Virus record (IMG/VR): IMGVR_UViG_2802429228_000006 | DNA length: 47,939 nt | Source of the DNA: a virus | Lineage: Duplodnaviria > Heunggongvirae > Uroviricota > Caudoviricetes | Direction: 5' to 3' (one strand) | In this document: positions 1 to 47,939 of the stretch, piece by piece | Layout: the number at the start of each line of letters is the position of its first letter | Position numbering within the stretch: the stretch's first letter is position 1 | The notes under the pieces: generated by a model | Seen by the model: the letters and a program-made list of their open reading frames with translations, nothing else | Databases searched by the model: none | What the model was told of the DNA's origin: nothing | Translations under genes and position numbers: made by a program

Positions 1-1092
<1,092 letters not shown>

Positions 1093-1924
1093 TTATTGTG
1101 ATCAAAAACAATATTTTATTAACATATGGTAAGGTGAGTTATAGATGCTTTTTTAGAGAAATAATTATTTAAAATAATAAGTTAGTGATGGTTATAGGAG
1201 GTGAGTATTGGGTGTGATTTCAAACTTCAAAACAAATGTGTCCTGCGATTTAATACACGATTGAGTTAATTTGAAATAACCTGTTGTAAACAGGTGAGTT
1301 TTAGTTCTTCACCTGTTTGGCAGGGGGGAGAATAATACGTAGTCTCCATACATTATGTAAGTATCCCGCATAATCGTGCCATTCACATTTAGAGACCCTT
1401 TTGCATTTCAGAAGAGCAACGTCCCCCTTGATTAAGGATAGCGTTGCATCGACCCATTGAACTCAGAGCTCATAACAGACATTCATTTTTTATGGCTGAA
1501 AGGCATTCGTGGCTGGTTGGTATATGGAAGCTGTGAACGAAAAGAATGGTGCTTGTTGAGGGGATAGATGAAGCACAGCCAAATTAAGCAGATGAAAAAA
1601 TAAAAAAGCCCGCATAAGCGGACTTCTATGTCACTAAAGAGCTGCGGCTCCTTTGCGTATCCTTTTTTGTCTCCTCACCGTCTGGTCGGTGTCTTACTGA
1701 GACTGCTAACTTCCTGTTTTTGTTGGTGTTGTTCTTACACCGTCTAATCATGATTGGCTGGCGGAGTTTGAATAAATATTATATTTATTTGATTTTTAAC
1801 GATTTTGTTTAATTCAGTTTTTGTGCGTATACCTAATTGTATACCAATGGCTGTAAGTTAATGTGAAATTAAAGCGCATTTTTACTTGGATTGATGCTAT
1901 ATCGTACAGGAAAAAAATTTTTTT

Positions 1925-2210
1925 CGAAAGAACTGTTCACACTGTTCACCTTTCTGTTTTCTCCTTTTCTTTCAGTATGATAGATGGTGAATAATGGGTG
2001 AAGGGTGAACATTCGATTCTTCACCTCCGGCATTCTGCCGATGTGACTTGTGCAGGGGATTAATCCTCCGCACTGAAATCACACAGGGAGAAAAAAGTTT
2101 TTTTTGATTTGATTGTTCACACTGTTCACCTTTCGTTTTTCTCTTTTAATTTCAGTGTGATAACGGGTGAATATACGGTGAAGGGTGAACAGTGGATTGT
2201 TCACCTGCGG
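1925..2210. repeat. crr-like iteron cluster: two ~180-bp direct repeat units, each with TGTTCACC/GGTGAACAG octamers in both orientations
   Basis: Near-identical blocks ...ttgttcacactgttcacctttc...ggtgaagggtgaaca... at about 1925-2030 and 2105-2210, immediately downstream of alpha. This is where P4 crr lies. Confidence 0.6.
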
Positions 2211-2264
2211 GGGATATCGGGATAAAAAAAGACCGGCAGATGCCGGTCAGGTGGGTCATGAGGG

Positions 2265-4598
2265 TCAGGTTGTTGCAGGGTCGTCACATTTTGGCAGCCA
2301 GTCGCCGTAGCTTTCCTCTTTCAGCGTCAGGTTGGTCTGTATCCCCTGTTTGGTATGGCGCTTCTCGTAATTCAGTCCGTATTCCTTCAGCATCACCGGC
2401 AGCCCCAGCCCGAACATTTTCAGACTGAGTACATTCCGGTAGCCGTTTGCCTCCATGTAGGCCAGATAGGCGTGATAGAGGTATTTACGGTAATTACGCG
2501 GGATGATACTGGCGTTCCCCATATACATGCCGCTGGTCTGCGGCAGGGTTTCCAGATAGCCGATAAAATCAAACGTCGGGTCGGCATCCCGTTTGATGTT
2601 CAGTGCCTCGTCTGAGTTCTGCTGGGACTGAAGCAGTGACCGGGCGAGCATCGGGTCGCTGAATTTCTGCATCAGGTGACGCACGATGACCGCCAGCTCG
2701 CGGGTGATTTTGTCCTTAAGCTGCGGGTCGCGCTCCTGCGGGGCTATCTGTTCCGGGAAGTGAATAATCACCCGCCGGCGTGACACGCCGCCGCTGCGGT
2801 CGGTGAAGCGCATCGGGTTATTGTTCACGGCCAGAATCACCGCCGGGATATGCGTGGAGTACGCATCCCGGTATTTCGGGTCCACGGACACCGCATCGCC
2901 GCCGGTGATGGCCTTGAGTCCGGCACCGTCGCCGCTCCATTTTTCCTGGTCCGGCAGGCGTATCAGTGAGAAGCCAGTTAACGCGGCACGTTCACGCGGG
3001 GATTCCAGCGTCTCGATGGTGGCCGACGTGGCGTTATCCTCCCCGGCCAGCAGGGTGGCGATTTCGGCCATGATACTTTTGCCGCTGCCGCCGGGACCGG
3101 TCACCTCCAGAAAGAGCTGCCAGTCGTAGCGGTTTGCCAGCACCATAAACAGTGCGGCCAGAATCACGTCGCGTTTTTCCGCACGGCCACCGGCGGCACG
3201 GTCAAGCCAGCGCCAGAACGCGGGGGCGTGGTTTTCCAGCGTTTCCCCTTCCACCGGCGGGGTGAAATCCACATCGCACAGGGTGCGCATCCAGTGTGAC
3301 GGACTGTGCGGGTGGAACGTGCCGTTCTGCGTGTCGAGCACGCCGTTACGAAAGCCAATCAGGCGGCGGGAGGGGGCTTCCTGCTGCGGAATAATCAGCT
3401 TCAGGGTGTCCACCACGGAGGCCACCTTCCCGGAGGAGAACGGCGCGCGCAGACGCTGAAACAGCCCGGCCACATCCCGGGCAAAGTCCTGTGGCGGCAG
3501 CACCTTCCAGACACCATTTTCATAGCGGGACAGAAGCTGGCCGTTGGCATCGACCGCGAGCGCCTCGCCGTAATGCTCATAGATACGCATGGCCTTTTCG
3601 CTGGTACTCATGGCGGAAAACTCCGCTTCGCTCATGGTGTCGAACGGGCTTTCAGCCGGTGGCCGGATGGCATCATAAATGGCCTTACGGGTGGCTTCCC
3701 CGCCGTACTGCGTGAAGGCATCATTCCAGTCACCGAAGACCGGCGGCAGGGCAACAACACCTTCACACGCATCTGCGGCTGCGGCGGCTTTTTTCTGGCC
3801 GTCACCGCTGAGGTCACGGTCTGCGGCAAGGACAATCTGACAGGCCGGATGCTTCTGCCGGGCAAGGCTGGCCAGAGAAAGGAGGTTCACGGAAGAAAGC
3901 GCCACCATCACCGTTTCACCGGTCAGGTGATGCACGGTAAGTGCGGTCGCGTATCCCTCCGCTATCCACAGACGTTTTCCGGCCTGATTCTGTCCTTCAA
4001 GGGTGTGACAGGTGCCCCTGACCTGTCCGCCTTTCAGGGTGCGCTTACGGCCGTCAGCACTGATTAACTGAAGGTTAACCAGTTCGCCGCTGTCGTCATA
4101 CAGTGGCACCACAAGGTCACCGGCACGCCAGCTCACGCCACCGGCTCTGTGTGTGCCGGTCAGCATCCGGCATTCCCGGCCGGGAAAGCCCTTGCGGGTC
4201 AGGTAGGCGTTACCGGTTCCGGGACGGGTTTTCGCCATCAGGGTTTGTGCCAGTGCGGCTGCGTTCTTCCGGGCAGCGTCTGTTTCAGCACCGGCGGCAG
4301 CCGTCACTGCCGGGTCAGCCGGGGGCAGGCTGCCGGTCACGGCAGCCACCTTTGCGGCCGCGTCGGACGGGGAAACACCAAACACCTTTTCAACCAGTTT
4401 CAGGCCGTCACCGGCACCACACTGATTGCAGTACCAGGTGCCGCGCCCCTCCCTGTCATCAAAACGGAAGCGGTCACTCCCGCCACAGACCGGACAGGGC
4501 TGATGACGGTTTTTCAGCACCTGAATCCCCAGCGCCGGGAGAATACGCGGCCAGTGGCCGAGCGCATGGCTGACGGTGGCGGTTACGTTCATTTTCAT
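2265..4598 (-). CDS. alpha: P4-type alpha protein (primase/helicase replication protein)
   Basis: 777-aa ORF with an N-terminal CxxC...CxxC zinc-binding primase-like region and P4 alpha-like sequence throughout; AAGGAG RBS upstream of the ATG. Confidence 0.9.
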   Translation of the reverse strand: MKMNVTATVSHALGHWPRILPALGIQVLKNRHQPCPVCGGSDRFRFDDREGRGTWYCNQCGAGDGLKLVEKVFGVSPSDAAAKVAAVTGSLPPADPAVTAAAGAETDAARKNAAALAQTLMAKTRPGTGNAYLTRKGFPGRECRMLTGTHRAGGVSWRAGDLVVPLYDDSGELVNLQLISADGRKRTLKGGQVRGTCHTLEGQNQAGKRLWIAEGYATALTVHHLTGETVMVALSSVNLLSLASLARQKHPACQIVLAADRDLSGDGQKKAAAAADACEGVVALPPVFGDWNDAFTQYGGEATRKAIYDAIRPPAESPFDTMSEAEFSAMSTSEKAMRIYEHYGEALAVDANGQLLSRYENGVWKVLPPQDFARDVAGLFQRLRAPFSSGKVASVVDTLKLIIPQQEAPSRRLIGFRNGVLDTQNGTFHPHSPSHWMRTLCDVDFTPPVEGETLENHAPAFWRWLDRAAGGRAEKRDVILAALFMVLANRYDWQLFLEVTGPGGSGKSIMAEIATLLAGEDNATSATIETLESPRERAALTGFSLIRLPDQEKWSGDGAGLKAITGGDAVSVDPKYRDAYSTHIPAVILAVNNNPMRFTDRSGGVSRRRVIIHFPEQIAPQERDPQLKDKITRELAVIVRHLMQKFSDPMLARSLLQSQQNSDEALNIKRDADPTFDFIGYLETLPQTSGMYMGNASIIPRNYRKYLYHAYLAYMEANGYRNVLSLKMFGLGLPVMLKEYGLNYEKRHTKQGIQTNLTLKEESYGDWLPKCDDPATT

Positions 4599-4612
4599 GG
4601 TGTTGTTCTCCT

Positions 4613-4933
4613 TCAGTGCAGTACCGGCGCTTTTATGTGACGGGCACAGAGTTCATCCATCACAACCAGCCCGAGAAAGGACAGCGACGGCGCGGCCTTC
4701 AGGGGGCCGGATTCCATTAAATCTTCCAGCAGGGCACAGGCTATCTGACGCCCTTTTTCCTCACCGTGCTGGCGCAGATAAAAGCCTTCCAGCTCAGCGG
4801 CGATGGCCGCCTCCAGTGATTCAAGGGTGAGATGCGGGTAGCGGTGCTGACGTTCGCACACGGTCAGCCAGGCACAGGCGACAGCGCGACGGTAAAGGGC
4901 AGCGCGTAAGACGGGCGGTAAGGGTGTTTTCAT
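4613..4933 (-). CDS. Hypothetical P4-family early-operon protein (106 aa)
   Basis: ORF with a GGGAGG RBS, co-oriented and tightly packed upstream of alpha. Confidence 0.55.
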
Positions 4934-5068
4934 TTGCTTTCCTCCCTGTGACAGATGACAGCATTCCGTGCCGGTTGCATTAACTGATAAGGCATATCTG
5001 CGTCTCCTGAAGACGTGCGTATCCCTGCGCGAATACGCACATTTAATTTTTCGGGGGTCGTTTTTTAA

Positions 5069-5524
5069 TTACAGATAATTGCGGTAACTGTTATCCGGGG
5101 TGGTTTCCGGGTCAGGCTCCGTGCGGGGGATTTCCCGCCATTCCCGCGCCACCGGTGCCGCCCGGCTGACCGGAACAGGGGCCTGCGGGTAAATATCCAG
5201 ATATTTCTCCCGCCATTTCTGTAATTCCGGGTCTCCGGCCATTTCTTTCAGTACCGCATGCCGGTTTACGGGGCTGCGTTTAAACAGGTCAGGACGGTCA
5301 CAGGTAAATTCCCGCAGAAAACGCCCCAGCGGGATGTCTGTGGTGCGCCCGTCTGCGAGGATACGCACAAGGATACTGAATTTACGGCGGTACGGGTTCC
5401 AGACAATGTCCGGGCAGCGGTACGGCATTTCCCACGGAATACCGTCTTCCAGAATGCCGACCACGGCCACATCGGGAAAACCGGCAGAACGGTAAATCTC
5501 ACCGGGCTGGGGAAAATCAAACAT
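5069..5524 (-). CDS. P4 orf151-like protein (151 aa)
   Basis: Exactly 151 codons in the position P4 orf151 occupies upstream of alpha; GGGGAG RBS. Confidence 0.55.
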   Translation of the reverse strand: MFDFPQPGEIYRSAGFPDVAVVGILEDGIPWEMPYRCPDIVWNPYRRKFSILVRILADGRTTDIPLGRFLREFTCDRPDLFKRSPVNRHAVLKEMAGDPELQKWREKYLDIYPQAPVPVSRAAPVAREWREIPRTEPDPETTPDNSYRNYL

Positions 5525-5804
5525 GCGTCTTGTCTCCCCGGTCTTTCTGCTGGGCGAGAAAATCGCGGCACAGGCCTTTGGCTTTCAGCTCATTCAGCAC
5601 AAAATCAATATCTTCATTCAGGTAGCTGAAAATATGCGGAATGTAGAGCTGATGCAGGCCGGAGAGTTCACGGTGAATCAAATCACCCCCAACAAACTGG
5701 GATACGGCGCTGGCGCGGTTGAGCTTATGGTAAGCCTCAATGCTGAGGTGTTCACGGGCGTCATGACGCGCTGAGACGGTCTGAGGGGCTTTTTTATTAC
5801 GCAC
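5517..5804 (-). CDS. Putative derepression (epsilon-like) protein, about 95 aa, GTG start
   Basis: The C-terminal part of ORF-track entry 5517..6050 has coding character. GGAGG followed by GTG defines a short gene; the long upstream extension is implausible. Confidence 0.4.
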
Positions 5805-5994
5805 GGGACACCTCCACCACCGGCAGACGGGCAGCAAGGGAGAGCACATAGTCACGGACAAGGGAACGGCGGGCGCTGCGTTCATCACCGGCGACGGTGC
5901 GAAGCATGCAGATACGGGGATGACGGTCTGCGCGACGGACAGCCGCAAACACAAAGACAAATTCAGGGTGTGAGGGGGTAAGGGTTGTAGCCAT
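5797..5994 (-). CDS. Small early ORF (65 aa), possible Icd/Kil-like host cell-division inhibitor
   Basis: Internal ATG of ORF 5797..6396 preceded by AAGGAGG; begins [16 protein letters not shown]. Sits immediately downstream of the seqC-like element. Confidence 0.4.
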
Positions 5995-6002
5995 GATGGC
6001 AG

Positions 6003-6255
6003 CCTCCTTGAAGTAACAGTTACAGCTACCACTGGAGTTCCTACGCTCATGGGTGGTAGCCCGGACGGGGGTAGGAATACCGGCCTTCAAGGAAACCGGC
6101 CAGCCCGAAGGCTGCCCCGCCCGGACCACCATTATCTGACAGAGGCTACGGTTTAAAAACCACAGCCAGAAAAACAGGTGTGCCGAAGCAACGACGTAAA
6201 AAAAGACGCATGGCGCGTCATATGTCGCCTTGAAGTAACTCGGGTTCCTACGCCC
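6003..6255 (-). promoter_or_regulatory. P4-type RNA immunity region: two similar sequences flanking a central complementary element (candidate CI-like RNA around 6070..6095)
   Basis: CCTTGAAGTAAC...GTTCCTACGC occurs at about 6005-6045 and 6228-6255. The central stretch ggtaggaataccggccttcaagg contains the reverse complements of both half-motifs (GTAGGAA, CTTCAAGG). Confidence 0.4.
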
Positions 6256-6347
6256 GGCTGCCGATTTTGCGACAGCGGAAAAACTATATCCGCAAATGCC
6301 GGAAAAAGGCAAGCCAGAAAAAGGGACTTTTTGCAGAACAGGCATCA

Positions 6348-6614
6348 TCATGCGTCGTACCCCCGTTTGCGTCCGGCAATGCGCCCGGCCATCCATGCGG
6401 TGACTTCAGAGTGCAGCCAGGCCACATTTTTACCGCCAAGACTCACCTGTGGCGGAAATTCCCCCTTACGGATGAGTTCATAGATGGTCGAGCGTGACAG
6501 GCCGCACAGGTGCATCACTTCCGGCAGACGTAAAAAACGCTCCTGCGTGATGTCCGGCAGCGGCATCAGTGGCGTCACAGGGGCGGGAGACGGGGAAGAA
6601 AAAACAGCTTGCAT
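6348..6614 (-). CDS. AlpA-family phage transcriptional regulator (short HTH protein)
   Basis: RLPEV...[17 protein letters not shown]...W...SEV..W matches the AlpA-type HTH signature. The true start may be an internal Met. Confidence 0.65.
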
Positions 6615-6892
6615 CGGGCTACCTCGTTAATGTCCATACAGCACCGGATAAGTCCGTCCGGCGTCGGGTAGCGCTTTATTTTGTGAATATTTTCAGCAGA
6701 CGCAACAGGGGGGATTTGTTCCGGTAGCCTTACAATGGCTGTGTGTTTTTTATCCATCTGGACTGGAAGGGTCTCAAAGGGTTCTGAAGGACCTGGAATT
6801 TTTTATAGTGAAATACAAATTGTTTTTTCTTATTTATTTCAGTGAATTAATAAAAATAAAAAGTAATAAACAGCACAAAAAGTCCATGAGCG

Positions 6893-6997
6893 GGTGAACA
6901 GTGGTGAACAGACGGTGAACAGTCATCGCTGCGATTGTTCACCCTTTAACTTACTGTATTGCTTATCTTTTTTCTTATGGTGAACAGAGGTGAACAG
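6893..6997. repeat. ori-like iteron cluster: five direct GGTGAACAG copies plus one inverted copy
   Basis: gggtgaacagtggtgaacagacggtgaacag...attgttcaccc...ggtgaacagaggtgaacag. Same octamer as the crr cluster and about 4.9 kb from it, as for P4 ori versus crr. Confidence 0.6.
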
Positions 6998-7076
6998 TAA
7001 AATATAAAAAAAACAAACAGTAAGCCGGTTTTTCCTGCGACCTTTTCCTGGCTTGCCGGTCTGAGGATGAGTCTCC

Positions 7077-7094
7077 TGTGTCAGGGCTGGCACA
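7077..7094 (+). promoter_or_regulatory. Delta/Ogr-type activator site (TGT-N12-ACA) of a P_sid-like late promoter
   Basis: tgtgtcagggctggcaca lies about 75-90 bp upstream of the sid ATG. Confidence 0.5.
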
Positions 7095-7166
7095 TCTGCA
7101 ATGCGTCGTGTTGTTGTCCGGTGTACGTCACAATTTTCTTAACCTGAAGTGACGAGGAGCCGGAAA

Positions 7167-7901
7167 ATGTCTGACAACACCATCCCTGAATATCTGCAAC
7201 CCGCGCTGGCACAACTGGAAAAGGCCAGAGCCGCCCATCTTGAGAACGCCCGCCTGATGGATGAGACCGTCACGGCCATTGAACGGGCAGAGCAGGAAAA
7301 AAATGCGCTGGCGCAGGCCGACGGAAACGACGCTGACGACTGGCGCACGGCCTTTCGTGCAGCCGGTGGTGTCCTGAGCGACGAGCTGAAACAGCGCCAC
7401 ATTGAGCGCGTGGCACGCCGGGAGCTGGTACAGGAATATGACAATCTGGCCGTGGTGCTGAATTTTGAACGTGAACGCCTGAAAGGGGCGTGTGACAGCA
7501 CGGCCACCGCCTACCGGAAGGCACATCATCACCTTCTGAGTCTGTATGCAGAGAATGAGCTGGAACACGCCCTGAATGAAACCTGTGAGGCGCTTGTCCG
7601 GGCAATGCATCTGAGCATCCTGGTACAGGAAAATCCGCTCGCCAACACCACCGGCCATCAGGGCTACGTCGCACCCGATAAAGCTGTCATGCAGCAGGTG
7701 AAATCATCGCTGGAACAGAAAATAAAACAGATGCAAATCAGCCTCACCGGCGAGCCGGTTCTCCGGCTGACCGGACTGTCAGCGGCAACACTCCCGCACA
7801 TGGATTATGAGGTGGCAGGCACACCGGCACAGCGCAAGGTGTGGCAGGACAAAATAGACCAGCAGGGAGCAGAGCTTAAGGCCAGAGGACTGCTGTCATG
7901 A
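7167..7901 (+). CDS. sid: Sid, P4 capsid size-determination (external scaffold) protein
   Basis: 244-aa product from MSDNTIPEYL with a GAGGAG RBS. First gene of a sid-delta-psu operon with P4 sizes. Confidence 0.8.
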   Translation: MSDNTIPEYLQPALAQLEKARAAHLENARLMDETVTAIERAEQEKNALAQADGNDADDWRTAFRAAGGVLSDELKQRHIERVARRELVQEYDNLAVVLNFERERLKGACDSTATAYRKAHHHLLSLYAENELEHALNETCEALVRAMHLSILVQENPLANTTGHQGYVAPDKAVMQQVKSSLEQKIKQMQISLTGEPVLRLTGLSAATLPHMDYEVAGTPAQRKVWQDKIDQQGAELKARGLLS

Positions 7902-8398
7902 TTTACTGCCCGTCGTGTGGACATGTTGCTCACACCCGTCGCGCACATTTCATGGACGATGGCACCAAGATAATGATTGCACAGTGCCGGAATATTTATT
8001 GCTCTGCGACATTTGAAGCGAGTGAAAGCTTTTTCTCTGACTGTAAAGATTCAGGAATGGAATACATTTCAGGCAAACAGAGATACCGCGATTCACTGAC
8101 GTCAGCCTCCGGCAGCATGAAACGCCCGAAAAGAATGCTTGTTACCGGATATTGTTGTCGGAGATGTAAAGGCCTTGCACTGTCAAGAACATCGCGGCGT
8201 CTGTCTCAGGAAGTCACCGAGCGTTTTTATGTGTGCACGGATCCGGGCTGTGGTCTGGTGTTTAAAACGCTTCAGACCATCAACCGCTTCATTGTCCGCC
8301 CGGTCACGCCGGACGAACTGGCAGAAAGCCTGCATGAAAAACAGGAACTGCCGCCAGTACGCTTAAAAACACAATCATATTCGCTGCGTCTGGAATGA
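7898..8398 (+). CDS. delta: Delta, late-gene transcriptional activator (tandem Ogr-like zinc fingers)
   Basis: 166 aa with two CxxC...C..C Ogr-type modules (MIYCPSCGHVAHTRRAH... and ...CCRRCKGLALSRTS...CTDPGCGLVF); start overlaps the sid stop. Confidence 0.85.
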   Translation: MIYCPSCGHVAHTRRAHFMDDGTKIMIAQCRNIYCSATFEASESFFSDCKDSGMEYISGKQRYRDSLTSASGSMKRPKRMLVTGYCCRRCKGLALSRTSRRLSQEVTERFYVCTDPGCGLVFKTLQTINRFIVRPVTPDELAESLHEKQELPPVRLKTQSYSLRLE

Positions 8399-8471
8399 GG
8401 GCTGCCGGTTAATACCGGCCGTCGCCGCACACCGTATTTTTATTCTTCAGCATGATGAGAAAGAGATAACG

Positions 8472-9044
8472 ATGGAAAGCACAGCCTTACAGCAGGCCTT
8501 TGACACCTGTCAGAATAACAAAGCAGCATGGCTGCAACGCAAAAATGAGCTGGCTGCGGCCGAACAGGAATATCTGCGGCTTCTGTCCGGGGAAGGCAGA
8601 AACGTCAGTCGCCTGGACGAATTACGCAATATTATCGAAGTCAGAAAATGGCAGGTGAATCAGGCCGCCGGTCGTTATATTCGTTCGCATGAAGCCGTTC
8701 AGCACATCAGCATCCGCGACCGGCTGAATGATTTTATGCAGCAGCACGGCACAGCACTGGCGGCGGCACTGGCACCGGAGCTGATGGGCTACAGTGAGCT
8801 GACGGCCATTGCCCGAAACTGTGCCATACAGCGTGCCACAGATGCCCTGCGTGAAGCCCTTCTGTCCTGGCTTGCGAAGGGGGAAAAAATTAATTATTCC
8901 GCACAGGATAGCGACATTTTAACGGCCATCGGATTCAGGCCTGACGCGGCTTCGGTGGATGACAGCCGTGAAAAATTCACTCCTGCGCAGAACATGATTT
9001 TTTCGCGTAAAAGTGCGCAACTGGCATCACATCAGTCTGTGTAA
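8472..9044 (+). CDS. psu: Psu, polarity suppression protein (Rho antagonist / capsid decoration)
   Basis: 190 aa; the MESTALQQAFDTCQNNKAAWLQRKNELAAAEQEYLRL N-terminus is recognisable as P4 Psu. Confidence 0.9.
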   Translation: MESTALQQAFDTCQNNKAAWLQRKNELAAAEQEYLRLLSGEGRNVSRLDELRNIIEVRKWQVNQAAGRYIRSHEAVQHISIRDRLNDFMQQHGTALAAALAPELMGYSELTAIARNCAIQRATDALREALLSWLAKGEKINYSAQDSDILTAIGFRPDAASVDDSREKFTPAQNMIFSRKSAQLASHQSV

Positions 9045-9080
9045 AACTCCCCGAAAATCCGCCCGTTTTTACTGAAAAAA

Positions 9081-9119
9081 GCCATGCATCGATAAGGTGC
9101 ATGGCTTTGCATGCGTTTT
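9081..9119 (+). terminator. Hairpin plus T-rich tract downstream of psu
   Basis: gccatgcatcgataaggtgcatggc followed by tttgcatgcgtttt. Confidence 0.45.
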
Positions 9120-9208
9120 CCTGCCTCATTTTCTGCAAACCACGCCATTCCCGGCGCGGTCTGAGCGTGTCAGTGCAACTGCATTAAAACCGCCCCGCAA
9201 AGCGGGCG

Positions 9209-9227
9209 GGCGAGGCGGGGAAAGCAC
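9209..9227. other. cos site, P2/P4 type (19-nt cohesive-end sequence)
   Basis: ggcgaggcggggaaagcac matches the P2/P4 cohesive end as I recall it, in the P4 position just past psu. Confidence 0.7.
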
Positions 9228-9315
9228 TGCGCGCGCATTGAATTAATTTATTAATAATTAAACTAGAATATGGAGTGGAGAAGTAAGAAACTTATAACAC
9301 TAAGGATAAGAGGAT

Positions 9316-11403
9316 ATGGGCAAAATGCAAAAAACTGAGGTCGAAGTATTTTCTGAGTTGGAGTCACTGTGTACATCTCATGGTTTTATTCATTGTTTAG
9401 CATTATTAAGCTGCATAAATAATATTACTATCTATGAAGACAAACTTAATTTTAAAGATGTGCAACATCTATACGAAAAAGAACGATTGATAAGAACCGA
9501 GATTTCTACGGTTGCAGGATTGTTGTTAAAGTCTGAAATTAATGTAAATTATCCCGGCGAAGAAGCACTGTTGAAATTATACGAAGATGTGAATGCATCT
9601 TTGAATATTTTACATAGTGCTATGCTTTTGACTGAGAAGAATGGCGATTACAACAATGCGATTATAAAAGAGAGTATATTTTATGCTGCTGAATCTGCTT
9701 ATGACTTTCAATATTTAGATATGGCGGAGGAAAAATACTCCTTAGATAATTCTTGGTTTTTAGAGAATATGGGGTTTACATGCATCGATATGGTGTCAGT
9801 AGGCCGGTGTATAGAGTCTATAATAGGGAGGCAAATTAATGATTTTTTAAATGGTGGTCAAGGGATTTTTAATGAGTGGCTATTAAATGCTTACGAGTTG
9901 TCAATTAATGAAATAGTTACTGAGACAGGTATTTCTTATGTGAAGGTAAGAACTATCATTGATTTGTTTTCGTCAGGTGGAAATTCAAATGAAACCTTTC
10001 AGTCTGTGAGTGACTTTAATATCTTTAATGCTAGACCCATAATCCGCACTGGAGATAGGTATTATTGTTTTTCAGCCTATTCATTGGCTCAGTCAATATA
10101 TGAAACACCATTTTTTTGGATGAATAATGACAAAAAATATAGACCTATATCTGCACAACATAGAGGACAATTTGTAGAAGATTATGTATATAGAAAAATG
10201 ACATCGATTTTTGGAATTGAGAATGTATTCAAAAATGTATATATAGTGAACTCTAATAATGAGACGCTAGGTGAAATAGATGTACTGGTATCTTTTTCTG
10301 ATTCGGTAATAATTTATCAGGCAAAATCTAAGAAGTTAACTATTGAAGCTAGAAAGGGAAATGGGAATGCTATACAAAAAGATTTTCAAGGTGCTATACA
10401 AGATGCTTATGATCAGGGGGTTTCTTGTGCTCAATTCATCGTATCTGGCGCAAGCCTAACTGATCAAAATTTCAACCGATTGAATCTCAACTCTTCAGTC
10501 TCTAGATGTTATATTGTTCCAATTATATCTGAGCATTATCCGTCTTTGAGTTTTCAGGTTCGTCAGTATTTGAATGTTAAAATAACAAATGAAATTTACC
10601 CGCCATTTATAATGGATGTTTTCCTTTTAGATGTTCTAACAGAGTTTTTAAATACGCCGCTATATTTTTTATCTTACATTGATCGTCGTTCGAAATATAA
10701 CATGAGAGTATTTTCTTCTCATGAATTGACAGTCTTTTCTTTGCATCTAAAACAGAATCTATGGATTGACAATGAATGTGATATGTTTATGTTGCATGAT
10801 GATATATGTGCTGATCTCGATATTGCGATGTTAGTCCGCAGGAAGGGGATCTCTGGTAAACATACTCCAAGTGGTATTCTAACACTCCATCAGGATGGCT
10901 TTATTAGAAAAATAATTAACTCATTGGAATCGGAAAATCATAAATTGGCGATGGATTTAGGTTTGCTTTTGCTTTCTTTGGATAGTGATGCTATTGAAAA
11001 CATCAATAAAATAGCTAATAAAACGATATTTTTATCTTCACTTGATAAGAAACACCATGATTTTTCAACTGTCATTGGGGATACGGGTATTACAGTTCAT
11101 TGTAATTACTATAAGAAAGATGTCGCGGGAAAAAAGTTGTATGAACATTGCATAAAAAGAAAATATATAACTAAATGTAAAAAATGGATTGGTATACATG
11201 TTAGACCAATAACATATGATATAAATTATGGAATTATGTTGGATTTTGAATGGGAATATTCTTCTGATATTGAAAGTATTATCACTCCTACTCCATTACA
11301 AAATACTTTGGTTAATGTTAAGGGAAATATGACTCAAGCAAAACGACCGGGTAGAAATGAACCATGTTTTTGTGGTAGCGGTAAAAAATGTTGTTTACGT
11401 TAA
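9316..11403 (+). CDS. Cargo protein (695 aa): putative PD-(D/E)xK/NERD-like nuclease with C-terminal SEC-C-type Cys motif; candidate anti-phage factor
   Basis: AT-rich ORF between cos and int. GEIDVLVSFSDSVIIYQAKSK fits a D..E.K nuclease core; the C-terminus CFCGSGKKCC fits a SEC-C metal-binding motif; no P-loop seen. Confidence 0.75.
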   Translation: MGKMQKTEVEVFSELESLCTSHGFIHCLALLSCINNITIYEDKLNFKDVQHLYEKERLIRTEISTVAGLLLKSEINVNYPGEEALLKLYEDVNASLNILHSAMLLTEKNGDYNNAIIKESIFYAAESAYDFQYLDMAEEKYSLDNSWFLENMGFTCIDMVSVGRCIESIIGRQINDFLNGGQGIFNEWLLNAYELSINEIVTETGISYVKVRTIIDLFSSGGNSNETFQSVSDFNIFNARPIIRTGDRYYCFSAYSLAQSIYETPFFWMNNDKKYRPISAQHRGQFVEDYVYRKMTSIFGIENVFKNVYIVNSNNETLGEIDVLVSFSDSVIIYQAKSKKLTIEARKGNGNAIQKDFQGAIQDAYDQGVSCAQFIVSGASLTDQNFNRLNLNSSVSRCYIVPIISEHYPSLSFQVRQYLNVKITNEIYPPFIMDVFLLDVLTEFLNTPLYFLSYIDRRSKYNMRVFSSHELTVFSLHLKQNLWIDNECDMFMLHDDICADLDIAMLVRRKGISGKHTPSGILTLHQDGFIRKIINSLESENHKLAMDLGLLLLSLDSDAIENINKIANKTIFLSSLDKKHHDFSTVIGDTGITVHCNYYKKDVAGKKLYEHCIKRKYITKCKKWIGIHVRPITYDINYGIMLDFEWEYSSDIESIITPTPLQNTLVNVKGNMTQAKRPGRNEPCFCGSGKKCCLR

Positions 11404-11410
11404 GGACAAT

Positions 11411-11429
11411 GGCGCGTTAAAAACGCGCC
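11411..11429. terminator. Bidirectional terminator between the cargo gene and int
   Basis: Perfect palindrome ggcgcgttaaaaacgcgcc flanked by T-runs. Confidence 0.5.
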
Positions 11430-11430
11430 T

Positions 11431-12624
11431 TTAGTTATTTTTTTTTACTTTGTTTCCCCACCATTCCATGAGTTCAATTCGTTGCTCTAAGTATGTAGAT
11501 CTATTGTATGCTCTCCGAACTTCATTTTTATCACTGTGAGCTAAAGCCGCTTCAATAACATCTGCATTGAAACCAGCTTCATTCATTGCAGTGCTTGCAA
11601 TAGAGCGAAGGCCATGAGCAACTAGTTTTCCGCCAAAACCAATGCGTTTTAAAGCTGCATTAGCAGTTTGGCTATTCATTGGCTGTTTAGGGTCATTTCT
11701 ACTTGGAAAAATATGTTCACGATGGGCACTAATAGGCTTCATTACTTCCAAAATATCTAAAGCCTGACGTGATAAAGGAACAATGTGTTCACGTTTGGCT
11801 TTCATCCGTTCAGGGGGAATAGTCCAGAGTTTTGTATCAAGATCGATCTCTGCCCAACAAGCACCAGAGGCTTCAGAAGGGCGTACAAGCGTCAAGAGTT
11901 GCCATTCAATGAGACAGCGAGTCGGAACAGATAGGTTTGACATAGCTAAAGAACGCATCAGCTTCGGCAATTCTTCTGGCCGCAATGTTGGCATGTTTTG
12001 CTTTTTTGGCTTCTCAAAGGCCATCCCAACCCCAGATGCTGGATTGGCATCAATCAGACCAGTGTTTACAGCGTAAATCATTATCTCGTTAATTCGCTGT
12101 ATCAGTCGACGTACAGTTTCAAGAGCCCCACGAGCTTTGATTGGCTCAAGAGCTTCGACTAGCGTCCGGGCTTTGATTTGCTGGACGGGAATCTCTCCAA
12201 TGGCTGGGAATATGTCTTTTTCCAGCGAACGCCATATATCTTTAGCGTAATCAGGGGAAACGCTTTTGCTTTTTATCTGAAACCAGTTGGTCGCAACAGT
12301 CGAAAAAATACTGTCTAGAGCTATCTGTTGTTGTTCTTCGATAAATTCAGCTTGAACTTGTGGGTCTATACCATTAGCCAACAAAGCAAGGTAATCCGCT
12401 CTTAACCGTCGAGCATCAGCAAGTGAAAGAGCGGGGAAAGCACCTATCCCCATCATTGTTCTTTTTTTTGTAGCTGGTCGTTGATAGCGAAATCGCCAAA
12501 GTTTCTTACCGCTTGTTTTCACTATCAGAAAGAGGCCTTCGCCATCATGCAACGTCAGATCCTTTTCTAATGCTTTAGCGCGCAGAACTTCTGTATTGGT
12601 TAGGGGGCGTGTTGTTCTTGCCAC
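11431..12624 (-). CDS. int: P4-type tyrosine integrase (IntA-like)
   Basis: 397-aa product with a P4/CP4-57 integrase-like sequence and a C-terminal catalytic region (HGLR..., ...AHSD...RAY). Adjacent to the att repeat. Confidence 0.9.
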   Translation of the reverse strand: MARTTRPLTNTEVLRAKALEKDLTLHDGEGLFLIVKTSGKKLWRFRYQRPATKKRTMMGIGAFPALSLADARRLRADYLALLANGIDPQVQAEFIEEQQQIALDSIFSTVATNWFQIKSKSVSPDYAKDIWRSLEKDIFPAIGEIPVQQIKARTLVEALEPIKARGALETVRRLIQRINEIMIYAVNTGLIDANPASGVGMAFEKPKKQNMPTLRPEELPKLMRSLAMSNLSVPTRCLIEWQLLTLVRPSEASGACWAEIDLDTKLWTIPPERMKAKREHIVPLSRQALDILEVMKPISAHREHIFPSRNDPKQPMNSQTANAALKRIGFGGKLVAHGLRSIASTAMNEAGFNADVIEAALAHSDKNEVRRAYNRSTYLEQRIELMEWWGNKVKKNN

Positions 12625-12645
12625 TTTGGCCGCTCCTTCATGAAT

Positions 12646-12697
12646 TGGTATACGCGTTTAGGCATATATCCTATCGTATACCTAAACGTATACCAAT
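12646..12697. promoter_or_regulatory. GTATACC box cluster between int and att (candidate integrase arm sites)
   Basis: ttggtatacg...cgtatacctaaacgtataccaat includes a 10-bp inverted repeat (ttggtatacg / cgtataccaa). The same box pair recurs at 1826..1848 at the other end of the element. Confidence 0.35.
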
Positions 12698-12737
12698 AAT
12701 CACTGGATTTAGCTGGATATCCTCGGACAACAGTAGA

Positions 12738-12773
12738 CACAAAAAAGCCCGCAGAGCTTGTGTCATGCGGGCT
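12738..12773 (-). terminator. Rho-independent terminator (minus strand) downstream of the ssrA-end copy
   Basis: Stem agcccgca/tgcgggct with a T6 run on the minus strand. Confidence 0.45.
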
Positions 12774-12808
12774 TTCAGGATTTCTCCGGACGTATCCGGA
12801 AGAGCAAG

Positions 12809-12853
12809 TGGTGGAGCTGGCGGGAGTTGAACCCGCGTCCGAAATTCCTACAT
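12809..12853 (-). repeat. 45-bp direct repeat of the ssrA 3' end (att core copy)
   Basis: tggtggagctggcgggagttgaacccgcgtccgaaattcctacat is identical to 46879..46923, the 3' end of intact ssrA, then diverges. Confidence 0.85.
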
Positions 12854-12969
12854 ACCATTATAACATGTTGCAAAACAACTATTTATGTTAATTTTCAATC
12901 ACTTAAGTTTACGATGTATTACCTTGTTTTATGTGTTTTTAACTCTTTGCCGCCATTATGCCGCCACTC

Positions 12970-14193
12970 TTATTTTAAATATTCATACTTCATCATTTGA
13001 TGAATAAGGAGTTCAACTTTTCTAAAAGTGGTATTTTCATAATGTTCAACAAGGGATTCATCAAAGTCTTCAATCCATCCTTTTGCGGGATTATAGGTCG
13101 AAAAATTAAAATTATTTTTGTATAGATAGGGGGTGGCTTCTAGTGTACTAAACACAGTCCAGGAAACAGGGTTTGTAACTCTAAATATTTTTTTTAAAAC
13201 AGGACAGTGGGTATCATTGGTTTCAACTATGTTTTCTATTTTTGGGGGGATAATTACATTAATCCCAATATCGCTATCTTTTTGGTTTAATATCTTTGTT
13301 GATCGATACGATATCCCTGATATATTTTTGTTTCTGTCACTACTAATCCATTGCATTAATAGGTTTGGTATTATGTATTCTTTATTAAAACTTGCGTTTT
13401 CATTATCTTTTGTATAGTTACATGCAAGGACTAAAGGCCATGCAATCAACTTTGAAATTTTATCATTAATTTGATCCATGAAATTATCATTATTTAGATC
13501 GTAATCATCATCTGAACCTTGTTCGAATGAATACCAAAGATCTCCCGGTTTTGTACGAAGTGCAGATGTTAAATTGTACCCAAGATCTAAAATTCTTATA
13601 TTTGAATTTTCTTTATCGGATATGAAGGAAGATATGTAAAGTTTATCAAAGTCAGGTTTTCCCATTTCTTGCCAACATACAAATATTGATGTTCCAAGAT
13701 ATAAACATGGAAGACCGGATACAGAAAATCTTTGTGCGCTAACTAAATGTCTATTTTTAAATGGTATATGAAATAATTCTTCTCTTTGTTTTAGGATGCA
13801 CTCACTTTTCCTTACGCGAAATAAAGGGGTGTGTGGGTTGCATAATTTAGTTAGAGGAACAGTCATCTTATAAAGATGAGTATGCATTGATGACTTGGTA
13901 ATTGCCAAATCGAATTTTTTATAAGCTTCTTTAACATTTCCTATTAAAAATAGCTTAAGAGTTTCTATTATTTTATCAGATAAATATATTATTGATTTTG
14001 TGCGAATCTTTACTTGTTTAATTATCTCGTTGTCAGGATATTTATTTCTAATGGAGTCAATTAATTCTAAATAGCACTCGACTCTCTTAGAAAAGTCAGA
14101 AATTAGTTTTCCCTCGGCAATGAATGGGGGTTGCAATAGTTCATGTTTTTTTAGTTCTTCCGATATCTGTTCTAATTCGATAATGTTGCGCAT
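12970..14193 (-). CDS. RES-domain protein (407 aa), candidate NAD-targeting toxin / abortive-infection effector
   Basis: AT-rich ORF between att and int. LFRVR...QRFSVSGLPCLYLGTSIFVCWQE matches the RES signature (R...GRWN..G.P.LY......E). No adjacent partner gene. Confidence 0.6.
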   Translation of the reverse strand: MRNIIELEQISEELKKHELLQPPFIAEGKLISDFSKRVECYLELIDSIRNKYPDNEIIKQVKIRTKSIIYLSDKIIETLKLFLIGNVKEAYKKFDLAITKSSMHTHLYKMTVPLTKLCNPHTPLFRVRKSECILKQREELFHIPFKNRHLVSAQRFSVSGLPCLYLGTSIFVCWQEMGKPDFDKLYISSFISDKENSNIRILDLGYNLTSALRTKPGDLWYSFEQGSDDDYDLNNDNFMDQINDKISKLIAWPLVLACNYTKDNENASFNKEYIIPNLLMQWISSDRNKNISGISYRSTKILNQKDSDIGINVIIPPKIENIVETNDTHCPVLKKIFRVTNPVSWTVFSTLEATPYLYKNNFNFSTYNPAKGWIEDFDESLVEHYENTTFRKVELLIHQMMKYEYLK

Positions 14194-14197
14194 GTGC

Positions 14198-15217
14198 TTA
14201 ATCCATCAAGGTTGCTAATGGGTTTTTAGTTACTGCATCTTCAAGATGATCTGGGGAAAAATGAGCGTAAATCATCGTCATTTTTATATCGGCATGTCCA
14301 AGAATATCGCGCAGTACCAGTATATTTCCACCGTTCATCATAAAATGACTGGCAAATGTATGGCGCAGAACATGGGTACATTGGCCTTCTGGTAGTTCTA
14401 AACCGGCTCGCTTTACTGCACGCTCAAAGGCTTTTCTGCATGGGGTGAATAACTTCCCCCTATTCTTAGGCAGTTCTTCATATAAATCCTTAGAAATAGG
14501 CACAGTTCGGTTTTTCTTGCCTTTGGTCTTGGTATAAGTGATACGGTATTTTGATACCTGATGACTCTGCAGGTTTTCGGCTTCGCTCCAGCGTGCGCCG
14601 GTGGCCAGGCATATTTTTGCAATCAAAAGCAGGCTGGAGCTTTGAGAATCGGCGCAGGCATCCAGCAGACGTTTAATTTCTTCCGGGGTCAGGAACGCCA
14701 ATTCACTCTCAGCAATTTTAAATGTTGGCAGCCCAGCAAGCGGGTTGGGGGCTGACCAGTGGCCCAGCTTTTTCAGTGTACCAAAAACAGATGATAGATT
14801 GCGCTGTTCAAGGTTTACCGTGCGGGGCTTAACGGGCGACATAAACGTGCCATCTTCATTTCGTACTTCACCTTTTAACCGTGCTTCGCGGTATTTCGTA
14901 AAGTCACCGGCTGTCAGTTCTGAAGCGATGGGATCGCCTAGACCATTACAGATAATTCTAAGTTTCGCTATGAGGCGCTTGGGGTCTGCGAGTGTTTGAC
15001 CATACAGGGAATACCACTGCTCAATTAATTCTGATAGGTGTCGCCGATCTTCCTTTTCCCCCAGCCATGGTTTTTTGTTCACTTCTTCCATTGTGAAGCT
15101 TTCAAAAGCAATGGCTTCGCCTTTCGTAGCAAATTGCTTACGCACGCGCTTGCCATTGCGTCCATTGGGATAGCACTCGCACAACCATTTACCGTTTGGC
15201 TGTTTTCTGACAGTCAT
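14198..15217 (-). CDS. int: P2/186-family tyrosine integrase
   Basis: 339 aa with a C-terminal catalytic region (ARWSEA..., HVLRHTFAS, ...MTMIYAH); position next to the repressor. Confidence 0.9.
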   Translation of the reverse strand: MTVRKQPNGKWLCECYPNGRNGKRVRKQFATKGEAIAFESFTMEEVNKKPWLGEKEDRRHLSELIEQWYSLYGQTLADPKRLIAKLRIICNGLGDPIASELTAGDFTKYREARLKGEVRNEDGTFMSPVKPRTVNLEQRNLSSVFGTLKKLGHWSAPNPLAGLPTFKIAESELAFLTPEEIKRLLDACADSQSSSLLLIAKICLATGARWSEAENLQSHQVSKYRITYTKTKGKKNRTVPISKDLYEELPKNRGKLFTPCRKAFERAVKRAGLELPEGQCTHVLRHTFASHFMMNGGNILVLRDILGHADIKMTMIYAHFSPDHLEDAVTKNPLATLMD

Positions 15218-15219
15218 GT

Positions 15220-15852
15220 TTAGATACTCTTTATTACTTTGACTGCACGCCCAATAACTTCCACATCATCGGCAGAGCACTCGAAAGACGCTTCATCTTG
15301 ATTTACTACAATCTTATTGCCGGGAATCCGCATGATTTTTGCAATAATAATCATTCCATCAATATTGATAAGCCAGAATCCATTGCTGACTTGTTTAACT
15401 GATTTATCGATGAGATAACAATCAGTAGGGGTTTCTAAGAACATCGATTCTTCATAATCTGCAGGTAATATGCTGTGGTCTAGGAAAATCTCTTCATCAA
15501 TACTGAGTTGTCCATTTTCCAAGGTTCCTTTAGGAATAGATGGAGTTATGAGTTTGGATAACGGTTTAATTGCTTGTTTGTTCTCGTTATGAGATCTTTT
15601 CTCAGACTCGTATCCTTCTTTCATGCTTCCCTGTCCAGTGGCTAACCAAAGTAACGAAACACCGGTTTCTAGTGCACACTGAATTATCCAGTCAGCAGGA
15701 AAACTGTCACGTAACACTCTGTTTGCCATAGTACTTTTTGAGACATTCAGGTGCTCGCTTAATGCCTGCTTAGTTGTGAATCCATAAGCCTCAAGCAGCC
15801 TCTCAATAGCTGCCTTACCTCCCGTATCGGAACCCATTCTGATGTTTAACAT
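15220..15852 (-). CDS. cI: 186-type CI immunity repressor
   Basis: 210 aa with an N-terminal HTH; divergent from an Apl-like gene across an operator-bearing intergenic region; GGAG RBS. Confidence 0.7.
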   Translation of the reverse strand: MLNIRMGSDTGGKAAIERLLEAYGFTTKQALSEHLNVSKSTMANRVLRDSFPADWIIQCALETGVSLLWLATGQGSMKEGYESEKRSHNENKQAIKPLSKLITPSIPKGTLENGQLSIDEEIFLDHSILPADYEESMFLETPTDCYLIDKSVKQVSNGFWLINIDGMIIIAKIMRIPGNKIVVNQDEASFECSADDVEVIGRAVKVIKSI

Positions 15853-15871
15853 TGGTAATCTCCATTTGACA

Positions 15872-15886
15872 ATCTTGAATCAAGAT
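15872..15886. promoter_or_regulatory. Candidate operator palindrome in the cI/apl switch region
   Basis: atcttgaatcaagat (7-1-7 perfect palindrome) between the divergent cI and apl. Confidence 0.35.
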
Positions 15887-15973
15887 CGTAATGTCTTCGT
15901 GTCTCTTGATGTGAGAGTTAAAGAGACGAGCTAAAACGAACTAACACGCACACAAAGTAAGAGATACTGCACT

Positions 15974-16216
15974 ATGAGTACTGATATTTCAATTCGTGTA
16001 CCAAAAGAGATGGCTACGCCTGCAGAGTTCGCAGAGTGGGAGGGCATTTCCCGTGGCTCTGTTTACCAAAAAATTCACCATGGTCAACTTGCTAAGTACA
16101 TGGTCAAGAAAGAAAAAAATAAAGGCCGCGTAAGCCTTCGTTATCTGATGTACAAAACTGATCAGGTCCGTGAATCCCTCGGTCATTCCAACTTCCGCGT
16201 CATTGTTGGTAAGTAA
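15974..16216 (+). CDS. apl: Apl/Cox-like excisionase / transcriptional regulator
   Basis: 80 aa with an HTH (EFAEWEGISRGSVYQKIHHGQL); first gene of the rightward lytic operon. Confidence 0.6.
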   Translation: MSTDISIRVPKEMATPAEFAEWEGISRGSVYQKIHHGQLAKYMVKKEKNKGRVSLRYLMYKTDQVRESLGHSNFRVIVGK

Positions 16217-16248
16217 GTTCAATTATGGGAACTTTCTAAGGGGGCACC

Positions 16249-16758
16249 ATGTTTGATTACAAGATTTCCAAACATCCGCATTTCGATGAAGCCTGTAGGG
16301 CTTTTGCACTGCGTCACAACTTGGTGCAACTGGCAGAACGTGCAGGCATGAATGTGCAGATTCTGCGGAACAAGCTGAACCCAGCTCAGCCTCATTTATT
16401 AACCGCACCAGAAATCTGGCTGCTTACCGATCTGACTGAAGATTCAACGCTGGTAGATGGTTTTCTGGCACAGATTCATTGTCTGCCATGTGTACCGATT
16501 AATGAGGTGGCAAAAGAGAAACTGCCGCATTACGTCATGAGCGCAACTGCAGAGATCGGGCGTGTTGCAGCAGGTGCGGTATCTGGTGATGTAAAAACTA
16601 GTGCCGGTCGTCGTGATGCTATCAGCAGCATTAACTCTGTAACACGACTGATGGCGCTGGCGGCTGTTTCATTGCAGGCCCGTTTACAGGCTAATCCTGC
16701 GATGGTGAGTGCAGTTGATACCGTGACTGGCCTCGGTGCTTCATTCGGTTTGCTGTGA
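16249..16758 (+). CDS. cII: CII-like lysogeny establishment regulator (186 type)
   Basis: 169 aa, the size of 186 CII, in the matching position after apl. Confidence 0.65.
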
Positions 16759-16765
16759 GGTGCTT

Positions 16766-17062
16766 ATGCTGACGAAAGAACCATCATTTGCATCGCTGCT
16801 GGTAAAACAAAGCCCGGCAATGCACTACGGTCACGGCTGGATCATGGGTGAGGATGGTAAACGCTGGCATCCATGTCATTCACAAGATGAATTGCTGTCT
16901 GAATTGACCACGAGGAAACGGAGAAAGTCAAAATGTATGCAGCGGAAAGTGAAGTGGTTTATCAGTTTCGTTACAGAGGGGAGAGTTATTCAGTACCTGA
17001 AGATGATTTGCTCTGTTGTTATCCGTCGTTGTCGGGCGATGGCAGTTACTTTTTCACGCTAA
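16766..17062 (+). CDS. Hypothetical early protein (frame and extent uncertain)
   Basis: ATG with GAGGTG RBS; the C-terminal third overlaps the next ORF in another frame, so one of the two may be shorter or spurious. Confidence 0.3.
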   Translation: MLTKEPSFASLLVKQSPAMHYGHGWIMGEDGKRWHPCHSQDELLSELTTRKRRKSKCMQRKVKWFISFVTEGRVIQYLKMICSVVIRRCRAMAVTFSR

Positions 17063-17157
17063 GGGATGGGACGTTTTTACGGGGAGAGCAGGTTAAAGAG
17101 ACGATACGAAAAAATGTATCTCCTCTTGAACGTTACCGTAAGAACAAAGAACGATAG
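16933..17157 (+). CDS. Hypothetical early protein (74 aa)
   Basis: ORF with a GGAG upstream at suboptimal spacing and plausible coding character. Confidence 0.35.
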   Translation: MYAAESEVVYQFRYRGESYSVPEDDLLCCYPSLSGDGSYFFTLRDGTFLRGEQVKETIRKNVSPLERYRKNKER

Positions 17158-17179
17158 TTGCGTTTTGGGGATATGAATT

Positions 17180-17521
17180 ATGGCAATTAATGGCGCTGCG
17201 GCGACTGTTCCATTAAGCCCCGGTGAACGCCTGAATGGACTTAATCACATTGCGGAGTTAAGGGCGAAAGTATTTGGCCTGAATATTGAGTCAGAGCTTG
17301 AGCGGTTTATTAAAGATATGCGTGATCCACGGGATATCAATAACGAACAAAATAAACGAGCACTGGCTGCCATATTCTTTATGGCAAAAATTCCAGCTGA
17401 ACGTCATAGCATCAGCATTAATGAGCTGACCACTGACGAAAAGCGGGAGTTGATTAAAGCAATGAATCATTTTCGTGCAGTGGTGAGCTTATTTCCCAGA
17501 CGGCTAACCATGCCGAATTAA
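17180..17521 (+). CDS. Hypothetical early protein (113 aa)
   Basis: ORF in the early operon; no recognisable motif. Confidence 0.5.
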   Translation: MAINGAAATVPLSPGERLNGLNHIAELRAKVFGLNIESELERFIKDMRDPRDINNEQNKRALAAIFFMAKIPAERHSISINELTTDEKRELIKAMNHFRAVVSLFPRRLTMPN

Positions 17522-17588
17522 GCAACTAATGAAATTAATGGCGTAAACCCGCCGGGCATCCCTTTATCTAAATTCAGGAGAATTGATT

Positions 17589-17822
17589 ATGCGTAATATT
17601 GAAACCCTCACGACTAAAACCGGACCGGATGATGCAGGGCTTAATATTTTACTGACAGAGGCTCGTCTGGAAGAACGCCGGGCAAGGGCTGAAGCAATGG
17701 CAGCTCGCCTTGATAGCCTGGCGTGTCATATCACATCCCGCCAGCTAAACCACGTCGAAGCGGCAGAACTGCTGCGTGTGACTGCTGAAGCAATCCAGAA
17801 CGAAGCGCAGGAGATCCACTAA
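17589..17822 (+). CDS. Hypothetical early protein (77 aa)
   Basis: ATG at 17589 with a CAGGAG RBS; the track entry begins 6 nt earlier at TTG. Confidence 0.45.
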   Translation: MRNIETLTTKTGPDDAGLNILLTEARLEERRARAEAMAARLDSLACHITSRQLNHVEAAELLRVTAEAIQNEAQEIH

Positions 17823-18049
17823 TGGCAGATGCAATGGATCTCGTACAGCAGCGCGTTGAAGAAGAACGCCAGCGCTATATCCGTGCTGCCCGTGCCAAAA
17901 CACCGGGCGTGTCTCGTGTGCTTTGTATTGAATGTGAAGCGCCAATTCCGCCAGCACGACGCCGCGCCATTCCTGGAGTGCAGCTTTGCATTACCTGTCA
18001 GGAAATCGCAGAGCTGAAAGGCAAACATTACAACGGAGGTGTTGTATGA
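17822..18049 (+). CDS. TraR/DksA-family C4 zinc-finger protein
   Basis: CIECEAPIP...CITCQ four-Cys motif in a 75-aa protein, typical of phage TraR-like proteins. Confidence 0.7.
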   Translation: MADAMDLVQQRVEEERQRYIRAARAKTPGVSRVLCIECEAPIPPARRRAIPGVQLCITCQEIAELKGKHYNGGVV

Positions 18050-18903
18050 GCACCATCCTGAAATGGGCGGGAAATAAAACCGCCATTATGTCCGAACTGA
18101 AAAAACATCTTCCTGCTGGCTCGCGACTGGTTGAACCTTTCGCGGGTTCCTGTGCTGTGATGATGGAGACGGATTACCCCAGCTATCTTGTTGCGGATAT
18201 TAATCCTGATTTAATCAACCTCTATAAAAAGGTTGCTGCTGATTGCGAGGCGTTTATATCTCGTGCCAGAGCTTTATTTGAGGAAGCAAACAGGGATGTG
18301 GCTTATTACAACATAAGGCAGGAGTTTAATTACTCCATTGAAATTACTGATTTCATGAAAGCGGTATATTTCCTGTATCTCAATCGTCATGGTTACCGTG
18401 GGTTATGTCGCTATAACAAGAGCGGGCATTTCAACATTCCGTACGGTAATTATAAAAATCCGTATTTCCCTGAAAAAGAAATTCGCGCATTTGCAGAGAA
18501 AGCCCAGCGGGCAACGTTTATATGCGCCAGCTTTGATGAAACGCTGGCGATGTTGAAGGCGGGGGATGTGGTGTATTGCGATCCGCCTTATGACGGTACG
18601 TTTTCCGACTATCACACTGACGGCTTCACTGAAGATGACCAGTATCACCTGGCATCCCTTCTTGAACATCGGTCATCAGAAGGACATCCGGTCATTGTTT
18701 CTAACAGTGACACATCCCTGATCCGTTCGCTGTATCGCAATTTTACTCACCACTACATCAAGGCAAAACGCAGCATCGGCGTAGCAGCTGGTGAGAGTAA
18801 ATCTGCAACAGAAATCATCGCTGTTTCCGGGACACGCTGCTGGGTGGGATTTGATTATTCGCGTGGCGTGGATAGTTCAGCCGTGTACGGAGTACGTGCA
18901 TGA
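18046..18903 (+). CDS. dam: DNA adenine methyltransferase (Dam-like, N6-MTase)
   Basis: KWAGNK...FAGS motif I and DPPY motif IV; ATG at 18046 with a GGAGG RBS. The track start at 17986 is an upstream extension overlapping the previous gene. Confidence 0.85.
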
Positions 18904-21314
18904 GTCATGCCGATATGAACAACTGCTGCGGCTTTAACGAGGCTGCCGCAGCGTTCTCATGGAACAGCCCGAAAAAGGCCATTAACCCTTATCTGGACCC
19001 GGCGGAAGTCGCGCCGGTTTCTGCGCTTTCAAACCTGATCACTCTGTACGCTGCCGATAACGAGCAGGAACAGCTGCGCCGCGAGGCACTGAGTGATCAG
19101 GCCTGGGAGCGTTATTTCTTTAATGAATCCCGTGATCCTGTCCAACGCGAAATGGAGCAGGATAAGCTCATTAGCCGGGCAAAGCTGGCGCATGAGCAGC
19201 AGCGTTTTAATCCAGACATGGTCATTCTGGCGGACGTTAACGCCCAGCCTTCCCATATCAGCAAGCCGCTGATGCAACGTATTGAATACTTCAGCAGCCT
19301 GGGCAGGCCAAAGGCTTATTCCCGCTATTTGCGTGAGACGATTAAGCCATGTCTGGAACGACTGGAGCATGTACGCGACTGTCAGCTATCCACTTCTTTT
19401 CGCTTTATGGCAAGCCATGAAGGGCTGGACGGCCTGCTGATCCTGCCTGAAATGAGTCAGGATCAGGTGAAGCGCCTGTCTACCCTTGTCGCCGCGCATA
19501 TGAGCATGTGCCTTGATGCAGCTTGTGGTGATTTGTATGCCACCGATGACATTAAGCCAGAAGAAATCCGCAAAACATGGGAAAAGGTGGCAGCGGAAAC
19601 CCTGCGTCTGGATGTTATCCCGCCTGCGTTTGAGCAACTCCGTCGGAAAAGAAACCGCCGTAAACCCGTGCCTTATGAACTCATTCCGGGTTCGCTGGCG
19701 CGTATGTTATGCGCCGACTGGTGGTATCGGAAATTATGGAAGATGCGTTGCGAATGGCGGGAAGAGCAGTTGCGTGCTGTTTGCCTGGTCAGCAAAAAAG
19801 CATCTCCCTATGTCAGCTATGAAGCCGTGATGCATAAACGTGAGCAGCGCCGTAAGTCGCTGGAGTTTTTCCGTTCTCATGAACTGGTGAACGAAGACGG
19901 CGACACGCTGGATATGGAAGACGTGGTAAACGCCAGCAGCAGCAACCCTGCGCATCGCCGCAATGAGATGATGGCCTGTGTTAAAGGTCTGGAGCTTATC
20001 GCGGAAATGCGCGGTGACTGCGCCGTTTTCTACACCATCACCTGTCCGTCACGTTTCCATTCCACGCTAAATAACGGCAGGCCCAACCCGACCTGGACAA
20101 ATGCGACGGTAAGACAAAGCAGTGATTATCTGGTCGGTATGTTTGCTGCATTTCGTAAGGCGATGCACAAAGCCGGATTACGCTGGTATGGCGTGCGGGT
20201 GGCTGAGCCGCATCATGACGGTACAGTTCACTGGCACCTGTTGTGTTTTATGCGCAAAAAAGATCGCCGCGCCATTACTGCTTTGTTGCGTAAGTTTGCC
20301 ATTCGTGAAGACCGCGAGGAGCTGGGTAATAACACGGAACCACGCTTTAAGTCTGAGCTGATAAACCCGCGCAAAGGTACGCCAACAAGCTACATCGCGA
20401 AATACATCAGTAAGAACATTGACGGGCGTGGTCTGGCTGGCGAGATCAGCAAGGAAACGGGTAAATCCCTGCGTGATAACGCTGAATACGTTAATGCCTG
20501 GGCGTCTCTGCATCGTGTTCAGCAATTCCGCTTCTTTGGCATTCCGGGGCGTCAGGCTTACCGTGAACTGCGATTGCTGGCTGGTCAGGCGGCAAGGCAA
20601 CAGGGGGACAAAAAAGCAGGTGCGCCGGTACTGGATAACCCGCGCCTTGATGCCATCCTAGCCGCTGCTGATGCTGGTTGTTTTGCCACCTACATCATGA
20701 AGCAGGGCGGCGTACTGGTTCCCCGCAAATATCACCTCATCAGAACCGCTTATGAAATCAACGAAGAGCCGACCGCCTATGGCGATCACGGTATTCGTAT
20801 TTATGGCATCTGGTCACCCATTGCAGAGGGCAAGATCTGCACTCATGCGGTGAAGTGGAAAATGGTTCGTAAGGCCGTTGACATTCAGGAGGCGGCAGCC
20901 GACCAGGGCGCTTGCGCCCCTTGGACTCGTGGCAATAACTGTCCCCTTGCTGAAAATTTGAACCAACAGGAGAAAGATAAATCAGCTGATGGGGACCCCA
21001 GAACGGACATTACCAGCATGGATGACAAGGAGTTGCACGATTACCTGCACAGTATGAGCAAAAAAGAGCGCCGGGAACTGGCAGCAAGGTTACGCCTGGT
21101 GAAACCGAAACGGCGTAAAGACTACAAACAGCGAATTACAGACCATCAGCGACTGCAGCTCGTGTATGAGCTGAAGTCCAGAGGATTTGATGGCAGCGAG
21201 AAAGAGGTCGATTTACTCCTTCGCGGAGGCAGTATTCCGTCAGGAGCAGGCCTGCGTATCTTCTATCGGAACCAGCGTTTGCAGGAAGATGATCAGTGGC
21301 GGAACCTGTATTAA
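18900..21314 (+). CDS. A: Replication initiation endonuclease (P2 gene A family, rolling-circle initiator)
   Basis: 804-aa product of the size and position of P2/186 gene A, following the early operon. Confidence 0.85.
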
Positions 21315-21408
21315 TTACGCGGGTTAACAATTCGTGCTCTTAATAATACCAGGCATATCAGGCTGATGAACGTAAAAAATCGTTTTACATCAGTAAGATT
21401 ATTATATA

Positions 21409-21424
21409 CTGTAAATATAAACAG
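21409..21424. promoter_or_regulatory. LexA (SOS) box, CTGT-N8-ACAG
   Basis: tactgtaaatataaacagtg lies about 45 bp upstream of the 21468 ATG. Confidence 0.6.
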
Positions 21425-21467
21425 TGGTTATGCATACAGCATTGCGTGTGGTGTCATAGGAGGAAAG

Positions 21468-21656
21468 ATGCAGGACTATTTTTTGGAGTCTTTGAAGCTC
21501 CAGCGCATTGATTTTTTTCTTAAGCTTGTAGCGGCTAGTGAGTGTAGTGATGAAGAGAAGGGGCTGGCTCTGCAGTGGGTTTCTGAATTGACTGATGAAC
21601 TCATGGCAAAAATCAGAACCCACGAATACAACCGCTCAATGGATGTCATCAGCTGA
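21468..21656 (+). CDS. Small SOS-controlled protein (62 aa), possible Tum-like antirepressor
   Basis: AGGAGG RBS and ATG directly downstream of the LexA box; function inferred from context only. Confidence 0.45.
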   Translation: MQDYFLESLKLQRIDFFLKLVAASECSDEEKGLALQWVSELTDELMAKIRTHEYNRSMDVIS

Positions 21657-21666
21657 GGTGACTTTT

Positions 21667-21900
21667 ATGCGCATTGAAATAATGATCGATAAAGAGCAGA
21701 AGATTAGCCAGTCTACCCTGGACGTCCTTGAATCCGAGCTTTACCGCAATCTGCGCCCCCTGTATCCCAAAACGGTAATTCGCATTCGCAAAGGTAGCTC
21801 TAACGGTGTGGAACTAACCGGACTGCAACTGGACGAAGAAAGAAAACAAGTGATGAAAATTATGCAGAAGGTGTGGGAAGACGACAGCTGGCTGCATTAA
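21667..21900 (+). CDS. DinI-family protein
   Basis: 77 aa starting MRIEIMIDKEQ... and ending ...WEDDSWLH, resembling the DinI fold; GAGGTG RBS. Co-transcribed with the upstream small ORF. Confidence 0.65.
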   Translation: MRIEIMIDKEQKISQSTLDVLESELYRNLRPLYPKTVIRIRKGSSNGVELTGLQLDEERKQVMKIMQKVWEDDSWLH

Positions 21901-22035
21901 GAAACGTTGCTGGCGTCTGAACTTGCTTCTGGCGTCAGCAAGGTTGAACAACGAGCCCTTGCGAGGCGTTAGCTCTGTAGTGCATGTCTATGCCGCATGA
22001 GATCGCATGATCGTTTGAGGATCGTTTTTGCTAAG

Positions 22036-22059
22036 GCCCGCCAGAACTGGCGGGCTTTT
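22036..22059 (+). terminator. Rho-independent terminator after the SOS operon
   Basis: gcccgccagaactggcgggc followed by tttt. Confidence 0.55.
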
Positions 22060-22104
22060 GCGTAGATCATGCAGGTGCATGAAAACCACTACATAAAGCG
22101 GGCA

Positions 22105-22123
22105 GGCGTGGCGGGGATACGAG
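22105..22123. other. Candidate cos site of the P2/186-like prophage
   Basis: ggcgtggcggggatacgag shares its first 13 nt with the 186 cohesive end as I recall it (GGCGTGGCGGGGA...). Confidence 0.35.
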
Positions 22124-22221
22124 CGCGCGTATTTGGTCGTTACTTAGCTTTTTTTTATCAATAGATTAAGCTAACTTAAGTCTTTTTAGGAAAAAATATT
22201 TTTTCGTGATGAGGTAGAAAG

Positions 22222-23631
22222 ATGTCTTTTCTTGATATAAAAAAAATGAGTAAAGAGAGGTTTAATGCTTTTGTTGATTGGACCAGAATGCCAAATACTG
22301 AACTTTTAGGCTATGAGTTTGAGTGGTACTGTAGTCCGAGAGAGTTCCTGCTAGGGGCACTATTATTGGATCAAATCGATGAAGATTATAGCGGTATTGT
22401 TTTAGCAAGAGACTTAAGTGGGAGATATAGATGTATTGACCTATTTACTAGTGTTTCAGAAATGAATTCTGCACGAGCAAAACTAAAGAAATTAATGCGG
22501 AAGCATACTAAATTAAACGTAAAAGTATTTCCACAAGGTGATGAAACTTATAAAGCAATGGATTTATTCACACCTATAGTTACACCAGATAAACTTCATC
22601 ATCATTTTTCATTATTTGGTAAATATGCGAACTGGTCGCCTGCAACAGGGATAATCAAGGAAATGATGAATCATTTTGAGGATGTCGACGGGAATTTTAT
22701 AGAGCAGTTTCAGACAACAGGTTTTGATGCCCGGCTATGGGAGTTATATCTTTTCGCATATTTACGAGAGGAACACTTTTGGCTAGATAGGCAGTTTAAT
22801 GCCCCTGATTATGTGGCACGTAAGTATGGTAATACTATTTGCATTGAAGCTGTAACGGTTAATCCAACAGGGAATGATATTAATCAATCATCTGAAATGC
22901 TATCTGAACCTAAAAGTAAGGAAGAATTGCTAGAGAAAATAGAGAATTATATGCCGATTAAATTTGGAAGTTCTCTCTATTCTAAACTGAAAAAGAAAAC
23001 TCGATACTGGGATCTAGAACATGTTAAGGGGAATCCTTTAATTTTCGCAATTGCTGATTTTCATGAACCAAACTCTATGATTTGGTCCCATAGTGCACTT
23101 TGGCAGTATCTTTATGGTATTCGCTATGAGCATGTTAAATCTGAAGATGGATGTTACAGTTTAGCAACTAAGAAAATTATATCGCATCAATTTGAGAAAA
23201 AGGAAATCCCTTCAGGCTTTTTCTTCTTGGATGAGTCTGAAAATATTTCGGCCGTCCTTAGTTCTAATAGTGGTACTATATCGAAGTTTAATCGGATGGG
23301 AAAACTGGCTGGTTTTGGAAGAAGTGACCTTAGATTATTTAGGAGTGGTTACTGCCATGATCATGACCCAGAGGCATTATATCCAGCAGCATTTAGTTTT
23401 GAAGTGAAAGAAGGCGATATTACAGAAACATGGGCAGAAGGTTTAAATATGTATCATAATCCTAATGCTAAATATCCTGTAGATCCTGATTTATTTCCTT
23501 CAATAGCACATCATTTTCTTGAAAATGGAGAGGTTAAAAGTATAGTGCCTGACTTTCATCCGTATACATCTATTACCATAAATGTCTTAACTCAAAATAA
23601 TAAAAAACAAAAAATCAGAGTAGATGAGTAA
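22222..23631 (+). CDS. Cargo protein (469 aa) of unrecognised family; candidate anti-phage factor
   Basis: AT-rich ORF in the variable region between gene A and portal gene Q; no P-loop, RT or obvious nuclease motif. Confidence 0.7.
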   Translation: MSFLDIKKMSKERFNAFVDWTRMPNTELLGYEFEWYCSPREFLLGALLLDQIDEDYSGIVLARDLSGRYRCIDLFTSVSEMNSARAKLKKLMRKHTKLNVKVFPQGDETYKAMDLFTPIVTPDKLHHHFSLFGKYANWSPATGIIKEMMNHFEDVDGNFIEQFQTTGFDARLWELYLFAYLREEHFWLDRQFNAPDYVARKYGNTICIEAVTVNPTGNDINQSSEMLSEPKSKEELLEKIENYMPIKFGSSLYSKLKKKTRYWDLEHVKGNPLIFAIADFHEPNSMIWSHSALWQYLYGIRYEHVKSEDGCYSLATKKIISHQFEKKEIPSGFFFLDESENISAVLSSNSGTISKFNRMGKLAGFGRSDLRLFRSGYCHDHDPEALYPAAFSFEVKEGDITETWAEGLNMYHNPNAKYPVDPDLFPSIAHHFLENGEVKSIVPDFHPYTSITINVLTQNNKKQKIRVDE

Positions 23632-23652
23632 TTAATTAGGTTTATTCTTGTT

Positions 23653-23673
23653 AACCACCTCATAGAGGTGGTT
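23653..23673. terminator. Hairpin between the convergent cargo gene and Q
   Basis: aaccacctcatagaggtggtt, a 9-bp stem, in an AT-rich context. Confidence 0.4.
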
Positions 23674-23678
23674 ATTAA

Positions 23679-24716
23679 TTAGTCTAGGGATAGTTGATAT
23701 TCTTTGAATGTAATAATATTATTTTTTAGCCATAAATTTAATTCTTCGAAACGTTTTTGCAAAGGTATTAATTCATTACGAACAAATACCCGACTTGCCT
23801 TCTCCACATCCCCAAACCCCCCAACATTATTCGGCAAAATTCCCATCATCTGAGGCGGTACGCGGTGTGCAGCCATCATGTCGTCCCGGCTCACGTTCTT
23901 GATGTTCAGAAATTCATCTTTCGCTGCGACTTCTGACAACGGGATGATCTGAAGCCCGTCCTTTTTGCCGTTAGGCGAGTACATAAACAGGTTGCGGAAG
24001 TTGCCAGGGCCTTTGGCGCTTTTCATCGCGTTGCGGAGGTTGTTCACATCTTCCTGGTTCTGCGCGGCGTCGGTCATATACATGATGAAGCCTGCATGAC
24101 TGCCGTTAATGTAATACTTGCGGCGGAACAGCGTGGCAGACTCGTTGAGCAGGGCGGATGGAATAGCAGAAAGATAACCGGGCAGGCCGTAGATCTCCTG
24201 GTTGATGTCCGGTTCCATCAGATGAAAGATGCTGCCTTTCGTGAACTGATATGGCTGCGTGGTCATACCGTATTGCACAAACCAGTAGGTATCCAGGTCT
24301 AACCCGCGTCGGGTGTATTTTGCCAAGGCAGGTTCAAGGGCGATAACTTCACCGAAGCGGTTCGTGCGTTTCTCCAGGTAGGCGTTACCAAATACCAGAT
24401 AGTCCTGCACAAAACGCGAAAAAGCCTGCTGGCTGAGCAGCGGGTGAGGGATGTAGGTGCTGGTCAGAATGTTGCACTTTACTGCAATCGGGGAACTATG
24501 ATGAACGGCAGCGCGGAAGGTGCGCGCCAGTCCGTCAAAGCTGACGGGCGGCTCATACCAGCGGTCCATCTGTACGCATTCCACATAATCCAGCAGTTCT
24601 CGGCGGTCCAGAACAGGAACGGGATCGCCGAAGCTGAATGCTTCGGCTGTAGTTTGACTTTTAAGCTGGATCTGTTTCGTCGCCGCAGCGCGGTTCTTCT
24701 TACTCTTTCCCATCAA
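23679..24716 (-). CDS. Q: Portal protein (P2 Q homolog)
   Basis: 345-aa P2-family portal at the head of the leftward P-Q operon. Confidence 0.9.
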   Translation of the reverse strand: MMGKSKKNRAAATKQIQLKSQTTAEAFSFGDPVPVLDRRELLDYVECVQMDRWYEPPVSFDGLARTFRAAVHHSSPIAVKCNILTSTYIPHPLLSQQAFSRFVQDYLVFGNAYLEKRTNRFGEVIALEPALAKYTRRGLDLDTYWFVQYGMTTQPYQFTKGSIFHLMEPDINQEIYGLPGYLSAIPSALLNESATLFRRKYYINGSHAGFIMYMTDAAQNQEDVNNLRNAMKSAKGPGNFRNLFMYSPNGKKDGLQIIPLSEVAAKDEFLNIKNVSRDDMMAAHRVPPQMMGILPNNVGGFGDVEKASRVFVRNELIPLQKRFEELNLWLKNNIITFKEYQLSLD

Positions 24717-26479
24717 AAAATCTCCACAATATTGCTGGTATTGGCGGATTCGCCCTGCAGCGGTTCGTTAAACAGTGCGTGCATCGTTGCCCAGGCCAGA
24801 TCGGCGTGGCTGGCTTCTTCGCTGCGGCTGGCTTCATAGGTCGGGCGGTTGCCACTGGCGGTGGTGGCGCGGCGGATTGCCATAAAGGACTGCGCTATGT
24901 CGGTGTGTCCGGCGTCAAACTCCAGACGGCGGTGGCTGATAATGTCGTAGGCCTTGAGTACCAGGGCGTTTTTAACGTTGGGGTTGTAGACAAACTCCCG
25001 GACGGCAGGAAAAAACGCTTTCACGTTCTCGTAAACCCCGTGACCAACGCCGGTTGAGTCGATACCGATATAGGTCACGTTGTACTGTTCGGTCAGTTTT
25101 TTGATGGCGTCAGCCTGGGCGCGGAAGTCCATTCCGCGCCACTGGTGACGCTCAAGAATGCGGAACTTACCGCCCGGCACGGCTGGCGGCGCCACCACCA
25201 CGCATCCGGCGCTGTCGCCGTTCTGCGTACCTTTCGCCGGGTCATATCCGATCCACACTTCGCGCCAGCCAAACGGGCGCAGGGCCAGTGCATGAAAGTC
25301 GGTCCAGACTTCCCAACTGTCCACCATGCACGCCTGCAGCTCGCTGAGTGGGAACACAGACGCGAGATCGTCCACGAACTCACACATCAGCAGGTTCTGG
25401 TATTCGTCCGGGCTGTACTCCATGCGCAACTGGTCGAGGTCGAACAGGTTACAGCCGCCGCGCACCGCATCTTCCACAGTGACTATCTGGCGGTACTGCC
25501 CGTCTGCGCACAGCAGGCCGGGGGCCAGATTGCTGTGGGACAGGTCGATGTCCACCTTATCGGCTTTGTTGCGCCCTCGGTTGAACAGCGCACCGGACCA
25601 GAACGGATAAGCACTGTGTGTCAGGCTGGATGGCGTGGAAAAATAGGTTTGTCGCCATTTTTTGTGAATAGCCATACCGGAAGCCACTTTGCGCAGCTCC
25701 TGGAATTTCGGTATCCAGAAATATTCATCCAGATACAGGTTGCCGTGGTAACTCTGGGCCGTGCGGGCATTGGTGCCGAGGAAGTACAGCGTGGCCCCGT
25801 TAGGAAGCACCATCGGATCGCCTTTCAGCTCCACCTCCACTTCTTTGGCGAAGTCGATGATGTACTGCTTAAAGACGTGGGCCTGAGCCTTGCTGGCGGA
25901 AAGGAAAATCTGGTTACGCCCGGTTAGCAGGGCGTCAATCAGGGCTTCACGGGCAAAATAGAAGGTCGCGCCGATCTGGCGTGACTTCAGCAGGTTGCGG
26001 ATGCGGTTGGTTTTTCCGGCTTCCCACCAGTGGCGCTGGTAGTTGAACATGGAGGAATGGAAGATTTCTTCCAGCTTCTCAATCTGTTCATCGGTGAAAA
26101 CGTTCTTTTCCGGCTGACGGCGCGGGCCTTTGTTGCGGTTGGCGACGTTAGGGTTTAAGTCGGCTTCGTTGCCGCCATTGTTAAACTTGCCGATCCGCGC
26201 ATGGCGCTCCGACTGGCGCGCCAGCAGGTCAATCTCTTTGAAATCTTTCCCTTCTTTGTGCTCCTTCATAATGAGCTGGCAGTAGCGTGCGGCGGTGGTG
26301 AGCTGCATCTGATCCAGCGGCCCATAGTCACCCCACTTGTCGCGTTTTTTCCAGCTGTGAACGGTTGCAACTTTCTCGCCCAGCATTTCAGCAATGCGGG
26401 CTACGCGGTATCCCTGAAAGTACAGCAGCATGGCCTGCCGACGGGGATCGAGATCTGCGGGTGTCAGTGTGGTGTTCAT
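24713..26479 (-). CDS. P: Terminase large (ATPase) subunit (P2 P homolog)
   Basis: 588-aa P2-family terminase ATPase, divergent from O. Confidence 0.9.
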   Translation of the reverse strand: MNTTLTPADLDPRRQAMLLYFQGYRVARIAEMLGEKVATVHSWKKRDKWGDYGPLDQMQLTTAARYCQLIMKEHKEGKDFKEIDLLARQSERHARIGKFNNGGNEADLNPNVANRNKGPRRQPEKNVFTDEQIEKLEEIFHSSMFNYQRHWWEAGKTNRIRNLLKSRQIGATFYFAREALIDALLTGRNQIFLSASKAQAHVFKQYIIDFAKEVEVELKGDPMVLPNGATLYFLGTNARTAQSYHGNLYLDEYFWIPKFQELRKVASGMAIHKKWRQTYFSTPSSLTHSAYPFWSGALFNRGRNKADKVDIDLSHSNLAPGLLCADGQYRQIVTVEDAVRGGCNLFDLDQLRMEYSPDEYQNLLMCEFVDDLASVFPLSELQACMVDSWEVWTDFHALALRPFGWREVWIGYDPAKGTQNGDSAGCVVVAPPAVPGGKFRILERHQWRGMDFRAQADAIKKLTEQYNVTYIGIDSTGVGHGVYENVKAFFPAVREFVYNPNVKNALVLKAYDIISHRRLEFDAGHTDIAQSFMAIRRATTASGNRPTYEASRSEEASHADLAWATMHALFNEPLQGESANTSNIVEIF

Positions 26480-26525
26480 GGCACAAACCTACAGCCTTGA
26501 ATGAAGGCTTTCCCCGCCTGCGGTT

Positions 26526-26543
26526 TGTGTGGTTGTCGGTACA
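26526..26543. promoter_or_regulatory. Ogr/Delta activator site (TGT-N12-ACA) in the divergent P/O late promoter region
   Basis: tgtgtggttgtcggtaca between the divergent P and O genes. Confidence 0.5.
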
Positions 26544-26621
26544 AATACCGCGCATTGTTTCACTGCCCCCATCACCGCAACCATAAGGCTCCAGTAAGTT
26601 TTTTCTAACGGAGCACGGCTC

Positions 26622-27455
26622 ATGACAGTGAAAGCAAAGCGTTTTCGCATCGGGGTGGAAGGTGCCACCACCGACGGACGCGAAATCCAGCGTGAATGGC
26701 TGGAACAGATGGCAGCCAGCTACAACCCGGCGGTGTATACCGCGCTGATTAACCTTGAGCACATCAAGTCTTATCTGCCGGACAGCACCTTTAACCGCTA
26801 CGGCAAGGTGACGGCGCTGTTTGCTGAAGAAATCACGGAAGGTCCGCTGGCAGGCAAGATGGCGCTGTATGCCGACGTTGAGCCAACGGAGTCCCTGGTG
26901 GAACTGGTGAAAAAAGGCCAGAAATTATTCACCTCTATGGAAGTCAGCCCGAAGTTCGCTGATACGGGCAAAGCCTATCTGGTCGGCCTGGCTGCCACTG
27001 ATGACCCTGCCAGTCTGGGTACGGAAATGCTGACATTCAGCGCCAGTGCAGCCCATAACCCGCTGGCAAACCGCAAGCAGAATCCTGCCAATCTCTTTAC
27101 CGCTGCAGAGGAAACGGTGATCGAACTGGAAGAAATCCAGGACGACAAACCGTCCCTGTTTGCCCGCGTCACGGCGCTGTTTACCAAAAAAGAGCAGTCC
27201 GATGACGCCCGGTTCTCTGATGTGCATAAGGCCGTGGAGCTGGTCGCCACTGAGCAGCAGAACCTGAGCGCACGCACCGAAAAATCCCTGTCTGAGCAGG
27301 AAGAACGCCTGTCTGAGCTGGAGACTGCCCTGCAGGCACAGCAAACCGCCTTTAACGAACTGGTGGACAAGCTGAGTCATGAAGACAGTCGCCAGGACTA
27401 CCGCCAGCGTGCAACAGGCGGTAACGCCCCCGCTGACACTCTGACCAATTGCTGA
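26622..27455 (+). CDS. O: Capsid scaffolding protein (P2 O homolog)
   Basis: 277 aa preceding the major capsid gene. Confidence 0.85.
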   Translation: MTVKAKRFRIGVEGATTDGREIQREWLEQMAASYNPAVYTALINLEHIKSYLPDSTFNRYGKVTALFAEEITEGPLAGKMALYADVEPTESLVELVKKGQKLFTSMEVSPKFADTGKAYLVGLAATDDPASLGTEMLTFSASAAHNPLANRKQNPANLFTAAEETVIELEEIQDDKPSLFARVTALFTKKEQSDDARFSDVHKAVELVATEQQNLSARTEKSLSEQEERLSELETALQAQQTAFNELVDKLSHEDSRQDYRQRATGGNAPADTLTNC

Positions 27456-27471
27456 TGGAGCACAAAACCCG

Positions 27472-28530
27472 ATGAAGAAGAATACCCGCTTTGCTTTTAA
27501 CGCTTACCTGCAGCAGCTGGCGCGTCTGAACGGTGTGGCAGTTGAAGAACTGTCCAGCAAGTTCACCGTGGAGCCGTCTGTGCAGCAGACGCTGGAAGAC
27601 CAGATCCAGCAGTCCGCCGCTTTCCTGACGCTGATTAACGTCACGCCAGTGACTGAGCAGTCCGGTCAGCTGCTGGGGCTGGGAGTTGGCAGCACCATTG
27701 CCGGAACCACTGACACCACCGCGAAAGAGCGTGAACCTGTCGATCCGACGCTGATGGTCGATGTGGAATATAAATGCGAGCAGACCAACTTTGACACGGT
27801 GCTGACCTACGCGAAGCTGGACCTGTGGGCGAAGTTTCAGGATTTCCAGGTGCGCATCCGTGACGCCATCGTGAAACGTCAGGCTCTGGACCGCATCATG
27901 ATCGGCTTTAACGGCGTGAAGCGTGCGAAAACCTCCAACCGTAGCGAAAACCCGCTGCTGCAGGATGTGAACAAAGGCTGGCTGCAGAAAATCCGTGAAG
28001 ATGCACCGGATCACGTCATGGGCAGCACCACCACGGGCGGTGAAACCACACCGGGTGCGGTGAAAGTCGGGAAAGGTGGCGAATATGCCAACCTGGACGC
28101 CGTGGTGATGGATGCCGTCAATGAGCTTATCGATGTGGTCTACCAGGACGATGACGATCTGGTGGTGATTTGCGGTCGTGAACTGCTGTCTGACAAGTAT
28201 TTCCCGCTGGTCAACAAAGAGCAGGAAAACAGTGAAAAACTGGCTGCTGATATGATCATCAGTCAGAAACGCATGGGTGGCCTGCAGGCCGTGCGTGCGC
28301 CGTTCTTCCCGCCGAATGCACTGCTGATCACCCGTCTGGATAACCTGTCCATCTACTGGCAGGAAGACACCCGCCGCCGCTCAGTTATCGACAACCCGAA
28401 ACGTGACCGGATTGAAAACTTTGAATCCGTTAACGAAGCCTATGTGGTTGAGGACTACCGCTGCGCCGCACTGGTGGAAAACATCCAGATTGGCGACTTC
28501 AGCGCCGCAGCAGCAGAAACCGGAGCGTAA
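27472..28530 (+). CDS. N: Major capsid protein (P2 N homolog)
   Basis: 352-aa P2-family capsid protein. Confidence 0.9.
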   Translation: MKKNTRFAFNAYLQQLARLNGVAVEELSSKFTVEPSVQQTLEDQIQQSAAFLTLINVTPVTEQSGQLLGLGVGSTIAGTTDTTAKEREPVDPTLMVDVEYKCEQTNFDTVLTYAKLDLWAKFQDFQVRIRDAIVKRQALDRIMIGFNGVKRAKTSNRSENPLLQDVNKGWLQKIREDAPDHVMGSTTTGGETTPGAVKVGKGGEYANLDAVVMDAVNELIDVVYQDDDDLVVICGRELLSDKYFPLVNKEQENSEKLAADMIISQKRMGGLQAVRAPFFPPNALLITRLDNLSIYWQEDTRRRSVIDNPKRDRIENFESVNEAYVVEDYRCAALVENIQIGDFSAAAAETGA

Positions 28531-28533
28531 TTC

Positions 28534-29184
28534 ATGAGCCTGAGTCCCGCACGGCAGCATCGCCTGCGCGTTCAGGCTGAACAGGCCGCCCGCGAGGGCG
28601 GCAGCGTTCGCCACGCGTCGGGCTATGACCTGATGCTGCTGCAACTGGCGGAAGACCGCCGCCGTCTCAAGGGCGTTCAGTCCACGGTCAAAAAAGCGGA
28701 AATCAAGGTGGAGCTGCTGCCGAAGTACGCCGCCTGGGCGGAGGGTGTCCTGGCTGCCGGAGGCGCTCAACAGGATGACGTGCTGATGTACGTGATGCTG
28801 TGGCGCATTGATGCCGGAGATTATGCCGGGGCGCTGGAGATCGGGCGTCACGCCCTGCGTCATGGCTGGGTGATGCCGTTAGGTAACCGCAACGTGCAGA
28901 CCGTGCTGGCAGAGGAAATGGCAGATGCAGCCCAGAGCGCAATGCTTGCCGCCACCGGCTTTGATGCCGATCTGTTGCTGAAGACCCTGGAGCTGACAGA
29001 CGGTATGGATATGCCGGACCAGTCACGGGCGCGTCTGCATAAAGCGATTGGCGCTGTCCTGAGTGAAAGAAATCCGGCGTCTGCCCTTAATCATCTCAAC
29101 CATGCGTTACAGCTCGATCCCCGCTGTGGCGTGAAAAAAGACAAACAGCAGCTAGAGCGCAGACTGCGCAATGACAGCCGCTGA
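28534..29184 (+). CDS. M: Terminase small (endonuclease) subunit (P2 M homolog)
   Basis: 216 aa, in the P2 M position. Confidence 0.85.
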   Translation: MSLSPARQHRLRVQAEQAAREGGSVRHASGYDLMLLQLAEDRRRLKGVQSTVKKAEIKVELLPKYAAWAEGVLAAGGAQQDDVLMYVMLWRIDAGDYAGALEIGRHALRHGWVMPLGNRNVQTVLAEEMADAAQSAMLAATGFDADLLLKTLELTDGMDMPDQSRARLHKAIGAVLSERNPASALNHLNHALQLDPRCGVKKDKQQLERRLRNDSR

Positions 29185-29279
29185 CAGAACGTGCCCCCGC
29201 GCACGGGCGGCACGGGGTGGCGAAAGGCACTGCCACATCAAAACCCCGTCCACCGCCCTCTATTTCAGGAGAAAGCAGC

Positions 29280-29744
29280 ATGAAGTTTGTTGCGCCAGAA
29301 CAGGCACCGGAACAGGCGGAAATCATCAGGAATACGCCGTTCTGGCCTGATGTGGACCTGTCGGAGTTTCGCAGTGTGATGCGCACTGACGGCACGGTGA
29401 CGCAGCCGCGTTTAAAACAGGTTGCCCTGTCGGCAATTTCGGAGGTCAACGCAGAGCTGTATGAGTTTCGCAGACGCCAGCAGATGCTGGGGTATGCCTC
29501 GCTGGCAGAAGTCCCGGCGGAACAACTGGACGGCAAAAGCGAGCGCATTCAGCACTATTTCAACGCGGTTTACTGCTGGGCACGCGCCATGCTCAACGAA
29601 CGTTACCAGGACTATGACGCCACGGCATCCGGTGCGAAGCGAGGCGAGGAACTGGCGGAAGCAAGCGGTGATTTATGGCGTGACGCCCGCTGGGCCATCA
29701 GCCGGGTGCAGGATGCGCCGCACTGCACAGTGGAGCTTATCTGA
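29280..29744 (+). CDS. L: Head completion/stabilisation protein (P2 L homolog)
   Basis: Start MKFVAPEQ with an AGGAGA RBS; the track's upstream start at 29217 is not RBS-supported. Confidence 0.8.
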   Translation: MKFVAPEQAPEQAEIIRNTPFWPDVDLSEFRSVMRTDGTVTQPRLKQVALSAISEVNAELYEFRRRQQMLGYASLAEVPAEQLDGKSERIQHYFNAVYCWARAMLNERYQDYDATASGAKRGEELAEASGDLWRDARWAISRVQDAPHCTVELI

Positions 29745-29947
29745 TGAAAGTGCGTGCGCATCAGTATGACACGGTGGACGCACTTTGCTGGCGTCATTAC
29801 GGGCGCACGCAGGGTGTCACGGAGCAGGTACTGAAGGCAAATCCGGGGCTTGCCGAATACGGCCCCTTTTTACCTCACGGGCTGCAGGTGGAGCTGCCGG
29901 ACATTCCGACAACCACCACCGTGCAGACCGTCCAGCTATGGGACTGA
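29744..29947 (+). CDS. X: Tail protein X (LysM-like)
   Basis: 67-aa P2 gpX-like protein. Confidence 0.8.
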   Translation: MKVRAHQYDTVDALCWRHYGRTQGVTEQVLKANPGLAEYGPFLPHGLQVELPDIPTTTTVQTVQLWD

Positions 29948-29950
29948 ATT

Positions 29951-30166
29951 ATGACGCTTGAGCGAATCAGCGCCTTTATCACGTATTGCATCGCCGTCGT
30001 GCTGGCCTGGCTGGGCGATTTGTCCATCAAGGATGCCTCAACGCTGGGCGGCCTGATGATCGGTGTGCTGATGCTGGCTATCAACTGGTACTACAAACAC
30101 AAAGCCTACCAGCTTCTGCGCGACGGGCAGATCTCGCGGGAGGACTATGAATCCATCAATCGTTAA
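29951..30166 (+). CDS. Holin (class II, two TMDs; possible pinholin)
   Basis: 71 aa with two hydrophobic helices and a charged C-terminus, immediately upstream of a SAR-type endolysin. Confidence 0.65.
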   Translation: MTLERISAFITYCIAVVLAWLGDLSIKDASTLGGLMIGVLMLAINWYYKHKAYQLLRDGQISREDYESINR

Positions 30167-30659
30167 ACGCTGCCTTGTCGGGGCCGTGCTGGCTATTGCT
30201 GCCACGCTGCCGGGGTTTCAGCAGCTTCACACCTCCGAGGAGGGACTGAAACTGATCGCTGATTATGAAGGCTGTCGTCTGCAGCCGTATCAGTGCAGCG
30301 CGGGTGTCTGGACCGACGGCATTGGTAATACGTCGGGCGTCATTCCCGGCAAAATTATTACGGAACGACAGGCAGCTGAAGGGCTGATCTCCAACGTGCT
30401 ACGAGTGGAGCGGGCGTTGGAAAGGTGTGTGAAGCAACAGCCGCCGCAGAAGGTGTATGACGCTACGGTGTCGTTTGCCTTCAACGTGGGGACGGGCAAT
30501 GCCTGTAGTTCCACGCTGGTGAAATTGCTCAATCAGCGGCGCTGGGCGGATGCATGCCGACAGTTGCCGCGCTGGGTTTATGTGAAAGGTGTTTTTAATC
30601 AGGGGCTGGATAACCGCCGTGCGCGGGAGATGGCCTGGTGTTTACAGGGAGCAAACTGA
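30147..30659 (+). CDS. SAR endolysin (T4-lysozyme-like muramidase with N-terminal signal-arrest-release domain)
   Basis: Gly/Ala-rich weak TMD (LVGAVLAIAATLPG) followed by catalytic E...D...T spacing (SEEG...CSAGVWTDGIGNT), as in P1 Lyz / phage 21 R. Confidence 0.8.
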   Translation: MNPSIVKRCLVGAVLAIAATLPGFQQLHTSEEGLKLIADYEGCRLQPYQCSAGVWTDGIGNTSGVIPGKIITERQAAEGLISNVLRVERALERCVKQQPPQKVYDATVSFAFNVGTGNACSSTLVKLLNQRRWADACRQLPRWVYVKGVFNQGLDNRRAREMAWCLQGAN

Positions 30660-30660
30660 A

Positions 30661-31038
30661 ATGAAAAAGAAATTAATCAGCGGACTGTTTCTGATGTTAT
30701 GGATGGCGCTGTTAATCGCAGCAATGGTGTATCCGCAGGGGATTTTTCCGGTACTGGCAGCGTCCGGCGTTTGGGTAGCCTGTTTGCTGACATGGGCGGT
30801 AATTCCGGTAGCACTGGCTGCGTTAATTAAGAATGGCCCGCTCTGGCAGGAGTTAAGGGCATCTTTGCTGAAGACAATTACTCGAAAAGAAAACGTATTT
30901 ACCAGTTGGGTGATGCGATTGCTGATTGTTGTAAGTCTCGCCTGGACGGGGTGGGCTATTACCCTGGTCTTTTATCTACTGACCGTTATTGCCTTCTGGA
31001 TCACCCGTAATCAGATGGCGCAACAGGTAGCAGCATGA
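30661..31038 (+). CDS. LysA-like membrane protein (lysis regulator)
   Basis: Multi-TM 125-aa product starting MKKKLISGLFL; lies between the endolysin and the spanins. Confidence 0.5.
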   Translation: MKKKLISGLFLMLWMALLIAAMVYPQGIFPVLAASGVWVACLLTWAVIPVALAALIKNGPLWQELRASLLKTITRKENVFTSWVMRLLIVVSLAWTGWAITLVFYLLTVIAFWITRNQMAQQVAA

Positions 31039-31463
31039 ACCGGTTGCTGCTGGTTGTGCTGACGTTATTACTGGCGGCGCTGGGCTGGCAGACGTGGCGG
31101 CTGGCTGATGCCAGCCAGACCATCAGCACGCAGGCAGACGAGCTGCAGAGCAAAAGCCAGGCACTGGCAAAGAGCAATAGCCAGCTTATCAGCCTGTCCA
31201 TTCTGACTGAAACCAATAACCGGGAGCAGGCGCGGCTCTATGCCGAAGCAGAACAGACCAGCACGCTGCTGAGACAACGACAACACCGGATCGAGGAACT
31301 GAAACGTGAGAACGAGGATTTACGCCGCTGGGCTGATACTCCTTTGCCTGCTGACATTATCCGGCTGCGGAAACGTCCGGCACTCACCGGAGGTATGGCT
31401 TACCGTCAGTGGTTGTCCGCGAGTGACGCCGTGTCGGCTGGATCAGGCAACGCCGCGCACTAA
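31035..31463 (+). CDS. i-spanin (Rz/LysB-like)
   Basis: N-terminal TMD followed by coiled-coil periplasmic segments. Confidence 0.65.
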   Translation: MNRLLLVVLTLLLAALGWQTWRLADASQTISTQADELQSKSQALAKSNSQLISLSILTETNNREQARLYAEAEQTSTLLRQRQHRIEELKRENEDLRRWADTPLPADIIRLRKRPALTGGMAYRQWLSASDAVSAGSGNAAH

Positions 31464-31596
31464 CGGTGATCTGAACGCGTTGCTGGATGAAACGGAGGCC
31501 GCCTGGGCGGTCTGTGCAGACAAAGTGGACATGATTATTGCGTGTCAGGAGCGAAACAGTGAACAAACCACAATCCCTGCGCCACGCCCTCAATAA
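31306..31596 (+). CDS. o-spanin (Rz1/LysC-like lipoprotein), overlapping the i-spanin gene in another frame
   Basis: Lipobox LLTLSGC after a signal peptide; starts inside the i-spanin gene in the +1 frame (GTG start) and extends beyond it. Confidence 0.55.
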   Translation: MRTRIYAAGLILLCLLTLSGCGNVRHSPEVWLTVSGCPRVTPCRLDQATPRTNGDLNALLDETEAAWAVCADKVDMIIACQERNSEQTTIPAPRPQ

Positions 31597-31990
31597 AGCG
31601 GTGCCTTATGTCCGCAATAACCCGGACAAACTGCATCTGTTTGTGGATAACGGTTCGCTGGTTGCCACGGGGGCCAGCTCCATGTCGTGGGAGTACCGTT
31701 ACACACTGAACGCGGTGATTGAGGATTTCAGCGGCGACCAGAATCTGCTGATGGCCCCGGTTTTGCTGTGGCTGAGGGATAACCAGCCCGATGCCATCAA
31801 TAACCCGGCGTTACGGGAAAAGCTATTCACCTTTGAGGTGGATATTCTGCGCAACGATGTCTGTGATATCAGCCTGAACCTGCAACTGACGGAACGTGTG
31901 CTGGTCAGCACTGACGGCAGTGTGTCGAGCGTTGAAGCTATAGCGGAACCTGATGCACCTGAAGAAATGTGGACGGTGAAATGTGGCTGA
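31559..31990 (+). CDS. R: Tail completion protein (P2 R homolog)
   Basis: GTG start with an AGGAG RBS gives the N-terminus VNKPQSLRHAL, resembling P2 gpR (MLKPDSLRRAL). Confidence 0.7.
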   Translation: MNKPQSLRHALNKAVPYVRNNPDKLHLFVDNGSLVATGASSMSWEYRYTLNAVIEDFSGDQNLLMAPVLLWLRDNQPDAINNPALREKLFTFEVDILRNDVCDISLNLQLTERVLVSTDGSVSSVEAIAEPDAPEEMWTVKCG

Positions 31991-32441
31991 ACTGCAGAAG
32001 GTGGACGACTGGCTGAGTGCCTTGCTGGCGAATCTGGAACCAGCCTCGAGAAGCCGCATGATGCGCCAGCTGGCGCAGGAACTTCGCCGGACACAGCAGC
32101 AGAATATCAGGATGCAGCGCAACCCTGACGGCAGCAGCTATGAACCGCGACGGGTAACAGCACGCAGTAAAAAAGGCCGTATCAAACGTCAGATGTTTGC
32201 AAAGCTGCGCACCACAAAATACCTGAAAACTGCCGCCAGCGCCGACTCTGCCAGCGTGCAGTTTGAAGGTAAGGTACAGCGCATTGCCCGTGTTCACCAT
32301 TACGGTCTGCGTGATCGCGTCAGTCGCAAAGGACCGGACGTACGGTATGCAGAGCGGCGTTTGTTGGGTATTAACAATGATATTGAGAACAACGTTAAGA
32401 ATGTTTTTTATCAATGGTTAATTAATAACAATAAGCCGTAA
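31983..32441 (+). CDS. S: Tail completion / virion morphogenesis protein (P2 S homolog); last ~20 codons AT-rich
   Basis: 152-aa gpS-like protein; composition of the 3' end shifts abruptly to AT-rich. Confidence 0.8.
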   Translation: MAELQKVDDWLSALLANLEPASRSRMMRQLAQELRRTQQQNIRMQRNPDGSSYEPRRVTARSKKGRIKRQMFAKLRTTKYLKTAASADSASVQFEGKVQRIARVHHYGLRDRVSRKGPDVRYAERRLLGINNDIENNVKNVFYQWLINNNKP

Positions 32442-32466
32442 AAATTTTAGATTAAAAATAAGTTAT

Positions 32467-32493
32467 GAACGGGTGGCCTAGGAGGCCACCCGT
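32467..32493. terminator. Bidirectional terminator hairpin between convergent S and the AIPR-type gene
   Basis: aacgggtggcctaggaggccacccgtt, a 12-bp stem. Confidence 0.5.
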
Positions 32494-32496
32494 TAT

Positions 32497-34197
32497 TTAT
32501 TCAAGGTGATTTGAAAGAGTAATTAATGGCTCAATCGGTTGGAACGCTTTTAAGGATGTTAATATGTTTTTAACTTCCTTTGATACGATAGATAACGGGT
32601 TGTCTGTTACAGATAAGTAGGTGGTTAAATCTTGACCTGAAACACGGATAACATGTGGTAATATCGCAGTTATAACTGGTGTCCAAAGGTCGATTAAATC
32701 ATCCAGAGAGTTATTTTTAGATAATGCTGTATCATATTTATATTTTATTTTCTTCTTGTTCAAAGGTTTATCTGTTAATTCTTCAAGTATTTCTCCGATG
32801 ACGGATATTAAAAAGAATCGAGACTTTAAATTTTGGAGGAATAATAAGTTATCCTCATCTACTTTAATTTTATTCTCTTTTGCACGGATTTGAGATTTTA
32901 CTTTTTCTATAGCTTTTGAAATAGTGTAAGCACATAAAATATGCTGGGCTTTCGAATCATGAAAGGCATTGTCATAGGCTGATTTTGTATCGAAAACGTA
33001 GTTTTTACCTCTATTGGCGCTAACATAATCCCCATGTAACGCTATCAGCGGTTGAGCAACAGACTCAATGCCAAATAAAGAACCAGTATTTTCGAAGCCG
33101 CGTTTCAGTGAATATGTATAACCAAGAGTGGAAAATTCTTCTGCCACCTGTTTTTGTTCTGTGCTGTTAGAGTAGTGATCCCAGGTTGTAATATGATTCT
33201 GAGTATTATTATACTGGACTATTTTTTTTACTTTGTCCGCATCATTACATTCAATAACCTTACAAAGGACTTTTAGGCCATCTAATTTTTGTATATCTTG
33301 AACTGAACCAATAGAACCAGTGGTTTGAGCTCCATTTATGATTGAAACTCCTTCCAACAACCCTTTTTCTTTGTTGAATTTTGTTGTTAGGATTGATACA
33401 CCATTGTTAAAGACAAAGAAGTCTTTTGGGGATGTTTCTGCGGTATTCTTAATTGATGAGTTTATTTTTCTTCTCTTATTTAATCCCATGAACCCCCTAT
33501 AATTAGCAGAAAATAATTCTGCTCCATAATTTTTGTATAAATAATTTAGCCAAGTGCCGTTTGCAAAGCCAACATGTGAAGTCCAGCCATCACCTTGTAC
33601 AGAATTTATAAGTTCGCCATTGAACTTTATATTGTCAGTCACAACAATTTGTTGTGATAGCGCAATATACAATTTTTCAAGACTATTAACACCAAGTTCT
33701 CTGTAAGTTACCTCAATTTCTTTGTCTGCAAATCTACCTGCTAGATAGTCACGACAAGTTTCAAGCTCAGTTTTAACCTGCTCAGATTCGGCACAATTAT
33801 GGATATATAATAATTCAACAGCTTCAATTTCGTTATCATCAATTAATTTTCTAACCTCAGAAATTTTTGCTCTTAATTTTGCATTTGGAGACTCTCCTGA
33901 GCCTGCCATAATCCACGCTAAAGCAGTGTTTAAGTCAGAAGCTTTATTTGCAGGCGCAACTATTTTAAGTGCTTGCTGATTGCAGTAGTAACCCTGAGCA
34001 ATAAATAACGTTGAATTAATTACGGTAATGAAGTCTATTTTCTTATCGTTTCCACCATCAGTAAGTCCATCAGATGCTAGCTTATCAAAATCGGATTCAT
34101 CTAAGTAAAGACCTAATGACCATAAAAGATGTGCGTTACTAGTCCCGTACTTTTCTAACAGGGAAGTTTTATTTTGCAGTTGTCTTAAGTGTTCCAT
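32497..34197 (-). CDS. AIPR-type (abortive infection phage resistance) protein, 566 aa
   Basis: AT-rich ORF antisense to the tail genes; the conserved block ...GVSIINGAQTTGS... resembles the AIPR family. Confidence 0.65.
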   Translation of the reverse strand: MEHLRQLQNKTSLLEKYGTSNAHLLWSLGLYLDESDFDKLASDGLTDGGNDKKIDFITVINSTLFIAQGYYCNQQALKIVAPANKASDLNTALAWIMAGSGESPNAKLRAKISEVRKLIDDNEIEAVELLYIHNCAESEQVKTELETCRDYLAGRFADKEIEVTYRELGVNSLEKLYIALSQQIVVTDNIKFNGELINSVQGDGWTSHVGFANGTWLNYLYKNYGAELFSANYRGFMGLNKRRKINSSIKNTAETSPKDFFVFNNGVSILTTKFNKEKGLLEGVSIINGAQTTGSIGSVQDIQKLDGLKVLCKVIECNDADKVKKIVQYNNTQNHITTWDHYSNSTEQKQVAEEFSTLGYTYSLKRGFENTGSLFGIESVAQPLIALHGDYVSANRGKNYVFDTKSAYDNAFHDSKAQHILCAYTISKAIEKVKSQIRAKENKIKVDEDNLLFLQNLKSRFFLISVIGEILEELTDKPLNKKKIKYKYDTALSKNNSLDDLIDLWTPVITAILPHVIRVSGQDLTTYLSVTDNPLSIVSKEVKNILTSLKAFQPIEPLITLSNHLE

Positions 34198-34271
34198 TTA
34201 CCAAGCTTCTTTTTTGTTAATGAGATAACTCTCAATAATTTATAGATAGTAGTCGTTTTTTGCCAGTTGTT

Positions 34272-34289
34272 TGTGACAGCCGTGATACA
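34272..34289 (+). promoter_or_regulatory. Ogr/Delta activator site (TGT-N12-ACA) of a P_V-like late promoter
   Basis: tgtgacagccgtgataca about 50-65 bp upstream of V. Confidence 0.5.
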
Positions 34290-34335
34290 ACTATCAAAGC
34301 TACTTCTCAATTTTGAGATATAGCAGTCTATTTTC

Positions 34336-34914
34336 ATGAACACACAACTAACCGAAATCATGCGCCTTATCACCAACCTGATCCGCACTGGGGTAGTCAC
34401 CGAAGTGGACCGGGAAAACTGGCTTTGTCGGGTGAAAACAGGCGACTTAGAAACCAACTGGATCAGCTGGCTGACCCTGCGTGCCGGGAATGCCCGGACA
34501 TGGTGGCGACCATCGGAAGGTGAGCAGGTGGTGCTGCTGAGTCTGGGCGGCAATCTGGAGACCGCCTTTGCGCTGCCCGCTGTCTATTCGAATCAGTTCG
34601 CACCACCGTCGACGTCGGCGGACGCCTGCGTGACAGAACATCCTGACGGTGGCTGGTTTGAATACGAACCCGCCACCGGGCGCTGGTATGTCAGGGGCAT
34701 CAAATCCATGGTTATTGAGGCTGCCGACAATATCACCCTGAAAACCAGTGAGTTTGTGCTGGAGGCTGACCGCACGCGTATTAATAGTGAAGTAGTGATC
34801 AATGGCGGCGTTACCCAGGGCGGCGGTGCGATGAGTTCTAACGGGATCGTGGTTGATGCGCATCAGCATACTGGCGTCCTGAAAGGCGGCGATACAACCG
34901 GAGGCCCGGTATGA
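34336..34914 (+). CDS. V: Baseplate spike/assembly protein (P2 V homolog)
   Basis: 192-aa gpV-like protein. Confidence 0.85.
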   Translation: MNTQLTEIMRLITNLIRTGVVTEVDRENWLCRVKTGDLETNWISWLTLRAGNARTWWRPSEGEQVVLLSLGGNLETAFALPAVYSNQFAPPSTSADACVTEHPDGGWFEYEPATGRWYVRGIKSMVIEAADNITLKTSEFVLEADRTRINSEVVINGGVTQGGGAMSSNGIVVDAHQHTGVLKGGDTTGGPV

Positions 34915-35270
34915 CGCTTTATAGCGGGATGAACAATACCAGCGGTAAAGCCATTACTGATATTGACCATCTGCGCCAGTCGGTGCGGGACATTCTGCTG
35001 ACACCGCAGGGTAGCCGCATTGCTCGCCGGGAATATGGTTCCCTGCTGTCGGCACTGATAGATCAGCCACAAAATCCGGCATTACGCCTGCAGGTCATGT
35101 CGGCAGTGTATGTGGCGCTGAGTCGCTGGGAGCCACGGCTGATGCTGGATTCCATCACCATCAACAGCAATTTTGACGGTTCAATGATGGTGGAGCTGAC
35201 CGGGCGGCGGAATAACGGTGTACCTGTGTCCCTTTCCGTATCAACAGGAGCAGAGAATGGCAGTGATTGA
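34911..35270 (+). CDS. W: Baseplate protein (P2 W homolog, GPW/gp25 family)
   Basis: 119 aa. Confidence 0.85.
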   Translation: MTLYSGMNNTSGKAITDIDHLRQSVRDILLTPQGSRIARREYGSLLSALIDQPQNPALRLQVMSAVYVALSRWEPRLMLDSITINSNFDGSMMVELTGRRNNGVPVSLSVSTGAENGSD

Positions 35271-36165
35271 CCTTTCGCAGTTGCCTGCACCGCAGATTGT
35301 GGATGTGCCGGACTTTGAGACGCTGCTTGCCGAACGCAAGGCAGAATTTGTGGCGCTTCATCCGAAAGATGAGCAGGAAGCAGTGATCCGCACGCTGGAA
35401 CTGGAATCTGAACCCGTCACCAAATTGTTGCAGGAGAACGCTTATCGTGAGTTGCTTCTGCGCCAGCGCATTAACGAAGCCGCGCAGGCGGTGATGGCGG
35501 CTTATGCCATAGGGAGCGATCTGGACCAGCTCGCTGCCAATTACAACGTGAAACGCCTGACGGTGACGCCTGCTGATAATGACGCTGTGCCGCCCGTTGC
35601 GGCAGTGATGGAAAGTGATGAAGCGTTACGCCTGCGTGTGCCTGCAGCCTTTGAAGGGCTTTCAGTTGCGGGGCCAACTGCAGCTTATGAATTTCATGCC
35701 CGAAGCGCCGACGGTCGGGTGGCGGATGCCAGTGCAACCAGCCCGGCACCTGCAGAGGTGGTGCTGACTGTCCTTAGCCGCGAAGGCGACGGAACAGCAG
35801 AAAAAGACCTGCTGGATGTGGTGGAGAAAGCCCTGAACAGTGAGAACGTCCGCCCGGTGGCTGACCGTCTTACGGTTCGCAGCGCAGAAATCATCCCGTA
35901 CCGCGTGGAAGCCACCATTTTTCTCTATCCGGGGCCCGAAGCAGAGCCGGTAATGGCAGCGGCAAAAGCCAGCCTGCAGAAGTACATCGCCAGTCAGACG
36001 CGGCTTGGTCGGGATATTCGCCGTAGTGCCATTTTTGCCGCGCTGCATGTTGAGGGGGTTCAACGTGTGGAGCTGGCTTCACCGCTGGCTGATGTGGTCC
36101 TGAACAAAACACAGGCCGCATCATGTACGCAGTGGAGCGTAACCAACGGAGGAACGGATGAATAG
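35257..36165 (+). CDS. J: Baseplate assembly protein (P2 J homolog)
   Basis: Start MAVIDLSQLPAP with an AGGAG RBS, as for P2 J; the track's upstream start at 35218 is rejected. Confidence 0.85.
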   Translation: MAVIDLSQLPAPQIVDVPDFETLLAERKAEFVALHPKDEQEAVIRTLELESEPVTKLLQENAYRELLLRQRINEAAQAVMAAYAIGSDLDQLAANYNVKRLTVTPADNDAVPPVAAVMESDEALRLRVPAAFEGLSVAGPTAAYEFHARSADGRVADASATSPAPAEVVLTVLSREGDGTAEKDLLDVVEKALNSENVRPVADRLTVRSAEIIPYRVEATIFLYPGPEAEPVMAAAKASLQKYIASQTRLGRDIRRSAIFAALHVEGVQRVELASPLADVVLNKTQAASCTQWSVTNGGTDE

Positions 36166-36763
36166 TCTGCTGCCACCGGGTTCAACTTCACTGGAGCGCC
36201 GACTGGCGCAGACCTGTAGCGGGATTTCTGATCTGCAGGTGCCGCTGCGTGACTTGTGGAATCCGGCAACCTGTCCGGTCAGTTTCCTACCTTATCTCGC
36301 CTGGGCGTTCTCTGTGGATCGCTGGGATGAGGGCTGGACAGAAAGCGTCAAGCGCCAGGTGGTGAAGGATGCTTTTTATATTCATCAGCATAAAGGGACC
36401 ACCAGTGCCGTGCGGCGGGTGGTGGAGCCGTTCGGCTTTCTGATCCGCATTATTGAGTGGTGGCAGACCGGAGAGACACCGGGCACGTTTCGTCTGGATA
36501 TCGGCGTGCAGGACCAGGGCATCACTGAAGATACCTATCTGGAACTTGAGCGACTGATAAGCGATGCCAAACCATGTAGCCGTCACATGATCGGCATGTC
36601 CATCAACCTGCAGACCAGCGGCCCGCATTGGGTGGGAGCCGCCAGCTATCTTGGCGAAGAAATCACGATCTATCCGTATATCAACGAAACAATTATTTCC
36701 GGCGGCACCGCGCATGAAGGCGGGGCGGTCCATGTTATTGACACAATGAGAGTGAATCCATGA
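36158..36763 (+). CDS. I: Baseplate/tail protein (P2 I homolog)
   Basis: 201 aa. Confidence 0.8.
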   Translation: MNSLLPPGSTSLERRLAQTCSGISDLQVPLRDLWNPATCPVSFLPYLAWAFSVDRWDEGWTESVKRQVVKDAFYIHQHKGTTSAVRRVVEPFGFLIRIIEWWQTGETPGTFRLDIGVQDQGITEDTYLELERLISDAKPCSRHMIGMSINLQTSGPHWVGAASYLGEEITIYPYINETIISGGTAHEGGAVHVIDTMRVNP

Positions 36764-38385
36764 GCACAAAATTTTATACCCTGCTGACGGATATTGGCGC
36801 GGCGAAACTTGCCAGCGCCGCCGCGCTCGGTGTGCCTTTAAAAATTACCCATATGGCGGTCGGCGATGGCGGCGGAACATTGCCAACGCCGGACGCCAAG
36901 CAGACAGCATTGGTAAATGAGAAACGCCGGGCTGCGCTGAATATGCTCTATATCGACCCGCAGAACAGCAGCCAGATTATTGCTGAACAGGTGATCCCTG
37001 AAAACGAGGGCGGTTGGTGGATACGTGAAGTGGGCCTGTTTGATGAGTCCGGGGCATTGATTGCCGTGGGAAACTGCCCGGAAAGCTATAAGCCGCAACT
37101 GGCTGAAGGCAGCGGACGTACCCAGACCGTGCGCATGGTGCTGATAACCAGCAGCACGGACAATATCACCCTGAAAATCGACCCTGCCGTCGTGCTGGCA
37201 ACCCGCAAGTATGTGGATGATAAGGTACTGGAGCTGAAGGTGTACGTGGATGACCTGATGGCAAAACATCTTGCCGCACCGGACCCGCATTCACAGTATG
37301 CACCCAAAGAAAGTCCGACGTTTACCGGGACACCCAAAGCGCCAACGCCAGCAGCAGGGAATAACACCACGCAGATTGCGACCACCGCGTTTGTTCAGGC
37401 GGCTCTGACGGCTCTTATTAATGGTGCGCCAGCCACCCTGGACACGCTGAAAGAAATAGCCGCAGCCATTAACAATGATCCGAAATTCAGTACCACCATT
37501 AACAATGCACTGGCACAAAAAGCGCCGCTGTCGAGTCCGGCACTCACCGGAACGCCAACAGCTCCCACGGCGGCGCAGTCGGTCAACAATACACAGATTG
37601 CCACTACCGCTTTTGTGAAATCGGCAATTGCAGCAATGGTGGGTTCTGCACCTGCGGCACTGGATACGCTGAACGAACTGGCAGCGGCGCTGGGGAATGA
37701 TCCGAACTTTGCCACGACAATAACTAACTCCCTTGCGGGGAAGCAGCCAAAGGATGCTACTTTAACGGCGTTGGCAGGGCTTTCTACATCAAAAGATAAA
37801 CTCCCTTATTTTACAGGGGAAGATCGAGCTGCCTTAACTGCACTGACAAGTGTTGGGCGTACCATTCTTAGCAGGCCCAGCGCACAGGGCGTTCTTGATT
37901 ATCTTGGTTTAGGGGATGGCTCTGCATTACCTGTTGGTGTCCCTGTTCCGTGGCCTTCTGCCACTCCACCGACAGGCTGGCTGAAATGCAACGGAGCGGC
38001 TTTTTCGGCTGAAGAATATCCCAAACTGGCAAAGGTTTATCCGACAAATAAATTGCCTGATTTACGTGGTGAGTTTATTCGTGGCTGGGATGATGGGCGT
38101 GGTATTGATGCTGGGCGTGCTTTATTGAGCCTTCAGGCTGGAATGCTGGAAAAACACCGCCATATGGTTGTAGCCAACGATGGGTATGATTCAAAAGAGG
38201 AATGGGAACTGGCGGCAATCTTCAGAAAAGCATATACGCAAGGCCGGGGGCTTGATGCTGCCGATGCCGGAGGGACTCTGATTCCATCACCAACGCTACA
38301 TACACGAGGGAGTATTGGTAACACAGGTGGGAGCGAAACCCGTCCACGAAATATTGCATTTAACTATATCGTGAGAGCTGCGTAA
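36760..38385 (+). CDS. H: Tail fiber protein (P2 H homolog) with internal tandem repeats and a compositionally distinct C-terminal domain
   Basis: Conserved N-terminus MSTKFYTLLTDIGAAKLA; two ~60-aa repeats (NNTQIATTAFV...DTL.E.AAA..NDP.F.TTI.N.LA.K); less GC-rich 3' third. Confidence 0.85.
   Translation: MSTKFYTLLTDIGAAKLASAAALGVPLKITHMAVGDGGGTLPTPDAKQTALVNEKRRAALNMLYIDPQNSSQIIAEQVIPENEGGWWIREVGLFDESGALIAVGNCPESYKPQLAEGSGRTQTVRMVLITSSTDNITLKIDPAVVLATRKYVDDKVLELKVYVDDLMAKHLAAPDPHSQYAPKESPTFTGTPKAPTPAAGNNTTQIATTAFVQAALTALINGAPATLDTLKEIAAAINNDPKFSTTINNALAQKAPLSSPALTGTPTAPTAAQSVNNTQIATTAFVKSAIAAMVGSAPAALDTLNELAAALGNDPNFATTITNSLAGKQPKDATLTALAGLSTSKDKLPYFTGEDRAALTALTSVGRTILSRPSAQGVLDYLGLGDGSALPVGVPVPWPSATPPTGWLKCNGAAFSAEEYPKLAKVYPTNKLPDLRGEFIRGWDDGRGIDAGRALLSLQAGMLEKHRHMVVANDGYDSKEEWELAAIFRKAYTQGRGLDAADAGGTLIPSPTLHTRGSIGNTGGSETRPRNIAFNYIVRAA
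37310..37745 (+). repeat. Tandem duplicated ~60-codon module inside tail fiber gene H
   Basis: Two consecutive copies of the NNTQIATTAFV...DTL...NDP.F.TTI module in both protein and DNA. Confidence 0.6.
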
Positions 38386-38987
38386 TGGATAAAGCCGTAT
38401 TAAATAGCGAACTTATTGCCACGAAGGCGGGGAATATTACCGTCTATAACTATGATGGTGAAACACGGGAATATATTTCTGAATCAACTGAATATCTTGC
38501 TGTTGGCGTCGGTATTCCCGCACATTCGTGTTTAGATGCTCCTGGTTCATATAAGTCAGGTTATGTGTCCTGTCGAACTCTGGATTTGAGATCATGGGAA
38601 TATGTGCCAGACCATCGCGGTGAAATCGTCTATAACACCGAAACGGGGGACTCAAAAGAAATCACAGTGCCGGGAGATTACCCTGAAAAGACAACCACTA
38701 TTGCTCCGTTAACACCATACGATAAGTGGGATGGTGAGAAATGGGTGACGGATACCAAAGCGCAACATAACGCAGCAGTGGAAGGGGCTGAACTGCAACG
38801 CCAGTCACTGATTGATGATGCCATGTCTTCCATTGTTCTGATTCAACTAAAATTGCAGGCGGGAAGAAAATTAACTGCGGAAGAAACAGTAAAGCTCGAT
38901 TCCGTTCTTGACTATATCGACGTGGTAGCAGCAATAGATATCAGCACAGCCCCTGATATTAACTGGCCCAAACTACCAGAAATTTAA
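38385..38987 (+). CDS. G: Tail fiber assembly chaperone (P2 G homolog)
   Basis: 200 aa, start coupled to the H stop. Confidence 0.75.
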   Translation: MDKAVLNSELIATKAGNITVYNYDGETREYISESTEYLAVGVGIPAHSCLDAPGSYKSGYVSCRTLDLRSWEYVPDHRGEIVYNTETGDSKEITVPGDYPEKTTTIAPLTPYDKWDGEKWVTDTKAQHNAAVEGAELQRQSLIDDAMSSIVLIQLKLQAGRKLTAEETVKLDSVLDYIDVVAAIDISTAPDINWPKLPEI

Positions 38988-38994
38988 ATTCCTG

Positions 38995-39017
38995 CCCCGC
39001 GCCTGCGGGGATTTTTT
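38995..39017 (+). terminator. Rho-independent terminator after G
   Basis: ccccgcgcctgcgggg followed by attttttc. Confidence 0.55.
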
Positions 39018-39028
39018 CGCCCCGTCGT

Positions 39029-39046
39029 TGTGCCATTTTCCATACA
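39029..39046 (+). promoter_or_regulatory. Ogr/Delta activator site (TGT-N12-ACA) of a P_F-like late promoter
   Basis: tgtgccattttccataca about 80 bp upstream of the FI ATG. Confidence 0.5.
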
Positions 39047-39121
39047 AAACCCATCGCGTGCACCCTGCGTGTATCAACCAGAACATAGGCAGACCCCCTC
39101 TACAACCGGAGAGACTGCCTT

Positions 39122-40294
39122 ATGGCTCAGGATTACCACCACGGGGTGCGCGTTGTTGAAGTCAACGAAGGCACCCGATCCATTACCACGGTGAGCACCG
39201 CCATCGTGGGCATGGTCTGCACGGGCGATGATGCCGATGCAAAAATGTTTCCTCTTAATAAACCCGTACTGATCACTGATGTGCTGACTGCCAGCGGTAA
39301 AGCGGGTGAGTCCGGCACGCTGGCCCGTTCGCTGGATGCCATCGCTGACCAGGCAAAACCCGTGACCGTTGTTGTGCGTGTGCCGCAGGGTGAAACGGAA
39401 GACGAAACCACGACCAATATCATCGGCGCAGTGACTGCTGAAGGTAAAAAAACAGGTATGAAAGCCCTGTTATCTGCCCAGTCACAGCTCGGCGTTAAAC
39501 CGCGCATTCTGGGTGTACCTGGTCACGACACCAAGGCGGTAGCTACTGAGTTGCTGAGCGTGGCGCAAAGCCTGCGTGGGTTTGCTTACCTGTCAGCGTA
39601 TGGCTGCAAGACGATACAGGAGGCGATCACTTACCGTGAAAACTTCAGCCAGCGCGAAGGGATGCTGATCTGGCCTGACTTTACTGGCTGGGACACGGTG
39701 CTGAATGCCGAAGCAACGGCATATGCCACCGCCCGTGCGCTTGGTCTGCGCGCCAAAATTGACGAGCAGACCGGATGGCACAAAAGCCTGTCCAACGTGG
39801 GCGTGAACGGTGTCACCGGAATTTCTGCAGATGTGTTCTGGGATCTGCAGGACCCGGCAACCGATGCAGGTCTGCTGAACCAGAACGACGTCACCACGCT
39901 TGTGCGTAAAGACGGTTTCCGCTTCTGGGGTTCCCGCTGCCTGAGTGATGACCCGCTCTTTGCCTTCGAAAACTACACCCGCACGGCGCAGGTGCTGATG
40001 GACACGATGGCAGAAGCACACATGTGGGCGGTGGATAAACCGCTTAACCCGTCGCTGGCCCGCGACATTATCGAAGGTATCCGCGCCAAAATGCGCAGCC
40101 TGGTCAGTCAGGGCTATCTCATTGGTGGTGATTGCTGGCTGGATGAGTCGGTGAACGACAAAGACACGCTGAAAGCCGGAAAACTCACCATCGACTACGA
40201 CTACACGCCAGTGCCGCCACTTGAAAACCTGATGCTGCGTCAGCGCATCACCGATCAGTACCTGGTGAATTTCGCCAGCCAGGTCAGCGCGTAA
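39122..40294 (+). CDS. FI: Tail sheath protein (P2 FI homolog)
   Basis: 390-aa contractile sheath protein. Confidence 0.9.
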
Positions 40295-40303
40295 GGGGAC
40301 AAC

Positions 40304-40819
40304 ATGGCTTTACCACGCAAATTAAAACACCTGAACCTGTTTAACGACGGGAACAACTGGCAGGGGATCGTTGAGTCGCTGACGCTGCCGAAATTTACCC
40401 GCAAATATGAGAAGTATCGCGGCGGCGGAATGCCGGGTGCGGTGGATGTGGATCTGGGGCTTGATGACAGTGCGCTGGACACAGAATTTTCCATTGGTGG
40501 TACTGAATTGCTGCTGTTTAAACAGATGGGTAAAGCCACGGTGGATGGCATCCAGCTGCGCTTTACCGGCTCTATTCAGCGTGACGATACCGGGGAAGTG
40601 CAGGCCGTGGAGCTTGTCGTGCGTGGACGTCACAAAGAAGTGGATTCCGGCGAGTGGAAGACGGGCGAAAGCAACACCACCAAAGTGACCAGTACCAACA
40701 GCTACGCGAAGCTGACCATCAATGGTGAGGTGCTCTATGAAGTGGACCTTATCAACATGGTGGAAATTGTGGACGGTGTGGACCTGATGGAAGCGCACCG
40801 CAACGCCCTCGGCCTCTGA
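40304..40819 (+). CDS. FII: Tail tube protein (P2 FII homolog)
   Basis: 171 aa. Confidence 0.9.
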   Translation: MALPRKLKHLNLFNDGNNWQGIVESLTLPKFTRKYEKYRGGGMPGAVDVDLGLDDSALDTEFSIGGTELLLFKQMGKATVDGIQLRFTGSIQRDDTGEVQAVELVVRGRHKEVDSGEWKTGESNTTKVTSTNSYAKLTINGEVLYEVDLINMVEIVDGVDLMEAHRNALGL

Positions 40820-40873
40820 TATATCTGAACGGCGCGGGATACCGCGCCAGAACCCAATTGACAGGACAGCAAA

Positions 40874-41176
40874 ATGAGCGATAAGCAGACTGAAAAGACC
40901 ATTCAACTGGATACCCCCATCAAGCGCGGTAAAACAGAAATCACCGAAATTGTGCTGCGTAAACCGCAGTCCGGTGCGCTGCGCGGTACACGCCTGCAGG
41001 CCATTATGGATATGGATGTAAACGCGATGATGACCGTGATCCCCCGCATCTCCAGTCCGGCACTGACTGCACAGGAAATTGCAGAGATGGACCCGGCAGA
41101 TCTCACTGCCATGTCGGTTGAGGTTGTCACTTTTTTATTGAAGAAGTCGGTGCTTGCCGGTTTACCGACAGCCTGA
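40874..41176 (+). CDS. E: Tail assembly chaperone E (zero-frame product)
   Basis: 100-aa ORF upstream of the tape measure gene. Confidence 0.8.
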   Translation: MSDKQTEKTIQLDTPIKRGKTEITEIVLRKPQSGALRGTRLQAIMDMDVNAMMTVIPRISSPALTAQEIAEMDPADLTAMSVEVVTFLLKKSVLAGLPTA

Positions 41177-41310
41177 CGGTTGACGATCTGGTGGCAGATA
41201 TCGCCACCATTTTTCACTGGCCGCCATCCGTTACTGACGTTATGCCGCTGACCGAAGTGCTGGAATGGCGGTATAAAGCGATTCAGAGAAGCGGGGCCAA
41301 CGATGAGTGA
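40874..41310 (+). CDS. E': E' (E+E' fusion) made by programmed -1 ribosomal frameshift at T_TTT_TTA (about 41131..41137)
   Basis: Slippery heptamer in E-frame codons ACT TTT TTA; the -1 frame then reads ...FFIEEVGACRFTDSLTVDDLVADIATIFHWPPSVTDVMPLTEVLEWRYKAIQRSGANDE to a TGA overlapping the T start. Confidence 0.65.
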
Positions 41311-44300
41311 TAACAACCTGCGTCTGCAGGTCATTCTTAATGCGGTTGACAAGCTCACCCGCCCATTTCGATCTGCGCAGGCCAGTTCAAGAGAACTGGC
41401 TGCTGCTGTCAAAAAATCCCGCGATGCAATAAAGCAGCTTGATCAGGCCGGGAGCAGTCTGGACAGCTTCCGAAAGCTGCAGGCAGAAAATCAGAAATTA
41501 GGCGACAGGCTGAACTATGCCCGCCAGCGTGCAAATTTGCTCAGTCAGGAACTGGGAGCGATGGGGCCGCCTTCGCAACGTCAGGTTGTTGCTCTGGGCC
41601 GTCAACGGCTGGCTGTTCAGCGCCTGGAAGAACGCCAGAAAAAGCTGCAGCGGCAGACGGCGCTTGTGCGTGCTGAACTGTACCGGGCGGGAATTTCTGC
41701 GAAAGACGATGCGGGAGCAACTGCCCGTTTAGCCCGTGAAACATCACGTTATAACCAGGAACTTTCGAAACAGGAGGCGCGGCTGAAGCGACTGGGGGAA
41801 GCTCAGCGCAGGATGAATGCAGCGCGTGCCAGTTATGCCCGTTCGCTGGAGGTGCGTGATCGTATTGCAGGTGCCGGAGCCACCACCACGGCTGCAGGGC
41901 TGGCAATGGGTGCGCCAGTGATGGCGGCAGTAAAAAGCTATACCAGCATGGAAGATGCCATGAAAGGTGTGGCAAAGCAGGTCAGTGGTCTGCGTGACGA
42001 TAATGGCAACCGCACTGCACGTTTTTATGAAATGCAGGATGCCATCAAGGCTGCCAGCGAACAGTTGCCGATGGAAAACGGTGCGGTGGACTTCGCTGCA
42101 CTGGTTGAAGGTGGTGCGCGCATGAACGTCGCAAACCCTGACGACAGCTGGGAAGATCAGAAACGTGACCTGCTGGCCTTCGCCAGTACGGCAGCAAAGG
42201 CGGCAACAGCCTTTGAGCTGCCAGCGGATGAACTGTCAGAAAGTCTGGGGAAAATCGCCCAGCTCTACAAAATCCCCACCCGCAATATTGAACAGCTCGG
42301 TGATGCGCTGAACTATCTGGATGATAACGCCATGTCGAAAGGGGCAGACATCATTGATGTGATGCAACGTCTGGGCGGTGTGGCTGACCGTCTGGATTAT
42401 CGTAAAGCGGCGGCGCTGGGTTCCACCTTCCTGACACTGGGCGCTGCGCCAGAGGTTGCAGCCAGTGCAGCAAACGCGATGGTGCGTGAATTGTCCATTG
42501 CCACCATGCAAAGCAAGAGTTTCTTTGAAGGGATGAATCTGCTGAAACTCAATCCTGAAGTGATTGAAAAGCAGATGACGAAGGATGCGATGGGAACCAT
42601 CCAGCGCGTGCTGGAGAAGGTAAACGCGCTGCCGCAGGACAAGCGCCTGTCTGCCATGACTATGTTGTTTGGTAAAGAGTTTGGCGATGACGCGGCGAAA
42701 CTGGCAAACAACCTGCCGGAACTGCAGCGTCAGTTAAAACTGACAGCGGGCAATGATGCGCTTGGCTCCATGCAGAAAGAATCCGACATTAACAAGGATT
42801 CACTTTCTGCGCAGTGGTTGCTGGTCAAAACCGGAGCGCAGAACACCTTCAGCAGCCTGGGCGAAACGCTGCGCCAGCCGCTGATGGATATTCTGTACAC
42901 GGTGAAAAGCGTCACGGGGGCGTTGCGTCGCTGGGTGGAAGCTAACCCGGAACTGACAGGCACACTGATGAAAGCATCGGCTGTTGTGGCTGCGGTTACC
43001 GTCGGCCTCGGCACCTTAGCGGTGGCGCTGGCTGCAGTGCTGGGGCCGCTGGCAGTGATCCGTCTGGGATTCTCTGTGTTGGGTATCAAAACGTTATCTT
43101 CCGTTACGGCAGCAGTAACTCGAACCAGCAGCGCGTTGTCCTGGCTGGCTGGCGCACCACTGGCACTGCTGCGACGCGGGCTTGCTTCATCGGGCAACGC
43201 CGCAGGTTTACTTACTGCGCCGTTGTCGTCTTTGCGCCGCACGGCATCACTGACGGGAAATGTCCTGAAAACTGTAGCAGGTGCGCCGGTTGCACTTTTG
43301 CGGTCTGGATTATCCGGTTTACGTGCTGTTGCTGTGATGTTTATGAATCCTCTGGCGGTACTGCGCGGTGGACTGGCCGCCGCAGGCACGGTGCTGCGAG
43401 TACTGGCATCTGGTCCACTGGCGATGCTGCGCGTTGCCCTGTATGCCATATCTGGTCTGTTAGGTGCTCTGCTCAGTCCGATAGGTCTTGTGGTTACTGC
43501 ACTGGCGGGCGTGGCGCTGGTTGTCTGGAAATACTGGCAACCTATCACCGCATTTCTCGGTGGCGTGGTGGAAGGATTCAAAGCGGCGGCAGGTCCCATC
43601 AGTGCAGCGTTCGAACCGCTTAAGCCCGTGTTCCAGTGGATTGGCGACAAAGTGCAGGCGCTGTGGGGCTGGTTTACTGATCTGCTGACGCCCGTTAAGT
43701 CGACCTCTGCCGAACTGCAGAGCGCAGCGGCAATGGGGCGGCGATTCGGGGAGGCACTGGCGGAAGGGCTGAATATGGTCATGCATCCGCTGGACTCCCT
43801 GAAATCCGGCGTTTCCTGGTTGCTGGAGAAGCTCGGCATTGTCAGTAAAGAGGCCGCAAAGGCAAAACTGCCGGAAAGCGTGACGCGTCAGCAACCTGCG
43901 ACGGTGAATGCAGACGGTAAAGTGATGATGCCATCGGGTGGTTTTCCATCATGGGGATATGGCTTTGCGGGGATGTATGACAGCGGCGGGTATATCCCGC
44001 GCGGGCAGTTTGGCATCGTCGGTGAAAACGGGCCGGAAATTGTTAACGGCCCGGCAAATGTGACCAGCCGGAGAAATACAGCTGCACTGGCTGCCGTTGT
44101 TGCCGGAATGATGGGCGTTGCTGCCGCGCCAGCAGAGCTTCCACCGTTGCACCCCTTGGCACTTCCCGCGAAAGGTGGAGAAGCAATTGTGAGTCGCGCA
44201 GCCACTGTGCCACTCGTTCAACGGATTGAGGCACCGACGCAGATCATCATTCAGACGCAGCCAGGACAAAGTGCGCAGGATATTGCGCGGGAGGTGGCAC

Positions 44301-44380
44301 GCCAGCTTGATGAACGTGAACGCAGGCTGAAGGCAAAAGCCAGGAGTAACTACAGCGATCAGGGGGGATACGACGCATGA
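41303..44380 (+). CDS. T: Tail tape measure protein (P2 T homolog)
   Basis: 1025 aa with coiled-coil N-terminal half and periodic hydrophobic repeats. Confidence 0.9.
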   Translation: MSDNNLRLQVILNAVDKLTRPFRSAQASSRELAAAVKKSRDAIKQLDQAGSSLDSFRKLQAENQKLGDRLNYARQRANLLSQELGAMGPPSQRQVVALGRQRLAVQRLEERQKKLQRQTALVRAELYRAGISAKDDAGATARLARETSRYNQELSKQEARLKRLGEAQRRMNAARASYARSLEVRDRIAGAGATTTAAGLAMGAPVMAAVKSYTSMEDAMKGVAKQVSGLRDDNGNRTARFYEMQDAIKAASEQLPMENGAVDFAALVEGGARMNVANPDDSWEDQKRDLLAFASTAAKAATAFELPADELSESLGKIAQLYKIPTRNIEQLGDALNYLDDNAMSKGADIIDVMQRLGGVADRLDYRKAAALGSTFLTLGAAPEVAASAANAMVRELSIATMQSKSFFEGMNLLKLNPEVIEKQMTKDAMGTIQRVLEKVNALPQDKRLSAMTMLFGKEFGDDAAKLANNLPELQRQLKLTAGNDALGSMQKESDINKDSLSAQWLLVKTGAQNTFSSLGETLRQPLMDILYTVKSVTGALRRWVEANPELTGTLMKASAVVAAVTVGLGTLAVALAAVLGPLAVIRLGFSVLGIKTLSSVTAAVTRTSSALSWLAGAPLALLRRGLASSGNAAGLLTAPLSSLRRTASLTGNVLKTVAGAPVALLRSGLSGLRAVAVMFMNPLAVLRGGLAAAGTVLRVLASGPLAMLRVALYAISGLLGALLSPIGLVVTALAGVALVVWKYWQPITAFLGGVVEGFKAAAGPISAAFEPLKPVFQWIGDKVQALWGWFTDLLTPVKSTSAELQSAAAMGRRFGEALAEGLNMVMHPLDSLKSGVSWLLEKLGIVSKEAAKAKLPESVTRQQPATVNADGKVMMPSGGFPSWGYGFAGMYDSGGYIPRGQFGIVGENGPEIVNGPANVTSRRNTAALAAVVAGMMGVAAAPAELPPLHPLALPAKGGEAIVSRAATVPLVQRIEAPTQIIIQTQPGQSAQDIAREVARQLDERERRLKAKARSNYSDQGGYDA

Positions 44381-44862
44381 TGATGGTGCTGGGATTGTAC
44401 GTGTTTATGCTGCGCACCGTTCCGTATCAGGAACTGCAGTATCAACGCAGCTGGCGACATGCGGCAAACAGTCGGGTAAACCGACGTCCGTCCACGCAGT
44501 TTCTGGGACCGGAAAACGACATGCTGACGCTTTCCGGTGTTCTTATGCCGGAAATAACAGGCGGCAGGCTGTCGTTGCTGGCACTGGAGCAGATGGCAGA
44601 ACAGGGGAAAGCATGGCCCCTGATTGAAGGCAGCGGCACGATTTACGGCATGTATGTGATTGAGGGACTGAATCAGACTAAAACGGAGTTTTTCCGCGAC
44701 GGTATGCCGCGCCGGATTGAGTTCACCCTGTCGCTCAAACGAGTGGATGAATCCCTGTCCGATATGTTCGGTGATCTCAGTGCGCAACTGAATAATCTGC
44801 AGGACACGGCAACGTCTGCCTTAAGCGATATCAGTAAAACGGTGGGAGGGCTGCTGTCGTGA
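44377..44862 (+). CDS. U: Tail protein U
   Basis: 161 aa. Confidence 0.85.
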   Translation: MMMVLGLYVFMLRTVPYQELQYQRSWRHAANSRVNRRPSTQFLGPENDMLTLSGVLMPEITGGRLSLLALEQMAEQGKAWPLIEGSGTIYGMYVIEGLNQTKTEFFRDGMPRRIEFTLSLKRVDESLSDMFGDLSAQLNNLQDTATSALSDISKTVGGLLS

Positions 44863-45959
44863 ATTTCAGCTCTGAACTGCTTAACAAAGGCAACAAAACT
44901 CCCGCATTCAGCATCAGTATTGAGGGCAGGGATATCACCACTGTGCTGGATAACCGCCTGATGAGTTTGACGCTGACGGATAACCGGGGCTTTGAAGCGG
45001 ACCAGCTTGATCTGGAGCTGGATGACGCTGACGGAAAAATCGTGCTGCCGCGCCGTGGTGCGGTTATTACGCTGGCGCTGGGCTGGAAGGGGCAGCCGCT
45101 TTTCCCGAAAGGGGCATTCACAGTGGACGAGATTGAACACACTGGCGCACCGGACCGCCTGACTATCCGGGCGCGAAGTGCTGATTTTCGGGAAACGCTG
45201 AATACCCGCCGTGAAAAATCGTGGCATAAGACCACCGTCGGGGAAGTGGTGAAGGAAATAGCCGCGCGGCACAAGCTGAAGATGGCACTGGGTAAAGACC
45301 TGTCGGATAAGCCCGTGGAGCATATAGACCAGACTAATGAGAGTGACGGCAGTTTTCTGATGCGGCTGGCGCGACAGTACGGTGCCATCGCGTCGGTGAA
45401 AAATGGCAATCTGTTATTCATCCGGCAGGGGCAGGGCAAAAGCGCCACTGGTAAACCTCTGCCAGTGATCACTATCACACGCAAGGACGGCGACAGTCAC
45501 CGATTTACCCTGGCAGATCGCGGAGCCTACACGGGCGTAATTGCCAGCTGGTTGCATACCCGCGAACCTGCGAAGAAAGAAAGCACCACGGTGAAGCGTA
45601 AGCGCAGAACTAAGAAGCAGAAGAAAGAGCCGGAAGCGAAGCAGGGCGATTACCTGGTGGGTACGGATGAAAACGTGCTGGTACTTAATCGCACTTATGC
45701 CAACCGGAGCAACGCTGAACGGGCAGCGAAAATGCAGTGGGAACGCCTGCAACGCGGCGTTGCGTCATTCTCGCTACAACTGGCGGAAGGGCGGGCAGAT
45801 CTTTACACGGAAATGCCAGTGAAAGTTAGTGGCTTTAAACAACCGATAGATGATGCGGAATGGACCATTACGACTCTGACTCATACCGTCAGCCCGGATA
45901 ATGGTTTTACGACCAGTATTGAACTCGAAGTGAAGATTGATGATCTTGAAATGGAATAA
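44859..45959 (+). CDS. D: Tail protein D (late control gene D family)
   Basis: 366 aa. Confidence 0.85.
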   Translation: MNFSSELLNKGNKTPAFSISIEGRDITTVLDNRLMSLTLTDNRGFEADQLDLELDDADGKIVLPRRGAVITLALGWKGQPLFPKGAFTVDEIEHTGAPDRLTIRARSADFRETLNTRREKSWHKTTVGEVVKEIAARHKLKMALGKDLSDKPVEHIDQTNESDGSFLMRLARQYGAIASVKNGNLLFIRQGQGKSATGKPLPVITITRKDGDSHRFTLADRGAYTGVIASWLHTREPAKKESTTVKRKRRTKKQKKEPEAKQGDYLVGTDENVLVLNRTYANRSNAERAAKMQWERLQRGVASFSLQLAEGRADLYTEMPVKVSGFKQPIDDAEWTITTLTHTVSPDNGFTTSIELEVKIDDLEME

Positions 45960-46027
45960 AGTGTTCTCAATATTGATATTTTGTGTATCATTACAATGAT
46001 TCTGATAGCAAAGGTAGGGATCTGGAT

Positions 46028-46246
46028 ATGATGAATTGTCCAAAGTGTGGTCATGCGGCACACACAAGGAGCAGTTTTCAAGTAACTGAAAGCACCAAAG
46101 AGCGTTACTGCCAGTGCCAAAATATTAACTGCGGGAGCACTTTTGTTACCCATGAAACAGTGGTCCGGTTTATTGTGACACCCGCACTGATTGCTACTGC
46201 TCCTCCACATCCATTGCCAGGTGGTCAGGGGCATATGAATTTTTGA
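46028..46246 (+). CDS. ogr: Ogr, late-gene zinc-finger transcriptional activator
   Basis: MMNCPKCGHAAHTRSS...CQCQNINCGSTF matches the Ogr C2C2 zinc finger; start chosen at the homolog N-terminus. Confidence 0.8.
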   Translation: MMNCPKCGHAAHTRSSFQVTESTKERYCQCQNINCGSTFVTHETVVRFIVTPALIATAPPHPLPGGQGHMNF

Positions 46247-46253
46247 GAAAGAG

Positions 46254-46275
46254 AACCTGCTACGGCAGGTTTTTA
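46254..46275. terminator. Bidirectional terminator between ogr and the convergent cargo gene
   Basis: aacctgctacggcaggtt followed by ttta. Confidence 0.5.
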
Positions 46276-46755
46276 TTCATCTGGGATCTCACCCGTTTCA
46301 AGAAAATGTATAAAGCCAGGCTCATCTATGATGATTGTGCCTTTCATCCTGGCTGCCGATACTTTTGATGGGCCTGCATTGTAACCGCAACAGAGCATCT
46401 GAAGGCTTTGGGTTACAGAGGTTCTTACCGTTAATCCTTGTTCATTCGCCTTATCAACCAATCTTTCTTTATCTGCTTTCTTAAATCCGGTGAAACACAC
46501 ATCGAATGTATTTTTTTTCGGACCAGACTGCTTAGTGAGATGTGAGTAGTTTTCGGGGAGGAATGACGCGCATTCCTGAATGGCTTGTTCTGGTGAATCG
46601 TACTGTTTAAGAATGCGGTCTTTTCGGAAGGTTTTTATTCGATCGGTGTTCTTACAAATGCCCTGTATATGATTTTCGCTATAACTGATGCTCTGTATTG
46701 AGTGAACTCCGATACGACCATTTGCATTGATGTAAACAAAGTGAAGTTCTTCCAT
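46273..46755 (-). CDS. Small cargo protein (160 aa) with WYL-like N-terminal and BRCT-like C-terminal domain
   Basis: N-terminal ...IKTFRKDRI resembles the WYL signature (RTFRLDRI); the C-terminal hydrophobic/Gly pattern (VCFTGF...GPSK...IIIDEPGFIHFL) resembles a BRCT fold; AAGAGG RBS. Confidence 0.55.
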   Translation of the reverse strand: MEELHFVYINANGRIGVHSIQSISYSENHIQGICKNTDRIKTFRKDRILKQYDSPEQAIQECASFLPENYSHLTKQSGPKKNTFDVCFTGFKKADKERLVDKANEQGLTVRTSVTQSLQMLCCGYNAGPSKVSAARMKGTIIIDEPGFIHFLETGEIPDE

Positions 46756-46837
46756 GTGAAACCTCTTTGCATGATTTCAAGATGGCGACAGGCAAGATGG
46801 ACGCAAAAGTCTGTCGCCATTTTGCCGCCACTACCAA

Positions 46838-46870
46838 AGAAAAAGGGGCTACGCTTTTACGTAACCCCTT
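46838..46870 (-). terminator. Rho-independent terminator of ssrA (prophage-side sequence)
   Basis: Stem AAGGGG...CCCCTT with TTT on the minus strand immediately 3' of ssrA. Confidence 0.5.
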
Positions 46871-46878
46871 GATTTATT

Positions 46879-47242
46879 TGGTGGAGCTGGCGGGAGTTGA
46901 ACCCGCGTCCGAAATTCCTACATCCTCGGTACTACATGCTTAGTCAGTCTTTACATTCGCTTGCCAGCTGCGGACAGACACGCCACTAACAAACTAGCCT
47001 GATTAAGTTTTAACGCTTCAACCCCAGGCAAGGCTTCCACGCGATCTCTTTTGGGTTTGACCTCTCTTGATCCCCGTCCTAAGAGCGGAGGCTAGGGAGA
47101 GAGGGCTCTAAGCAGGTTATTAAGCTGCTAAAGCGTAGTTTTCGTCGTTTGCGACTATTTTTTGCGGCTTTTTACGAGGCCAACCGCCCCTCGGCATGCA
47201 CCTTGGGTTTCGCAAATCCCGTCGAATCCAGAATCAGCCCCA
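46879..47242 (-). ncRNA. ssrA: tmRNA (SsrA, 10Sa RNA)
   Basis: The reverse complement reads GGGGCTGATTCTGGATTCGACGGGATTTGCG...GCAAACGACGAAAACTACGCTTTAGCAGCT...GGTTCAACTCCCGCCAGCTCCACCA, including the ANDENYALAA tag-coding region. Ends may be off by 1 nt. Confidence 0.95.
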
Positions 47243-47456
47243 ATGTGTAACGGTGAGTATACCAGATTTGTGAGCGCCATGACCAGCCCCAATGGCGACA
47301 TCGTCAAGGATTTAGCGCCTGCGTAGCATGACTTTTATTCGATTAAGCATGGGGATGACTACATCTGTGTTAAATATGATTATCAACAAGATGTTCATTC
47401 GCGCCACCGGAGAGGGGAGGCGCGGTGAGGGGTTGATCAGTATATGTTATGTAGGT

Positions 47457-47939
47457 TTAACGGTGAGCGTTTTTCATGATACGTGCTTTATCCACCTGCC
47501 ATTCACGTTCTTTGATGTCAGAACGTTTATCGTGTTGTTTCTTACCTTTCGCGACACCAATTTTTACTTTGCACCAGGCATTTTTCCAGTACAGGGAGAG
47601 CGCCACTACGGTATAGCCTTCACGATTTACGCGACCGTACAATGAGTCCAGTTCGCGCTGGTTGAGAAGTAGCTTGCGAGTACGAGTAGGATCGCACACC
47701 ACATGCGTGGAAGCCACAGCCATCGGCGTGATATTTGCGCCAAACAGGAACGCTTCTCCGTCGCGCAGAAGAACATAGCTGTCGCTAATATTGGCTTTTC
47801 CTGCGCGCAGGGATTTAACTTCCCAGCCTTGCAGGGCGAGTCCCGCTTCAAACTCTTCTTCAATAAAGTATTCGTGACGGGCGCGCTTGTTGAGCGCTAT
47901 GGTTGCTGAACCAGGTTTATGTGCTTTTTTCTTCGTCAT
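47457..47939 (-). CDS. smpB: SsrA-binding protein SmpB, complete; start codon at the window edge
   Basis: 160-aa [28 protein letters not shown]... matches E. coli SmpB; conserved smpB-ssrA synteny. Confidence 0.95.

Follow-up and report, generated by a model that had tools for sequence, protein, structure and literature searches.

A P4-like satellite and a P2/186-like prophage lie in tandem at the ssrA (tmRNA) gene in the DNA analysed here, and the question that this locus raises is where the satellite ends on the side away from the gene, and what the imperfect copy of the ssrA end found there records. The DNA is a single stretch of 47,939 nt from IMG/VR virus record IMGVR_UViG_2802429228_000006, hereafter called the window. 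The original prediction, made from the letters alone, held that a degenerate third copy of the ssrA end marks the far junction of the satellite, and that this junction is an old one that decayed while an internal copy stayed perfect. The far junction is very probably an IntA-type attR at the 3′ end of ssrA, in which a 5-nt deletion is a host-side scar.

The ssrA locus and its tandem elements

One ssrA gene was found in the window by ARAGORN, at 46879–47241 on the minus strand. Its last 45 nt (46879–46923) are duplicated without mismatch at 12809–12853, and the internal repeat is therefore as perfect as had been predicted. The tandem array at ssrA consists of an 11-kb P4-like satellite (about 1765–12808) and a 34-kb P2/186-like prophage (12854–46878). 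The host features and the prophage are arranged as follows.

1–978: glaH (csiD)
1599–1754: native ssrA-downstream flank, host DNA and not satellite, by empty-site collinearity
1604–1627, minus strand: native ssrA terminator (terminator scan)
12854–46878: P2/186-like prophage
46879–47241, minus strand: functional ssrA with the tag peptide ANDENYALAA (ARAGORN)

The flanks of the window are about 92–93% identical to E. coli, and its exact GlaH protein is also encoded in genomes such as CP025979.1, which we take to be Escherichia marmotae. The satellite has the following parts.

1826–1849, plus strand: tandem 12-bp arm-type boxes CGTATACCTAAT and TGTATACCAATG, P′ arm
1910–2210, plus strand: crr, the cis replication region, with two 120-bp direct repeats (1910–2030 and 2090–2210)
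2265–4598, minus strand: alpha primase-helicase (Pfam Zn_Ribbon_Prim, Toprim_3, D5_N and Pox_D5; matches P4 alpha)
6049–6136, minus strand: C4 antisense RNA (Rfam, 86 bits, above the gathering score), in a P4 immunity region of 6049–6276
6199–6276, minus strand: isrK (Rfam, 70 bits, above the gathering score)
7149–7901, plus strand: sid-like gene, by position and by the annotation of a homologous E. coli element (L001)
7898–8398, plus strand: delta (Pfam Ogr_Delta)
8472–9044, plus strand: psu (Pfam Psu)
9209–9227, plus strand: cos, GGCGAGGCGGGGAAAGCAC, the sole exact match in the window
9316–11403, plus strand: cargo ORF of 695 aa; it occupies the variable region that separates cos from int
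11431–12624, minus strand: satellite integrase of the IntA (CP4-57) type (Pfam Arm-DNA-bind_3, Phage_int_M and Phage_integrase)
12645–12698: P-arm boxes, one inverted (12645–12656) and a tandem pair (12675–12698), CGTATACCTAAA and CGTATACCAATA
12809–12853, minus strand: perfect 45-nt repeat of the ssrA 3′ end, displaced by the P2/186-like prophage; its first 15 nt are the attL core of the satellite

The crr/alpha region is 96.6% identical to phage P4 at the nucleotide level, and the sid-like, delta and psu genes follow the same order as in the annotated E. coli element of L001, which has genes for SIR2 and an ATP-binding protein at the position of the cargo ORF. The cos sequence GGCGAGGCGGGGAAAGCAC is presumably that of P2 and P4. 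With alpha and crr, sid/delta/psu, cos and the C4 immunity RNA all found, the element is, judged by its gene content, a complete P4-type satellite. The cargo ORF had no match in Pfam or PADLOC and is a candidate uncharacterised defence gene.

The satellite integrase is 61% identical to K-12 IntA over its full length, 37% identical to P4 Int and 83% identical to that of the E. coli EC21GDE043 element, and its gene lies 185 nt from the core at 12809. In EC21GDE043, a satellite-only carrier, the arm at 12625–12808 directly abuts ssrA. When the ends of the satellite are joined, the order from the integrase start at 12624 runs through the inverted box, the tandem boxes, 110 nt, the core, about 55 nt, the second pair of boxes, crr and alpha. 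Exact GTATACC motifs occur eight times in the 48-kb window, five of them in the satellite arms. These features point to an attachment site of the IntA (CP4-57) type at the ssrA 3′ end, whose distal side abuts native ssrA-downstream DNA.

The second element carries two genes that help to class it.

14198–15217, minus strand: prophage int (Pfam Int_N and Phage_integrase)
15220–15852, minus strand: CI repressor of the 186 type (Pfam Phage_CI_repr and Phage_CI_C)

A 23-kb query from the prophage is 95% identical to Klebsiella phage Kp4849-2 over 74% of its length, and from this identity and the CI and int Pfam matches the neighbour is classed as a P2/186-like temperate phage. A search of 12854–46878 for a P2-type cos found none within three mismatches; since the satellite itself has a perfect P2/P4 cos, the tandem prophage may not be the helper that packages this satellite. 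Several prophage genes are of interest in their own right. A 407-aa ORF (12970–14193, minus strand) lies between the att end and the prophage integrase and had no match in Pfam or PADLOC; other genes occupy the same slot in the prophages of H22 (L029 5143–5811) and KL53 (L031 2673–3731), and the position looks like a variable cargo slot of related prophages. An AbiU-like ORF of 566 aa (32497–34197, minus strand; PADLOC E = 1.7e-24) lies inside the prophage, and a 160-aa ORF at its ssrA-proximal end (46273–46755, minus strand) has a weak PADLOC match to PDC-S48 (E = 1.8e-7).

Position of the far junction

The predicted copy of the ssrA end is present as the 22-mer TGATTGGCTGGCGGAGTTTGAA, at 1751–1772, and thus starts one base earlier than the 1752 originally given. 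The GTATACC boxes begin at 1827 and 1839, and their predicted distance of about 55 bp is borne out at 55 nt when measured from 1772. Alignment to the core had been proposed as a check, with a score no better than that of random AT-rich sequence counting against the idea, and this is the kind of score that was found. The best local alignment of the candidate to the 45-nt core scored 20, which is not above chance: among 150 other 1.2-kb chunks of the window, 40 (27%) matched this score, as did 41 of 1000 shuffles (4%). The alignment was accordingly given no weight in either direction.

Comparison with empty sites, the other check proposed, was decisive. Five genomes with a GlaH identical to that of the window (L020, L021, L023, L025 and L026) have no element at ssrA; they are 98–99% identical to the window over 900–1757 and run on uninterrupted into intact ssrA, reading CGTCTAATCATGAT/TGGTGGAGCTGGCGGGAGTTGAACCC across this point. 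The same architecture was sought in E. coli with a synthetic empty-site query (glaH flank, then the ssrA-downstream segment, then ssrA; at least 80% coverage, in one place) and was found in 1070 of 5426 complete genomes. The best matches, for example NC101, had full coverage at 99.9%, and the order in NC101 is glaH, 682 bp, ssrA and smpB. Because the empty-site genomes are collinear with the window to 1757 and then continue into intact ssrA, the junction is placed at 1755–1772. This is the distal junction of the satellite (attR-type in CP4-57 naming), and the ssrA-derived remnant begins at 1755. The third, imperfect copy of the ssrA end does therefore mark the far junction, on the evidence of the empty-site alleles and of an undeleted junction in E. 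coli E11 that is described below.

The same comparison deals with the reading that the similarity arose by chance in AT-rich DNA and that the true boundary lies elsewhere, for example at 1599. The insignificant alignment score would fit such a reading, as would the fact that homology to EC21GDE043 begins at 1599, but the probability left to it is vanishingly small, given that in the window's species 1197–1598 belongs to the native intergenic DNA and that the empty sites are collinear through 1757. Position 1599 was accordingly set aside as the satellite boundary: the homology breaks off there only because the glaH-ssrA spacer of E. coli differs from that of the window's species. A further candidate reading took 1599–1754 as the relic of a lambdoid prophage, phage LLS having the segment beside a tmRNA pseudogene; it was rejected, as the segment is normal ssrA-downstream DNA in element-free genomes. 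It also lies directly 3′ of ssrA in NC101, CFT073 and AR436. As a separate observation, L026, which shares its GlaH with the window, has an ssrA-downstream flank with E. coli-type SNPs (GTCCTTACACCGTCCAATC, where its relatives have GTTCTTACACCGTCTAATC), a pattern that suggests recombination between species at the ssrA locus.

Composition of the junction

The junction can be divided into a host-derived and a satellite-derived part.

1755–1764, minus strand: ssrA 3′-end remnant, TGG plus CTGGCGG, 10 of the 15 nt of TGGTGGAGCTGGCGG (E11 and empty-site alignment)
Between about 1757 and 1758: 5-nt deletion (TGGAG or GTGGA)
1765–1772: start of the satellite's own arm, AGTTTGAA, a core-type site imitating the ssrA T-loop region

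E. coli E11 has the undeleted junction with the same arm, ATGAT/TGGTGGAGCTGGCGG/AGTTTGAATAAA, or in a longer read ATGAT/TGGTGGAGCTGGCGG/AGTTTGAATAAATATT. The junction shared by the window, EC21GDE043 and AF3 reads ATGAT, then TGG and CTGGCGG separated by a gap of five nucleotides, then AGTTTGAATAAATATT, and in GDAR2-2 the junction has 4 nt missing. By comparison with E11, the host-derived part of the window junction differs from ssrA by a single 5-nt deletion and has zero substitutions. The differences to its right consist of AGTTTGAA versus GAGTTGAA in ssrA, followed by TAAATAT versus CCCGCGT. The arm beginning with AGTTTGAA is constant across all elements with this arm (arm A) that were examined, whether from E. 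coli or from the window's species, and K-12 CP4-57, arm B and arm D have a related sequence, AGTCTGAA. Because of this conservation in all arm-A elements examined, the bases that follow CTGGCGG (AGTTTGAATAAA onward) are element arm and not mutated ssrA. The several mismatches that had been put down to decay thus amount to one deletion in the host part and to a right half that is conserved arm.

The ssrA repeat that flanks the satellite is about 15 nt long; its proximal copy (12809–12823) is perfect, and its distal copy keeps 10 of the 15 nt around the 5-nt internal deletion. The block of identity with ssrA is about 15 nt for the IntA-type integrase versus 45 nt for the P2/186-like phage, and the occurrence of a short copy beside a long perfect one therefore reflects two integrases, not two ages. 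The proposal that degeneracy measures the age of integration does not hold up, since repeat length follows the integrase and the 5-nt deletion is not confined to the present element.

Deletion alleles in other strains

The 5-nt deletion occurs beside several arms. It is found beside arm A in the window, L001, L005 and L027; beside arm B (AGTCTGAATTTG, strain 4012) in L019; beside arm D (AGTCTGAATAAATTAC) in L024, which belongs to the same species as the window; and in EDL933 (L010) beside arm C′, an unrelated arm that diverges right after GCTGGCG. A 4-nt deletion has been seen with arm A and, in strain ES9, with an unrelated arm of the EDL933-like type. The deleted remnant in EDL933 (L010 7015–7045) and ES9 (L018 3015–3045) is bordered by a different island, which encodes a DUF6387 protein and two tyrosine recombinases and looks like another element family that uses the same crossover block.

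The deletions also occur in other settings. The sole ssrA of E. coli WB61 (L028 5017–5375) stands without an adjacent element and lacks the same 5 nt in its 3′ acceptor end, the order being ypjA, flank, an ssrA of 359 nt and smpB; this strain is presumably a tmRNA-defective natural isolate left by excision. In H22 the 5-nt deletion lies in the displaced fragment, fused to the ssrA body, beside a P2/186-like prophage whose int/CI region is 97.7% identical to that of the window. A 1-nt deletion is found with the element present in K-12 with CP4-57, beside a P2-like prophage in KL53, and in DTU-1 as a scar inside ssrA at a locus with no element. The record of DTU-1 describes a laboratory strain, and its ypjA flank is that of K-12, from which it probably derives.

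Three flank haplotypes from two Escherichia species share the identical 5-nt deletion; one of them is typical of the window's species, and its diagnostic SNP, T1745, is only 10 nt from the deletion. For such a distribution, either the deletion must have arisen repeatedly or conversion tracts must have been very short. Slippage accounts for it poorly, because the 5-nt deletion has only 1 nt of microhomology. The deletions are nested, removing 1 nt (A7), 4 nt (positions 4–7) or 5 nt (positions 3–7), and all three can be written with a shared right end at A7/G8, directly against GCTGGCG. Arm A is present in about 307 of 5426 E. coli genomes, with 50–61 matching the intact junction and the others the 4-nt or 5-nt deleted forms, the 5-nt form apparently being the commonest; these allele counts are approximate, as BLAST junction queries of 44–51 nt give gapped cross-matches and partial matches.

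A related arrangement was observed in Kosakonia oryzendophytica (L017 3900–4110), where an attP-like sequence consists of an int-side arm, TGGTGG-GCTGGCGG, AGTTTGAATAAA and two GTATACC boxes. This remnant carries the 1-nt deletion; its int is apparently only a truncated one, and up to 8 kb away no tmRNA gene was found. It may once have been the junction in the middle of a tandem array that has since decayed. It was the one relevant match in a contig scan with CTGGCGGAGTTTGAATAAA, which recovered no independent integrations in other genera.

Probable crossover site and proposed host-side scar

One further feature follows from the comparison of alleles.

1757–1763: GCTGGCG, inferred 7-bp crossover (overlap) region of the IntA-type integrase

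GCTGGCG is the sole block common to ssrA, all the deletion alleles and all the arm types, and arm C diverges right after it. Strand exchange most likely takes place within this block, since the deletion alleles stay with the host flank as elements change or leave. Crossover within the terminal TGGTGG was also considered, and was set aside in view of the scar alleles inside ssrA (WB61 and DTU-1) and of the sequencing done on CP4So.

With exchange in GCTGGCG, sequence to the left of the block would stay with the chromosome when elements of the IntA family enter or leave, and sequence to the right would be element DNA. An undamaged junction would then read TGGTGGAGCTGGCGG/AGTTTGAA. The junction in the window can be parsed from left to right as native flank to 1754, TGG, the five missing nucleotides, CTGGCGG, the arm (AGTTTGAATAAA onward), the boxes and crr. 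If the satellite stood alone at ssrA, its excision across the scar would leave a tmRNA gene without 5 nt of its acceptor stem. In the window itself, the predicted products of excision would be an attP reading GAGCAAG TGGTGGAGCTGGCGG AGTTTGAATAAA and a chromosomal scar in which ATGAT TGGCTGGCGG GAGTTGAACCC is joined to 12824 onward. Excision across these two sites would depend on the integrase and an excisionase, and the evidence on it is indirect, from the scar alleles of WB61 and DTU-1 and from the CP4So experiment. The P2/186-like prophage between the satellite and ssrA brings its own 45-nt 3′ end, so that the integrity of ssrA should no longer depend on the satellite. The window would then show one stage, the tandem one, of a cycle of which further stages occur in other strains. 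The Kosakonia attP-like arrangement with its 1-nt deletion speaks against a strictly host-side model and requires an extra step.

How such scars arise and persist can be addressed more tentatively. Type IB topoisomerases make short deletions, and the scars could arise by abortive or sequential cleavage at the top-strand cut site of the integrase. They could persist if losing any IntA-type element would cost the cell its tmRNA, and a P2/186-like phage with its own 45-nt ssrA end would lift that dependence. Taken jointly, integrase-made deletion scars that are kept as a hostage arrangement and relieved by P2/186-like integration are a speculative proposal, with perhaps a modest chance of being right as a whole.

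Competing readings of the junction

The reading put forward in the original prediction, an old full att core whose point mutations measure the age of the satellite's integration, draws on the contrast between an imperfect far copy and a perfect internal one, and on the freedom of a displaced gene fragment from selection for tmRNA function. It is nevertheless very unlikely. The host part carries no substitutions and just the one 5-nt deletion, the mismatched right half is conserved arm, and the adjacent 156-nt flank is 98–99% identical to the empty sites, which argues against general decay. Moreover, the same deletion lies beside other elements and in ssrA itself, and a short block of identity is a property of IntA-type attachment sites, as in K-12 CP4-57. 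A different reading accepts the deletion as original and makes it part of the satellite attP, with crossover in the terminal TGG and the junction as a pristine product of integration. The ssrA-proximal junction is in fact perfect under this reading too, the Kosakonia attP-like remnant carries a 1-nt deletion, and the same 5-nt deletion is found in two species. However, it would leave just 3 nt of identity for strand exchange, and the deletion occurs with four unrelated arms and also fused to the ssrA body in WB61 and H22; such fusions could not arise if the lesion were carried by the element and lay right of the crossover. Excision of CP4So carries its lesion into ssrA, and near-identical arm-A arms are found with intact, 4-nt-deleted and 5-nt-deleted junctions. 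A lesion borne by attP is thus highly improbable, and a host-side scar remains the preferred account.

The order of the two integrations is a separate matter. Sequential integration, as predicted, is implied by the tandem array itself, but the ages assigned to the integrations from the repeats do not stand. The P2/186-like phage could have come first, with the satellite entering later into the phage's displaced 45-nt fragment; this fragment holds the whole core needed by the satellite integrase, and the final structure would be identical under both orders. Still, this order is unlikely, since satellite-only strains (L001 and L005) have the same 5-nt-deleted far junction, the addition of a phage at the ssrA of such a strain would give the window structure in one step, and the use of a non-functional fragment despite an available intact ssrA would be the less usual route. 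Entry of the satellite first, followed by a P2-like phage into the regenerated ssrA, is the simpler order because satellite-only strains with the same damaged far junction exist, although the repeats cannot prove it.

Significance

Features of this sort are ordinary and already known: the junction is an attR of the IntA type at ssrA whose displaced fragment is damaged, and its 5-nt allele is larger than the 1-nt lesions that were found described. Its value lies mainly in annotation, as the outer boundary of the satellite is now fixed at 1755–1772. Where the outermost ssrA fragment of a lineage carries a deletion, the tmRNA gene owes its functional end to the ssrA-adjacent element, and excision is therefore not neutral, as has been shown for CP4-57 and CP4So. 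Most arm-A satellites in the E. coli genomes searched adjoin a scar and not an intact fragment, a prevalence that matters for the stability of P4-like satellites, and of their defence cargo, in the genome. The recurrence of the identical deletion on different flanks might come from integrase-made scars, or from selection favouring alleles under which loss of the element carries a cost.

Comparison with known systems

The closest relative is CP4-57 of K-12, which has the same target (the last 15 nt of ssrA), the same native flank and an integrase 61% identical to that of the satellite. Its distal junction, ATGAT/TGGTGG-GCTGGCGG/AGTCTGAATTGG, is annotated as the pseudogene psaA and has the same layout as in the window, and its arm start (AGTCTGAA) is related to that of the window (AGTTTGAA). 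The displaced fragment is deleted at the same spot in each; the loss is 5 nt in the window and 1 nt in K-12, where A7 (the U in the G-U pair of the acceptor stem) is missing. CP4-57 differs in being a cryptic island of 22 kb that lacks the P4 genes for replication and capsid control, whereas the element in the window is, by its genes, a complete P4-type satellite; moreover, a second element separates the satellite from ssrA in the window, unlike the case of CP4-57. Excision of CP4-57 reportedly inactivates ssrA.

Tandem islands at the tmRNA gene are said to be a known arrangement, in which integrase subfamilies use distinct sublocations. The window conforms to it, with two unrelated integrases using a 45-nt block that extends to the T-arm and the extreme 15 nt of the 3′ end; it differs from such arrays in nothing essential and is one more example.

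Phage P4 targets a leucine tRNA gene with its integrase, and its attP has reportedly been characterised before. The annotation of P4 attP (X51522) shows the same order of elements as the joined ends of the satellite, with spacers of 112 and 53 nt versus 110 and about 55 nt. On the other hand, P4 Int is just 37% identical to the satellite integrase, the arm-box and core sequences of P4 are unrelated, and the P4 core is 20 bp long. The 140 nt between the core and crr in the satellite had no homology to P4.

Finally, the CP4So prophage of Shewanella oneidensis has a P4-like integrase and lies in ssrA with an attR that lacks one nucleotide (Zeng et al. 2016, PMC5148205). When cured cells were sequenced, this 1-nt attR lesion proved to pass into ssrA as CP4So is excised, and a regulatory role in cold adaptation was shown for the 36-kb prophage (PMC5148205). 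CP4So differs from the element in the window in its genus, its size of 36 kb and its 1-nt lesion; of these two elements, only CP4So is known to have a role in cold adaptation.

Follow-up and report, generated by a model that had tools for sequence, protein, structure and literature searches.

Paired GTATACC boxes inside both ends of an ssrA-integrated P4-like satellite: probable arm-type binding sites of its integrase

Two near-identical pairs of GTATACC boxes lie just inside the ends of the P4-like satellite found in the window (the whole stretch of 47,939 nucleotides analysed here), and a further inverted copy is located close to the start of the satellite's integrase gene. Judged from sequence comparison, these boxes are very probably the arm-type binding sites of the satellite's own P4-family tyrosine integrase (Int). 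This reading agrees with the first-pass annotation, which had recognised an arrangement expected for such sites, and it is supported by the Arm-DNA-bind_3 domain in Int, by a geometry resembling that of P4, and by co-variation between the box sequence and the arm-binding domain in related elements.

The window originates from an E. coli chromosome and runs from glaH (1-1083, minus strand) through ssrA, the tmRNA gene. Downstream of ssrA, the P4-like satellite and a P2/186-like prophage (95% identical to Klebsiella phage Kp4849-2) are arranged in tandem, so that a single attachment locus accommodates both the satellite and a potential helper; of the ssrA 3' copies, the middle one, 45 bp in length, serves as att for the satellite as well as for its P2-like neighbour (Table 1). 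From crr to cos the satellite is 97.4% identical to phage P4 (window 1911-9208 versus P4 4291-11624), and in addition to the primase and vis genes it carries sid/delta/psu, a 695-aa cargo ORF and the integrase gene. This cargo ORF (9316-11403, plus strand) is situated between psu and the satellite int, and a second one of 407 aa (12970-14193, minus strand) between the P2-like int and its att, both of them known positions of defence hotspots. Neither ORF gave a Pfam or PADLOC match; homologues of the 695-aa ORF bear the RefSeq label 'SEC-C metal-binding domain-containing protein'.

Table 1. Coordinates of the boxes, att junctions and neighbouring features in the window, and of the corresponding sites in P4 and CP4-57
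Feature	Position	Strand	Remarks
P4-like satellite	~1755-12823		~11 kb
Left att junction, TG + GCTGGCGG	1755-1764		Eroded remnant of ssrA 3' end
A+T-rich spacer, 61 nt	1765-1825		Left junction to distal pair
Box 1 of putative distal (crr-side) arm, CGTATACCTAA	1826-1836	+	
Box 2 of putative distal arm, TGTATACCAAT	1838-1848	+	12 nt start to start from box 1
crr	1910-2210		Repeat family
Alpha primase gene	2265-4598		
vis (excisionase/RDF)	6348-6614	-	87/88 residues identical to P4 Vis
Satellite integrase, 397 aa	11431-12624	-	Arm-DNA-bind_3, central and catalytic domains
Int-proximal inverted box, CGTATACCAAT	12644-12654	-	20-30 nt upstream of int start codon
Decayed fourth box, TATATGCCTAA on minus strand	12658-12668	-	Close relatives: TGTATACCTAA
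Int-proximal direct pair, box 1, CGTATACCTAA	12675-12685	+	Relatives: ~-58 (-53 to -58)
Int-proximal direct pair, box 2, CGTATACCAAT	12687-12697	+	Relatives: ~-70 (-65 to -70)
Stretch of 111 nt	12698-12808		Proximal box pair to core
Right att junction, TGGTGG A GCTGGCGG	12809-12823		ssrA 3' end, part of 45-bp copy 12809-12853
P2/186-like prophage	~12854-46878		Between satellite and intact ssrA
Integrase of P2/186-like prophage	14198-15217		
CI repressor of P2/186-like prophage	15220-15852		
ssrA (tmRNA), intact	46879-47241	-	Chromosomal target; 3' end supplies att core
P4 attP, inverted 12-mer at int start codon	3915-3926		
P4 attP, tandem pair	3942-3965		
P4 attP, core	4078-4097		112 nt from tandem pair
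P4 attP, second tandem pair	4151-4174		53 nt beyond core
P4 crr	4291		
CP4-57 int-side boxes, inverted TAGGCCCAA and TTGGGCCTAT/ATGGGCCTAA			
CP4-57 far-side boxes, TTGGTCCCAT/TTGGTCCTAA			60 nt from junction

The sequence and geometry of the boxes can be observed directly. Their unit is CGTATACCWAW, 11-12 nt long, and it occurs twice in tandem on each side with 12 nt from start to start. The left-hand CGTATACCTAA/TGTATACCAAT and the right-hand CGTATACCTAA/CGTATACCAAT form a direct repeat of 23 nt with 21 positions shared (91% identity), so that the near identity claimed earlier was borne out. The right-hand pair is indeed placed between int and att, and the extra inverted copy that had been noticed at about 12647 was recovered on the minus strand. 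A fourth box next to it has decayed in the window, with two of its seven core bases changed; GTATACC is present at this place, -43 from the int start, in the close relatives L007-L015, L060 and L081.

GTATACC occurs eight times in the window as against 2.45 expected, and the two arms account for five of these (1827, 1839, 12676 and 12688, and on the minus strand 12647), indicating that the motif is concentrated at the element ends and not spread throughout the element. The exact arrangement GTATACC-N5-GTATACC is found at these two places in the window and nowhere else in it, where 0.06 matches would be expected even when up to two mismatches are allowed. Three 11-mers with one mismatch (11188-11198 on the minus strand, 15995 and 38749) were considered as additional sites and rejected, being within chance (1.65 expected), as was a GTATACC at 47257 just upstream of ssrA, likewise within chance expectation.

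It might be argued that the boxes are a chance match, a neutral duplication relic, or a replication element (iterons of the alpha protein) near crr, given that short A+T-rich words recur at random and that the left pair is only ~60 nt away from crr. However, when the 13-kb region was simulated 200 times with a first-order Markov model, just one run gave any comparable 23-mer pair (up to two mismatches), and the boxes are present in homologous elements across genera, at fixed distances. With regard to replication, the P4 alpha iteron TGTTCACC exists here as a separate and distinct repeat, located in crr and in ori1 (~6893-7012), and the GTATACC boxes lie outside crr. The region from crr to cos including the alpha gene is moreover 97% identical to P4, whereas the boxes are unlike those of P4. 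An origin by chance, duplication or replication function is thus barely credible.

The ends of the satellite were mapped by alignment of empty and occupied sites. A third copy of the ssrA 3' end of at least 11 nt was not found at the left border, and the left junction could be located only by comparison with an empty-site genome, for which 5,426 complete E. coli genomes were searched. In empty-site E. coli genomes, the segment corresponding to ~1603-1757 of the window proved to follow ssrA directly as native sequence. When the empty site of AR24.2b, the far end of CP4-57 in K-12, the satellite copy in GD33 and the window were aligned, the left junction read as chromosomal sequence ending in CATGAT, a TGGTGG remnant, GCTGGCGG, and then the element sequence AGTTTGAATAAA. 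The att core corresponds to the last ~15 nt of ssrA, TGGTGGAGCTGGCGG, to which the box sequence CGTATACCWAW bears no likeness. The distal pair is 61 nt and the proximal pair 111 nt from the respective junction, that is, both lie just inside the ends, as had been proposed from the sequence. The 61-nt spacer is poorly conserved in sequence and constant in length among relatives.

The left junction itself varies. Relatives have TGGTGG followed by GCTGGCGG, whereas the window is 4 nt short, and micro-deletions of different sizes were seen from strain to strain when the junction loci were compared (the window; L001 ~4153-4170; L002 ~4655-4675; L004 1652-1665): 2 nt in GD33, 4 nt in the window and ~10 nt in A20. 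For comparison, the left junction of CP4-57 in K-12 consists of ATTGGTGG and then GCTGGCGG. Since the presumed strand-exchange region is damaged, some copies of the satellite may no longer excise.

If the element were circularised, its right end (12625-12823) would be joined to its left end (1765-1848) to give an attP of ~260 bp. Reading from the int start, this attP would begin with two inverted boxes, one good and the other decayed, and continue with a tandem pair, 111 nt, the core formed by the ssrA 3' end, the A+T-rich spacer of 61 nt and a second tandem pair, after which crr follows. In attP the repeats thus flank the core at distances of up to ~150 bp, and in the prophage they are divided over attL and attR. 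We also observed that the 111-nt stretch contains a series of CNGGAY repeats (ctggattt, ctggatat, ctcggaca, caggattt, tccggacg and tccggaag). Such motifs are common to P4 (L006 3966-4077), CP4-57 (L005 4066-4198) and the satellite despite their differing integrases, and they are candidate sites for Vis/AlpA, IHF or another host factor. In the same stretch, a hairpin with a T-run at ~12742-12778 (minus strand) replaces the ssrA terminator.

The first-pass annotation had suggested a search for the motif in related elements. One genome per bacterial species was scanned for relatives, and 79 loci were obtained with an Int that is 71-93% identical. They belong to Enterobacterales, among them Escherichia, Kluyvera, Erwinia, Pantoea, Serratia, Rahnella, Yersinia and Photorhabdus; the ssrA 3' end is located just upstream of int in 71 of the 79, and at least 51 of them encode a P4-type primase. 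The set of boxes was recovered in 72 of the 79 loci, nearly all at equal offsets from the int start: the direct pair at ~-70/-58 and the inverted copy at ~-29 (-25 to -29 in most loci with a box of the CGTATACCWAW type). L072 has GGGCC boxes instead, similar to those of CP4-57. While this conservation is directly evident, it should be underlined that a fair degree of conservation extends over the entire region between the ssrA end and the int start, and the proximal boxes are not singled out by conservation alone.

The distal pair was scored in those elements whose far end fell inside the 10-kb flank, and it was found 7.5-11.1 kb from int. In all 11 elements with an intact att remnant CCGCCAGC, the start of the pair precedes the remnant by exactly 81 nt. 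Conservation is poor between pair and remnant, and the loci show no alignable sequence on the interior side of the pair.

The boxes of the 72 loci fall into two types, GGTATAC (T-type, 45 loci) and GGTACAC (C-type, 27 loci). The change from GGTATAC to GGTACAC is that of one subclade: each of the 27 C-type loci has GGTACAC in every proximal box, direct as well as inverted, and the distal pair, ~10 kb away, switches together with them. This concerted change is directly observed: distal and proximal types agree in 15 of 16 elements (T-type 9/9, C-type 6/7). Fisher's test gave p ~9e-4 for the agreement, a value that overstates independence because the lineages are related and the T/C split may represent one or a few evolutionary events. 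The sole mismatch, L057 from Citrobacter amalonaticus (offsets -69 and 7486), combines proximal GGTACAC with distal GGTATAC. Its distal interior resembles that of the T-type elements L012 and L015, and L057 is probably a hybrid or the product of a deletion between tandem elements.

On the lambda and P4 paradigm, the N-terminal Arm-DNA-bind_3 domain of Int (aa 8-91) would hold the boxes, while the core, at the ssrA 3' end, would be contacted by the central and catalytic domains. DNA-bending proteins, IHF for example, would then fold the arms over the core into a recombination-competent complex, joined by Vis for excision. Integration would leave one group of boxes at each prophage end, and this would explain why matching pairs appear just inside both. 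The proximal boxes, 20-75 nt upstream of the int start codon, probably have a second role as an int operator through which Int would repress its own gene. P4 offers the precedent: according to Panis et al. 2010 (PMC2951348), who cite Piazzolla et al. 2006, P4 Int binds DNA directly in the vicinity of the int promoter and so represses its own gene. Autoregulation is drawn here from this analogy because a promoter scan detected no consensus sigma-70 promoter over the proximal boxes or in the int upstream region; a weak candidate overlapping the boxes (8/12, by eye) was left out of the evidence. GTATAC is palindromic and could in principle suit a dimeric regulator, although the C-type GTACAC is not palindromic.

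One could go further and regard the boxes as nothing but a transcriptional operator for int, bound by Int or another repressor and having no part in a recombination complex. Both the closeness of the proximal boxes to the int start codon and the autoregulation reported for P4 Int would fit, but the lack of a consensus promoter in the scan does not, and neither does the distal pair. This pair is 10.8 kb from int, beside crr and with no gene start nearby; even so, its distance to the att remnant is fixed at 81 nt, and its sequence changes when that of the proximal boxes does. A role as operator only does not account for a pair with this position and this behaviour, and we consider it very unlikely.

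The reading of the boxes as arm-type sites of Int directs attention to the integrase itself. Its Pfam matches are PF13356 Arm-DNA-bind_3 (aa 8-91, 80.8 bits, E = 8e-23), PF22022 and PF00589, and aa 8-93 match the solved domains 3JTZ/3RMP and 3JU0 (E = 2.6e-16 and 2.8e-9). Its identity amounts to 37% with P4 Int and to 61% with IntA of CP4-57. In the remainder of the satellite, by comparison, the primase, like crr-to-cos as a whole, is 97% and Vis 99% identical to P4, and still the boxes are wholly different from those of P4. It follows that the boxes go with the divergent Int and not with Vis or alpha.

The comparison of T-type and C-type integrases points in the same direction. Seven alignment columns separate the two groups perfectly, and all seven are N-terminal (aa 4, 11, 13, 19, 23, 57 and 76; for example T11N, V13I, M57N and A76D from T-type to C-type), lying inside or immediately before the arm-binding domain. 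The mean identity between the groups is 0.66 in aa 1-95 as against 0.80 in the core-binding and catalytic domains, the latter value being the same as within groups. These directly observed differences indicate that the switch in the boxes tracks the N-terminal domain specifically, and this co-variation is the strongest computational evidence for the predicted reading of the boxes by that domain.

The same data bear on whether the boxes could be binding sites of the excisionase Vis, a recombination directionality factor (RDF) of the AlpA family. Typical targets of such factors are direct repeats in tandem, spaced by about one helical turn. The boxes, which follow each other in direct orientation every 12 bp in the vicinity of att, have the appearance of RDF sites, as exemplified by Apl of phage 186 (PMC7498355). 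Nevertheless, Vis differs from P4 Vis in a single residue, yet the boxes have no sequence likeness to the P4 repeats; conversely, Vis falls to ~41-80% identity across the relatives, among which the single T/C switch is the one change seen in otherwise constant boxes. As the residues that co-vary with box type are in the N-terminal domain of Int, binding by Vis appears highly improbable.

Returning to Int as the protein that very probably recognises the boxes, the T/C variants and the associated set of Arm-DNA-bind_3 residues might constitute a natural specificity switch, in which arm domains and arm sites are exchanged as matched modules by satellites that are alike in other respects. We put this forward tentatively, as an idea with somewhat less than an even chance of being right. 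If it is true, the T/C switch defines part of the DNA-recognition code of the widespread Arm-DNA-bind_3 domain, and it could keep co-resident ssrA elements from cross-reacting. A locus of Kluyvera sichuanensis (L015, ~20340-20580; int offsets 10339 and 10558) shows a T-type distal pair followed ~200 nt later by a C-type proximal arm. Two satellites of differing box type are thus placed in tandem at ssrA, and the arrangement fits the idea of avoided cross-reaction.

With regard to novelty, the claim that these sites are not annotated in such elements held in part. Two RefSeq E. coli copies of the satellite were inspected and contain no arm-site annotation, whereas the P4 record NC_001609 (X51522) does annotate 'attP arm sequence repeat' features. 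A literature search for the satellite box sequence returned unrelated primer matches only, and no paper containing it was found. The arm repeats of P4 attP have long been known and the concept is textbook knowledge; the finding is correct but ordinary, and the general view of integrase action is unchanged by it. What is gained is the full att anatomy (core, both arms and five to six boxes) of P4-like satellites that target ssrA, a widespread lineage for which genome pipelines provide no such annotation. This anatomy allows the satellites and their defence-gene cargo to be delimited exactly and shows which copies keep intact ends. The T/C co-variation adds, at modest value, a small set of candidate specificity residues for Arm-DNA-bind_3.

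Among known systems, lambda provides the general model. Its Int binds the arm-type sites P1, P2 and P'1-P'3 (Ross & Landy 1982, as cited in PMC2951348). Like the satellite enzyme as we propose it, lambda Int is a heterobivalent tyrosine integrase whose N-terminal domain engages repeats in either arm of attP (~240-260 bp), and its arm repeats differ from the core sites. It differs in that its N-terminal domain does not belong to the Arm-DNA-bind_3 family, and in the number, orientation and recognition sequence of the sites.

A relationship is also seen with the solved domains matched by aa 8-93 of the satellite Int. 3JTZ/3RMP and 3JU0 are the arm-binding domains of the HPI and HAI7 P4-like integrases. 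These enzymes belong to pathogenicity islands, unlike the satellite integrase, and these islands sit at tRNA genes. The likeness of the domains is one of sequence. The source for the HPI and HAI7 domains, Szwagierczak et al. 2009, appears in the references of PMC8138268.

P4 itself is a satellite of the same type. Its attP likewise has an inverted copy by the int start, tandem units of 12 nt, a second pair past the core and then crr, and the gaps are 112 and 53 nt as compared with 111 and 61 nt in the satellite, the 53-nt spacer of P4 also being A+T-rich. The two integrases share the same three-domain architecture. The P4 attP arm repeats were reportedly first described by Pierson & Kahn in J Mol Biol in 1987. 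There are nonetheless clear differences: the P4 box is ATGCCCCCAAT and that of the satellite CGTATACCWAW, P4 targets the tRNA-Leu gene leuX and the satellite the ssrA 3' end, the integrases are only 37% identical, and close relatives of the satellite have a second inverted box. The satellite boxes are consequently positional counterparts of the P4 arm repeats with a different specificity, and not the same sites.

CP4-57 of E. coli K-12, with its IntA and AlpA, shares with the satellite the ssrA target and the left junction sequence TGGTGG GCTGGCGG AGTCTGAA; the geometry of the boxes is the same on both arms. Its boxes are of another sequence, TGGGCCTA, reading TTGGGCCTA on the int side and TTGGTCCYA (TGGTCCYA) on the far side. 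Its proximal pair and core are separated by ~133 nt instead of 111, and CP4-57 is a 22-kb cryptic prophage whereas the satellite is 11 kb in size. Taken together, P4, CP4-57 and the satellite represent three integrase lineages that have one geometry and three box sequences.

Follow-up and report, generated by a model that had tools for sequence, protein, structure and literature searches.

A predicted crr of phage P4 type in a satellite prophage at ssrA

In phage P4, the octamers of ori and of crr are both bound by the alpha protein, which forms a loop of the intervening DNA. Of the two sites, ori is the one at which replication starts, and a single crr unit is enough. A further protein, Cnr, raises the affinity of alpha for both ori and crr and thereby restrains copy number. 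This picture of crr and Cnr is said to derive jointly from work by Flensburg and Calendar in 1987, Ziegelin et al. in 1993 and 1997, and Briani et al. in 2001. Comparable arrangements are known from plasmids, where iteron clusters situated outside the origin, such as incA of P1 and incC of F, act as binding sites for the initiator and become paired with the origin.

In the database records of P4, crr is annotated as required in cis for replication, and the feature table places it at 4291-4590. The two repeats of the site occupy 4291-4410 and 4471-4590 and contain ten type-1 repeats. The site has been described as essential to P4 DNA replication (bioRxiv 10.64898/2026.03.30.715334). The alpha protein binds the origin repeats through its winged-helix domain, and unwinding and priming follow (PMC4234260).

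The window treated here is a stretch of viral DNA of 47,939 bp. It contains a P4-type satellite with a different integrase, which shares the ssrA site with a P2-like prophage arranged in tandem. Positions 1911-2210 can be assigned with high confidence, on their sequence, to the crr of this satellite prophage, that is, a non-coding cluster of ten predicted sites for the element's own initiator, alpha. The feature as such is already known and has been described since the 1980s; the locus presents a textbook P4 crr beside a different integration module.

Architecture of the repeat module

A repeat search returned a single family of direct repeats. Its two copies, 121 nt long (1910-2030 and 2090-2210), share 81% identity and start 180 nt apart. 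Set out in the way of P4 crr, the module consists of two 120-bp repeats and a 60-bp spacer:

1911-2210, no strand: crr as a whole, non-coding; equivalent to 4291-4590 of P4 (X51522), ~94% identity.
1911-2030, plus strand: crr direct repeat 1, 120 bp, opening with an A7T7 tract; octamers at 1934(+) TGTTCACA, 1943(+) TGTTCACC, 1986(-) TATTCACC, 2004(-) TGTTCACC and 2018(+) TCTTCACC, equivalent to the P4 "ori type 1 repeat" features at 4314, 4323, 4366, 4384 and 4398.
2031-2090, no strand: crr spacer, 60 bp, non-repeated; its sequence and length vary among related elements.
2091-2210, plus strand: crr direct repeat 2, 120 bp; octamers at 2114(+) TGTTCACA, 2123(+) TGTTCACC, 2166(-) TATTCACC, 2184(-) TGTTCACC and 2198(+) TGTTCACC, equivalent to the P4 "ori type 1 repeat" features at 4494, 4503, 4546, 4564 and 4578.

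The original prediction had described two near-identical units of ~180 bp within 1925-2210, each with octamers in direct and inverted orientation. The duplication and its 180-bp period are borne out. The unit itself, however, is 120 bp followed by a 60-bp spacer and not ~180 bp, because 2031-2090 and 2211-2270 are unrelated, and copies that share 81% identity are not near-identical. The position was also correct, save that the P4 annotation sets the true start at 1911, 14 bp further to the left, which takes in the conserved A/T tract. As for the octamers, ten of them (TGTTCACC with at most one mismatch) lie within 272 bp, five per repeat and on both strands as predicted, and their orientation (+ + - - +) and spacing (9, 43, 18 and 14 nt) are alike in the two units.

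Exact copies of TGTTCACC number 12 on both strands of the 47,939-bp window. Dinucleotide-preserving shuffles (n = 100) gave an expectation of 1.46 ± 1.22, which amounts to a ~8-fold excess in the window; the largest count in any shuffle was 5, and 0 of the 100 reached 12. Five of the exact copies are found at 1943-2205 and six at 6893-6996, with one stray at 32291. When up to one mismatch is allowed, the densest 300-bp windows after crr are those of ori, with six octamers, and everywhere else the count is three or fewer. A comparable density elsewhere had been named beforehand as the outcome that would speak against the module, and it is absent. Chance clustering of the octamers is ruled out by the shuffles together with this low density in the rest of the window.

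Two other roles for the module found no support. No RNA gene was matched by Rfam in 1900-2220 at E ≤ 0.01. A promoter or terminator function was likewise rejected, as the module contains nothing promoter-like and the only elements of this kind on its flanks are the terminator of alpha (t-alpha) and the native ssrA terminator.

The description of the module as crr-like proved apt. When 1880-2290 was compared by blastn with 50,697 phage records, only three records matched, all of phage P4. Identity to the annotated P4 crr (X51522, NC_001609 and X05623) was 93.7-93.9% over 371-380 bp (E ~1e-164), and the match spanned 92% of the query. A constant offset of 2380 converts the P4 annotation of crr into window 1911-2210 and brings all ten octamers into register. 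In both elements, then, a pair of 120-bp direct repeats, 60 bp apart, holds five type-1 octamers per repeat, at equal positions and in equal orientations; the site follows shortly after the alpha terminator, in the interval from alpha to att, with an ori that has six of these octamers ~5 kb away. The two versions differ by ~20 substitutions, 7 of which fall in the spacer. In a base-by-base alignment, every substitution lies outside the octamers, and all ten of these are unchanged. No sequence evidence against the identification as crr was found. Each repeat resembles the corresponding P4 repeat far more closely than it resembles its neighbor in the window, and the duplication is therefore older than the split from P4.

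The satellite around crr

The similarity to P4 extends well beyond the module. Window 1911-6133 is collinear with P4 4291-8504 at 97.7% identity, and window 6192-9208 with P4 8608-11624 at 96.8% identity. The main P4-type parts of the element are the following:

2231-2248, minus strand: t-alpha, Rho-independent terminator of alpha, between the alpha stop and crr; from a terminator scan, with the P4 annotation at 4604-4628.
2265-4598, minus strand: alpha, 777 aa; primase, SF3 helicase and C-terminal winged-helix origin-binding protein.
4613-4933, minus strand: cnr (ORF106), negative regulator of P4 replication; 106/106 residues identical to P4 ORF106; Pfam DUF5375.
6893-6996, no strand: ori type-1 iteron array, six exact TGTTCACC at 6893(-), 6903(-), 6914(-), 6936(+), 6979(-) and 6989(-); spacing as in P4 9310-9413.
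9209-9227, plus strand: cos cohesive-end sequence GGCGAGGCGGGGAAAGCAC, 19 nt; identical to the P4 right-end/left-end junction.

The alpha gene is full length, and its product is identical to P4 alpha at 769 of 776 positions (99%). Residues 671-770 match the origin-binding winged-helix domain of P4 (PDB 1KA8, E = 1e-63) and have no substitutions relative to P4. Judged from this sequence, alpha is the protein expected to bind the crr octamers. Full-length ORFs are also present for sid, delta and psu. Between t-alpha and the alpha stop, a 9-bp insertion relative to P4 (GGGTCATGA, 2252-2260) nearly duplicates the local GGGTCAGG.

The distance between crr and ori, predicted at ~4.9 kb, comes to 4950 bp when counted from 1943 to 6893. 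The two clusters share the same initiator-binding octamers, with more of them in crr (ten versus six), and an A/T tract opens each crr unit, so that the module could in principle be a second origin of replication and not an auxiliary cis site. This is very improbable. The P4 records put rep_origin at the other cluster and call this one a "cis required region" only, and crr has nothing equivalent to the long AT-rich run beside the octamers of ori.

Two local departures from P4 were observed in this part of the element. One is at 6760-6799, in an ori region that is otherwise ~97% identical to that of P4. The three 10-bp "ori type 2 repeats" of P4 (CCACTTAAAG TCATTTAAAG CCACTTAAAG) are replaced there by another 10-bp periodic set (GGACTGGAAG GGTCTCAAAG GGTTCTGAAG GACCTGGAAT), with the flanks and all type-1 octamers conserved. 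From the sequence, the swap looks like an exchange of specificity for some binder. A regular-expression search for this type-2 region among other loci matched P4 and this window only. The second departure is the sole break in P4 collinearity, at 6134-6191, where 58 bp replace P4 8505-8607 in the immunity region. Rfam matches in the window outside crr comprise the P4 CI (C4) RNA, isrK, a tmRNA and a tmRNA fragment. The P4 CI (C4 antisense) RNA, at 6049-6136 (-), and isrK plus the c4-a1b1 target, at 6199-6289 (-), flank the break in the immunity region.

The ends of the satellite and its integration functions are represented by four features:

1754-1775, no strand: degenerate remnant of the ssrA 3' end, TTGGCTGGCGGAGTTTGAA; crr-proximal end of the satellite.
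1826-1848, plus strand: GTATACC repeat pair; recurs at 12675-12697, beside int, with agreement at 21/23 positions in a local alignment.
11431-12624, minus strand: tyrosine integrase of the satellite, not the int of P4; Pfam Phage_integrase, Phage_int_M and Arm-DNA-bind_3.
12809-12853, minus strand: copy of the last 45 nt of ssrA, 100% identical to 46879-46923; partial Rfam tmRNA match.

From the ssrA 3' copies at 1754-1775 and 12809-12853, it follows that the satellite spans ~1773-12831, or ~11.1 kb (11.06 kb), as against 11.6 kb for P4. The junction on the crr side is a degenerate remnant of ~20 nt that was recognized only by way of an island-free E. coli locus, in which 1596-1761 aligns just downstream of ssrA and overlaps the last 6 nt of that gene. 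When the window's own ssrA was used as a BLAST query, only 12809-12853 was matched, and no second copy of the ssrA 3' end was returned at the crr-side end. The copy at 12809-12853 serves both as the int-proximal end of the satellite and as one att repeat of the neighboring P2-like prophage. The true ssrA is at 46879-47241.

As anticipated in the original prediction, the module thus lies between the alpha stop at 2265 and the end of the element, with the ssrA remnant (~1754-1775) only ~140 bp to the left of crr. Such proximity might suggest that the repeats belong to the attachment site, as arm-type integrase or excisionase sites. Yet P4, which has another integrase and another att, is homologous from exactly the first base of crr onward. 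To the left of that base, P4 has a leuX-type attP in place of the ssrA-type attachment region seen here. Hundreds of E. coli elements likewise match from window 1907-1912. In addition, the crr octamer recurs at ori and not beside int, and a separate sequence, the GTATACC pair, is common to both ends of the element and fits arm sites. The pair probably represents the arm-type sites of the integrase, judging by its sequence and placement, and is distinct from crr. Given the break in homology, the separate GTATACC repeats and the octamer at ori, a role of the module as part of att was ruled out and deserves practically no credence.

Past cos, no homology to P4 was found; a 695-aa ORF and then the tyrosine integrase occupy this part of the element. 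The ORF (9316-11403, +) is located in the cargo hotspot between cos and the integrase and has no Pfam or PHROG match. A weak, sub-threshold PADLOC match to PDC-S12 (E = 0.0023) is found at its C-terminal end, and the only feature reported by NCBIfam is a SEC-C/SWIM-type metal-binding motif near the C terminus, at residues 664-693. In E. coli EC21GDE043, which has this element between glaH and ssrA at 96.8% identity, the same slot is filled by a SIR2 protein and an ATPase. The 695-aa ORF is a candidate for an uncharacterized defense gene.

The same ssrA site is also occupied, in tandem with the satellite, by a complete-looking P2-like prophage that extends from 12853 to 46879 between exact repeats of 45 bp (12809-12853 and 46879-46923). 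It shares ~96% identity with Escherichia phage Cartapus over 76% of a 24.2-kb query (12800-37000). It is adjacent to the satellite and a possible helper. Between its att repeat and its integrase (14198-15217) is a 407-aa ORF (12970-14193, -) in a moron-type position. This ORF has no Pfam, PADLOC or NCBIfam match and a strong match to phrog_7835, a family of unknown function. On the other side of the satellite, glaH/csiD (1-1083, -) shares no more than 93.6-94.5% identity with E. coli, and among 5426 E. coli genomes none matches 1139-1471 in full. A non-coli Escherichia, or else a close relative, is the probable host.

Since many P4-like prophages are cryptic, and this one differs from P4 in the 58-bp immunity stretch (6134-6191) and in the type-2 repeats of ori, the module might be regarded as a decayed, non-functional relic in a defective prophage. 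The state of the element makes this improbable. All substitutions in crr avoid the octamers; alpha, cnr, the ten crr and six ori octamers, sid, delta, psu, cos and the integrase are full length or intact; and at 11.06 kb the element is near the 11.6 kb of P4. Since crr, ori, alpha and cnr are all kept, as are cos and an integrase that looks functional, the element is likely to be mobile rather than a relic. That the satellite is still replication-competent, as first proposed, is a reasonable reading of its sequence.

Distribution and conservation of crr

The module is widespread in E. coli. Of 5426 complete E. coli genomes, 1487 are matched by window 1700-2300, which takes in the module with sequence on either side; in a minority of these, the match is to the ssrA flank only. 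The module itself is present in roughly a quarter of the complete genomes. Most of the matches start at query positions 208-213, corresponding to window 1907-1912 and hence to the left edge of crr. This edge is therefore the joint between a conserved replication module and exchangeable integration modules.

Outside E. coli, a double-unit crr with conserved octamers is found in at least eight other genera. For a comparison by alignment column, 80 loci that code for relatives of alpha supplied 14 crr regions of the double-unit form, all from other genera (Citrobacter, Enterobacter, Klebsiella, Raoultella, Edwardsiella, Atlantibacter and others), and these were aligned with the window. Identity to the window across the 14 elements was as follows:

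Octamer columns: 94%.
Other repeat columns: 68%.
Spacer columns: 35%.
Left flank columns: 35%.
t-alpha terminator columns: 86%.

The difference in conservation between octamer and non-octamer columns was significant in a permutation test (p < 1e-4), and the A/T tract that opens each crr unit is also conserved across genera. Conservation of the octamers in this manner is the signature of purifying selection on what are predicted to be protein-binding sites. Other P4-like satellites do not all have the full two-unit form seen here, as many possess one 120-bp unit beside alpha and some possess none.

Four short contigs among these loci (L004, L005, L006 and L040) have crr together with alpha at 98-100% identity and are binned as Clostridiales, Ferruginibacter, "bacterium" and Ruminococcus MAGs. 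They are almost certainly mis-binned enterobacterial or P4-derived DNA.

How crr is distributed along the divergence of alpha is one mildly new point. In the 80 loci, a crr-type cluster was scored when it lay within 450 bp of the alpha stop. Such a cluster, in the form of one or two units, accompanies alpha in 29 of the 39 loci with 78-86% alpha identity, and in 3 further loci it is 0.8-2.3 kb from alpha, as if cargo had been inserted between the two. At 57-74% alpha identity, a crr-type cluster beside alpha was found in 1 of 31 loci, and an ori-like array of the same octamer is kept upstream in 17 of 30. A tentative interpretation, somewhat doubtful at present, is that crr is an add-on limited to the near relatives of P4 and not a universal part of P4-type replicons. 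If the absences are real, then in distant P4-like satellites an ori of this kind fires without crr, and crr would be an enhancer or copy-control site instead of a core requirement. Alternatively, the absences could reflect relocation or divergence of the site.

Proposed action of crr and comparison with known systems

For the present satellite, binding by alpha, looping, the requirement in cis and present-day competence are all inferred from work on P4. Following excision, the satellite would form a circle of ~11.1 kb. The C-terminal winged-helix domain of alpha would then bind its octamer both at crr and at ori (6893-6996), and the two complexes would touch by looping out the intervening DNA, which measures 4.9 kb along one arc and ~6.2 kb along the other. 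This contact would be needed in cis for ori to fire, after which alpha would unwind the DNA and prime it, and replication would proceed from ori in both directions. Cnr, which is coded next to alpha, would tighten the grip of alpha on ori and crr, such that copy number in the plasmid state is limited.

The significance of these observations is small beyond annotation; the site is found in about a quarter of E. coli genomes. What the locus does document is a satellite in which all cis and trans parts of the P4 replicon (crr, ori, alpha and cnr) are retained, side by side at ssrA with a P2-like prophage that is possibly its helper.

Beyond P4 itself, the nearest parallels are incA of P1 and incC of F. 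The likeness consists of an array of initiator-binding repeats that is distant from the origin and acts in cis by initiator-mediated pairing. There are two differences. The plasmid clusters exert negative control by handcuffing and are dispensable for initiation, whereas P4 crr is described as required. Moreover, the initiator of the P1 and F systems is a Rep-type protein, whereas that of the satellite is a primase-helicase.

Follow-up and report, generated by a model that had tools for sequence, protein, structure and literature searches.

A window of 47,939 nucleotides, which is the whole stretch of viral DNA analysed here, contains two similar short elements on either side of a core complementary to both, close upstream of a 65-codon ORF. 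The question raised by this locus is whether it represents an RNA-based immunity system of the phage P4 kind and, if so, with which specificity. On the plus strand CCTTGAAGTAAC occurs twice, at 6006 and 6228 (222 nt apart), with a chance expectation of approximately 0.003 per strand in the window, and GTTCCTACGC is likewise present in two copies, at 6037 and 6244 (207 nt apart), with approximately 0.05 per strand expected. A sequence-only reading had described this motif pair as repeated about 220 bp apart, with the reverse complements of both half-motifs between the copies, and these core complements are indeed present as GTAGGAA at 6071..6077 and CTTCAAGG at 6085..6092. The combined pattern was matched in none of 100 shuffles. 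The two half-motifs are separated by 19 nt in the downstream copy (seqC) and by 4 nt in the upstream copy (seqA), and because of this shorter gap a pattern search allowing 5–30 nt returned only the seqC copy. On the minus strand the sequence AAGGAGG (6009..6003) lies 8 nt 5' of the ATG at 5994 which starts the ORF 5797..5994, and the overlap of this ribosome binding site with the downstream element, as had been claimed, was found in the seqC box at 6013..6006.

To place the locus among known systems, the region 5700..6700 of the window was compared by megablast with P4 (NC_001609, 8071-9116), giving 95% identity over 1 kb. A base-by-base alignment placed the differences within the three immunity elements, where they are coordinated, with flanks that are approximately 99% identical to P4. 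The order and sizes of the ORFs are those of the annotated P4 record, with the left operon (Pfam matches including Derepression and DUF5375), vis/ORF88 upstream of it and sid-delta-psu on the opposite strand. With alpha, sid, delta, psu and integrase all present, the region 2265..12624 is an intact P4-type satellite prophage (Table 1). The possibility of a decayed remnant was also considered and ruled out, every part being intact and Kil being identical to that of P4. The locus is the known P4 immunity system, rediscovered here with a specificity allele which is not that of P4. The sequence-only reading had not recognised that the system is itself known and curated rather than just an analogue of such a system. 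Deho, Ghisotti and co-workers, in work dating from 1992 to 2002, reportedly described P4 immunity as resting on the CI RNA (seqB), its targets seqA and seqC, kil/eta and timm. The C4, isrK and c4-a1b1 RNAs are all curated Rfam families (for c4-a1b1, Weinberg 2010).

Table 1. Features of the satellite and of its immunity locus, with positions given in the window.
Feature	Position	Strand	Remarks
alpha primase-helicase, 777 aa	2265..4598	-	under predicted immunity control
ORF106/cnr	4613..4933	-	under predicted immunity control
ORF151	5069..5524	-	under predicted immunity control
epsilon	5517..5804	-	under predicted immunity control
kil, 65 aa	5797..5994	-	first translated gene of the operon; 65/65 aa identical to P4 ORF 8168..8365
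timm equivalent (P4 Rho-dependent terminator)	5838..5994	-	155/157 identical to P4 8365-8209; Rho dependence predicted by sequence likeness
eta-like ORF, 184 aa	5797..6351	-	from triple ATG 6351..6343; in the kil frame; overlaps seqA, CI, seqC and kil
seqC	6003..6046	-	a2 GUAGGAA 6044..6038; b2 CUUCAAGG 6013..6006; overlaps Shine-Dalgarno AAGGAGG 6009..6003
CI RNA gene, C4 family	6049..6136	-	Rfam C4 RF01695, 86.1 bits (threshold 45), full-length model match
seqB boxes	6092..6085 (b'); 6077..6071 (a')	-	b' CCUUGAAG in the loop of hairpin 2; a' UUCCUAC single-stranded, 3' of hairpin 2
leader hairpin	6198..6219	-	GACGCGCCAUGCGUC followed by U7; intrinsic-terminator-like; terminator scan; within the isrK model
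leader RNA with seqA (IsrK-like)	6199..6276	-	Rfam isrK RF01394, 70.5 bits (threshold 50)
seqA boxes	6251..6245 (a1); 6235..6228 (b1)	-	a1 GUAGGAA; b1 CUUCAAGG; complementary to CI
PLE-type constitutive promoter	6283..6312	-	-35 TTGCCT 6312..6307; spacer 18 nt; -10 TATAGT 6288..6283
ORF88/Vis-type AlpA regulator	6348..6614	-	Pfam Phage_AlpA; P4 ORF88 homologue; upstream of PLE
sid, delta, psu		+	Pfam matches
satellite integrase	11431..12624		

Within 5750..6800, a promoter scan detected a single sigma-70-like site, the PLE-type promoter, which is predicted from sequence and is the same as that of P4 in the base-by-base alignment. The isrK model begins at 6276, approximately 7 nt 3' of this promoter, and includes a hairpin followed by U7 at 6219..6198 which looks like the end of a short leader RNA. 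This hairpin was kept in 13 of 13 alleles, one of which (L006) carries a compensatory G-C to C-G change. The minimum-free-energy fold of the downstream CI RNA (-53.3 kcal/mol) consists of a long closing stem with two hairpins, in which a' is unpaired and b' falls largely within the loop of hairpin 2, where three weak extra pairs cut the loop to 6 nt. In P4, maturation of CI was reportedly found by Forti et al. in 1995 to involve RNase P and PNPase. The IsrK-like RNA corresponds to seqA and the C4-like RNA to CI of the P4 literature, where CI is processed from the untranslated primary transcript and pairs with the upstream seqA and the downstream seqC, leading to premature termination (PMC3632133, PMC4825925).

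The covariance-model search which had been suggested as a check returned both C4 and isrK above threshold, and these matches, together with the close relationship to P4, bear out the seqA - seqB (CI RNA) - seqC order that had been proposed for the minus-strand transcript. A small RNA had also been placed at 6060..6120, for which the C4 match gives 6049..6136 as the better position. An isrK-then-C4 tandem was found by Rfam scan in 12 of 12 other alleles tested. The c4-a1b1 model (RF03163) remained below threshold in the window and exceeded it only in three sister alleles.

Downstream of CI, the CI–seqC pairing extends over the Shine-Dalgarno GGAG, a feature kept in almost all of 12 alleles. The ORF which had been suggested to be masked by this pairing, 5797..5994, turned out to be Kil of P4, and masking of its translation is predicted here as well; RefSeq labels this ORF as a 'host cell division inhibitor Icd-like protein'. 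Translation of kil in P4 is said to be coupled to transcriptional read-through (work of Forti et al., 1999). The 5' region of kil is where a Rho-dependent terminator controlled by the RNA immunity factor of P4 was mapped (Briani 1996, as cited in PMC3177188), and timm itself is given as positions 8365-8209 of X51522, beginning at the kil ATG (PMC3177188).

To evaluate the pairing, hybridisation of the exposed seqB segment with its targets was calculated with shuffle controls. Cognate values for the window were -36.5 kcal/mol for seqB–seqA (z = -5.4) and -31.0 kcal/mol for seqB–seqC, compared with -36.9 and -36.2 kcal/mol for the seqA and seqC pairings of P4. Cross pairs between the window and P4 ranged from -17 to -26 kcal/mol, with a shuffled background at approximately -18 to -20 (sd 4). 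Accessibility-corrected per-box sums, which are crude and of small magnitude, were -4.2/-8.3 for the window and -5.2/-2.0 for P4 as the positive control, and the cross sums between the two were all positive (+3.6 to +8.4). RNAcofold predicted no intermolecular pairs for the window and likewise none for P4's own seqA pairing, with a gain of only -2.6 kcal/mol for the seqC pairing of P4; this null result was not counted against pairing because the method cannot model loop-to-strand contacts. The duplex check which had been proposed was therefore blank with RNAcofold and favourable with exposed-segment hybridisation and the accessibility-corrected sums. Duplex prediction with whole GC-rich segments of 60-90 nt was uninformative, with approximately -40 to -57 kcal/mol for every combination.

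Stronger evidence than these energies came from aligning seqA, CI and seqC of 12 alleles, the diverged alleles being taken from E. coli genomes. For seqA–seqB, 95.1% of cells were paired, with changes on both sides in 12 of 27 pairs, and for seqB–seqC 94.0% were paired, with both-side changes in 12 of 29 pairs. With the partner columns displaced by 1-3 positions the paired fraction fell to 36-55%, and the observed values were reached in none of 500 shuffles. The matched box changes represent a natural compensatory-mutation experiment and confirm the three-way RNA pairing; together with the energy estimates they uphold the claim that CI pairs with its targets. The search was widened to 89 loci by scanning one genome per species with a conserved 18-mer of the leader and adding the window, P4 and E. 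coli alleles, with loci being included if they had both leader anchor and CI core. In 72 of these loci across the Enterobacterales, seqA and seqC each matched both CI boxes by exact complementarity over 7 nt or more.

With homology, architecture, complementarity, covariation and conservation of kil and timm all observed, it is very likely that the locus works by the P4 immunity mechanism, although this is a judgement made from sequence. The constitutive promoter (6312..6283, minus strand) would produce a leader containing seqA, the CI RNA gene and seqC, from which CI would be excised as a stable, structured small RNA. The boxes exposed on it, b' (CCUUGAAG) and a' (UUCCUAC), would pair with the boxes of seqA and seqC on nascent transcripts, and the CI–seqC pairing would occlude the kil ribosome binding site. 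With the kil RNA left untranslated, Rho would then terminate transcription within kil, at the equivalent of timm (5994..5838), and in the lysogen the replication and derepression genes epsilon, cnr and alpha would be kept off. In this scheme the processing of CI, the link between kil translation and read-through, the Rho dependence and the immunity phenotype are expected by analogy with P4 genetics.

The specificity of the locus is predicted to differ from that of P4. At the DNA level the a/b boxes are GTAGGAA/CTTCAAGG in the window and GTGAGAA/TTCACAGG in P4. The corresponding seqA/seqC boxes are GUAGGAA and CUUCAAGG in the window compared with GUGAGAA and UUCACAGG in P4, and the CI boxes are UUCCUAC and CCUUGAAG compared with UUCUCAC and CCUGUGAA. 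Six of the 15 core positions differ, with matched changes in seqA, seqB and seqC, and the window element thus does not share the seqB boxes that would assign it to the immunity type of P4. Heteroimmunity is predicted because these differences are compensated in all three elements, and as the predictions favour cognate pairing and disfavour cross-pairing with P4, the element is probably heteroimmune to P4, that is, self-immune without cross-immunity. Some cross-immunity with P4 might nevertheless arise through partial pairing.

The role of seqA allows a different account of the leader. In P4, seqA is a target of CI which is needed for the establishment of lysogeny (PMC4825925, PMC3632133), although its role is less settled than that of seqC and its mechanism has been called unclear (PMC3632133). 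The leader could instead act as IsrK does in Gifsy-1, as a short RNA which ends at the hairpin 6219..6198 and turns on translation of the downstream ORF in trans, making seqA an activator or anti-immunity element; an added option is that the leader might titrate CI. This would fit the full-length match to the isrK model, inclusive of its terminator hairpin and U-tract, and the short IsrK of Gifsy-1, according to PMC4825925, binds the read-through transcript and activates its translation. As seqA has the boxes of seqC, it must also compete with seqC for CI. However, the P4 literature presents seqA as a CI target for lysogeny and not as an activator (PMC4825925, PMC3632133), and since seqA is complementary to CI and not to seqC, it could not open the kil ribosome binding site directly. 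An IsrK-type role of the leader is therefore considered improbable, and it could in any case coexist with the main P4 mechanism.

It is more doubtful still that CI blocks translation only, as C4 of P1 does on icd/ant, with the drop in downstream transcription being ordinary polarity that involves no dedicated regulated terminator. This account draws on the position of the strongest conserved pairing over the Shine-Dalgarno sequence, on the membership of the RNA in the C4 family common to P1 and P7, and on the 'Icd-like' name given to Kil by RefSeq. The regulated Rho-dependent terminator mapped to the 5' region of kil in P4 (PMC3177188) argues against it, with 155 of 157 positions identical here, and the two accounts effectively describe two steps of a single mechanism. 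A last alternative, that the repeats are by-products of the coding of an eta or 'Ash family' protein and have no function at the RNA level, could draw on the kil-frame ORF spanning all three elements, the Pfam Phage_ASH match, the annotation of proteins only by RefSeq and spacer lengths that keep the reading frame. Protein constraint does not predict, however, that Watson-Crick complementarity is kept among three sites, with 12 both-side pairs per interaction, and the structured-RNA models score far above their thresholds. Coding frame and RNA genes overlap, so both are real, and an explanation by coding without RNA function is hardly credible. The P4 immunity mechanism is accordingly the preferred explanation of the locus.

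The eta-like ORF of the window begins with ATGATGATG, which is the start of eta in P4. A 45-nt in-frame deletion relative to P4 lies between the leader hairpin and CI, and it is due to this deletion that the Eta product is shorter, at 184 aa compared with 199 aa in P4. The seqA-to-CI distance was a multiple of 3 in 81 of the 89 loci. A longer reading of 199 aa in the window (5797..6396, minus strand) is matched by Pfam Phage_ASH (PF10554) over aa 37-146. The overlapping eta frame seems to be real, and the region 5797..6396 appears to code for both RNA and protein. RefSeq has labelled the seqA/CI/seqC stretch only as 'ash family protein' or 'Icd-like protein', and no RNA genes are annotated by RefSeq at the matched loci in E. 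coli. This represents an annotation gap, in which the immunity system is missed and the Phage_ASH protein family sits over RNA genes.

Among known systems, P4 is the closest, sharing with the window the gene order, the promoter, the isrK-like leader, the C4-family RNA and the position of seqC over the kil Shine-Dalgarno sequence, in addition to the identical Kil, the nearly identical timm (155/157) and flanks at approximately 99% identity. It differs from the window in both recognition boxes, in the absence of the 45-nt in-frame deletion and in the length of Eta (199 aa as opposed to 184 aa), and the predicted cross-pairing between the two is at background level. The P4-like retronphage phiR73 is known for an immunity specificity of its own (Sabbattini et al., 1996, Virology 216:389, as cited in PMC7567579), and resembles the window in concept, being a P4-like satellite whose CI and targets differ from those of P4 and form a separate immunity type.

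The C4 systems of P1 and P7 share with the window the RNA family (RF01695), the two-box logic (a', b') with a1b1/a2b2 targets, the location of these targets upstream of the RNA and downstream over a ribosome binding site, and the processing of the RNA from the transcript it controls. However, C4 of P1 controls the icd-ant antirepressor operon in a plasmid prophage equipped with a protein repressor as well, whereas the RNA of the window would, by analogy with P4, be the sole immunity factor of a satellite and would control replication genes via termination. The window has the context of a P4-type satellite without ant and so falls outside the P1/P7 C4-icd-ant group, with which it shares the RNA family and the Icd-like label of Kil. 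Gifsy-1 IsrK/STnc1160 of Salmonella has a comparable isrK-model leader with a processed RNA downstream on the same transcript (PMC4825925). There, in a lambdoid prophage, the short IsrK activates translation of orf45-anrP, whereas here the context is that of a P4-type satellite in which kil, epsilon and alpha lie downstream.

Beyond the immunity region, 45 bp from the 3' end of ssrA recur without mismatch at 12809..12853 (= 46879..46923), between the integrase of the satellite and that of a P2/186-type prophage. This second prophage (integrase, CI repressor, gpA, terminase and P2 capsid genes) follows the ssrA copy and extends up to the tmRNA gene at 46879..47241. The position of the copy between the two integrases indicates a tandem integration of the satellite and a potential helper at ssrA (11431..15217, 46879..47241). 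This junction of satellite and prophage is absent from all 5,426 complete E. coli genomes, some of which (H48, H49) have the same satellite integrase directly next to ssrA. A third ssrA-derived att copy was searched for at the alpha-side left end (1084..2264, searched over 1000..2400), where there was no exact repeat of at least 9 nt and the best ungapped match was 22/45, and the satellite consequently has an undefined left boundary. This could mean a very short att core or an eroded left end.

The interval between psu and integrase is a known defence hotspot of P4-like satellites. In the window it holds a 695-aa cargo ORF (9316..11403, plus strand) whose C-terminus, CFCGSGKKCC, is like a SEC-C metal-binding motif. 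No Pfam or PADLOC match was obtained for this ORF, which may be a candidate for an undescribed anti-phage gene, and in a sister element whose immunity region is identical its place is taken by a HEPN-domain gene. It should also be noted that a 407-aa ORF (12970..14193, minus strand), at the end of the P2/186-type prophage beside its integrase, likewise had no Pfam or PADLOC match and is a possible cargo or defence gene.

To determine the distribution of the immunity locus, a 286-nt query covering the three elements was used, which gave matches in 2,870 of 5,426 complete E. coli genomes, with matches of at least 99% identity in 128 complete E. coli records. Approximately 1,000 places on E. coli plasmids matched only the CI/C4 part (query 31-138), with approximately 81-82% identity and the label 'ash family protein', and these are probably P1- or SSU5-type phage-plasmids with a C4-family RNA of their own.

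Across the 89 loci, eight a-box types and 17 b-box types were found in 33 combinations. There were 22 four-gamete quartets, which points to reassortment of the a and b boxes between elements. The box combination of the window recurs in a Pantoea genome (L078) and on a contig labelled Clostridiales (L099), and its b box is also found with another a box (TTGGCGT) in seven other genomes. Contigs assigned to Vagococcus sp. and to Clostridiales MAGs (L051, L058 and L099) carried typical enterobacterial P4-type immunity loci, probably through contamination or misbinning and not because these are real hosts. A more divergent locus, with a shorter spacer and boxes of its own (ATCTCAC / ATCCAAGG), was seen in Chromohalobacter (L016).

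Whether these patterns amount to a two-box combinatorial immunity code is judged to be evenly balanced. Under such a code, a and b would vary independently together with their seqA/seqC partners and reassort, giving many mutually non-immune types, of which the window would be one and not that of P4. If this were true, satellites sharing one genome would need different boxes. None of nine same-assembly pairs shared either box (label-shuffle P = 0.035, from a small sample), which is suggestive of avoidance of shared boxes by co-resident elements. The literature search gave no match for heteroimmune P4-like elements, and RNA immunity was not discussed in the satellite census papers searched. The result of the box-type survey may be new, although the 1996 phiR73 paper and a 2001 review of P4 may hold part of the two-box point.

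For the window itself the finding is of little import, as this is a textbook system in a close relative of the phage in which it was discovered and its allele is present in 128 E. coli records. The box variants could provide orthogonal pairs of RNA repressor and target for engineering. For the P4-like satellites as a family, the results suggest the existence of many immunity specificities, which could explain how several satellites come to be present in one host.

Follow-up and report, generated by a model that had tools for sequence, protein, structure and literature searches.

Introduction

A P4-type satellite lies directly beside a P2-type prophage in the viral sequence IMGVR_UViG_2802429228_000006, which raises the question of whether the two elements are equipped to switch on one another's late genes. 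The whole 47,939-nt stretch was analyzed and is called the window below. The four late promoters of phage P2 have the dyad TGT-N12-ACA in common and depend on Ogr (PMC3931495). Delta is a homolog of Ogr, and both proteins promote late expression of P2 and P4 (PMC8628076). P4 is trans-activated by Ogr (PMC7552001).

A preliminary description of the window, made from its letters and open reading frames, had placed one TGT-N12-ACA dyad upstream of the satellite gene sid and three more upstream of the prophage genes O, V and FI, and had read them as shared activator sites for reciprocal transactivation. Late transcription of P2 and P4 requires an activator together with the RNA polymerase alpha subunit and is blocked by rpoA109; the activator footprints the dyad. 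The circuitry at issue is the classical P2/P4 reciprocal transactivation, which is already known, and nothing new on its mechanism is claimed here. Our analysis concerns which dyads in the window are activator sites, which promoters they would serve, and what the arrangement predicts for the satellite, the prophage and the cargo genes that they carry.

Results

The satellite and the prophage

Besides a chromosomal flank, the window contains a P4-type satellite and a P2-type prophage (Table 1). Positions 1911..9208 are 97.4% identical over 7.3 kb to phage P4 (X51522, 4291..11624), and the satellite genes stand in the order of the P4 record, namely alpha, orf106, orf151, epsilon, cI, orf88, ori, sid, delta and psu. 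The satellite shares its cos with P4 as well as this gene order. It differs from P4 in that the gop/beta/cII region is replaced by a 695-aa ORF between cos and int, and in its integrase and attachment site, which is ssrA in the satellite and leuX in P4. The P4-type satellite at this locus is apparently complete and intact. A 23-nt repeat, CGTATACCTAAnnGTATACCAAT, occurs near both satellite ends (1826..1848 and 12675..12697, 91% identical), and the two copies may be arm-type integrase binding sites.

The closest annotated relatives of the prophage are P2-like phages of E. coli and Klebsiella, at 95.6-97.5% identity. Among P2 relatives it is of the SopEΦ/Fels-2 type, and its layout is that of the Salmonella phage SopEΦ (Felsduovirus), with which it shares the orfY-int-cI left end and the same candidate cos. 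The late genes are arranged as Q and P leftward, O to S rightward, an AIPR gene on the minus strand, V to G, FI to D, and finally ogr. P2 has the same four late operons in the same order, with ogr after gene D as in the window, and it also carries a divergent cargo gene just upstream of the V promoter, orf30 in P2 and the AIPR gene here. The immunity region differs from that of P2 and is of the 186 type (CI with Phage_CI_repr). Three ORFs that are without a Pfam match occupy known cargo positions and are candidate defense or moron genes: the 695-aa ORF in the P4 defense hotspot, a 469-aa ORF between the prophage cos and Q, and a 407-aa ORF between att and int.

Table 1. Features of the satellite, the prophage and their late promoters. 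Positions are those of the window; promoter starts and -10 hexamers are predictions.
Feature	Coordinates	Strand	Remarks
P_LL activator site	6717..6734	-	TGTTCCGGTAGCCTTACA; predicted start near 6670 (-), upstream of orf88
orf88	6348..6614		downstream of P_LL site
P_sid distal activator site	7077..7094	+	TGTGTCAGGGCTGGCACA; centre 55.5 nt from predicted start ~7141
P_sid promoter-proximal dyad	7115..7132	+	TGTCCGGTGTACGTCACA; centre ~-17.5; overlaps predicted -10 CACAAT (7129..7134)
P4 late operon	7167..9044	+	sid 7167..7901, delta 7898..8398, psu 8472..9044; P_sid-driven; P4 record annotation
Satellite cos	9209..9227		GGCGAGGCGGGGAAAGCAC; exact 19-nt P2/P4 cos
695-aa ORF	9316..11403	+	no Pfam match; between satellite cos and int (P4 defense hotspot)
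P4-type integrase	11431..12624	-	Pfam search
P2-type prophage	~12853..46879		int, 186-type CI repressor (Phage_CI_repr), replication genes
407-aa ORF	12970..14193	-	no Pfam match; between att and int, position of SopEΦ orfY
Prophage candidate cos	22105..22123		GGCGTGGCGGGGATACGAG; best candidate, identical in SopEΦ
469-aa ORF	22222..23631	+	no Pfam match; between prophage cos and Q
Predicted P_P -10	26486..26491	-	TAGGTT; at -12..-7 relative to P start codon
P_P/P_O activator site	26526..26543	symmetric, no strand	TGTGTGGTTGTCGGTACA; single site common to both divergent promoters
Low-GC cargo cassette, S-V hotspot	32442..34335	-	AIPR gene, hairpin terminator, P_V promoter
Hairpin terminator after S	32468..32494		terminator prediction
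AIPR-domain gene	32497..34197	-	Pfam AIPR, E 1.6e-25
P_V activator site	34272..34289	+	TGTGACAGCCGTGATACA; centre 55.5 nt from V ATG 34336; predicted -10 CAGTCT (34324..34329)
V-operon terminator	38995..39010		hairpin, after G; just upstream of P_F site
P_F activator site	39029..39046	+	TGTGCCATTTTCCATACA; predicted -10 GAACAT (39081..39086); predicted start ~39093
ogr	46028..46246	+	72 aa, one CX2CX22CX4C zinc finger
ssrA	46879..47241	-	

Dyads are not over-represented overall, and their placement is non-random

The four dyads reported upstream of sid, O, V and FI are all real and are perfect matches to TGT-N12-ACA. The distance of 50-90 bp to the start codon that had been given for them is roughly right, as the gaps from dyad end to start codon are 73 nt for sid (ATG 7167), 79 nt for O (26622), 47 nt for V (34336) and 76 nt for FI (39122). 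As a set, however, the four fell short, since the dyad of the satellite promoter P_LL and the second dyad upstream of sid had been overlooked. A count against shuffled sequence, which had been proposed as a check on the sites, revealed no enrichment. The window contains 13 perfect dyads and shuffled sequences contain 12.13±3.35, with 46 of 100 shuffles reaching 13; therefore, the window shows no excess of the bare motif.

Unlike the overall motif frequency, the placement of the dyads is non-random. Six of the 13, beginning at 6717, 7077, 7115, 26526, 34272 and 39029, are wholly non-coding, and all six are found at late-promoter positions. Non-coding sequence accounts for 8.9% of the possible dyad positions (binomial P 4.9e-4), and shuffled non-coding sequence yields a mean of 1.12 dyads (P 0.0005 for six). 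The six sites head the P/Q, O..S, V..G and FI..D operons of the prophage, together with the sid-delta-psu operon and the P_LL transcript of P4. The dyads within coding sequence at 2271, 12098, 13690, 19534, 40338 and 42333 resemble chance occurrences.

We then scored the window with a weight matrix for which relatives supplied 63 distinct training sites and from which the window's own sites were excluded. Eight matches scored 13.4 or higher, compared to 1.0 expected at a threshold of 10 or higher. Promoter dyads scored 14.0-25.8 and perfect dyads within genes scored at most 6.3. Among the satellite sites, the values were 15.4 at 6717, 14.0 at 7077 and 14.3 at 7115; the prophage sites scored 23.3 (P_P/P_O), 14.7 (P_V) and 25.8 (P_F, the top score in the window). 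Thus, on this helper-derived matrix the P4 sites (14-15) rank below P_O and P_F (23-26) and about equal to P_V.

Two further matches deserve mention. A seventh perfect dyad at 26468..26485 (TGTGGTGTTCATGGCACA, score 13.4) covers the start codon of P as well as the predicted P_P start and is 58 nt away from the common P_P/P_O site; its SopEΦ version has one mismatch. Chance, coding constraint or an autoregulatory function could each account for it. Within gene D, about 267 nt upstream of ogr, a near-dyad (TGC-N12-ACA, 45761..45778, score 13.5) was considered as an Ogr-dependent ogr promoter. Because it is not kept in SopEΦ, P2 or 186, and about one such match is expected, we rejected this candidate and treat it as chance.

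The satellite promoters P_sid and P_LL

The sid promoter region (7010..7167) matches P4 base for base, including both dyads, the -10 element and the leader. Therefore, these dyads are the experimentally studied P4 sites themselves. The distal dyad is invariant across 77 P4-like loci. The second dyad lies 38 nt downstream of the distal one, in the promoter-proximal position, and P_sid of P4 reportedly contains a Delta site near -18. The predicted sid transcript would begin at about 7141 and carry a 26-nt leader with the Shine-Dalgarno sequence GAGGAG.

The P_LL dyad aligns with a P4 dyad, TGTTCAGGCTGTCTTACA, that is located upstream of orf88 at the position of the late leftward promoter of P4. 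The window and P4 versions differ by four spacer substitutions, with TGT and ACA kept. The same pattern holds in 75 P4-like loci, in which TGT and ACA of the P_LL dyad never vary and the spacer alone is substituted, and both half-sites are retained at all three satellite sites in P4-like loci. P_LL of P4 is activated by Ogr, Delta and Cox, and the GenBank record of P2 also notes Cox as a P_LL activator. We searched P_LL for a second site near -18, and the sole match was TGT-N12-AAA centred at about -27.5.

A single site between the divergent P_P and P_O promoters

The dyad that had been assigned to O is indeed a real dyad upstream of that gene, but it should not be assigned to O alone: the divergent promoters P_P and P_O share it as one symmetric site. 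We make this assignment because the records of P2 and 186 each annotate one site per divergent pair. In the P2 record (AF063097), positions 3057..3087 carry the label "activator binding site; pO, pP promoters", and the P and O transcripts are listed as starting at 3016 and 3127, respectively. The 186 record (U32222) lists a B site for "activation of pV and p12", a divergent pair, and a further B site for pJ. The B-protein sites of 186 thus occupy positions homologous to those in the window, with one site for the divergent p12/pV pair.

In the window, the predicted P_P start at 26479 (leftward) is the A of the P ATG, and the predicted P_O start at about 26590 (rightward) gives a 32-nt leader to the O ATG at 26622. 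The hexamer at the predicted P_O -10, CAACCA, is poor. The O/P intergenic regions of relatives from IMG/VR are 99-100% identical and thus uninformative, so SopEΦ, P2 and 186 were compared instead. The P-O intergenic region of SopEΦ is 142 bp long, as in the window, with equal dyad spacing. Direct alignment of the P/O, V and F promoter regions of the window with those of P2 was also tried and gave no usable homology beyond the dyad.

Promoter geometry and predicted leaderless mRNAs

One-mismatch dyads that we located in P2 and 186 coincide with the annotated activator or B-protein sites. The P2 dyad centres are 55.5 nt from the annotated P_P and P_O starts, and that of pF (site 17555..17583, start 17626..17628) is within 1-3 nt of this distance. 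For 186 pJ, about 57.5 nt separate the dyad centre from the annotated start. The sites of P2 and 186 are not identical in form to those of the window: the P2 P/O and P_F sites and the 186 sites are imperfect (TGT-N12-cCA) and those of the window are perfect, and the spacing at P2 P_V is N11 or N14 as opposed to N12 here.

The dyad centres in the window fall into two classes with respect to start codons. They are 55.5 nt from the start codons of P and V, both of which are without a Shine-Dalgarno sequence, and 81.5-87.5 nt from those of sid, O and FI, all of which have GGAG. Starts predicted at 55.5 nt from the dyad centre would therefore give sid, O and FI leaders of about 26-32 nt; the predicted P_F leader is 29 nt long, and the O and FI leaders each contain the Shine-Dalgarno sequence GGAG. 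The hexamers at -12..-7 of the six promoters are CACAAT, AAAATA, CAACCA, GAACAT, CAGTCT and TAGGTT, with A at -11 in all six and T at -7 in four. A search for sigma-70 consensus promoters returned zero matches in 6550..7200, 26400..26700, 38900..39200 and 34200..34336.

Because the P and V ATGs lie at 55.5 nt from a dyad centre, are without a Shine-Dalgarno sequence and are preceded by -10-like hexamers, the P mRNA (26479, minus strand) and the V mRNA (34336) are predicted to be leaderless in this lineage. P2 resembles the window in having one P_P/P_O site and no -35 element. A leaderless V is annotated for P2, whose record also marks an activator site for pV and has V transcription begin with the first base of the coding sequence. 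In contrast, P2 and 186 have a 23-nt P leader, compared to the 0 nt predicted here. SopEΦ is like the window: its dyads at P and V are perfect, and each is 55.5 nt from the respective ATG. We looked for transcript mapping of SopEΦ or Fels-2 and found none.

Conservation upstream of V and FI

To follow the sites through related phages, we collected the V, FI, O and sid regions of relatives from IMG/VR. Every one of the 33 distinct V-upstream sequences has a dyad centred 54.5-57.5 nt from the ATG, at 55.5 nt in 26 of them. These sequences fall into 16 mutually unrelated clusters, with a median identity of 0.31, a maximum of 0.46 and no cargo 12-mers in common; the clusters represent 16 cassette types, each with a P_V promoter of its own, from relatives with at least 97% V identity (IMG/VR loci L004..L083). 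Within the 100 nt before the V ATG, the only positions conserved across the 16 clusters are tTTGT-N12-ACAa, T at -17, A at -11 and T at -7. This pattern is strong evidence, at the level of sequence comparison, that the dyad is functional and that V transcription starts at the ATG. For FI, each of the 69 distinct upstream sequences contains a dyad with its centre 78.5-85.5 nt from the ATG, and across 22 clusters gAaCATA is kept where the P_F -10 is predicted.

P_V and the AIPR cassette

The preliminary description held that the P_V site lies just past the AIPR insertion and that the insertion left the late promoter intact. Our results do not bear this out. P_V lies inside the low-GC cassette, and its sequence shows no relationship to that of P_V in close relatives. 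GC content is 0.26-0.44 across 32400..34399, compared to 0.46-0.65 in the 100-bp windows on either side, two excepted, and the low-GC block (about 32440..34335; cassette GC about 33%) takes in P_V. The window's P_V variant was found in two IMG/VR loci alone, both with the same cargo, and it is unrelated to the SopEΦ-type P_V that is present in 52 other loci. SopEΦ itself differs from the window in having no S-V cargo (the gap is 68 bp) and a P_V that is unlike the window's outside the dyad. Since P_V lies in the low-GC block, occurs as a variant tied to its cargo and is unrelated to the SopEΦ type, the promoter behaves as an exchangeable cassette part and seems to travel with the cassette. In the V-flanking sequences, the loss of similarity to the window extends as far as the V ATG itself, and as judged from these alignments the right boundary of the cassette is the V start codon. 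The S-to-V gap in relatives was also sought, and the end of S was not found within the 1.5-kb flank.

We considered whether the P_V dyad is used in both directions for cargo genes generally. In 15 clusters, the cargo gene starts at anything from -19.5 to 99.5 nt from the dyad centre; with such variation there is no general geometry, and this idea was rejected. In the window, the AIPR start codon (34197) is 83.5 nt from the P_V dyad centre, compared to 87.5 nt for O and 84.5 nt for FI. Given this similar distance, the symmetric site could also drive AIPR leftward, as with P_P/P_O. The combined proposal, that P_V is a portable part of S-V defense-cargo cassettes with its boundary at the V ATG and transcript start, and that its symmetric dyad could also drive AIPR, is one that we regard as improbable and put forward as a long shot.

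Two activators and the wiring that they predict

The window encodes the two zinc-finger activators that had been proposed: Pfam Ogr_Delta matches Delta and Ogr with E values of 7e-22 and 9e-21. Ogr_Delta (PF04606) matches Delta in two stretches, and the protein has two CX2CX22CX4C motifs; 163 of its 166 residues are identical to P4 Delta. In tblastn comparisons, the Ogr of the window, which has a single Ogr_Delta domain, shares 55.7% identity with P2 Ogr, 67% with 186 B and 78% with SopEΦ orf42. The central reading of the preliminary description, that sites of the Ogr/Delta class stand upstream of the late operons of both elements, is upheld by the P4 identity, the P2/186 geometry and the conservation described above. 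We consider it very probable that the dyads are activator sites of the Ogr/Delta family and form a reciprocal transactivation circuitry of the P2/P4 type.

According to this model, small C4 zinc-finger activators of the Ogr/Delta family would bind hyphenated inverted repeats, for which the extended consensus in the window is T-TGT-G-y-C-A...r-y-ACA-A. The dyad would be centred 55.5 nt upstream of the transcript start, at a promoter with a weak -10 and without a -35, and the promoter would remain silent until activator bound at -55 recruits RNA polymerase. Six promoters would come under this control: P_sid and P_LL in the satellite, and P_P and P_O (through their common site), P_V and P_F in the prophage. 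Because the satellite and the prophage each carry an activator of the same family and sites of the same type, mutual late-gene switching is predicted, such that induction of either element would switch on the late genes of the other. Our analysis shows the sites with their positions and conservation, as well as the activator genes; for this locus, we infer activator binding, transcript starts and cross-activation from experiments on P2, P4 and 186.

The ssrA tandem and the helper question

A 45-bp direct repeat of the 3' end of ssrA (tmRNA) flanks the prophage at 12809..12853 and 46879..46923. The satellite integrase lies directly to the left of this ssrA-flanked prophage, and therefore we take the two elements to be in tandem at ssrA. 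A degenerate copy of the ssrA repeat (GCTGGCGGAGTTTGAA) is found near 1757..1775. The combination of sid with V or O recurs, with unchanged spacing, in at least four IMG/VR contigs. A search of 5,426 complete E. coli genomes (RefSeq) for the satellite/prophage junction (12300..13200) found none that covered at least 80% of it.

In the preliminary description, the neighboring prophage was called the helper of this satellite, an assumption based on adjacency. Transcriptional cross-talk between the two is likely. Packaging is a separate matter. The prophage candidate cos differs from the satellite cos at 5 of 19 positions, with one difference in the first 13 nt, and because of this mismatch the packaging compatibility of the neighboring pair is uncertain.

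Discussion

The dyads could in principle be chance occurrences of a low-information motif, with six specified bases, that happen to lie upstream of genes. The overall count, which 46 of 100 shuffles reach (12.1±3.4 expected), is what such an explanation predicts, and at least six of the 13 dyads do look like chance matches in coding sequence, with the seventh at 26468 unexplained. Chance does not account for the six dyads that fall within the small non-coding fraction, nor for their exact spacing to start codons or transcript starts, and at the homologous positions the records of P2 and 186 list activator sites. Nor does it account for the relatives, in which the dyad is kept in all 33 and all 69 distinct sequences and the flanks are otherwise random. 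This conservation analysis effectively refutes the chance explanation, which we regard as extremely improbable. Another explanation grants the dyads a regulatory role and gives them to a host factor, for example a CRP-like dimer (TGTGA...TCACA), instead of Ogr or Delta. Several sites begin with TGTGA or TGTGC and end with CACA or TACA, a superficial likeness to CRP half-sites. However, TGT and ACA are 10 nt apart in the CRP consensus, as opposed to N12 in every site collected from relatives; the exception is P2 P_V, with N11/N14. The sites are also confined to the late operon starts of P2-type phages and P4, and their homologs are annotated as activator (P2) or B-protein (186) sites. A host factor is thus about as hard to credit as chance.

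A more serious alternative accepts the sites as functional and questions the partnership. The wiring could be one-way or non-productive, with a P4 adapted to P2 or 186 residing at ssrA beside a SopEΦ-like prophage that is not its helper. The satellite cos is the exact P2 cos and the prophage candidate departs from it at 5 of its 19 positions, the window Ogr is 56% identical to P2 Ogr, and the P4 sites score below P_O and P_F on the helper-derived matrix. Against this, P2 Ogr, 186 B, PSP3 Pag, and the Delta proteins of P4 and φR73 reportedly cross-activate promoters of the family, the satellite-prophage tandem recurs at the same spacing in the contigs noted above, and the two cos sequences diverge at just one of their first 13 nt. 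We consider a non-productive pairing unlikely, though clearly less so than chance or a host factor, and we favor the reading in which the dyads are Ogr/Delta-family sites that connect the late promoters of both elements.

Recognition of canonical activator and site circuitry in both the satellite and the prophage helps annotation, and this circuitry predicts that each element can sense the induction of the other. The cos mismatch bears on whether tandem neighbors are true helper-satellite pairs. Predicted leaderless P and V mRNAs and the conservation of the dyad alone across unrelated hotspot cassettes bear on how defense cassettes may be swapped in P2-type phages without breaking the late tail operon. 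If the P_V dyad does also drive AIPR, then this abortive-infection gene would be inducible by Ogr or Delta, whether from the resident prophage, from the satellite or from a P2-type phage that superinfects.

Follow-up and report, generated by a model that had tools for sequence, protein, structure and literature searches.

A P4-like satellite and a P2-like prophage in probable tandem array at ssrA in Escherichia

The tmRNA gene (ssrA) is a hotspot for many integrase families, and is used by prophages, P4-like satellites and other elements (PMC10121019, PMC3603311). Here, we describe a 47,939-nucleotide stretch of viral DNA (IMG/VR record IMGVR_UViG_2802429228_000006; all of it is called the window below) in which a second copy of the ssrA 3' end lies between two integrase genes. 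The locus raises the questions of how this internal copy came about, which of the two neighboring elements was integrated first, and whether either of them can leave without the other. The best overall explanation is very likely that two independent integrative elements, a P4-like satellite and a P2-like prophage, stand in tandem at ssrA in an Escherichia chromosome (Table 1).

Table 1. Features of the window, in order of position
Feature	Positions	Strand	Evidence
Native flank that directly follows ssrA in empty sites (ATCATGATTAGACGG...)	1599-1754	minus	alignment to empty-site loci
Native (pre-insertion) ssrA terminator	1604-1627	minus	scan; T-run to about 1596
P4-like satellite	about 1755-12853		own integrase, own terminator
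Eroded ssrA-end remnant, satellite distal att, psaA-like	1755-1772	minus	alignment to K-12 psaA
Satellite body	1773-12808		Pfam, Rfam, gene table of L063
Alpha primase-helicase (satellite)	2265-4598	minus	Pfam / L063 gene table
C4/isrK-type RNAs, immunity region (satellite)	6049-6276	minus	Rfam
AlpA (satellite)	6348-6614	minus	Pfam / L063 gene table
Ogr/Delta (satellite)	7898-8398	plus	Pfam / L063 gene table
Psu (satellite)	8472-9044	plus	Pfam / L063 gene table
695-aa cargo gene (satellite)	9316-11403	plus	L063 gene table
Satellite tyrosine integrase, P4/CP4-57 IntA type	11431-12624	minus	Pfam Arm-DNA-bind_3, Phage_int_M, Phage_integrase
Satellite-borne intrinsic terminator GAAAGCCCGCAUGACACAAGCUCUGCGGGCUUUUUU	12739-12775	minus	consensus scan; fold
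Displaced 45-bp ssrA 3' end	12809-12853	minus	prophage att copy adjoining integrase
P2-like prophage, Peduoviridae, Fels-2/Elveevirus type, 34,025 bp	12854-46878		integrase, attP, genome comparisons
407-aa cargo gene, between att copy and prophage integrase	12970-14193	minus	ORF
Prophage tyrosine integrase, P2 type	14198-15217	minus	Pfam Int_N, Phage_integrase
CI (prophage)	15220-15852	minus	
80-aa ORF in Cox/Apl position	15974-16216		
gpA (prophage)	18900-21314	plus	
PD-T7-1 homologue (prophage cargo)	22222-23631	plus	E = 1e-196
AIPR/AbiU-like protein (prophage cargo)	32497-34197	minus	
160-aa gene (prophage cargo)	46273-46755	minus	weak PDC-S48 match
Phage-supplied terminator now serving functional ssrA (predicted)	46843-46870	minus	scan; fold
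Functional ssrA 3' end, 45 bp, phage-supplied	46879-46923	minus	exact 45-mer copy
ssrA, intact tmRNA gene	46879-47241	minus	ARAGORN; Rfam RF00023, 295 bits, full length

The two ssrA ends, their terminators and the empty site

The sole tmRNA gene in the window (tag peptide ANDENYALAA by ARAGORN), with smpB after it at 47457-47939, is full-length and stands at one end of the array, as Islander expects of an intact target tDNA. A 45-bp ssrA-end copy at 12809..12853 had been proposed by a sequence-only reading of the window, and it is indeed an exact duplicate of the present gene end: the window holds exactly two copies of the 45-mer (TGGTGGAGCTGGCGGGAGTTGAACCCGCGTCCGAAATTCCTACAT), with 0 mismatches, and none of 100 dinucleotide-preserving shuffles contained a match. 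Since the bases adjoining the block differ on both sides of both copies, the identity block is exactly 45 bp. Across 5426 complete E. coli genomes, the 45-mer is found at 5695 places, at most four per genome. The same reading had put an integrase on each side of the internal copy, which Pfam bears out with one of P4 type and one of P2 type, both with the Phage_integrase catalytic domain, so that each island has its own tyrosine integrase. A 407-aa cargo gene separates the internal copy from the prophage integrase.

A separate minus-strand terminator stands behind each ssrA-end copy. The one proposed by the sequence-only reading on the satellite side of the internal copy was recovered by a consensus scan (hairpin 12745-12775, T-run 12739-12744), and the 71-nt segment downstream of the internal 45-mer has a folding energy of -27.6 kcal/mol (z = -4.4; equalled by 0 of 200 shuffles). 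Its presence is thus upheld, but it is satellite-borne and is not the native ssrA terminator, which lies at the far end of the insert (-14.6 kcal/mol, z = -4.4), inside the segment 1-1761 present in empty-site conspecifics, and has its homologue in the K-12 terminator that lies between psaA and ypjA. The satellite terminator directly follows intact ssrA in E. coli A20 and GD33 and in two loci with the satellite alone (L062, L066), is absent from the empty-site genomes, and is predicted to end the ssrA transcript wherever the satellite adjoins the intact gene. The third terminator, at the present gene end, folds at -19.4 kcal/mol (z = -5.9), and in the attP of free phage Cartapus, as in Fels-2, a terminator of this type adjoins the 45-mer directly.

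An unoccupied site that matches the joined flanks is found in four genomes with an identical GlaH (L022, L023 (CP025979.1), L025 and L027), in which smpB, ssrA and glaH are only about 1.35 kb apart, in the order smpB-ssrA|ATCATGATT...-glaH. There, ssrA ends in ...GCCAGCTCCACCA (CCA) and is followed directly by the native flank. Window 1-1761 is 99.1-99.5% identical to these loci, and 1-1761 and 46878-47939 together align at 99.1-99.8% and abut in them, so that about 45 kb (~1755-46878) is inserted DNA. The native flank also follows the displaced 45-mer in E. coli genomes carrying only the prophage, such as S88. Identity of the window flanks to E. coli is just about 92-93%, and CP025979.1 is a genome that we take to be Escherichia marmotae; the host is an Escherichia, probably E. 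marmotae.

The prophage integrase shares 92.9% identity with its counterparts in phages Cartapus (Peduoviridae, Elveevirus) and RE2010. A P2-like phage that integrates into ssrA should carry, when free, an ssrA 3' block joined to both prophage ends, and this is what Cartapus has: ogr, a 160-aa gene, a terminator (AAGGGGTTACG...CGTAGCCCCTTTTT), the 45-mer, ACCATT, a cargo gene, int and cI are contiguous inside its record, and this stretch matches the attP rebuilt from the window (46878 + 45-mer + 12854). At the corresponding place, Fels-2 carries an attP annotated as 47 bp. By these attP sequences, the functional ssrA 3' end and the terminator next to it are phage DNA, and the internal copy is therefore the displaced end. 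That the internal copy was once a functional gene end, as the sequence-only reading suspected, is directly supported by L066, which joins ...12853 straight to 46924... without a prophage, and by the same arrangement in E. coli A20 and GD33.

The satellite holds the P4 core set in P4 order (alpha, Psu, Delta/Ogr, AlpA, an epsilon-type derepression protein and integrase), and its integrase shares 61% identity with K-12 IntA across 394 aa. A 244-aa ORF (7167-7901) in the sid position upstream of delta had no Pfam match. Just downstream of the alpha gene, a 121-nt direct repeat is present in two copies (1910-2030 and 2090-2210; 81% identical, 180 bp apart); these repeats hold reiterated TGTTCACC/GGTGAACA motifs, and thus may be P4-type replication sites (ori/crr). 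The sequence CGTATACCTAA(TT/AC)GTATACCAAT is found near both satellite ends (1826-1848 and 12675-12697), with more GTATACC copies at 12644-12655, and its repeats are candidate arm-type integrase binding sites. Cargo genes occupy variable slots in both elements, and the 695-aa and 407-aa ones adjoin the two integrases. Neither of these two proteins has a Pfam or PADLOC match, and both are candidates for unknown defence genes.

Partners in other genomes and the order of arrival

Both elements occur elsewhere with other partners. The prophage segment 12809-22193 (9.4 kb) is 99.7-99.98% identical in other genomes, with homology ending exactly at 12809 or 12806. It lies beside the native ATCATGATT flank in S88-type loci (L006, L009 and L012, 99.70%; L007, 99.98%), beside a different island with a P4-type integrase in L008 (99.97%), and beside a P4-like satellite in the complete 5.0-Mb chromosome L011 (OZ039544.1), where identity is 98.2% over 11456-22193, spanning the junction. 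The satellite is found with 0 mismatches alone beside ssrA in L062 (9538 bp); alone in L066, where 3649 bp of satellite and 1061 bp of ssrA-smpB flank are both 100% identical and no prophage is present; with another P2-like phage, whose integrase is 86% identical, in L065; and behind a lambdoid prophage in L064 and L067. In these last two loci the junction is at window position 12835, and the ssrA block of the lambdoid phage is just 27 bp, which indicates a different sublocation in ssrA; its integrase has 390 aa and an Arm-DNA-bind_2 domain. A draft contig that is possibly the source of the window itself (L063) carries satellite and prophage together (3316-17403, 14,088 bp at 100%), the satellite of E. 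coli A20 is 97-98.7% identical to that of the window, and 10 of the 5426 complete E. coli genomes contain the full junction of satellite terminator, 45-mer and P2-type arm. The comparison with single-element strains that the sequence-only reading had proposed as a check therefore yields both satellite-only and prophage-only genomes, and its main claim, two sequential integrations into ssrA, is supported by two elements in series, each with its own integrase and ssrA fragment, and by the empty site in conspecifics.

Reverse arrays (ssrA-satellite-P2-like prophage) were seen in L033 (IMGVR_UViG_2751185382_000006) and L051, with the satellite arm joined to the phage-type terminator AATAAATCAAGGGGTTACG. 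In loci from Enterobacter, Citrobacter, Kosakonia and Lelliottia (L013-L021), an ssrA end displaced by a Fels-2-type prophage is followed by AAATTCTCCATCGG...terminator, a sequence assigned to CP4-57 in the K-12 annotation. A search of these loci for the satellite integrase found a relative only in the Klebsiella locus L016 (45%), whose downstream sequence differs, and the AAATTCTCCATCGG downstream block may thus be native in those genera.

A constant satellite with varying proximal phages, together with the satellite-only L066, makes a history in which the satellite was resident first the most economical one, and the later arrival of the prophage in the intact ssrA is accordingly read from sequence comparison as probable. 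In a first step, the last ~23 nt of ssrA would have been the target of a P4-like satellite with a CP4-57 IntA-type integrase; a new gene end and the terminator at 12739-12775 would have come from the satellite attP, and the eroded fragment at 1755-1772 would have been left beside the old downstream flank. In a second step, a P2-like phage of Fels-2/Elveevirus type would have recombined with the last 45 nt of the intact gene, its attP providing the present gene end and the third terminator, and the previous end, with the satellite terminator attached, would have been pushed 34 kb away to its internal position.

In the opposite order, the prophage would have come first and the satellite would later have entered the displaced 45-bp fragment instead of the intact gene. 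The final map is the same for either order, since the satellite target, the full ~23 nt used by IntA-type integrases, is retained in the displaced 45-mer. Moreover, the reverse arrays indicate that satellites can arrive in genomes already bearing P2-like prophages at ssrA. However, the late satellite in both of those arrays adjoins the intact gene and is not distal to the prophage; an identical satellite found alone and behind three different prophages would require the displaced fragment to have been chosen repeatedly; and L066 has the satellite-only state with an identical chromosomal flank. We therefore regard this order as improbable. The reverse arrays, in which the satellite would be the later arrival and sits proximal to ssrA, fit a rule by which the newcomer sits next to the gene. 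The satellite-only L066 could instead be a prophage-cured derivative and not an ancestor.

That the whole 45-kb block is one composite element moving as a unit, with att sites at the intact ssrA end and at the eroded remnant, is very unlikely. It might be suggested by the Klebsiella 'phage' Kp4865-2 (INPHARED OK490418.1, 46,667 bp), a single entry of 46.7 kb with a P4-type integrase (59.5% identical), a Fels-2-type integrase (96.4% identical) and a piece of ssrA between them. However, satellite and prophage pair freely with other partners across genomes, and 45 kb exceeds the genome of about 33-34 kb of a P2-type capsid (Cartapus, Fels-2). The Klebsiella record is more simply a merge made in prophage prediction, probably a tandem of satellite and prophage called as one prophage. 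An assembly artefact, by collapse or mis-join across the 45-bp repeat, is hardly credible: the sole record 100% identical across the junction is a draft contig that may be the source of the window, but the junction recurs in the complete chromosome OZ039544.1 and its equivalents in the 10 complete E. coli genomes, and the repeat is shorter than any sequencing read.

The satellite attachment site and excision

The satellite is closed by an 18-nt ssrA-end remnant that the sequence-only reading did not contain, and which reads TTCAAACTCCGCCAGCCA where ssrA has TTCAACTCCCGCCAGCTCCACCA. In the K-12 annotation, CP4-57 spans from 15 bp inside ssrA to a 14-bp pseudo-ssrA, psaA, and the psaA region aligns with the reverse complement of 1599-1775 (K-12 TTCAGACTCCGCCAGCCCACCA|ATCATGATT, window TTCAAACTCCGCCAGCCA|ATCATGATT). 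By this alignment, the remnant is the distal att of the satellite, and the DNA right after the internal 45-mer (CTTGCTC... and the terminator) belongs to the satellite; this arrangement of 45-mer and satellite DNA forms the working ssrA 3' end in A20 and GD33 (100% over 12500-12853), and also in L062 and L066. The same remnant junction is present in L026, L028 and L029. Each island thus has a displaced tDNA fragment in direct orientation, the 45-mer for the prophage and the degenerate 18-nt remnant for the satellite. The last ~23 nt of the displaced 45-mer also contain the proximal att of the satellite, and the satellite boundaries are compatible with a crossover in the last ~14-23 nt of ssrA. 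A search of IMG/VR for a free satellite attP with the pattern TTATTCAAACTCCGCCAGC gave 32 matches, all of them integrated and none circular or packaged.

An exact 13-bp direct repeat (AAAAAAGCCCGCA; 1602-1614 and 12741-12753) could be taken to mean that the satellite was inserted not into ssrA but into its terminator, and homology to other satellite-bearing loci does start at 1599-1603. This is scarcely tenable: the empty sites already contain 1599-1761, with the alignment continuing to 1761, the satellite arm meets many different right-hand contexts at the same point, and K-12 psaA marks the same boundary. The 13-mer as satellite core is refuted by the psaA comparison and the empty-site alignment; it is no more than a stem and T-run that two terminators have in common. 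The lack of any full-length match in the 5426 E. coli genomes to a synthetic empty site with this wrong core carries no weight, since the host is not E. coli sensu stricto.

The satellite distal att varies among loci. The arm ...TTATTCAAACTCCGCCAGC abuts many different right-hand contexts in the 32 IMG/VR loci, and the variants between arm and native flank are TCCACCA, CCACCA, CCCA, CCA, CA, C or nothing; in the window, the conserved arm ...CTCCGCCAGC is followed by CA, and the distal att is short of about 5 nt of core. The remnant is always CCACCA when its neighbor is the terminator of another element, and erosion appears solely where the remnant adjoins the native flank. The deletions are patterned, in that they always begin at tmRNA T357 (1755-1772; L030-L061; L001, L002, L026, L028 and L029).

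Perfect 45-bp repeats, an intact integrase, the 80-aa ORF in the Cox/Apl position and a genome that equals the predicted excision product (L066) make independent excision of the prophage likely, and it probably excises alone, restoring the satellite-only state. Excision of the satellite is doubtful because its distal att is eroded, although its integrase and AlpA are intact, and in the window it would take place at the displaced fragment instead of at the working ssrA gene. Excision of CP4-57 removes T357 and inactivates tmRNA (PMC10107115). If the distal att of IntA-type satellites were systematically eroded from T357, excision of the satellite would ruin ssrA, and the satellite would be locked in by selection; a prophage between ssrA and satellite would then uncouple satellite excision from tmRNA inactivation, so that the satellite would be re-mobilized beside a potential helper and the CP4-57-style 'ribosome-rescue switch' abolished. 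Taken as a whole, this chain of systematic erosion, a locked-in satellite and re-mobilization by the prophage is speculative and rather unlikely to hold.

Comparison with known systems

For annotation, the 45-kb insert is to be read as two elements and not one, with exact att coordinates (Table 1), and the internal ssrA fragment with its terminator as the junction between them and not as a second gene or a regulatory RNA. The locus is also an example of an element attP that supplies both gene end and terminator. The co-occurrence at one hotspot of a P4-like satellite and a potential helper of P2 type, and the eroded distal att, are of modest interest for satellite-helper ecology and for the CP4-57 excision switch. 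Two papers on P4-like satellites (PMC8628076, PMC13586616) contain nothing specific on P4/P2 tandems at ssrA.

The Islander account (PMC4383910; Williams 2003 as cited there) documents tandem arrays with a separate fragment and integrase for every island, and counts 125 arrays of at least two islands among 3919 islands. As in those arrays, an intact tDNA forms one end, every island brings a displaced 3' fragment and a tyrosine integrase of its own, the orientation is the same throughout, and the attP of each island restores the gene. Nothing essential differs; the two members here are a satellite and a phage of helper type. The locus is a textbook tandem array, and its elements are nearly or fully identical to those of public genomes. 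The sole mildly unusual aspect is the patterned erosion of the satellite distal att, with its possible consequence when a prophage lies between satellite and gene.

CP4-57 of K-12 (IntA/AlpA) shares with the window satellite its target at the extreme ssrA 3' end, an element-borne terminator right after ssrA, and the same degenerate remnant before the same ATCATGATT flank. The window satellite differs in having a complete P4-like gene set (alpha, Psu, Delta, AlpA and others) and not that of CP4-57, in a remnant that has lost more bases (GCCAGCCA vs GCCAGCCCACCA), and in the prophage that separates it from the functional ssrA. The window prophage, in turn, is like Fels-2, Cartapus and RE2010 in its attP, made of a terminator and a 45-47-bp ssrA 3' end between the ogr and int sides, in its genome of about 34 kb, and in its variable cargo slots beside att, of which the slot between att and int holds the 407-aa protein in the window and a RES-domain protein in Cartapus.

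Follow-up and report, generated by a model that had tools for sequence, protein, structure and literature searches.

The window analysed here is the whole 47,939-nucleotide stretch of viral DNA (IMG/VR record IMGVR_UViG_2802429228_000006). On its minus strand, at 12970..14193, lies an open reading frame of 407 codons that occupies the space between the integrase gene of a P2-like prophage and one of its att sites. [quoted passage not shown] This raises the question of what a RES-like protein standing on its own does at this position: is it an addiction toxin of the prophage, a defence protein or an enzyme with another role?

The prophage locus and the search for a partner gene

The genes and sites on which the argument depends are listed below in window coordinates, with the basis of each assignment in brackets.

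12745..12759, minus strand: native ssrA terminator, displaced (terminator scan)
12809..12853, minus strand: att core, a displaced copy of the last 45 nt of ssrA (exact repeat of 46879..46923; Rfam tmRNA fragment)
12948..12966, no strand: two direct TGCCGCCA repeats (minus strand TGGCGGCAtaaTGGCGGCA), putative Int arm-type sites (sequence)
12970..14193, minus strand: RES-fold protein gene, 407 aa (ORF, PHROG 7835, AF2 model)
14198..15217, minus strand: integrase of the P2/186 type (Pfam Int_N and Phage_integrase)
15220..15852, minus strand: CI repressor, first gene of the leftward lysogenic string CI-int-RES (Pfam Phage_CI_repr and Phage_CI_C)
46879..46923, minus strand: other att core, the 3' end of the intact tmRNA gene (ARAGORN, sequence)

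The intact tmRNA gene was located by ARAGORN at 46879..47241. Because an exact copy of the final 45 nt of ssrA is found at 12809..12853, the prophage spans about 12.8–46.9 kb. An apl/cox-like gene and cII are divergent from int and CI. The ATG of the RES-like gene follows the int stop codon after 4 nt, and on its other side 116 nt separate its stop codon from the att core. The two TGCCGCCA repeats are found in these 116 nt, the first beginning 3 nt past the stop codon, and a counterpart pair is present on the opposite arm (46812..46830); both pairs are putative Int arm-type binding sites. The gene thus sits in the att-int gap, between int (14198..15217) and the att core (12809..12853), as had been described. 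The claim that it is AT-rich also holds, with a GC content of 0.29–0.34 against 0.43–0.50 in int and the flanks.

The terminator scan detected no terminator between cI, int and the RES-like gene; therefore, the simplest reading is that the lysogenic promoter drives the gene in the lysogen. In the prophage state, a terminator-like site is first encountered downstream of the gene at 12745..12759, where the ssrA terminator lies. Promoter-like sites occur at chance level (9, with 9.1 expected from shuffled sequence). From the spacing of the two genes, co-transcription of the RES-like gene with int is probable. Elsewhere in the same prophage, a PD-T7-1 gene is located at 22222..23631 (E 1e-196) in the gpA-portal hotspot, and an AbiU/AIPR-like gene at 32497..34197 in the late-gene region.

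According to the preliminary description, no Xre or other antitoxin gene adjoins the RES-like gene, and 12854..12969 and 14194..14197 were named as the places where a small ORF could have been missed. The absence is borne out: no antitoxin-sized ORF fits in the 4 nt to int or in the 116 nt to the att core, and no partner gene is conserved across 77 related phage loci, in 74 of which the integrase is the one constant neighbour. Near the gene, Rfam matches at E ≤ 1 comprise the tmRNA fragment and chance-level matches, with no candidate for an RNA antitoxin. A single, weak tandem repeat array was detected inside int, and no ToxI-like array is present near the RES-like gene. In the enterobacterial members of the family, Int lies upstream and att downstream, with nothing else adjoining.

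Small genes do occur beside some distant members. In SPbeta, yopC is preceded by yopB, a 75-aa Cro/C1-type HTH gene, in the order yopA-yopB-yopC, a context that differs from the int-att slot; in one distant homologue, a 65-aa ORF overlaps the start of the gene. However, yopB and the ORFs of 65, 76 or 93 aa are mutually unrelated, and the small ORFs beside distant members match no Pfam domain. Other distant members have neighbours of another kind: one, fused to a LlaMI nuclease domain, adjoins a Gabija-like gajA/gajB pair, one is near AbiGi, and one is beside a YopA-domain protein and a PD-(D/E)XK protein.

Domain layout, active site and family of the protein

The AF2 model of the 407-aa protein, built from 26 sequences, has a pLDDT of 78.6 and a pTM of 0.80. 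It consists of a helical N-terminal domain up to about residue 110 (helices within 2–109), followed by a mixed alpha/beta core. Together with the alignments, the model divides the gene as follows.

13849..14193, minus strand: N-terminal all-helical domain, codons 1–115 (AF2 model)
13582..13848, minus strand: RES core, first half, codons 116–204 (hhalign to aRES, conservation)
13444..13581, minus strand: hypervariable acidic insert splitting the RES core, codons 205–250 (low-confidence model, alignment)
13159..13443, minus strand: RES core, second half, codons 251–345 (hhalign to aRES, conservation)
12973..13158, minus strand: C-terminal extension, codons 346–407 (AF2 model, alignments)

The catalytic domain begins near residue 118, since the LFRVR strand belongs to the NAD+ site; the stretch of unassigned N-terminal residues, put at about 140 in the preliminary description, is hence shortened to about 115. 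This helical domain (codons 1–115) has no Pfam match and is a candidate sensor or regulatory domain. The first half of the core contains R126, R128, FHIPF (141–145), R155, Y165, S169 and E176, and the second half EYIIP (272–276), S298, which is the 'S' of R-E-S, and N312. The insert between them is modelled with a pLDDT below 50 at residues 215–236, and its length and sequence vary in the family alignment. The C-terminal extension reported earlier is present but is shorter than was assumed, about 60 residues, as the RES core, with its insert at 205–250, reaches about residue 345. It forms a disordered loop and then two helices, and Y385 and F390 are conserved in it. The oversize of the protein was rightly noted: solved RES toxins have 144–250 residues, compared with 407 here. 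Inspection of its sequence showed no secretion signal or effector feature.

The search with the Pfam RES profile (PF08808), the check proposed in the preliminary description, gave a match at residues 141–205, but its score of 12.2 bits (E 0.19) is below the gathering cut-off of 23.2 bits. Sixteen of 26 close relatives and 22 of 48 distant relatives likewise have a RES match of this sub-threshold kind, the best at E 1.5e-5, and YopC reaches 22.4 bits. A RimK match in the same type of search (E 0.081) was discarded as noise. These recurrent matches, the YopC score, the hhalign result against aRES and the conserved catalytic residues, both described below, uphold the relationship with RES.

When the model was ranked against solved structures, MbcT came first (8.5, with 153 of 183 residues aligned), followed by NatT (7.2), diphtheria toxin (6.6), VPA0770 (6.4), P. 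putida Res (6.2) and ParT (6.1). All the solved RES toxin families represented are found at the top of this ranking, and the model has an ART-like RES fold resembling that of the solved RES toxins. HMMER profiles of the family, whether full-length, broad or restricted to the core, matched designed helical proteins but not a single RES chain among all PDB sequences, and Foldseek against PDB and BFVD returned nothing under E 0.1. The relation to the solved RES toxins is therefore remote; the aRES profile likewise fails to reach them.

Residue conservation was counted in 260 family sequences of 25–95% identity. R155, Y165 and E176 are kept in all 260, R128 in 259, N312 in 255 and R126 in 254; position 298 is S in 238 and T in 20 (S or T in 258). 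The catalytic residues are therefore maintained by strong purifying selection. On sequence grounds, the core is a very divergent RES (ADP-ribosyltransferase-fold) domain with the known catalytic residues intact. The mean pairwise identity is 0.65 for codons 116–204 and 0.56 for codons 251–345, compared with 0.33 for the N-terminal domain, 0.23 for the insert and 0.35 for the C-terminal extension. The rate of change in the non-catalytic parts is thus two to three times that of the core, a pattern expected of sensor or regulatory surfaces engaged in an arms race, and the extra domains are plausibly regulatory.

The closest comparison is offered by aRES, stand-alone RES proteins of 300–600 aa, which turn NAD+ into nicotinamide and ADPR-1''-phosphate and in this way defend E. 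coli against phages (Osterman et al., bioRxiv 10.64898/2026.01.28.702374). In that study, a RES domain was accepted when HHsearch against Pfam gave a probability above 80%, and aRES was defined as RES combined with the N-terminal domain PF18870 (HEPN/RES NTD1); defence was abolished by R182A, R184A, R215A, Y225A, E236A and S334A. A profile built from the alignment of the three tested aRES sequences was compared with the family by hhalign. The probability was 89.7% over the full length (E 1.9e-6) and 91.6% between the cores (E 8e-7), and three controls pairing the N- or C-terminal region of the family with an aRES domain gave 0.2%. In these alignments, R182, R184, R215, Y225, E236 and S334 of aRES correspond to R126, R128, R155, Y165, E176 and S298, so that the family retains each of the six residues that aRES needs for defence; N312 is paired with N349 of aRES. 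Further likenesses are a single, non-operonic gene, a length of about 400 aa and an N-terminal helical region followed by the RES core. The 407-aa protein is most likely a relative of the aRES anti-phage NAD+-depleting proteins.

It nevertheless differs from aRES in several respects. The N-terminal domains are unrelated (hhalign probability 0.5%), there is no CxxC zinc ribbon, and PF18870 has no match at E ≤ 1 in the 407-aa protein or in 73 relatives, while it matches all three aRES proteins. The RES core of aRES scores E 1e-14 with Pfam, whereas the core described here stays below the threshold, is interrupted by a 45-residue variable insert and is followed by a 60-residue tail. aRES genes are located in chromosomal defence islands, the RES-like gene in the int-att slot of a prophage. 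E. coli S88, which carries an identical gene, is missing from the aRES gene table, a weak sign that assumes S88 to be in the genome set of that study. With its unrelated N-terminal domain and insert-split core, the protein therefore has a distinct architecture and is not a formal member of aRES.

The protein also differs from the toxins of Xre-RES systems (MbcT, NatT, P. putida Res, VPA0770 and ParT). It is two to three times longer than these small, single-domain toxins of about 150–250 aa, has diverged from them so far that neither HMMER nor Foldseek makes the connection, and is not accompanied by an Xre antitoxin gene.

The protein matches PHROG 7835, a family of no assigned function (E 5e-180). 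Genes 100% identical to that of the window are found in E. coli S88, MS7163 and N53, with the product annotated as 'hypothetical protein' (WP_001244285.1). A profile search of 1.84 billion representatives retrieved 2,726 clusters (50% identity) at E ≤ 1e-3, of which 1,137 at E ≤ 1e-30, and most of the matches are 360–400 aa long and aligned end to end. A word-indexed search gave 296 relatives, all of about 400 aa and nearly all named 'hypothetical'; in UniRef, two relatives are named 'RES domain-containing'. PADLOC and NCBIfam have no match for the 407-aa protein. Sequenced phage records with members of the family are Cartapus gp33, the Salmonella phages RE2010 and SopEPhi, and YopC of Bacillus phage SPbeta. 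YopC (29% identity; 'RES domain-containing protein' in RefSeq) and gp33 of Escherichia phage Cartapus (42% identity; 'putative RES protein, NAD+ binding domain') owe their names to database annotation only, and gp33 occupies the same int-att position as the RES-like gene of the window. No functional study of the family was found in the literature searched by accession, phage name and yopC.

Occupants and turnover of the int-att slot

Homologues of the RES-like gene were collected on 80 IMG/VR contigs, 77 of them with assessable upstream DNA. In 74 of these 77, the gene follows about 8–186 nt after an integrase 89–100% identical to that of the window. Across the 77 contigs, the identity of the cargo ranges from 100% down to 38%, and that of CI from 50% to 100%; the integrase remains about 90–95% identical where the cargo drops to 38%. 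A 42%-identical Salmonella variant keeps its position after the integrase, with unrelated DNA past att.

A census of the slot itself was taken on 80 phage contigs with an Int 71–97% identical. The distance from the int stop codon to the ssrA-derived core takes discrete lengths, from 120–166 nt, when the slot is empty, to about 2.3 kb. The following cargos were recorded.

RES-like family: 20 contigs
Membrane-protein family of 310–373 aa: 21 contigs
Membrane protein of ~215 aa: 4 contigs
Protein of ~500 aa: 2 contigs
dCTP-deaminase-like protein: 1 contig
Protein of 291 aa: 1 contig
HNH endonuclease: in an E. coli genome

Counting the RES-like family and at least six others, seven or more cargos take turns in the slot, which can also be empty, and most of the other cargos contain no recognisable defence domain. 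The preliminary description had called this gap normally empty in P2. This is right for P2 itself, and of the 72 close relatives that could be assessed about 14 have an empty gap as well, but the gap is a recurrent cargo site and its occupation is not peculiar to this phage.

In phages with an empty slot, tandem TGGCGGCA arm-type repeats stand directly after the int stop codon; in the window, the arm-type repeats follow the stop codon of the cargo, and the last ~8 int codons differ from those of the empty-slot phages. The cassette has thus been inserted precisely between int and the attP arm.

The int-att slot has been described as a minor defence hotspot of P2, accounting for 3% of the defence systems found in P2 (bioRxiv 10.64898/2026.02.27.708500). 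Like the hotspots of P2-like phages (Rousset et al. 2022, PMC9122126), it combines AT-rich cargo, conserved core flanks and many alternative occupants, and variable content between conserved flanks is what is observed here. The RES-like gene, however, is found in this minor slot and not in either of the two classical hotspots, and it is packed 4 nt from int and 3 nt from the Int arm sites. If the proposed role is correct, P2-like phages possess a tightly packed third cargo slot, extending from the int stop codon to the Int arm sites, in which defence genes ride on the lysogenic transcript and leave attP undisturbed.

Proposed function and alternative explanations

Taken together, the protein is probably an NAD+ phosphorylase/NADase that is kept in check by its own domains until an infection activates it, and that then brings about abortive infection; its gene is accessory cargo of a P2/186-like prophage at ssrA. 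This is the reading we favour, with moderate confidence. It was arrived at because an NAD+-cleaving enzyme made constitutively must be held inactive and because the non-catalytic parts evolve fast. Also in its favour are the turnover of cargos in the slot, PD-T7-1 and the AbiU/AIPR-like gene of the prophage, and the description of the slot as a minor defence hotspot; against it stand the sub-threshold Pfam score, the lack of a PADLOC or NCBIfam match and the scarcity of recognisable defence domains among the other cargos. In the lysogen, the lysogenic promoter would drive the gene together with cI and int, and the protein would always be present, its non-catalytic parts keeping the enzyme inactive. 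Infection by another phage would lift this inhibition, and the RES site (R126, R128, R155, Y165, E176 and S298) would then cleave NAD+ at the nicotinamide-ribose bond. The product would probably be nicotinamide and ADPR-1''-phosphate, as in MbcT and aRES. The loss of NAD+ would arrest the cell and abort the infection, to the benefit of prophage and lysogen population alike. MbcT is an NAD+ phosphorylase according to the title of PMC6436930.

Several other explanations have to be weighed. ParT, according to its PDB title, ADP-ribosylates a protein, so not all RES enzymes are NADases. The core could accordingly be a target-directed ADP-ribosyltransferase, acting like ParT on Prs and modifying a host or phage protein or nucleic acid, with a role in defence or in host manipulation. 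This is unlikely: aRES, the closest sequence relative of known activity, is an NAD+ phosphorylase, as is the best structural match, MbcT, and every residue required for aRES is kept. Should the RES resemblance be spurious, or the domain catalytically dead, a Pfam score below the threshold and the lack of Foldseek or HMMER matches to solved RES structures would be readily accounted for; we regard this as highly improbable.

A toxin that stabilises the prophage by addiction is suggested by the canonical RES proteins, which are type II toxins. Its antitoxin would act in cis, as the protein's own domains, or in trans, as CI or an unrecognised small gene; the RES-like gene shares its gene string with the HTH repressor CI, which precedes it, yopC follows the HTH gene yopB, and the start of one distant homologue is overlapped by a 65-aa ORF. 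However, no small partner is conserved, the small ORFs beside distant members being unrelated and without Pfam domain, the enterobacterial members are flanked by Int and att only, and the identity of CI varies independently of the cargo. YopB, moreover, probably lacks the C-terminal toxin-binding part typical of the Xre antitoxins of RES systems. An addiction toxin is thus improbable. A gene of lysogenic conversion or of the phage life cycle, acting outside immunity, for example in NAD+-linked control of induction, in host physiology or in virulence, would suit the pathogen-associated prophages that carry the family (E. coli S88, Salmonella SopEPhi) and the several other slot cargos that are membrane proteins of no assigned role. 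Rapid allelic turnover beside a conserved integrase, fast-evolving non-catalytic parts and the defence-gene neighbourhoods of distant members fit immunity better than a life-cycle role, and no secretion signal or effector feature was seen on inspection of the sequence, so that a non-immune role seems hardly probable either.

Beyond the favoured reading of an infection-activated NAD+-depleting enzyme, the family may represent a second, independently assembled single-protein RES immune lineage, in which an aRES-like core is joined to a different, fast-evolving sensor module made up of N-terminal domain, insert and tail. Such a lineage would escape Pfam, PADLOC, NCBIfam and the aRES definition, would comprise thousands of clusters, would be one of the two most frequent occupants of a third defence slot in ssrA-integrating P2-like phages and would be expressed from the cI-int transcript. 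This wider proposal is tentative, and its chances appear slightly short of even. The phage trigger of the lineage could differ from that of aRES, and the NAD+-derived product or the target is possibly different as well.

The novelty of these findings is lowered by the fact that stand-alone anti-phage RES proteins (aRES, January 2026 preprint) and the slot (March 2026) have already been reported, and a few members of the family had been labelled 'RES' by database curators. What is new is the distinct architecture, together with a clade that escapes all current defence and domain models, and the way in which the gene recurs at one exact position on the cI-int string. Should the protein prove to be an active NADase directed against phages, immunity by NAD+ depletion would be more widespread than present catalogues indicate, and the family would provide a natural comparison of one catalytic core wired to different sensor domains. 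Pipelines for phage therapy and prophage typing in E. coli, Salmonella and Klebsiella would then need a model for the family. One Salmonella variant by itself was counted on at least 1,000 contigs, and its index entries in the assembly collection extend over more than 6,000 blocks.

Attachment-Site Arms and the Cargo Slot

Tandem TGCCGCCA / TGTCGCCA repeats are visible in both att arms, and another open reading frame adjoins the att site at the opposite end of the P2-like prophage from int:

12948..12966, tandem TGCCGCCA / TGTCGCCA repeats, att arm on the int side
46812..46830, tandem TGCCGCCA / TGTCGCCA repeats, other att arm
46273..46755, minus strand, 160-aa ORF adjoining the other att site; weak matches to BRCT and to the PADLOC model PDC-S48

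The tandem repeats (compared at loci L118, L125, L127, L131, L162, and L173) are probably the arm-type binding sites of the integrase Int, and they are kept beside the int stop codon in phages in which the slot between int and att is empty. Over its final ~8 codons, int varies with the state of the slot: the protein ends in …NPLATLMD* when the slot is filled and in …NPLHNLNWNR* when it is empty, and this change marks the recombination junction of the cassette. In the Escherichia phage Cartapus, the counterpart of the 160-aa ORF is annotated as a "putative exonuclease".

The most frequent of the alternatives counted in the slot, a family of 310-373 aa with N-terminal transmembrane helices, occupies it in 21 of the 80 contigs. 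The slot also accommodates:

a membrane protein of ~215 aa
a protein of ~500 aa
a dCTP-deaminase/dUTPase-like protein with a transmembrane helix at its C-terminal end

All these alternatives to the RES-like gene, from loci L096-L172 (e.g., L149, L095, L128, and L151), have no known function.

A P4-Like Satellite and Defence-Type Cargos

The DNA to the left of the att core (1..12800) is a P4-like satellite, integrated at ssrA in tandem with its P2-like helper. Its Psu protein (psu, 8472..9044) is 98.4% identical to that of P4, and the same P2-att-P4 order was also found in Salmonella relatives. The satellite and the prophage carry the following genes:

2265..4598, P4-type primase
9316..11403, plus strand, 695-aa protein in the P4 psu-int defence hotspot; AT-rich (GC about 0.30-0.33)
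11431..12624, P4-type integrase
22222..23631, plus strand, 469 aa, PD-T7-1 match (PADLOC, E 1.3e-196)
32497..34197, minus strand, 566 aa, match to AbiU (PADLOC, E 1.7e-24) and AIPR (Pfam, E 1.6e-25)

The 695-aa protein matches NERD, DUF6602, and the SEC-C motif, as well as PDC-S12 and CARF_PDDEXK in PADLOC, all weakly; its gene is a candidate uncharacterised defence gene. The PD-T7-1 match is flanked by gpA and the portal gene, which bound the classical hotspot of P2. The 566-aa gene lies within the late-gene region, on the strand opposite to it, and, on account of its matches to AbiU and AIPR, counts as one more cargo of the defence type in the P2-like prophage.

Settings of Other Homologues

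In the Bacillus phage SPbeta (L094, 71250..72913), yopA and the HTH gene yopB are followed by yopC, the homologue of the RES-like gene. The metagenomic homologue P0141 (L179, 3343..6649) has a YopA-domain protein and a PD-(D/E)XK protein nearby, and a 65-aa ORF overlaps it. The yopA-yopC neighbourhood may thus be conserved outside Enterobacteria. P0148 (L012, 678..5357) is a 611-aa fusion of a RES-like protein with an LlaMI/MvaI-type restriction endonuclease domain, encoded directly 3' of two Gabija-like genes, gajA for an OLD-type ATPase and gajB for a UvrD-like protein. The arrangement differs at locus L091, with a CI-like gene directly upstream of the homologue and an integrase (53% identical) downstream, similar to what has been described as the cI-int hotspot in K139-like phages of Vibrio.

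Follow-up and report, generated by a model that had tools for sequence, protein, structure and literature searches.

A probable SOS-induction operon of the split tum type in a Fels-2-like prophage

Introduction

LexA-controlled antirepressor operons explain how Fels-2-like prophages, whose repressor lacks a RecA-cleavable-type domain, sense DNA damage, and this mechanism is already established. In phage 186, the promoter p95 of the p95-tum-orf97 operon is annotated (U32222) with a -35 TTCACA, a spacer of 18 bp and a -10 TACTGT, which is also the left arm of a LexA site. According to the 186 record, full-length Tum "inhibits CI DNA binding", whereas N-terminally truncated products only "modulate SOS induction". 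In Fels-2 and PSP3, a stop codon divides tum in two, with the antirepressor gene upstream and a homologue of DinI downstream, and the antirepressor activity of PSP3 was found in the upstream gene (PMC3121763). Bunny et al. (2002) is cited as the primary paper on Fels-2 tum in a passage of Lemire et al. (2011). Operons of the Gifsy type (dinI-gfoA/gftA) are also LexA-repressed and combine a DinI homologue with a small antirepressor directed against a non-cleavable repressor (PMC3121763).

The closest experiments were carried out on DuoHS, a prophage of E. coli HS. In the Phollow study (Nat Microbiol 2025, PMC12055606), an in-frame deletion of tum (ECHS_RS04495) in DuoHS abolished induction by mitomycin C; in this deletion, the start codon of the 62-aa gene was joined in-frame to the stop codon. 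The lexA(Ind-) allele likewise abolished mitomycin C induction of DuoHS (PMC12055606). In the RefSeq annotation of E. coli HS, ECHS_RS04495 is a 189-nt "hypothetical protein" gene between the replication endonuclease gene and a DinI-like gene.

Here, an operon of this kind is described in a window of 47,939 nucleotides, the whole stretch of DNA that was analysed. Very probably, it mediates SOS induction of a Fels-2-like prophage (186-type, Peduoviridae) and has the split tumA/tumB form, with a 62-aa protein that would inactivate the CI repressor.

Results and Discussion

Position and layout of the operon

The window carries a P2/186-type prophage, in which the P2-type gene set is complete by synteny with DuoHS and the late genes follow the same order as in that prophage. 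The operon lies directly downstream of replication gene A and is transcribed in the same direction, and an operon after gene A is also found in 186, PSP3, Fels-2 and DuoHS. The genes concerned are:

18900..21314, + strand: replication gene A (gpA), Pfam Phage_GPA, E 4e-128
21458..21463, + strand: Shine-Dalgarno sequence AGGAGG of the 62-aa ORF, seen in the sequence and kept in relatives
21468..21656, + strand: tumA-like gene for a 62-aa predicted antirepressor, homologue of the N-terminal half of 186 Tum
21667..21900, + strand: tumB, DinI-like gene of 77 aa, Pfam DinI PF06183

Going from gene A to the next gene, the elements follow one another as TTTACA, 17 bp, TACTGTAAATATAAACAGTG, AGGAGG, the 62-codon ORF and the 77-codon DinI-like ORF. 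The GAGG of the latter (21655..21658) overlaps the stop codon of the 62-aa ORF. In the initial annotation, a near-consensus SOS box had been placed ahead of a 62-aa ORF with a strong ribosome-binding site and of a DinI-family gene. All these elements are present, with the box at 17/20 and AGGAGG where a strong site was claimed. The ORFs were also described correctly, except that their start coordinates were each off by one base (the ATG of the 62-aa ORF is at 21468, not 21469). The feature is real, and the earlier description and interpretation of the operon are correct.

A megablast search with 21300..22100 retrieved Fels-2-like Peduoviridae of Escherichia, Klebsiella and Salmonella that are 92-99% identical. 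Matches were found in 1144 of 5426 complete E. coli genomes, and thus relatives occur in about one fifth of them.

The 62-aa gene and its relation to Tum

Comparison of both ORFs with 7 relatives showed nucleotide differences mostly at third codon positions. Against SopEPhi, substitutions at codon positions 1/2/3 amount to 8/4/20 for the 62-aa ORF (20 of 32 at the third position) and to 8/5/23 for the DinI-like ORF. On this pattern of substitutions, the 62-aa gene is under purifying selection.

Other readings of the same DNA were rejected. A 96-aa frame from the ATG at 21366 crosses the promoter and the operator and is missing in diverse relatives, which start at MQD. Two ORFs in antisense, 21402..21623 and 21476..21649, conflict with the substitutions, whose pattern is that of the + frame.

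No family for the 62-aa ORF was found in Pfam or PADLOC, and in PHROGs it is placed in phrog_698, "unknown function". An exhaustive search of 1.8 billion representative proteins gave 66 relatives at E <=0.001, of which those that look intact are mostly 55-75 aa long. Among 33 aligned sequences, D3, E7, R13, I14, C26, A34, W37, E40, L41 and L45 are at least 90% conserved, W37 being invariant. The AlphaFold2 model (pLDDT 86.5) is a helical hairpin with helices at 2-23 and 28-61, and the conserved Cys sits in the turn. A PDB sequence search with the family profile gave no match. Foldseek of the model against the PDB returned only generic helical hairpins, all with E >=1, and these therefore carry no functional information on the 62-aa protein.

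The initial annotation had proposed that the 62-aa ORF may be a LexA-controlled antirepressor like Tum, linking SOS to the CI at 15220..15852, that the DinI-like protein could modulate RecA, and that alignment with 186 Tum would be a check. BLASTP showed no similarity of the 62-aa ORF to 186 Tum or to PSP3 TumA, nor of TumA to Tum. Since pairwise BLASTP is uninformative here, profiles were needed for the link to Tum. The window protein and 30 diverse relatives were combined into a family HMM, which matched residues 5-48 of 186 Tum with 36 bits (E 5.6e-13, two targets), and hhalign of the family against 186 Tum aligned residues 3-44 of the two proteins with 95% probability (E 3.9e-8). The motif E..(L/I)(Q/E)R(I/V)(D/E)(L/M)..RL.A...C...D(K/R)E(L/I)A(L/I)..(I/V)(A/S)E(L/I) is common to the family and Tum. 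PSP3 TumA is matched only weakly by the family profile (4 bits; hhalign 8.8%). Since the 186 record gives CI inhibition to full-length Tum and only modulation to the truncated products, it assigns the antirepressor function to the part of Tum matched by the 62-aa ORF.

The antirepressor reading is strengthened by DuoHS. The product of ECHS_RS04495 is identical to the 62-aa protein of the window at 61 of 62 residues, and the operator is nearly the same. With this orthologue, the results of the DuoHS deletion and of lexA(Ind-) show that the proposal of a Tum-like antirepressor was right and that it passed the gene-level tests there. Support for it comes both from the profile match to the N-terminal half of Tum and from the requirement for the DuoHS gene in induction.

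The CI repressor as presumed target

The repressor region contains the following genes:

15220..15852, - strand: 186-type CI immunity repressor, presumed target of the antirepressor, Pfam Phage_CI_repr and Phage_CI_C
16249..16758: CII gene

No match to Peptidase_S24, the autocleavage-type domain, was found in Pfam for this CI. Its identity is 32% to the CI of 186, 41% to that of DuoHS, 60% to that of Fels-2 and 96% to that of Salmonella phage RE2010. As the CI of the window is only 41% identical to that of DuoHS, it is by inference that the DuoHS experiment carries over, and we infer in this way that the 62-aa protein acts on this particular CI.

The distance between these repressors also favours the alternative that fares best, that LexA controls the module but that the resident CI is not its target, the module being a mosaic leftover or a general SOS modulator. 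In that case, the prophage would be induced by some other route or would fail to be induced. The CI of the window differs from the one in DuoHS, where the experiment was done, and also from that of Fels-2. Furthermore, phages in which the N-terminal Tum protein (Tum-N) is 98-100% identical to that of the window carry CIs that are only 40-96% identical overall, and the pairing could be non-specific. On the other side, the variation is unevenly distributed along CI: in phages with near-identical Tum-N, the N-terminal HTH domain is 67-73% identical and the C-terminal domain 27-54%. The N-terminal domain thus keeps 67-73% identity wherever Tum-N is at least 98% identical, compared with 40% between the N-terminal domains of 186 CI and the window CI. 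In addition, the same pair of CI (96%) and Tum (98%) is found in the deposited Salmonella phages RE2010 and SE479_1PHIH2, the 62-aa gene is under purifying selection, and the P2-type gene set of the prophage is complete. A module without action on CI is accordingly considered improbable, and inactivation of CI by the 62-aa protein is retained as the preferred reading.

The antirepressor is thus much better conserved than its presumed target, and the pattern of CI conservation fits an action of Tum on the N-terminal domain of CI. This is offered only as a lead from sequence comparison, as conservation of operator recognition could by itself give such a pattern.

A CI ORF with two tandem copies of the N-terminal HTH and one C-terminal domain was observed in Klebsiella phage ST11-OXA48phi15.3 (MK433580.1 32448..33326). 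The Tum-N of this phage is 100% identical to that of the window.

The DinI-like gene

Membership of the downstream gene in the DinI family, as claimed in the initial annotation, was borne out by Pfam: PF06183 matches with E 4.9e-22 and 78.5 bits, against a cut-off of 24.2, over profile positions 1-63 of 63. The protein shares 40% identity with residues 71-145 of 186 Tum (E 2e-23) and 77% with PSP3 TumB, and it aligns with E. coli DinI (PDB 1GHH/7YWA) at E 9.6e-6 over residues 1-75. The likeness to E. coli DinI is a full-length family likeness that includes the C-terminal acidic W-E-D segment; the protein differs from the host DinI in its low identity (29 bits), in being phage-borne and in being co-transcribed with an antirepressor gene. 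By homology, the window carries both halves of 186 Tum as separate genes.

A role at RecA is drawn from the family membership and from the 186 annotation; on these grounds, the DinI-like protein is most likely a RecA-filament binder that adjusts how strong or how long-lasting the SOS signal is. It could alternatively be thought that this protein is what triggers induction, the 62-aa ORF being a leader or an accessory gene. Several phage records do name the DinI-like gene "SOS operon TUM protein". The two genes are also close, with the ribosome-binding site over the upstream stop codon, and deletion of the upstream gene could lower expression of the DinI-like one. Nevertheless, the DuoHS deletion of the 62-aa gene was in-frame, and the 186 products that contain the DinI-like part only are annotated as modulators, not as CI inhibitors. 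The PSP3 activity lies in the upstream gene, and it is the 62-aa ORF that is homologous to the N-terminal half of Tum. Finally, ESSI-2-type phages lack a DinI gene yet retain a LexA box with the small gene, and the small gene is therefore a self-sufficient unit. Induction through the DinI-like protein is thus very unlikely; this protein is not the inducer, and the antirepressor role stays with the 62-aa protein.

Promoter and LexA operator

The control region upstream of the 62-aa gene comprises:

21384..21389, + strand: TTTACA, probable -35 of the tum promoter by analogy with 186 p95, 17 bp before TACTGT
21407..21426, + strand: LexA (SOS) box 1, TACTGTAAATATAAACAGTG, 17/20 to the LexA consensus TACTGTATATATATACAGTA
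21422..21441, + strand: overlapping SOS box 2, CAGTGGTTATGCATACAGCA, at an offset of 15 nt from box 1 and with an overlap of 5 nt

The core of the SOS box, CTGTAAATATAAACAG, spans 21409..21424. Sites were scored by mismatch counts and shuffles rather than by the heterology index. Box 1 is the sole site with no more than 3 mismatches to the LexA consensus in the 47.9-kb window, where the runner-up 20-mers on either strand reach 13/20, and none of 100 dinucleotide-preserving shuffles contained a 17/20 site. An equivalent box was present at the same place in 12 of the 12 phages compared (the window, DuoHS, Fels-2, SopEPhi, SEN8, Yersinia MLG42, two Klebsiella phages, two ESSI-2-type phages, 186 and PSP3), with the CTGT and ACAG arms kept and the spacers variable. 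In the GenBank record of 186, the site homologous to box 1 is annotated as the LexA operator of p95. Direct binding of LexA at box 1 would be expected from these features. A chance match in AT-rich intergenic DNA, leaving the operon outside LexA control, can be practically dismissed. The region is indeed AT-rich and the looser pattern CTGT-N8-ACAG occurs 2 times in the window versus 0.6 expected, but the shuffles, the arms kept around varying spacers, the operator annotated in 186 and the block of DuoHS induction by lexA(Ind-) all speak against it.

TACTGT, the first 6 nt of box 1, is the probable -10. Since it matches TATAAT at only 3 of 6 positions, the tum promoter was not called by a generic sigma-70 consensus scan, and it was therefore assigned by analogy with 186. 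GTTTTACA is kept across the Fels-2-type phages. By this analogy, the layout of promoter and LexA operator is probably the same as that of 186 p95.

A second SOS box shared with colicin operators

Box 2 of the window matches the consensus at 13/20, equal to 11 unrelated sites of the window, which is chance level if the box is taken alone. At the same offset, the other Fels-2-type phages compared have 14-16/20 (7 of 7). The offset of 15 nt is identical in all 8 Fels-2-type sequences, among which box 2 of the window is the weakest. By comparison, the same offset in the single-box phages 186, PSP3 and ESSI-2 yields 5-8/20.

A 47-nt probe of the Fels-2 operator found matches in 1206 plasmid records. 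On Col plasmids, a near-identical 35-nt double-box unit lies upstream of colicin and bacteriocin genes; one example, ...CTGTATATAAAACCAGTGGTTATATGTACAGTA, is found ahead of the gene for a tRNase bacteriocin, and another, ...CAGTGGTTATATATACAGTA, ahead of that for a pore-forming colicin. Fels-2 shares an identical box 2 with a plasmid that encodes a tRNase bacteriocin, as SopEPhi does with one that encodes a pore-forming colicin. As in the Col plasmid operators, there are two LexA boxes with a 15-nt offset that share CAGTG, and register and sequence both match. In the colicin literature, the overlapping double box has been linked to binding of two LexA dimers and to very tight repression (PMC2994835). 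The arrangement is not the same in all respects: the Col plasmid boxes lie downstream of a separate TTGACA/-10 promoter, whereas box 1 of the window overlaps the -10; box 2 of the window has extra mismatches (13/20); and the genes under control are unrelated.

On sequence grounds, the operator of the Fels-2 group is a colicin-type double SOS operator, with a degenerate candidate box 2 (13/20) in the window. Phages and plasmids may have obtained the 35-nt unit from a common source or may have converged on a single optimal LexA site for two dimers.

The end of the operon

Two folded structures were placed downstream of the DinI-like gene by RNA folding:

21903..21945, + strand: stem-loop after the DinI-like stop codon, with no U tract
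22033..22062, + strand: intrinsic terminator, a GC-rich stem of 11 bp followed by UUUU

The terminator was not listed by a terminator pattern scan and was placed by folding; it is the probable end of the SOS operon. The block 21985..22137 is kept in phage 813R9 and, behind the orf97-like gene, in Fels-2, with divergence beyond ~22138. No orf97 homologue was found in the window, and no RNA family of Rfam over 21300..22220.

The stem-loop at 21903..21945 is strong (11 + 3 bp with two G-U pairs) and common to phage 813R9. It sits where 186 has the partial terminator t95a, and other sequence takes its place in Fels-2 and DuoHS. It might be a transcript stabiliser or a remnant of a lost orf97 region.

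Proposed mechanism

In the lysogen, host LexA would occupy the operator at 21407..21441 and block the promoter, because box 1 covers the -10. Upon DNA damage, active RecA would bring about the self-cleavage of LexA, and the operon would be transcribed. The 62-aa protein would then bind the 186-type CI (15220..15852), which would leave its operators; the lytic promoter pR could then fire and the prophage be induced. Meanwhile, the co-transcribed DinI-like protein would tune the SOS signal via RecA filaments, and the SOS transcript would end at the terminator at 22033..22062.

Modest leads on induction thresholds and on prophage cross-talk in polylysogens come from the double operator and from the observation that one antirepressor goes with many CIs. 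In a broader and rather doubtful proposal, a single near-invariant antirepressor might serve many heteroimmune Fels-2-like prophages through the N-terminal domain of CI, so that co-resident prophages might be cross-induced, and the colicin-type operator might set a high SOS threshold.

The practical value of the assignment is in annotation. RefSeq and most phage records label the true antirepressor gene "hypothetical", and a few call it "levan regulatory domain protein". It thus has no functional name in RefSeq, PHROGs (phrog_698) and Pfam, and the name "Tum" is sometimes put on the DinI-like gene.

Other elements of the window

Directly after the SOS operon, an AT-rich ORF of 469 aa (22222..23631, + strand) matches the anti-phage defence protein PD-T7-1 of PADLOC with E 1.3e-196; no Pfam family was found for it. 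It occupies a variable cargo slot between the terminator of the tum operon and the portal gene Q, in which relatives diverge from ~22138. On the opposite strand within the late-gene block, an ORF of 566 aa (32497..34197, - strand) matches AbiU (PADLOC, E 1.7e-24) and Pfam AIPR. At the equivalent place DuoHS lacks a gene, and this ORF is probably a second defence cargo insertion.

A second mobile element adjoins the prophage at 1..~12700, with these features:

2265..4598: P4-type primase-helicase
6049..6136: C4 antisense RNA
6199..6276: isrK RNA
11431..12624: tyrosine integrase

It looks like a P4-like satellite in tandem with a potential P2-type helper. Two unannotated ORFs, 9316..11403 (695 aa) and 12970..14193 (407 aa), matched nothing in Pfam or PADLOC. 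At the other side, a tmRNA gene (ssrA, 46879..47241, - strand) lies just past the ogr/D end of the prophage and may mark its integration site.

Comparison with known systems

The operon resembles that of 186 in its position after gene A, in the LexA box over a TACTGT -10 and in the 186-type CI. It differs in that 186 Tum is one polypeptide of 146 aa with internal starts, whereas in the window a stop codon and a second ribosome-binding site give two genes. Furthermore, 186 has a single SOS box and orf97, while the window has two overlapping boxes and lacks orf97. The Gifsy-type operons are further removed, since dinI comes first, the phages are lambdoid and the repressor belongs to another family.

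Split tum pairs are found in Fels-2 (STM2728 and STM2726.1), DuoHS (ECHS_RS04495 and ECHS_RS04500) and PSP3 (tumA and tumB). PSP3 has one SOS box, and its TumA can barely be aligned with the 62-aa protein. In Fels-2 and DuoHS, by contrast, the small protein is 98% identical to that of the window, the DinI-like protein differs by 1 residue and the SOS operator is double, as in the window. After the DinI-like gene, Fels-2 has an orf97-like gene and DuoHS another gene, and the window has neither. The split-tum SOS operon is already known as a system, and a near-identical orthologue of the 62-aa gene described here has been tested experimentally.
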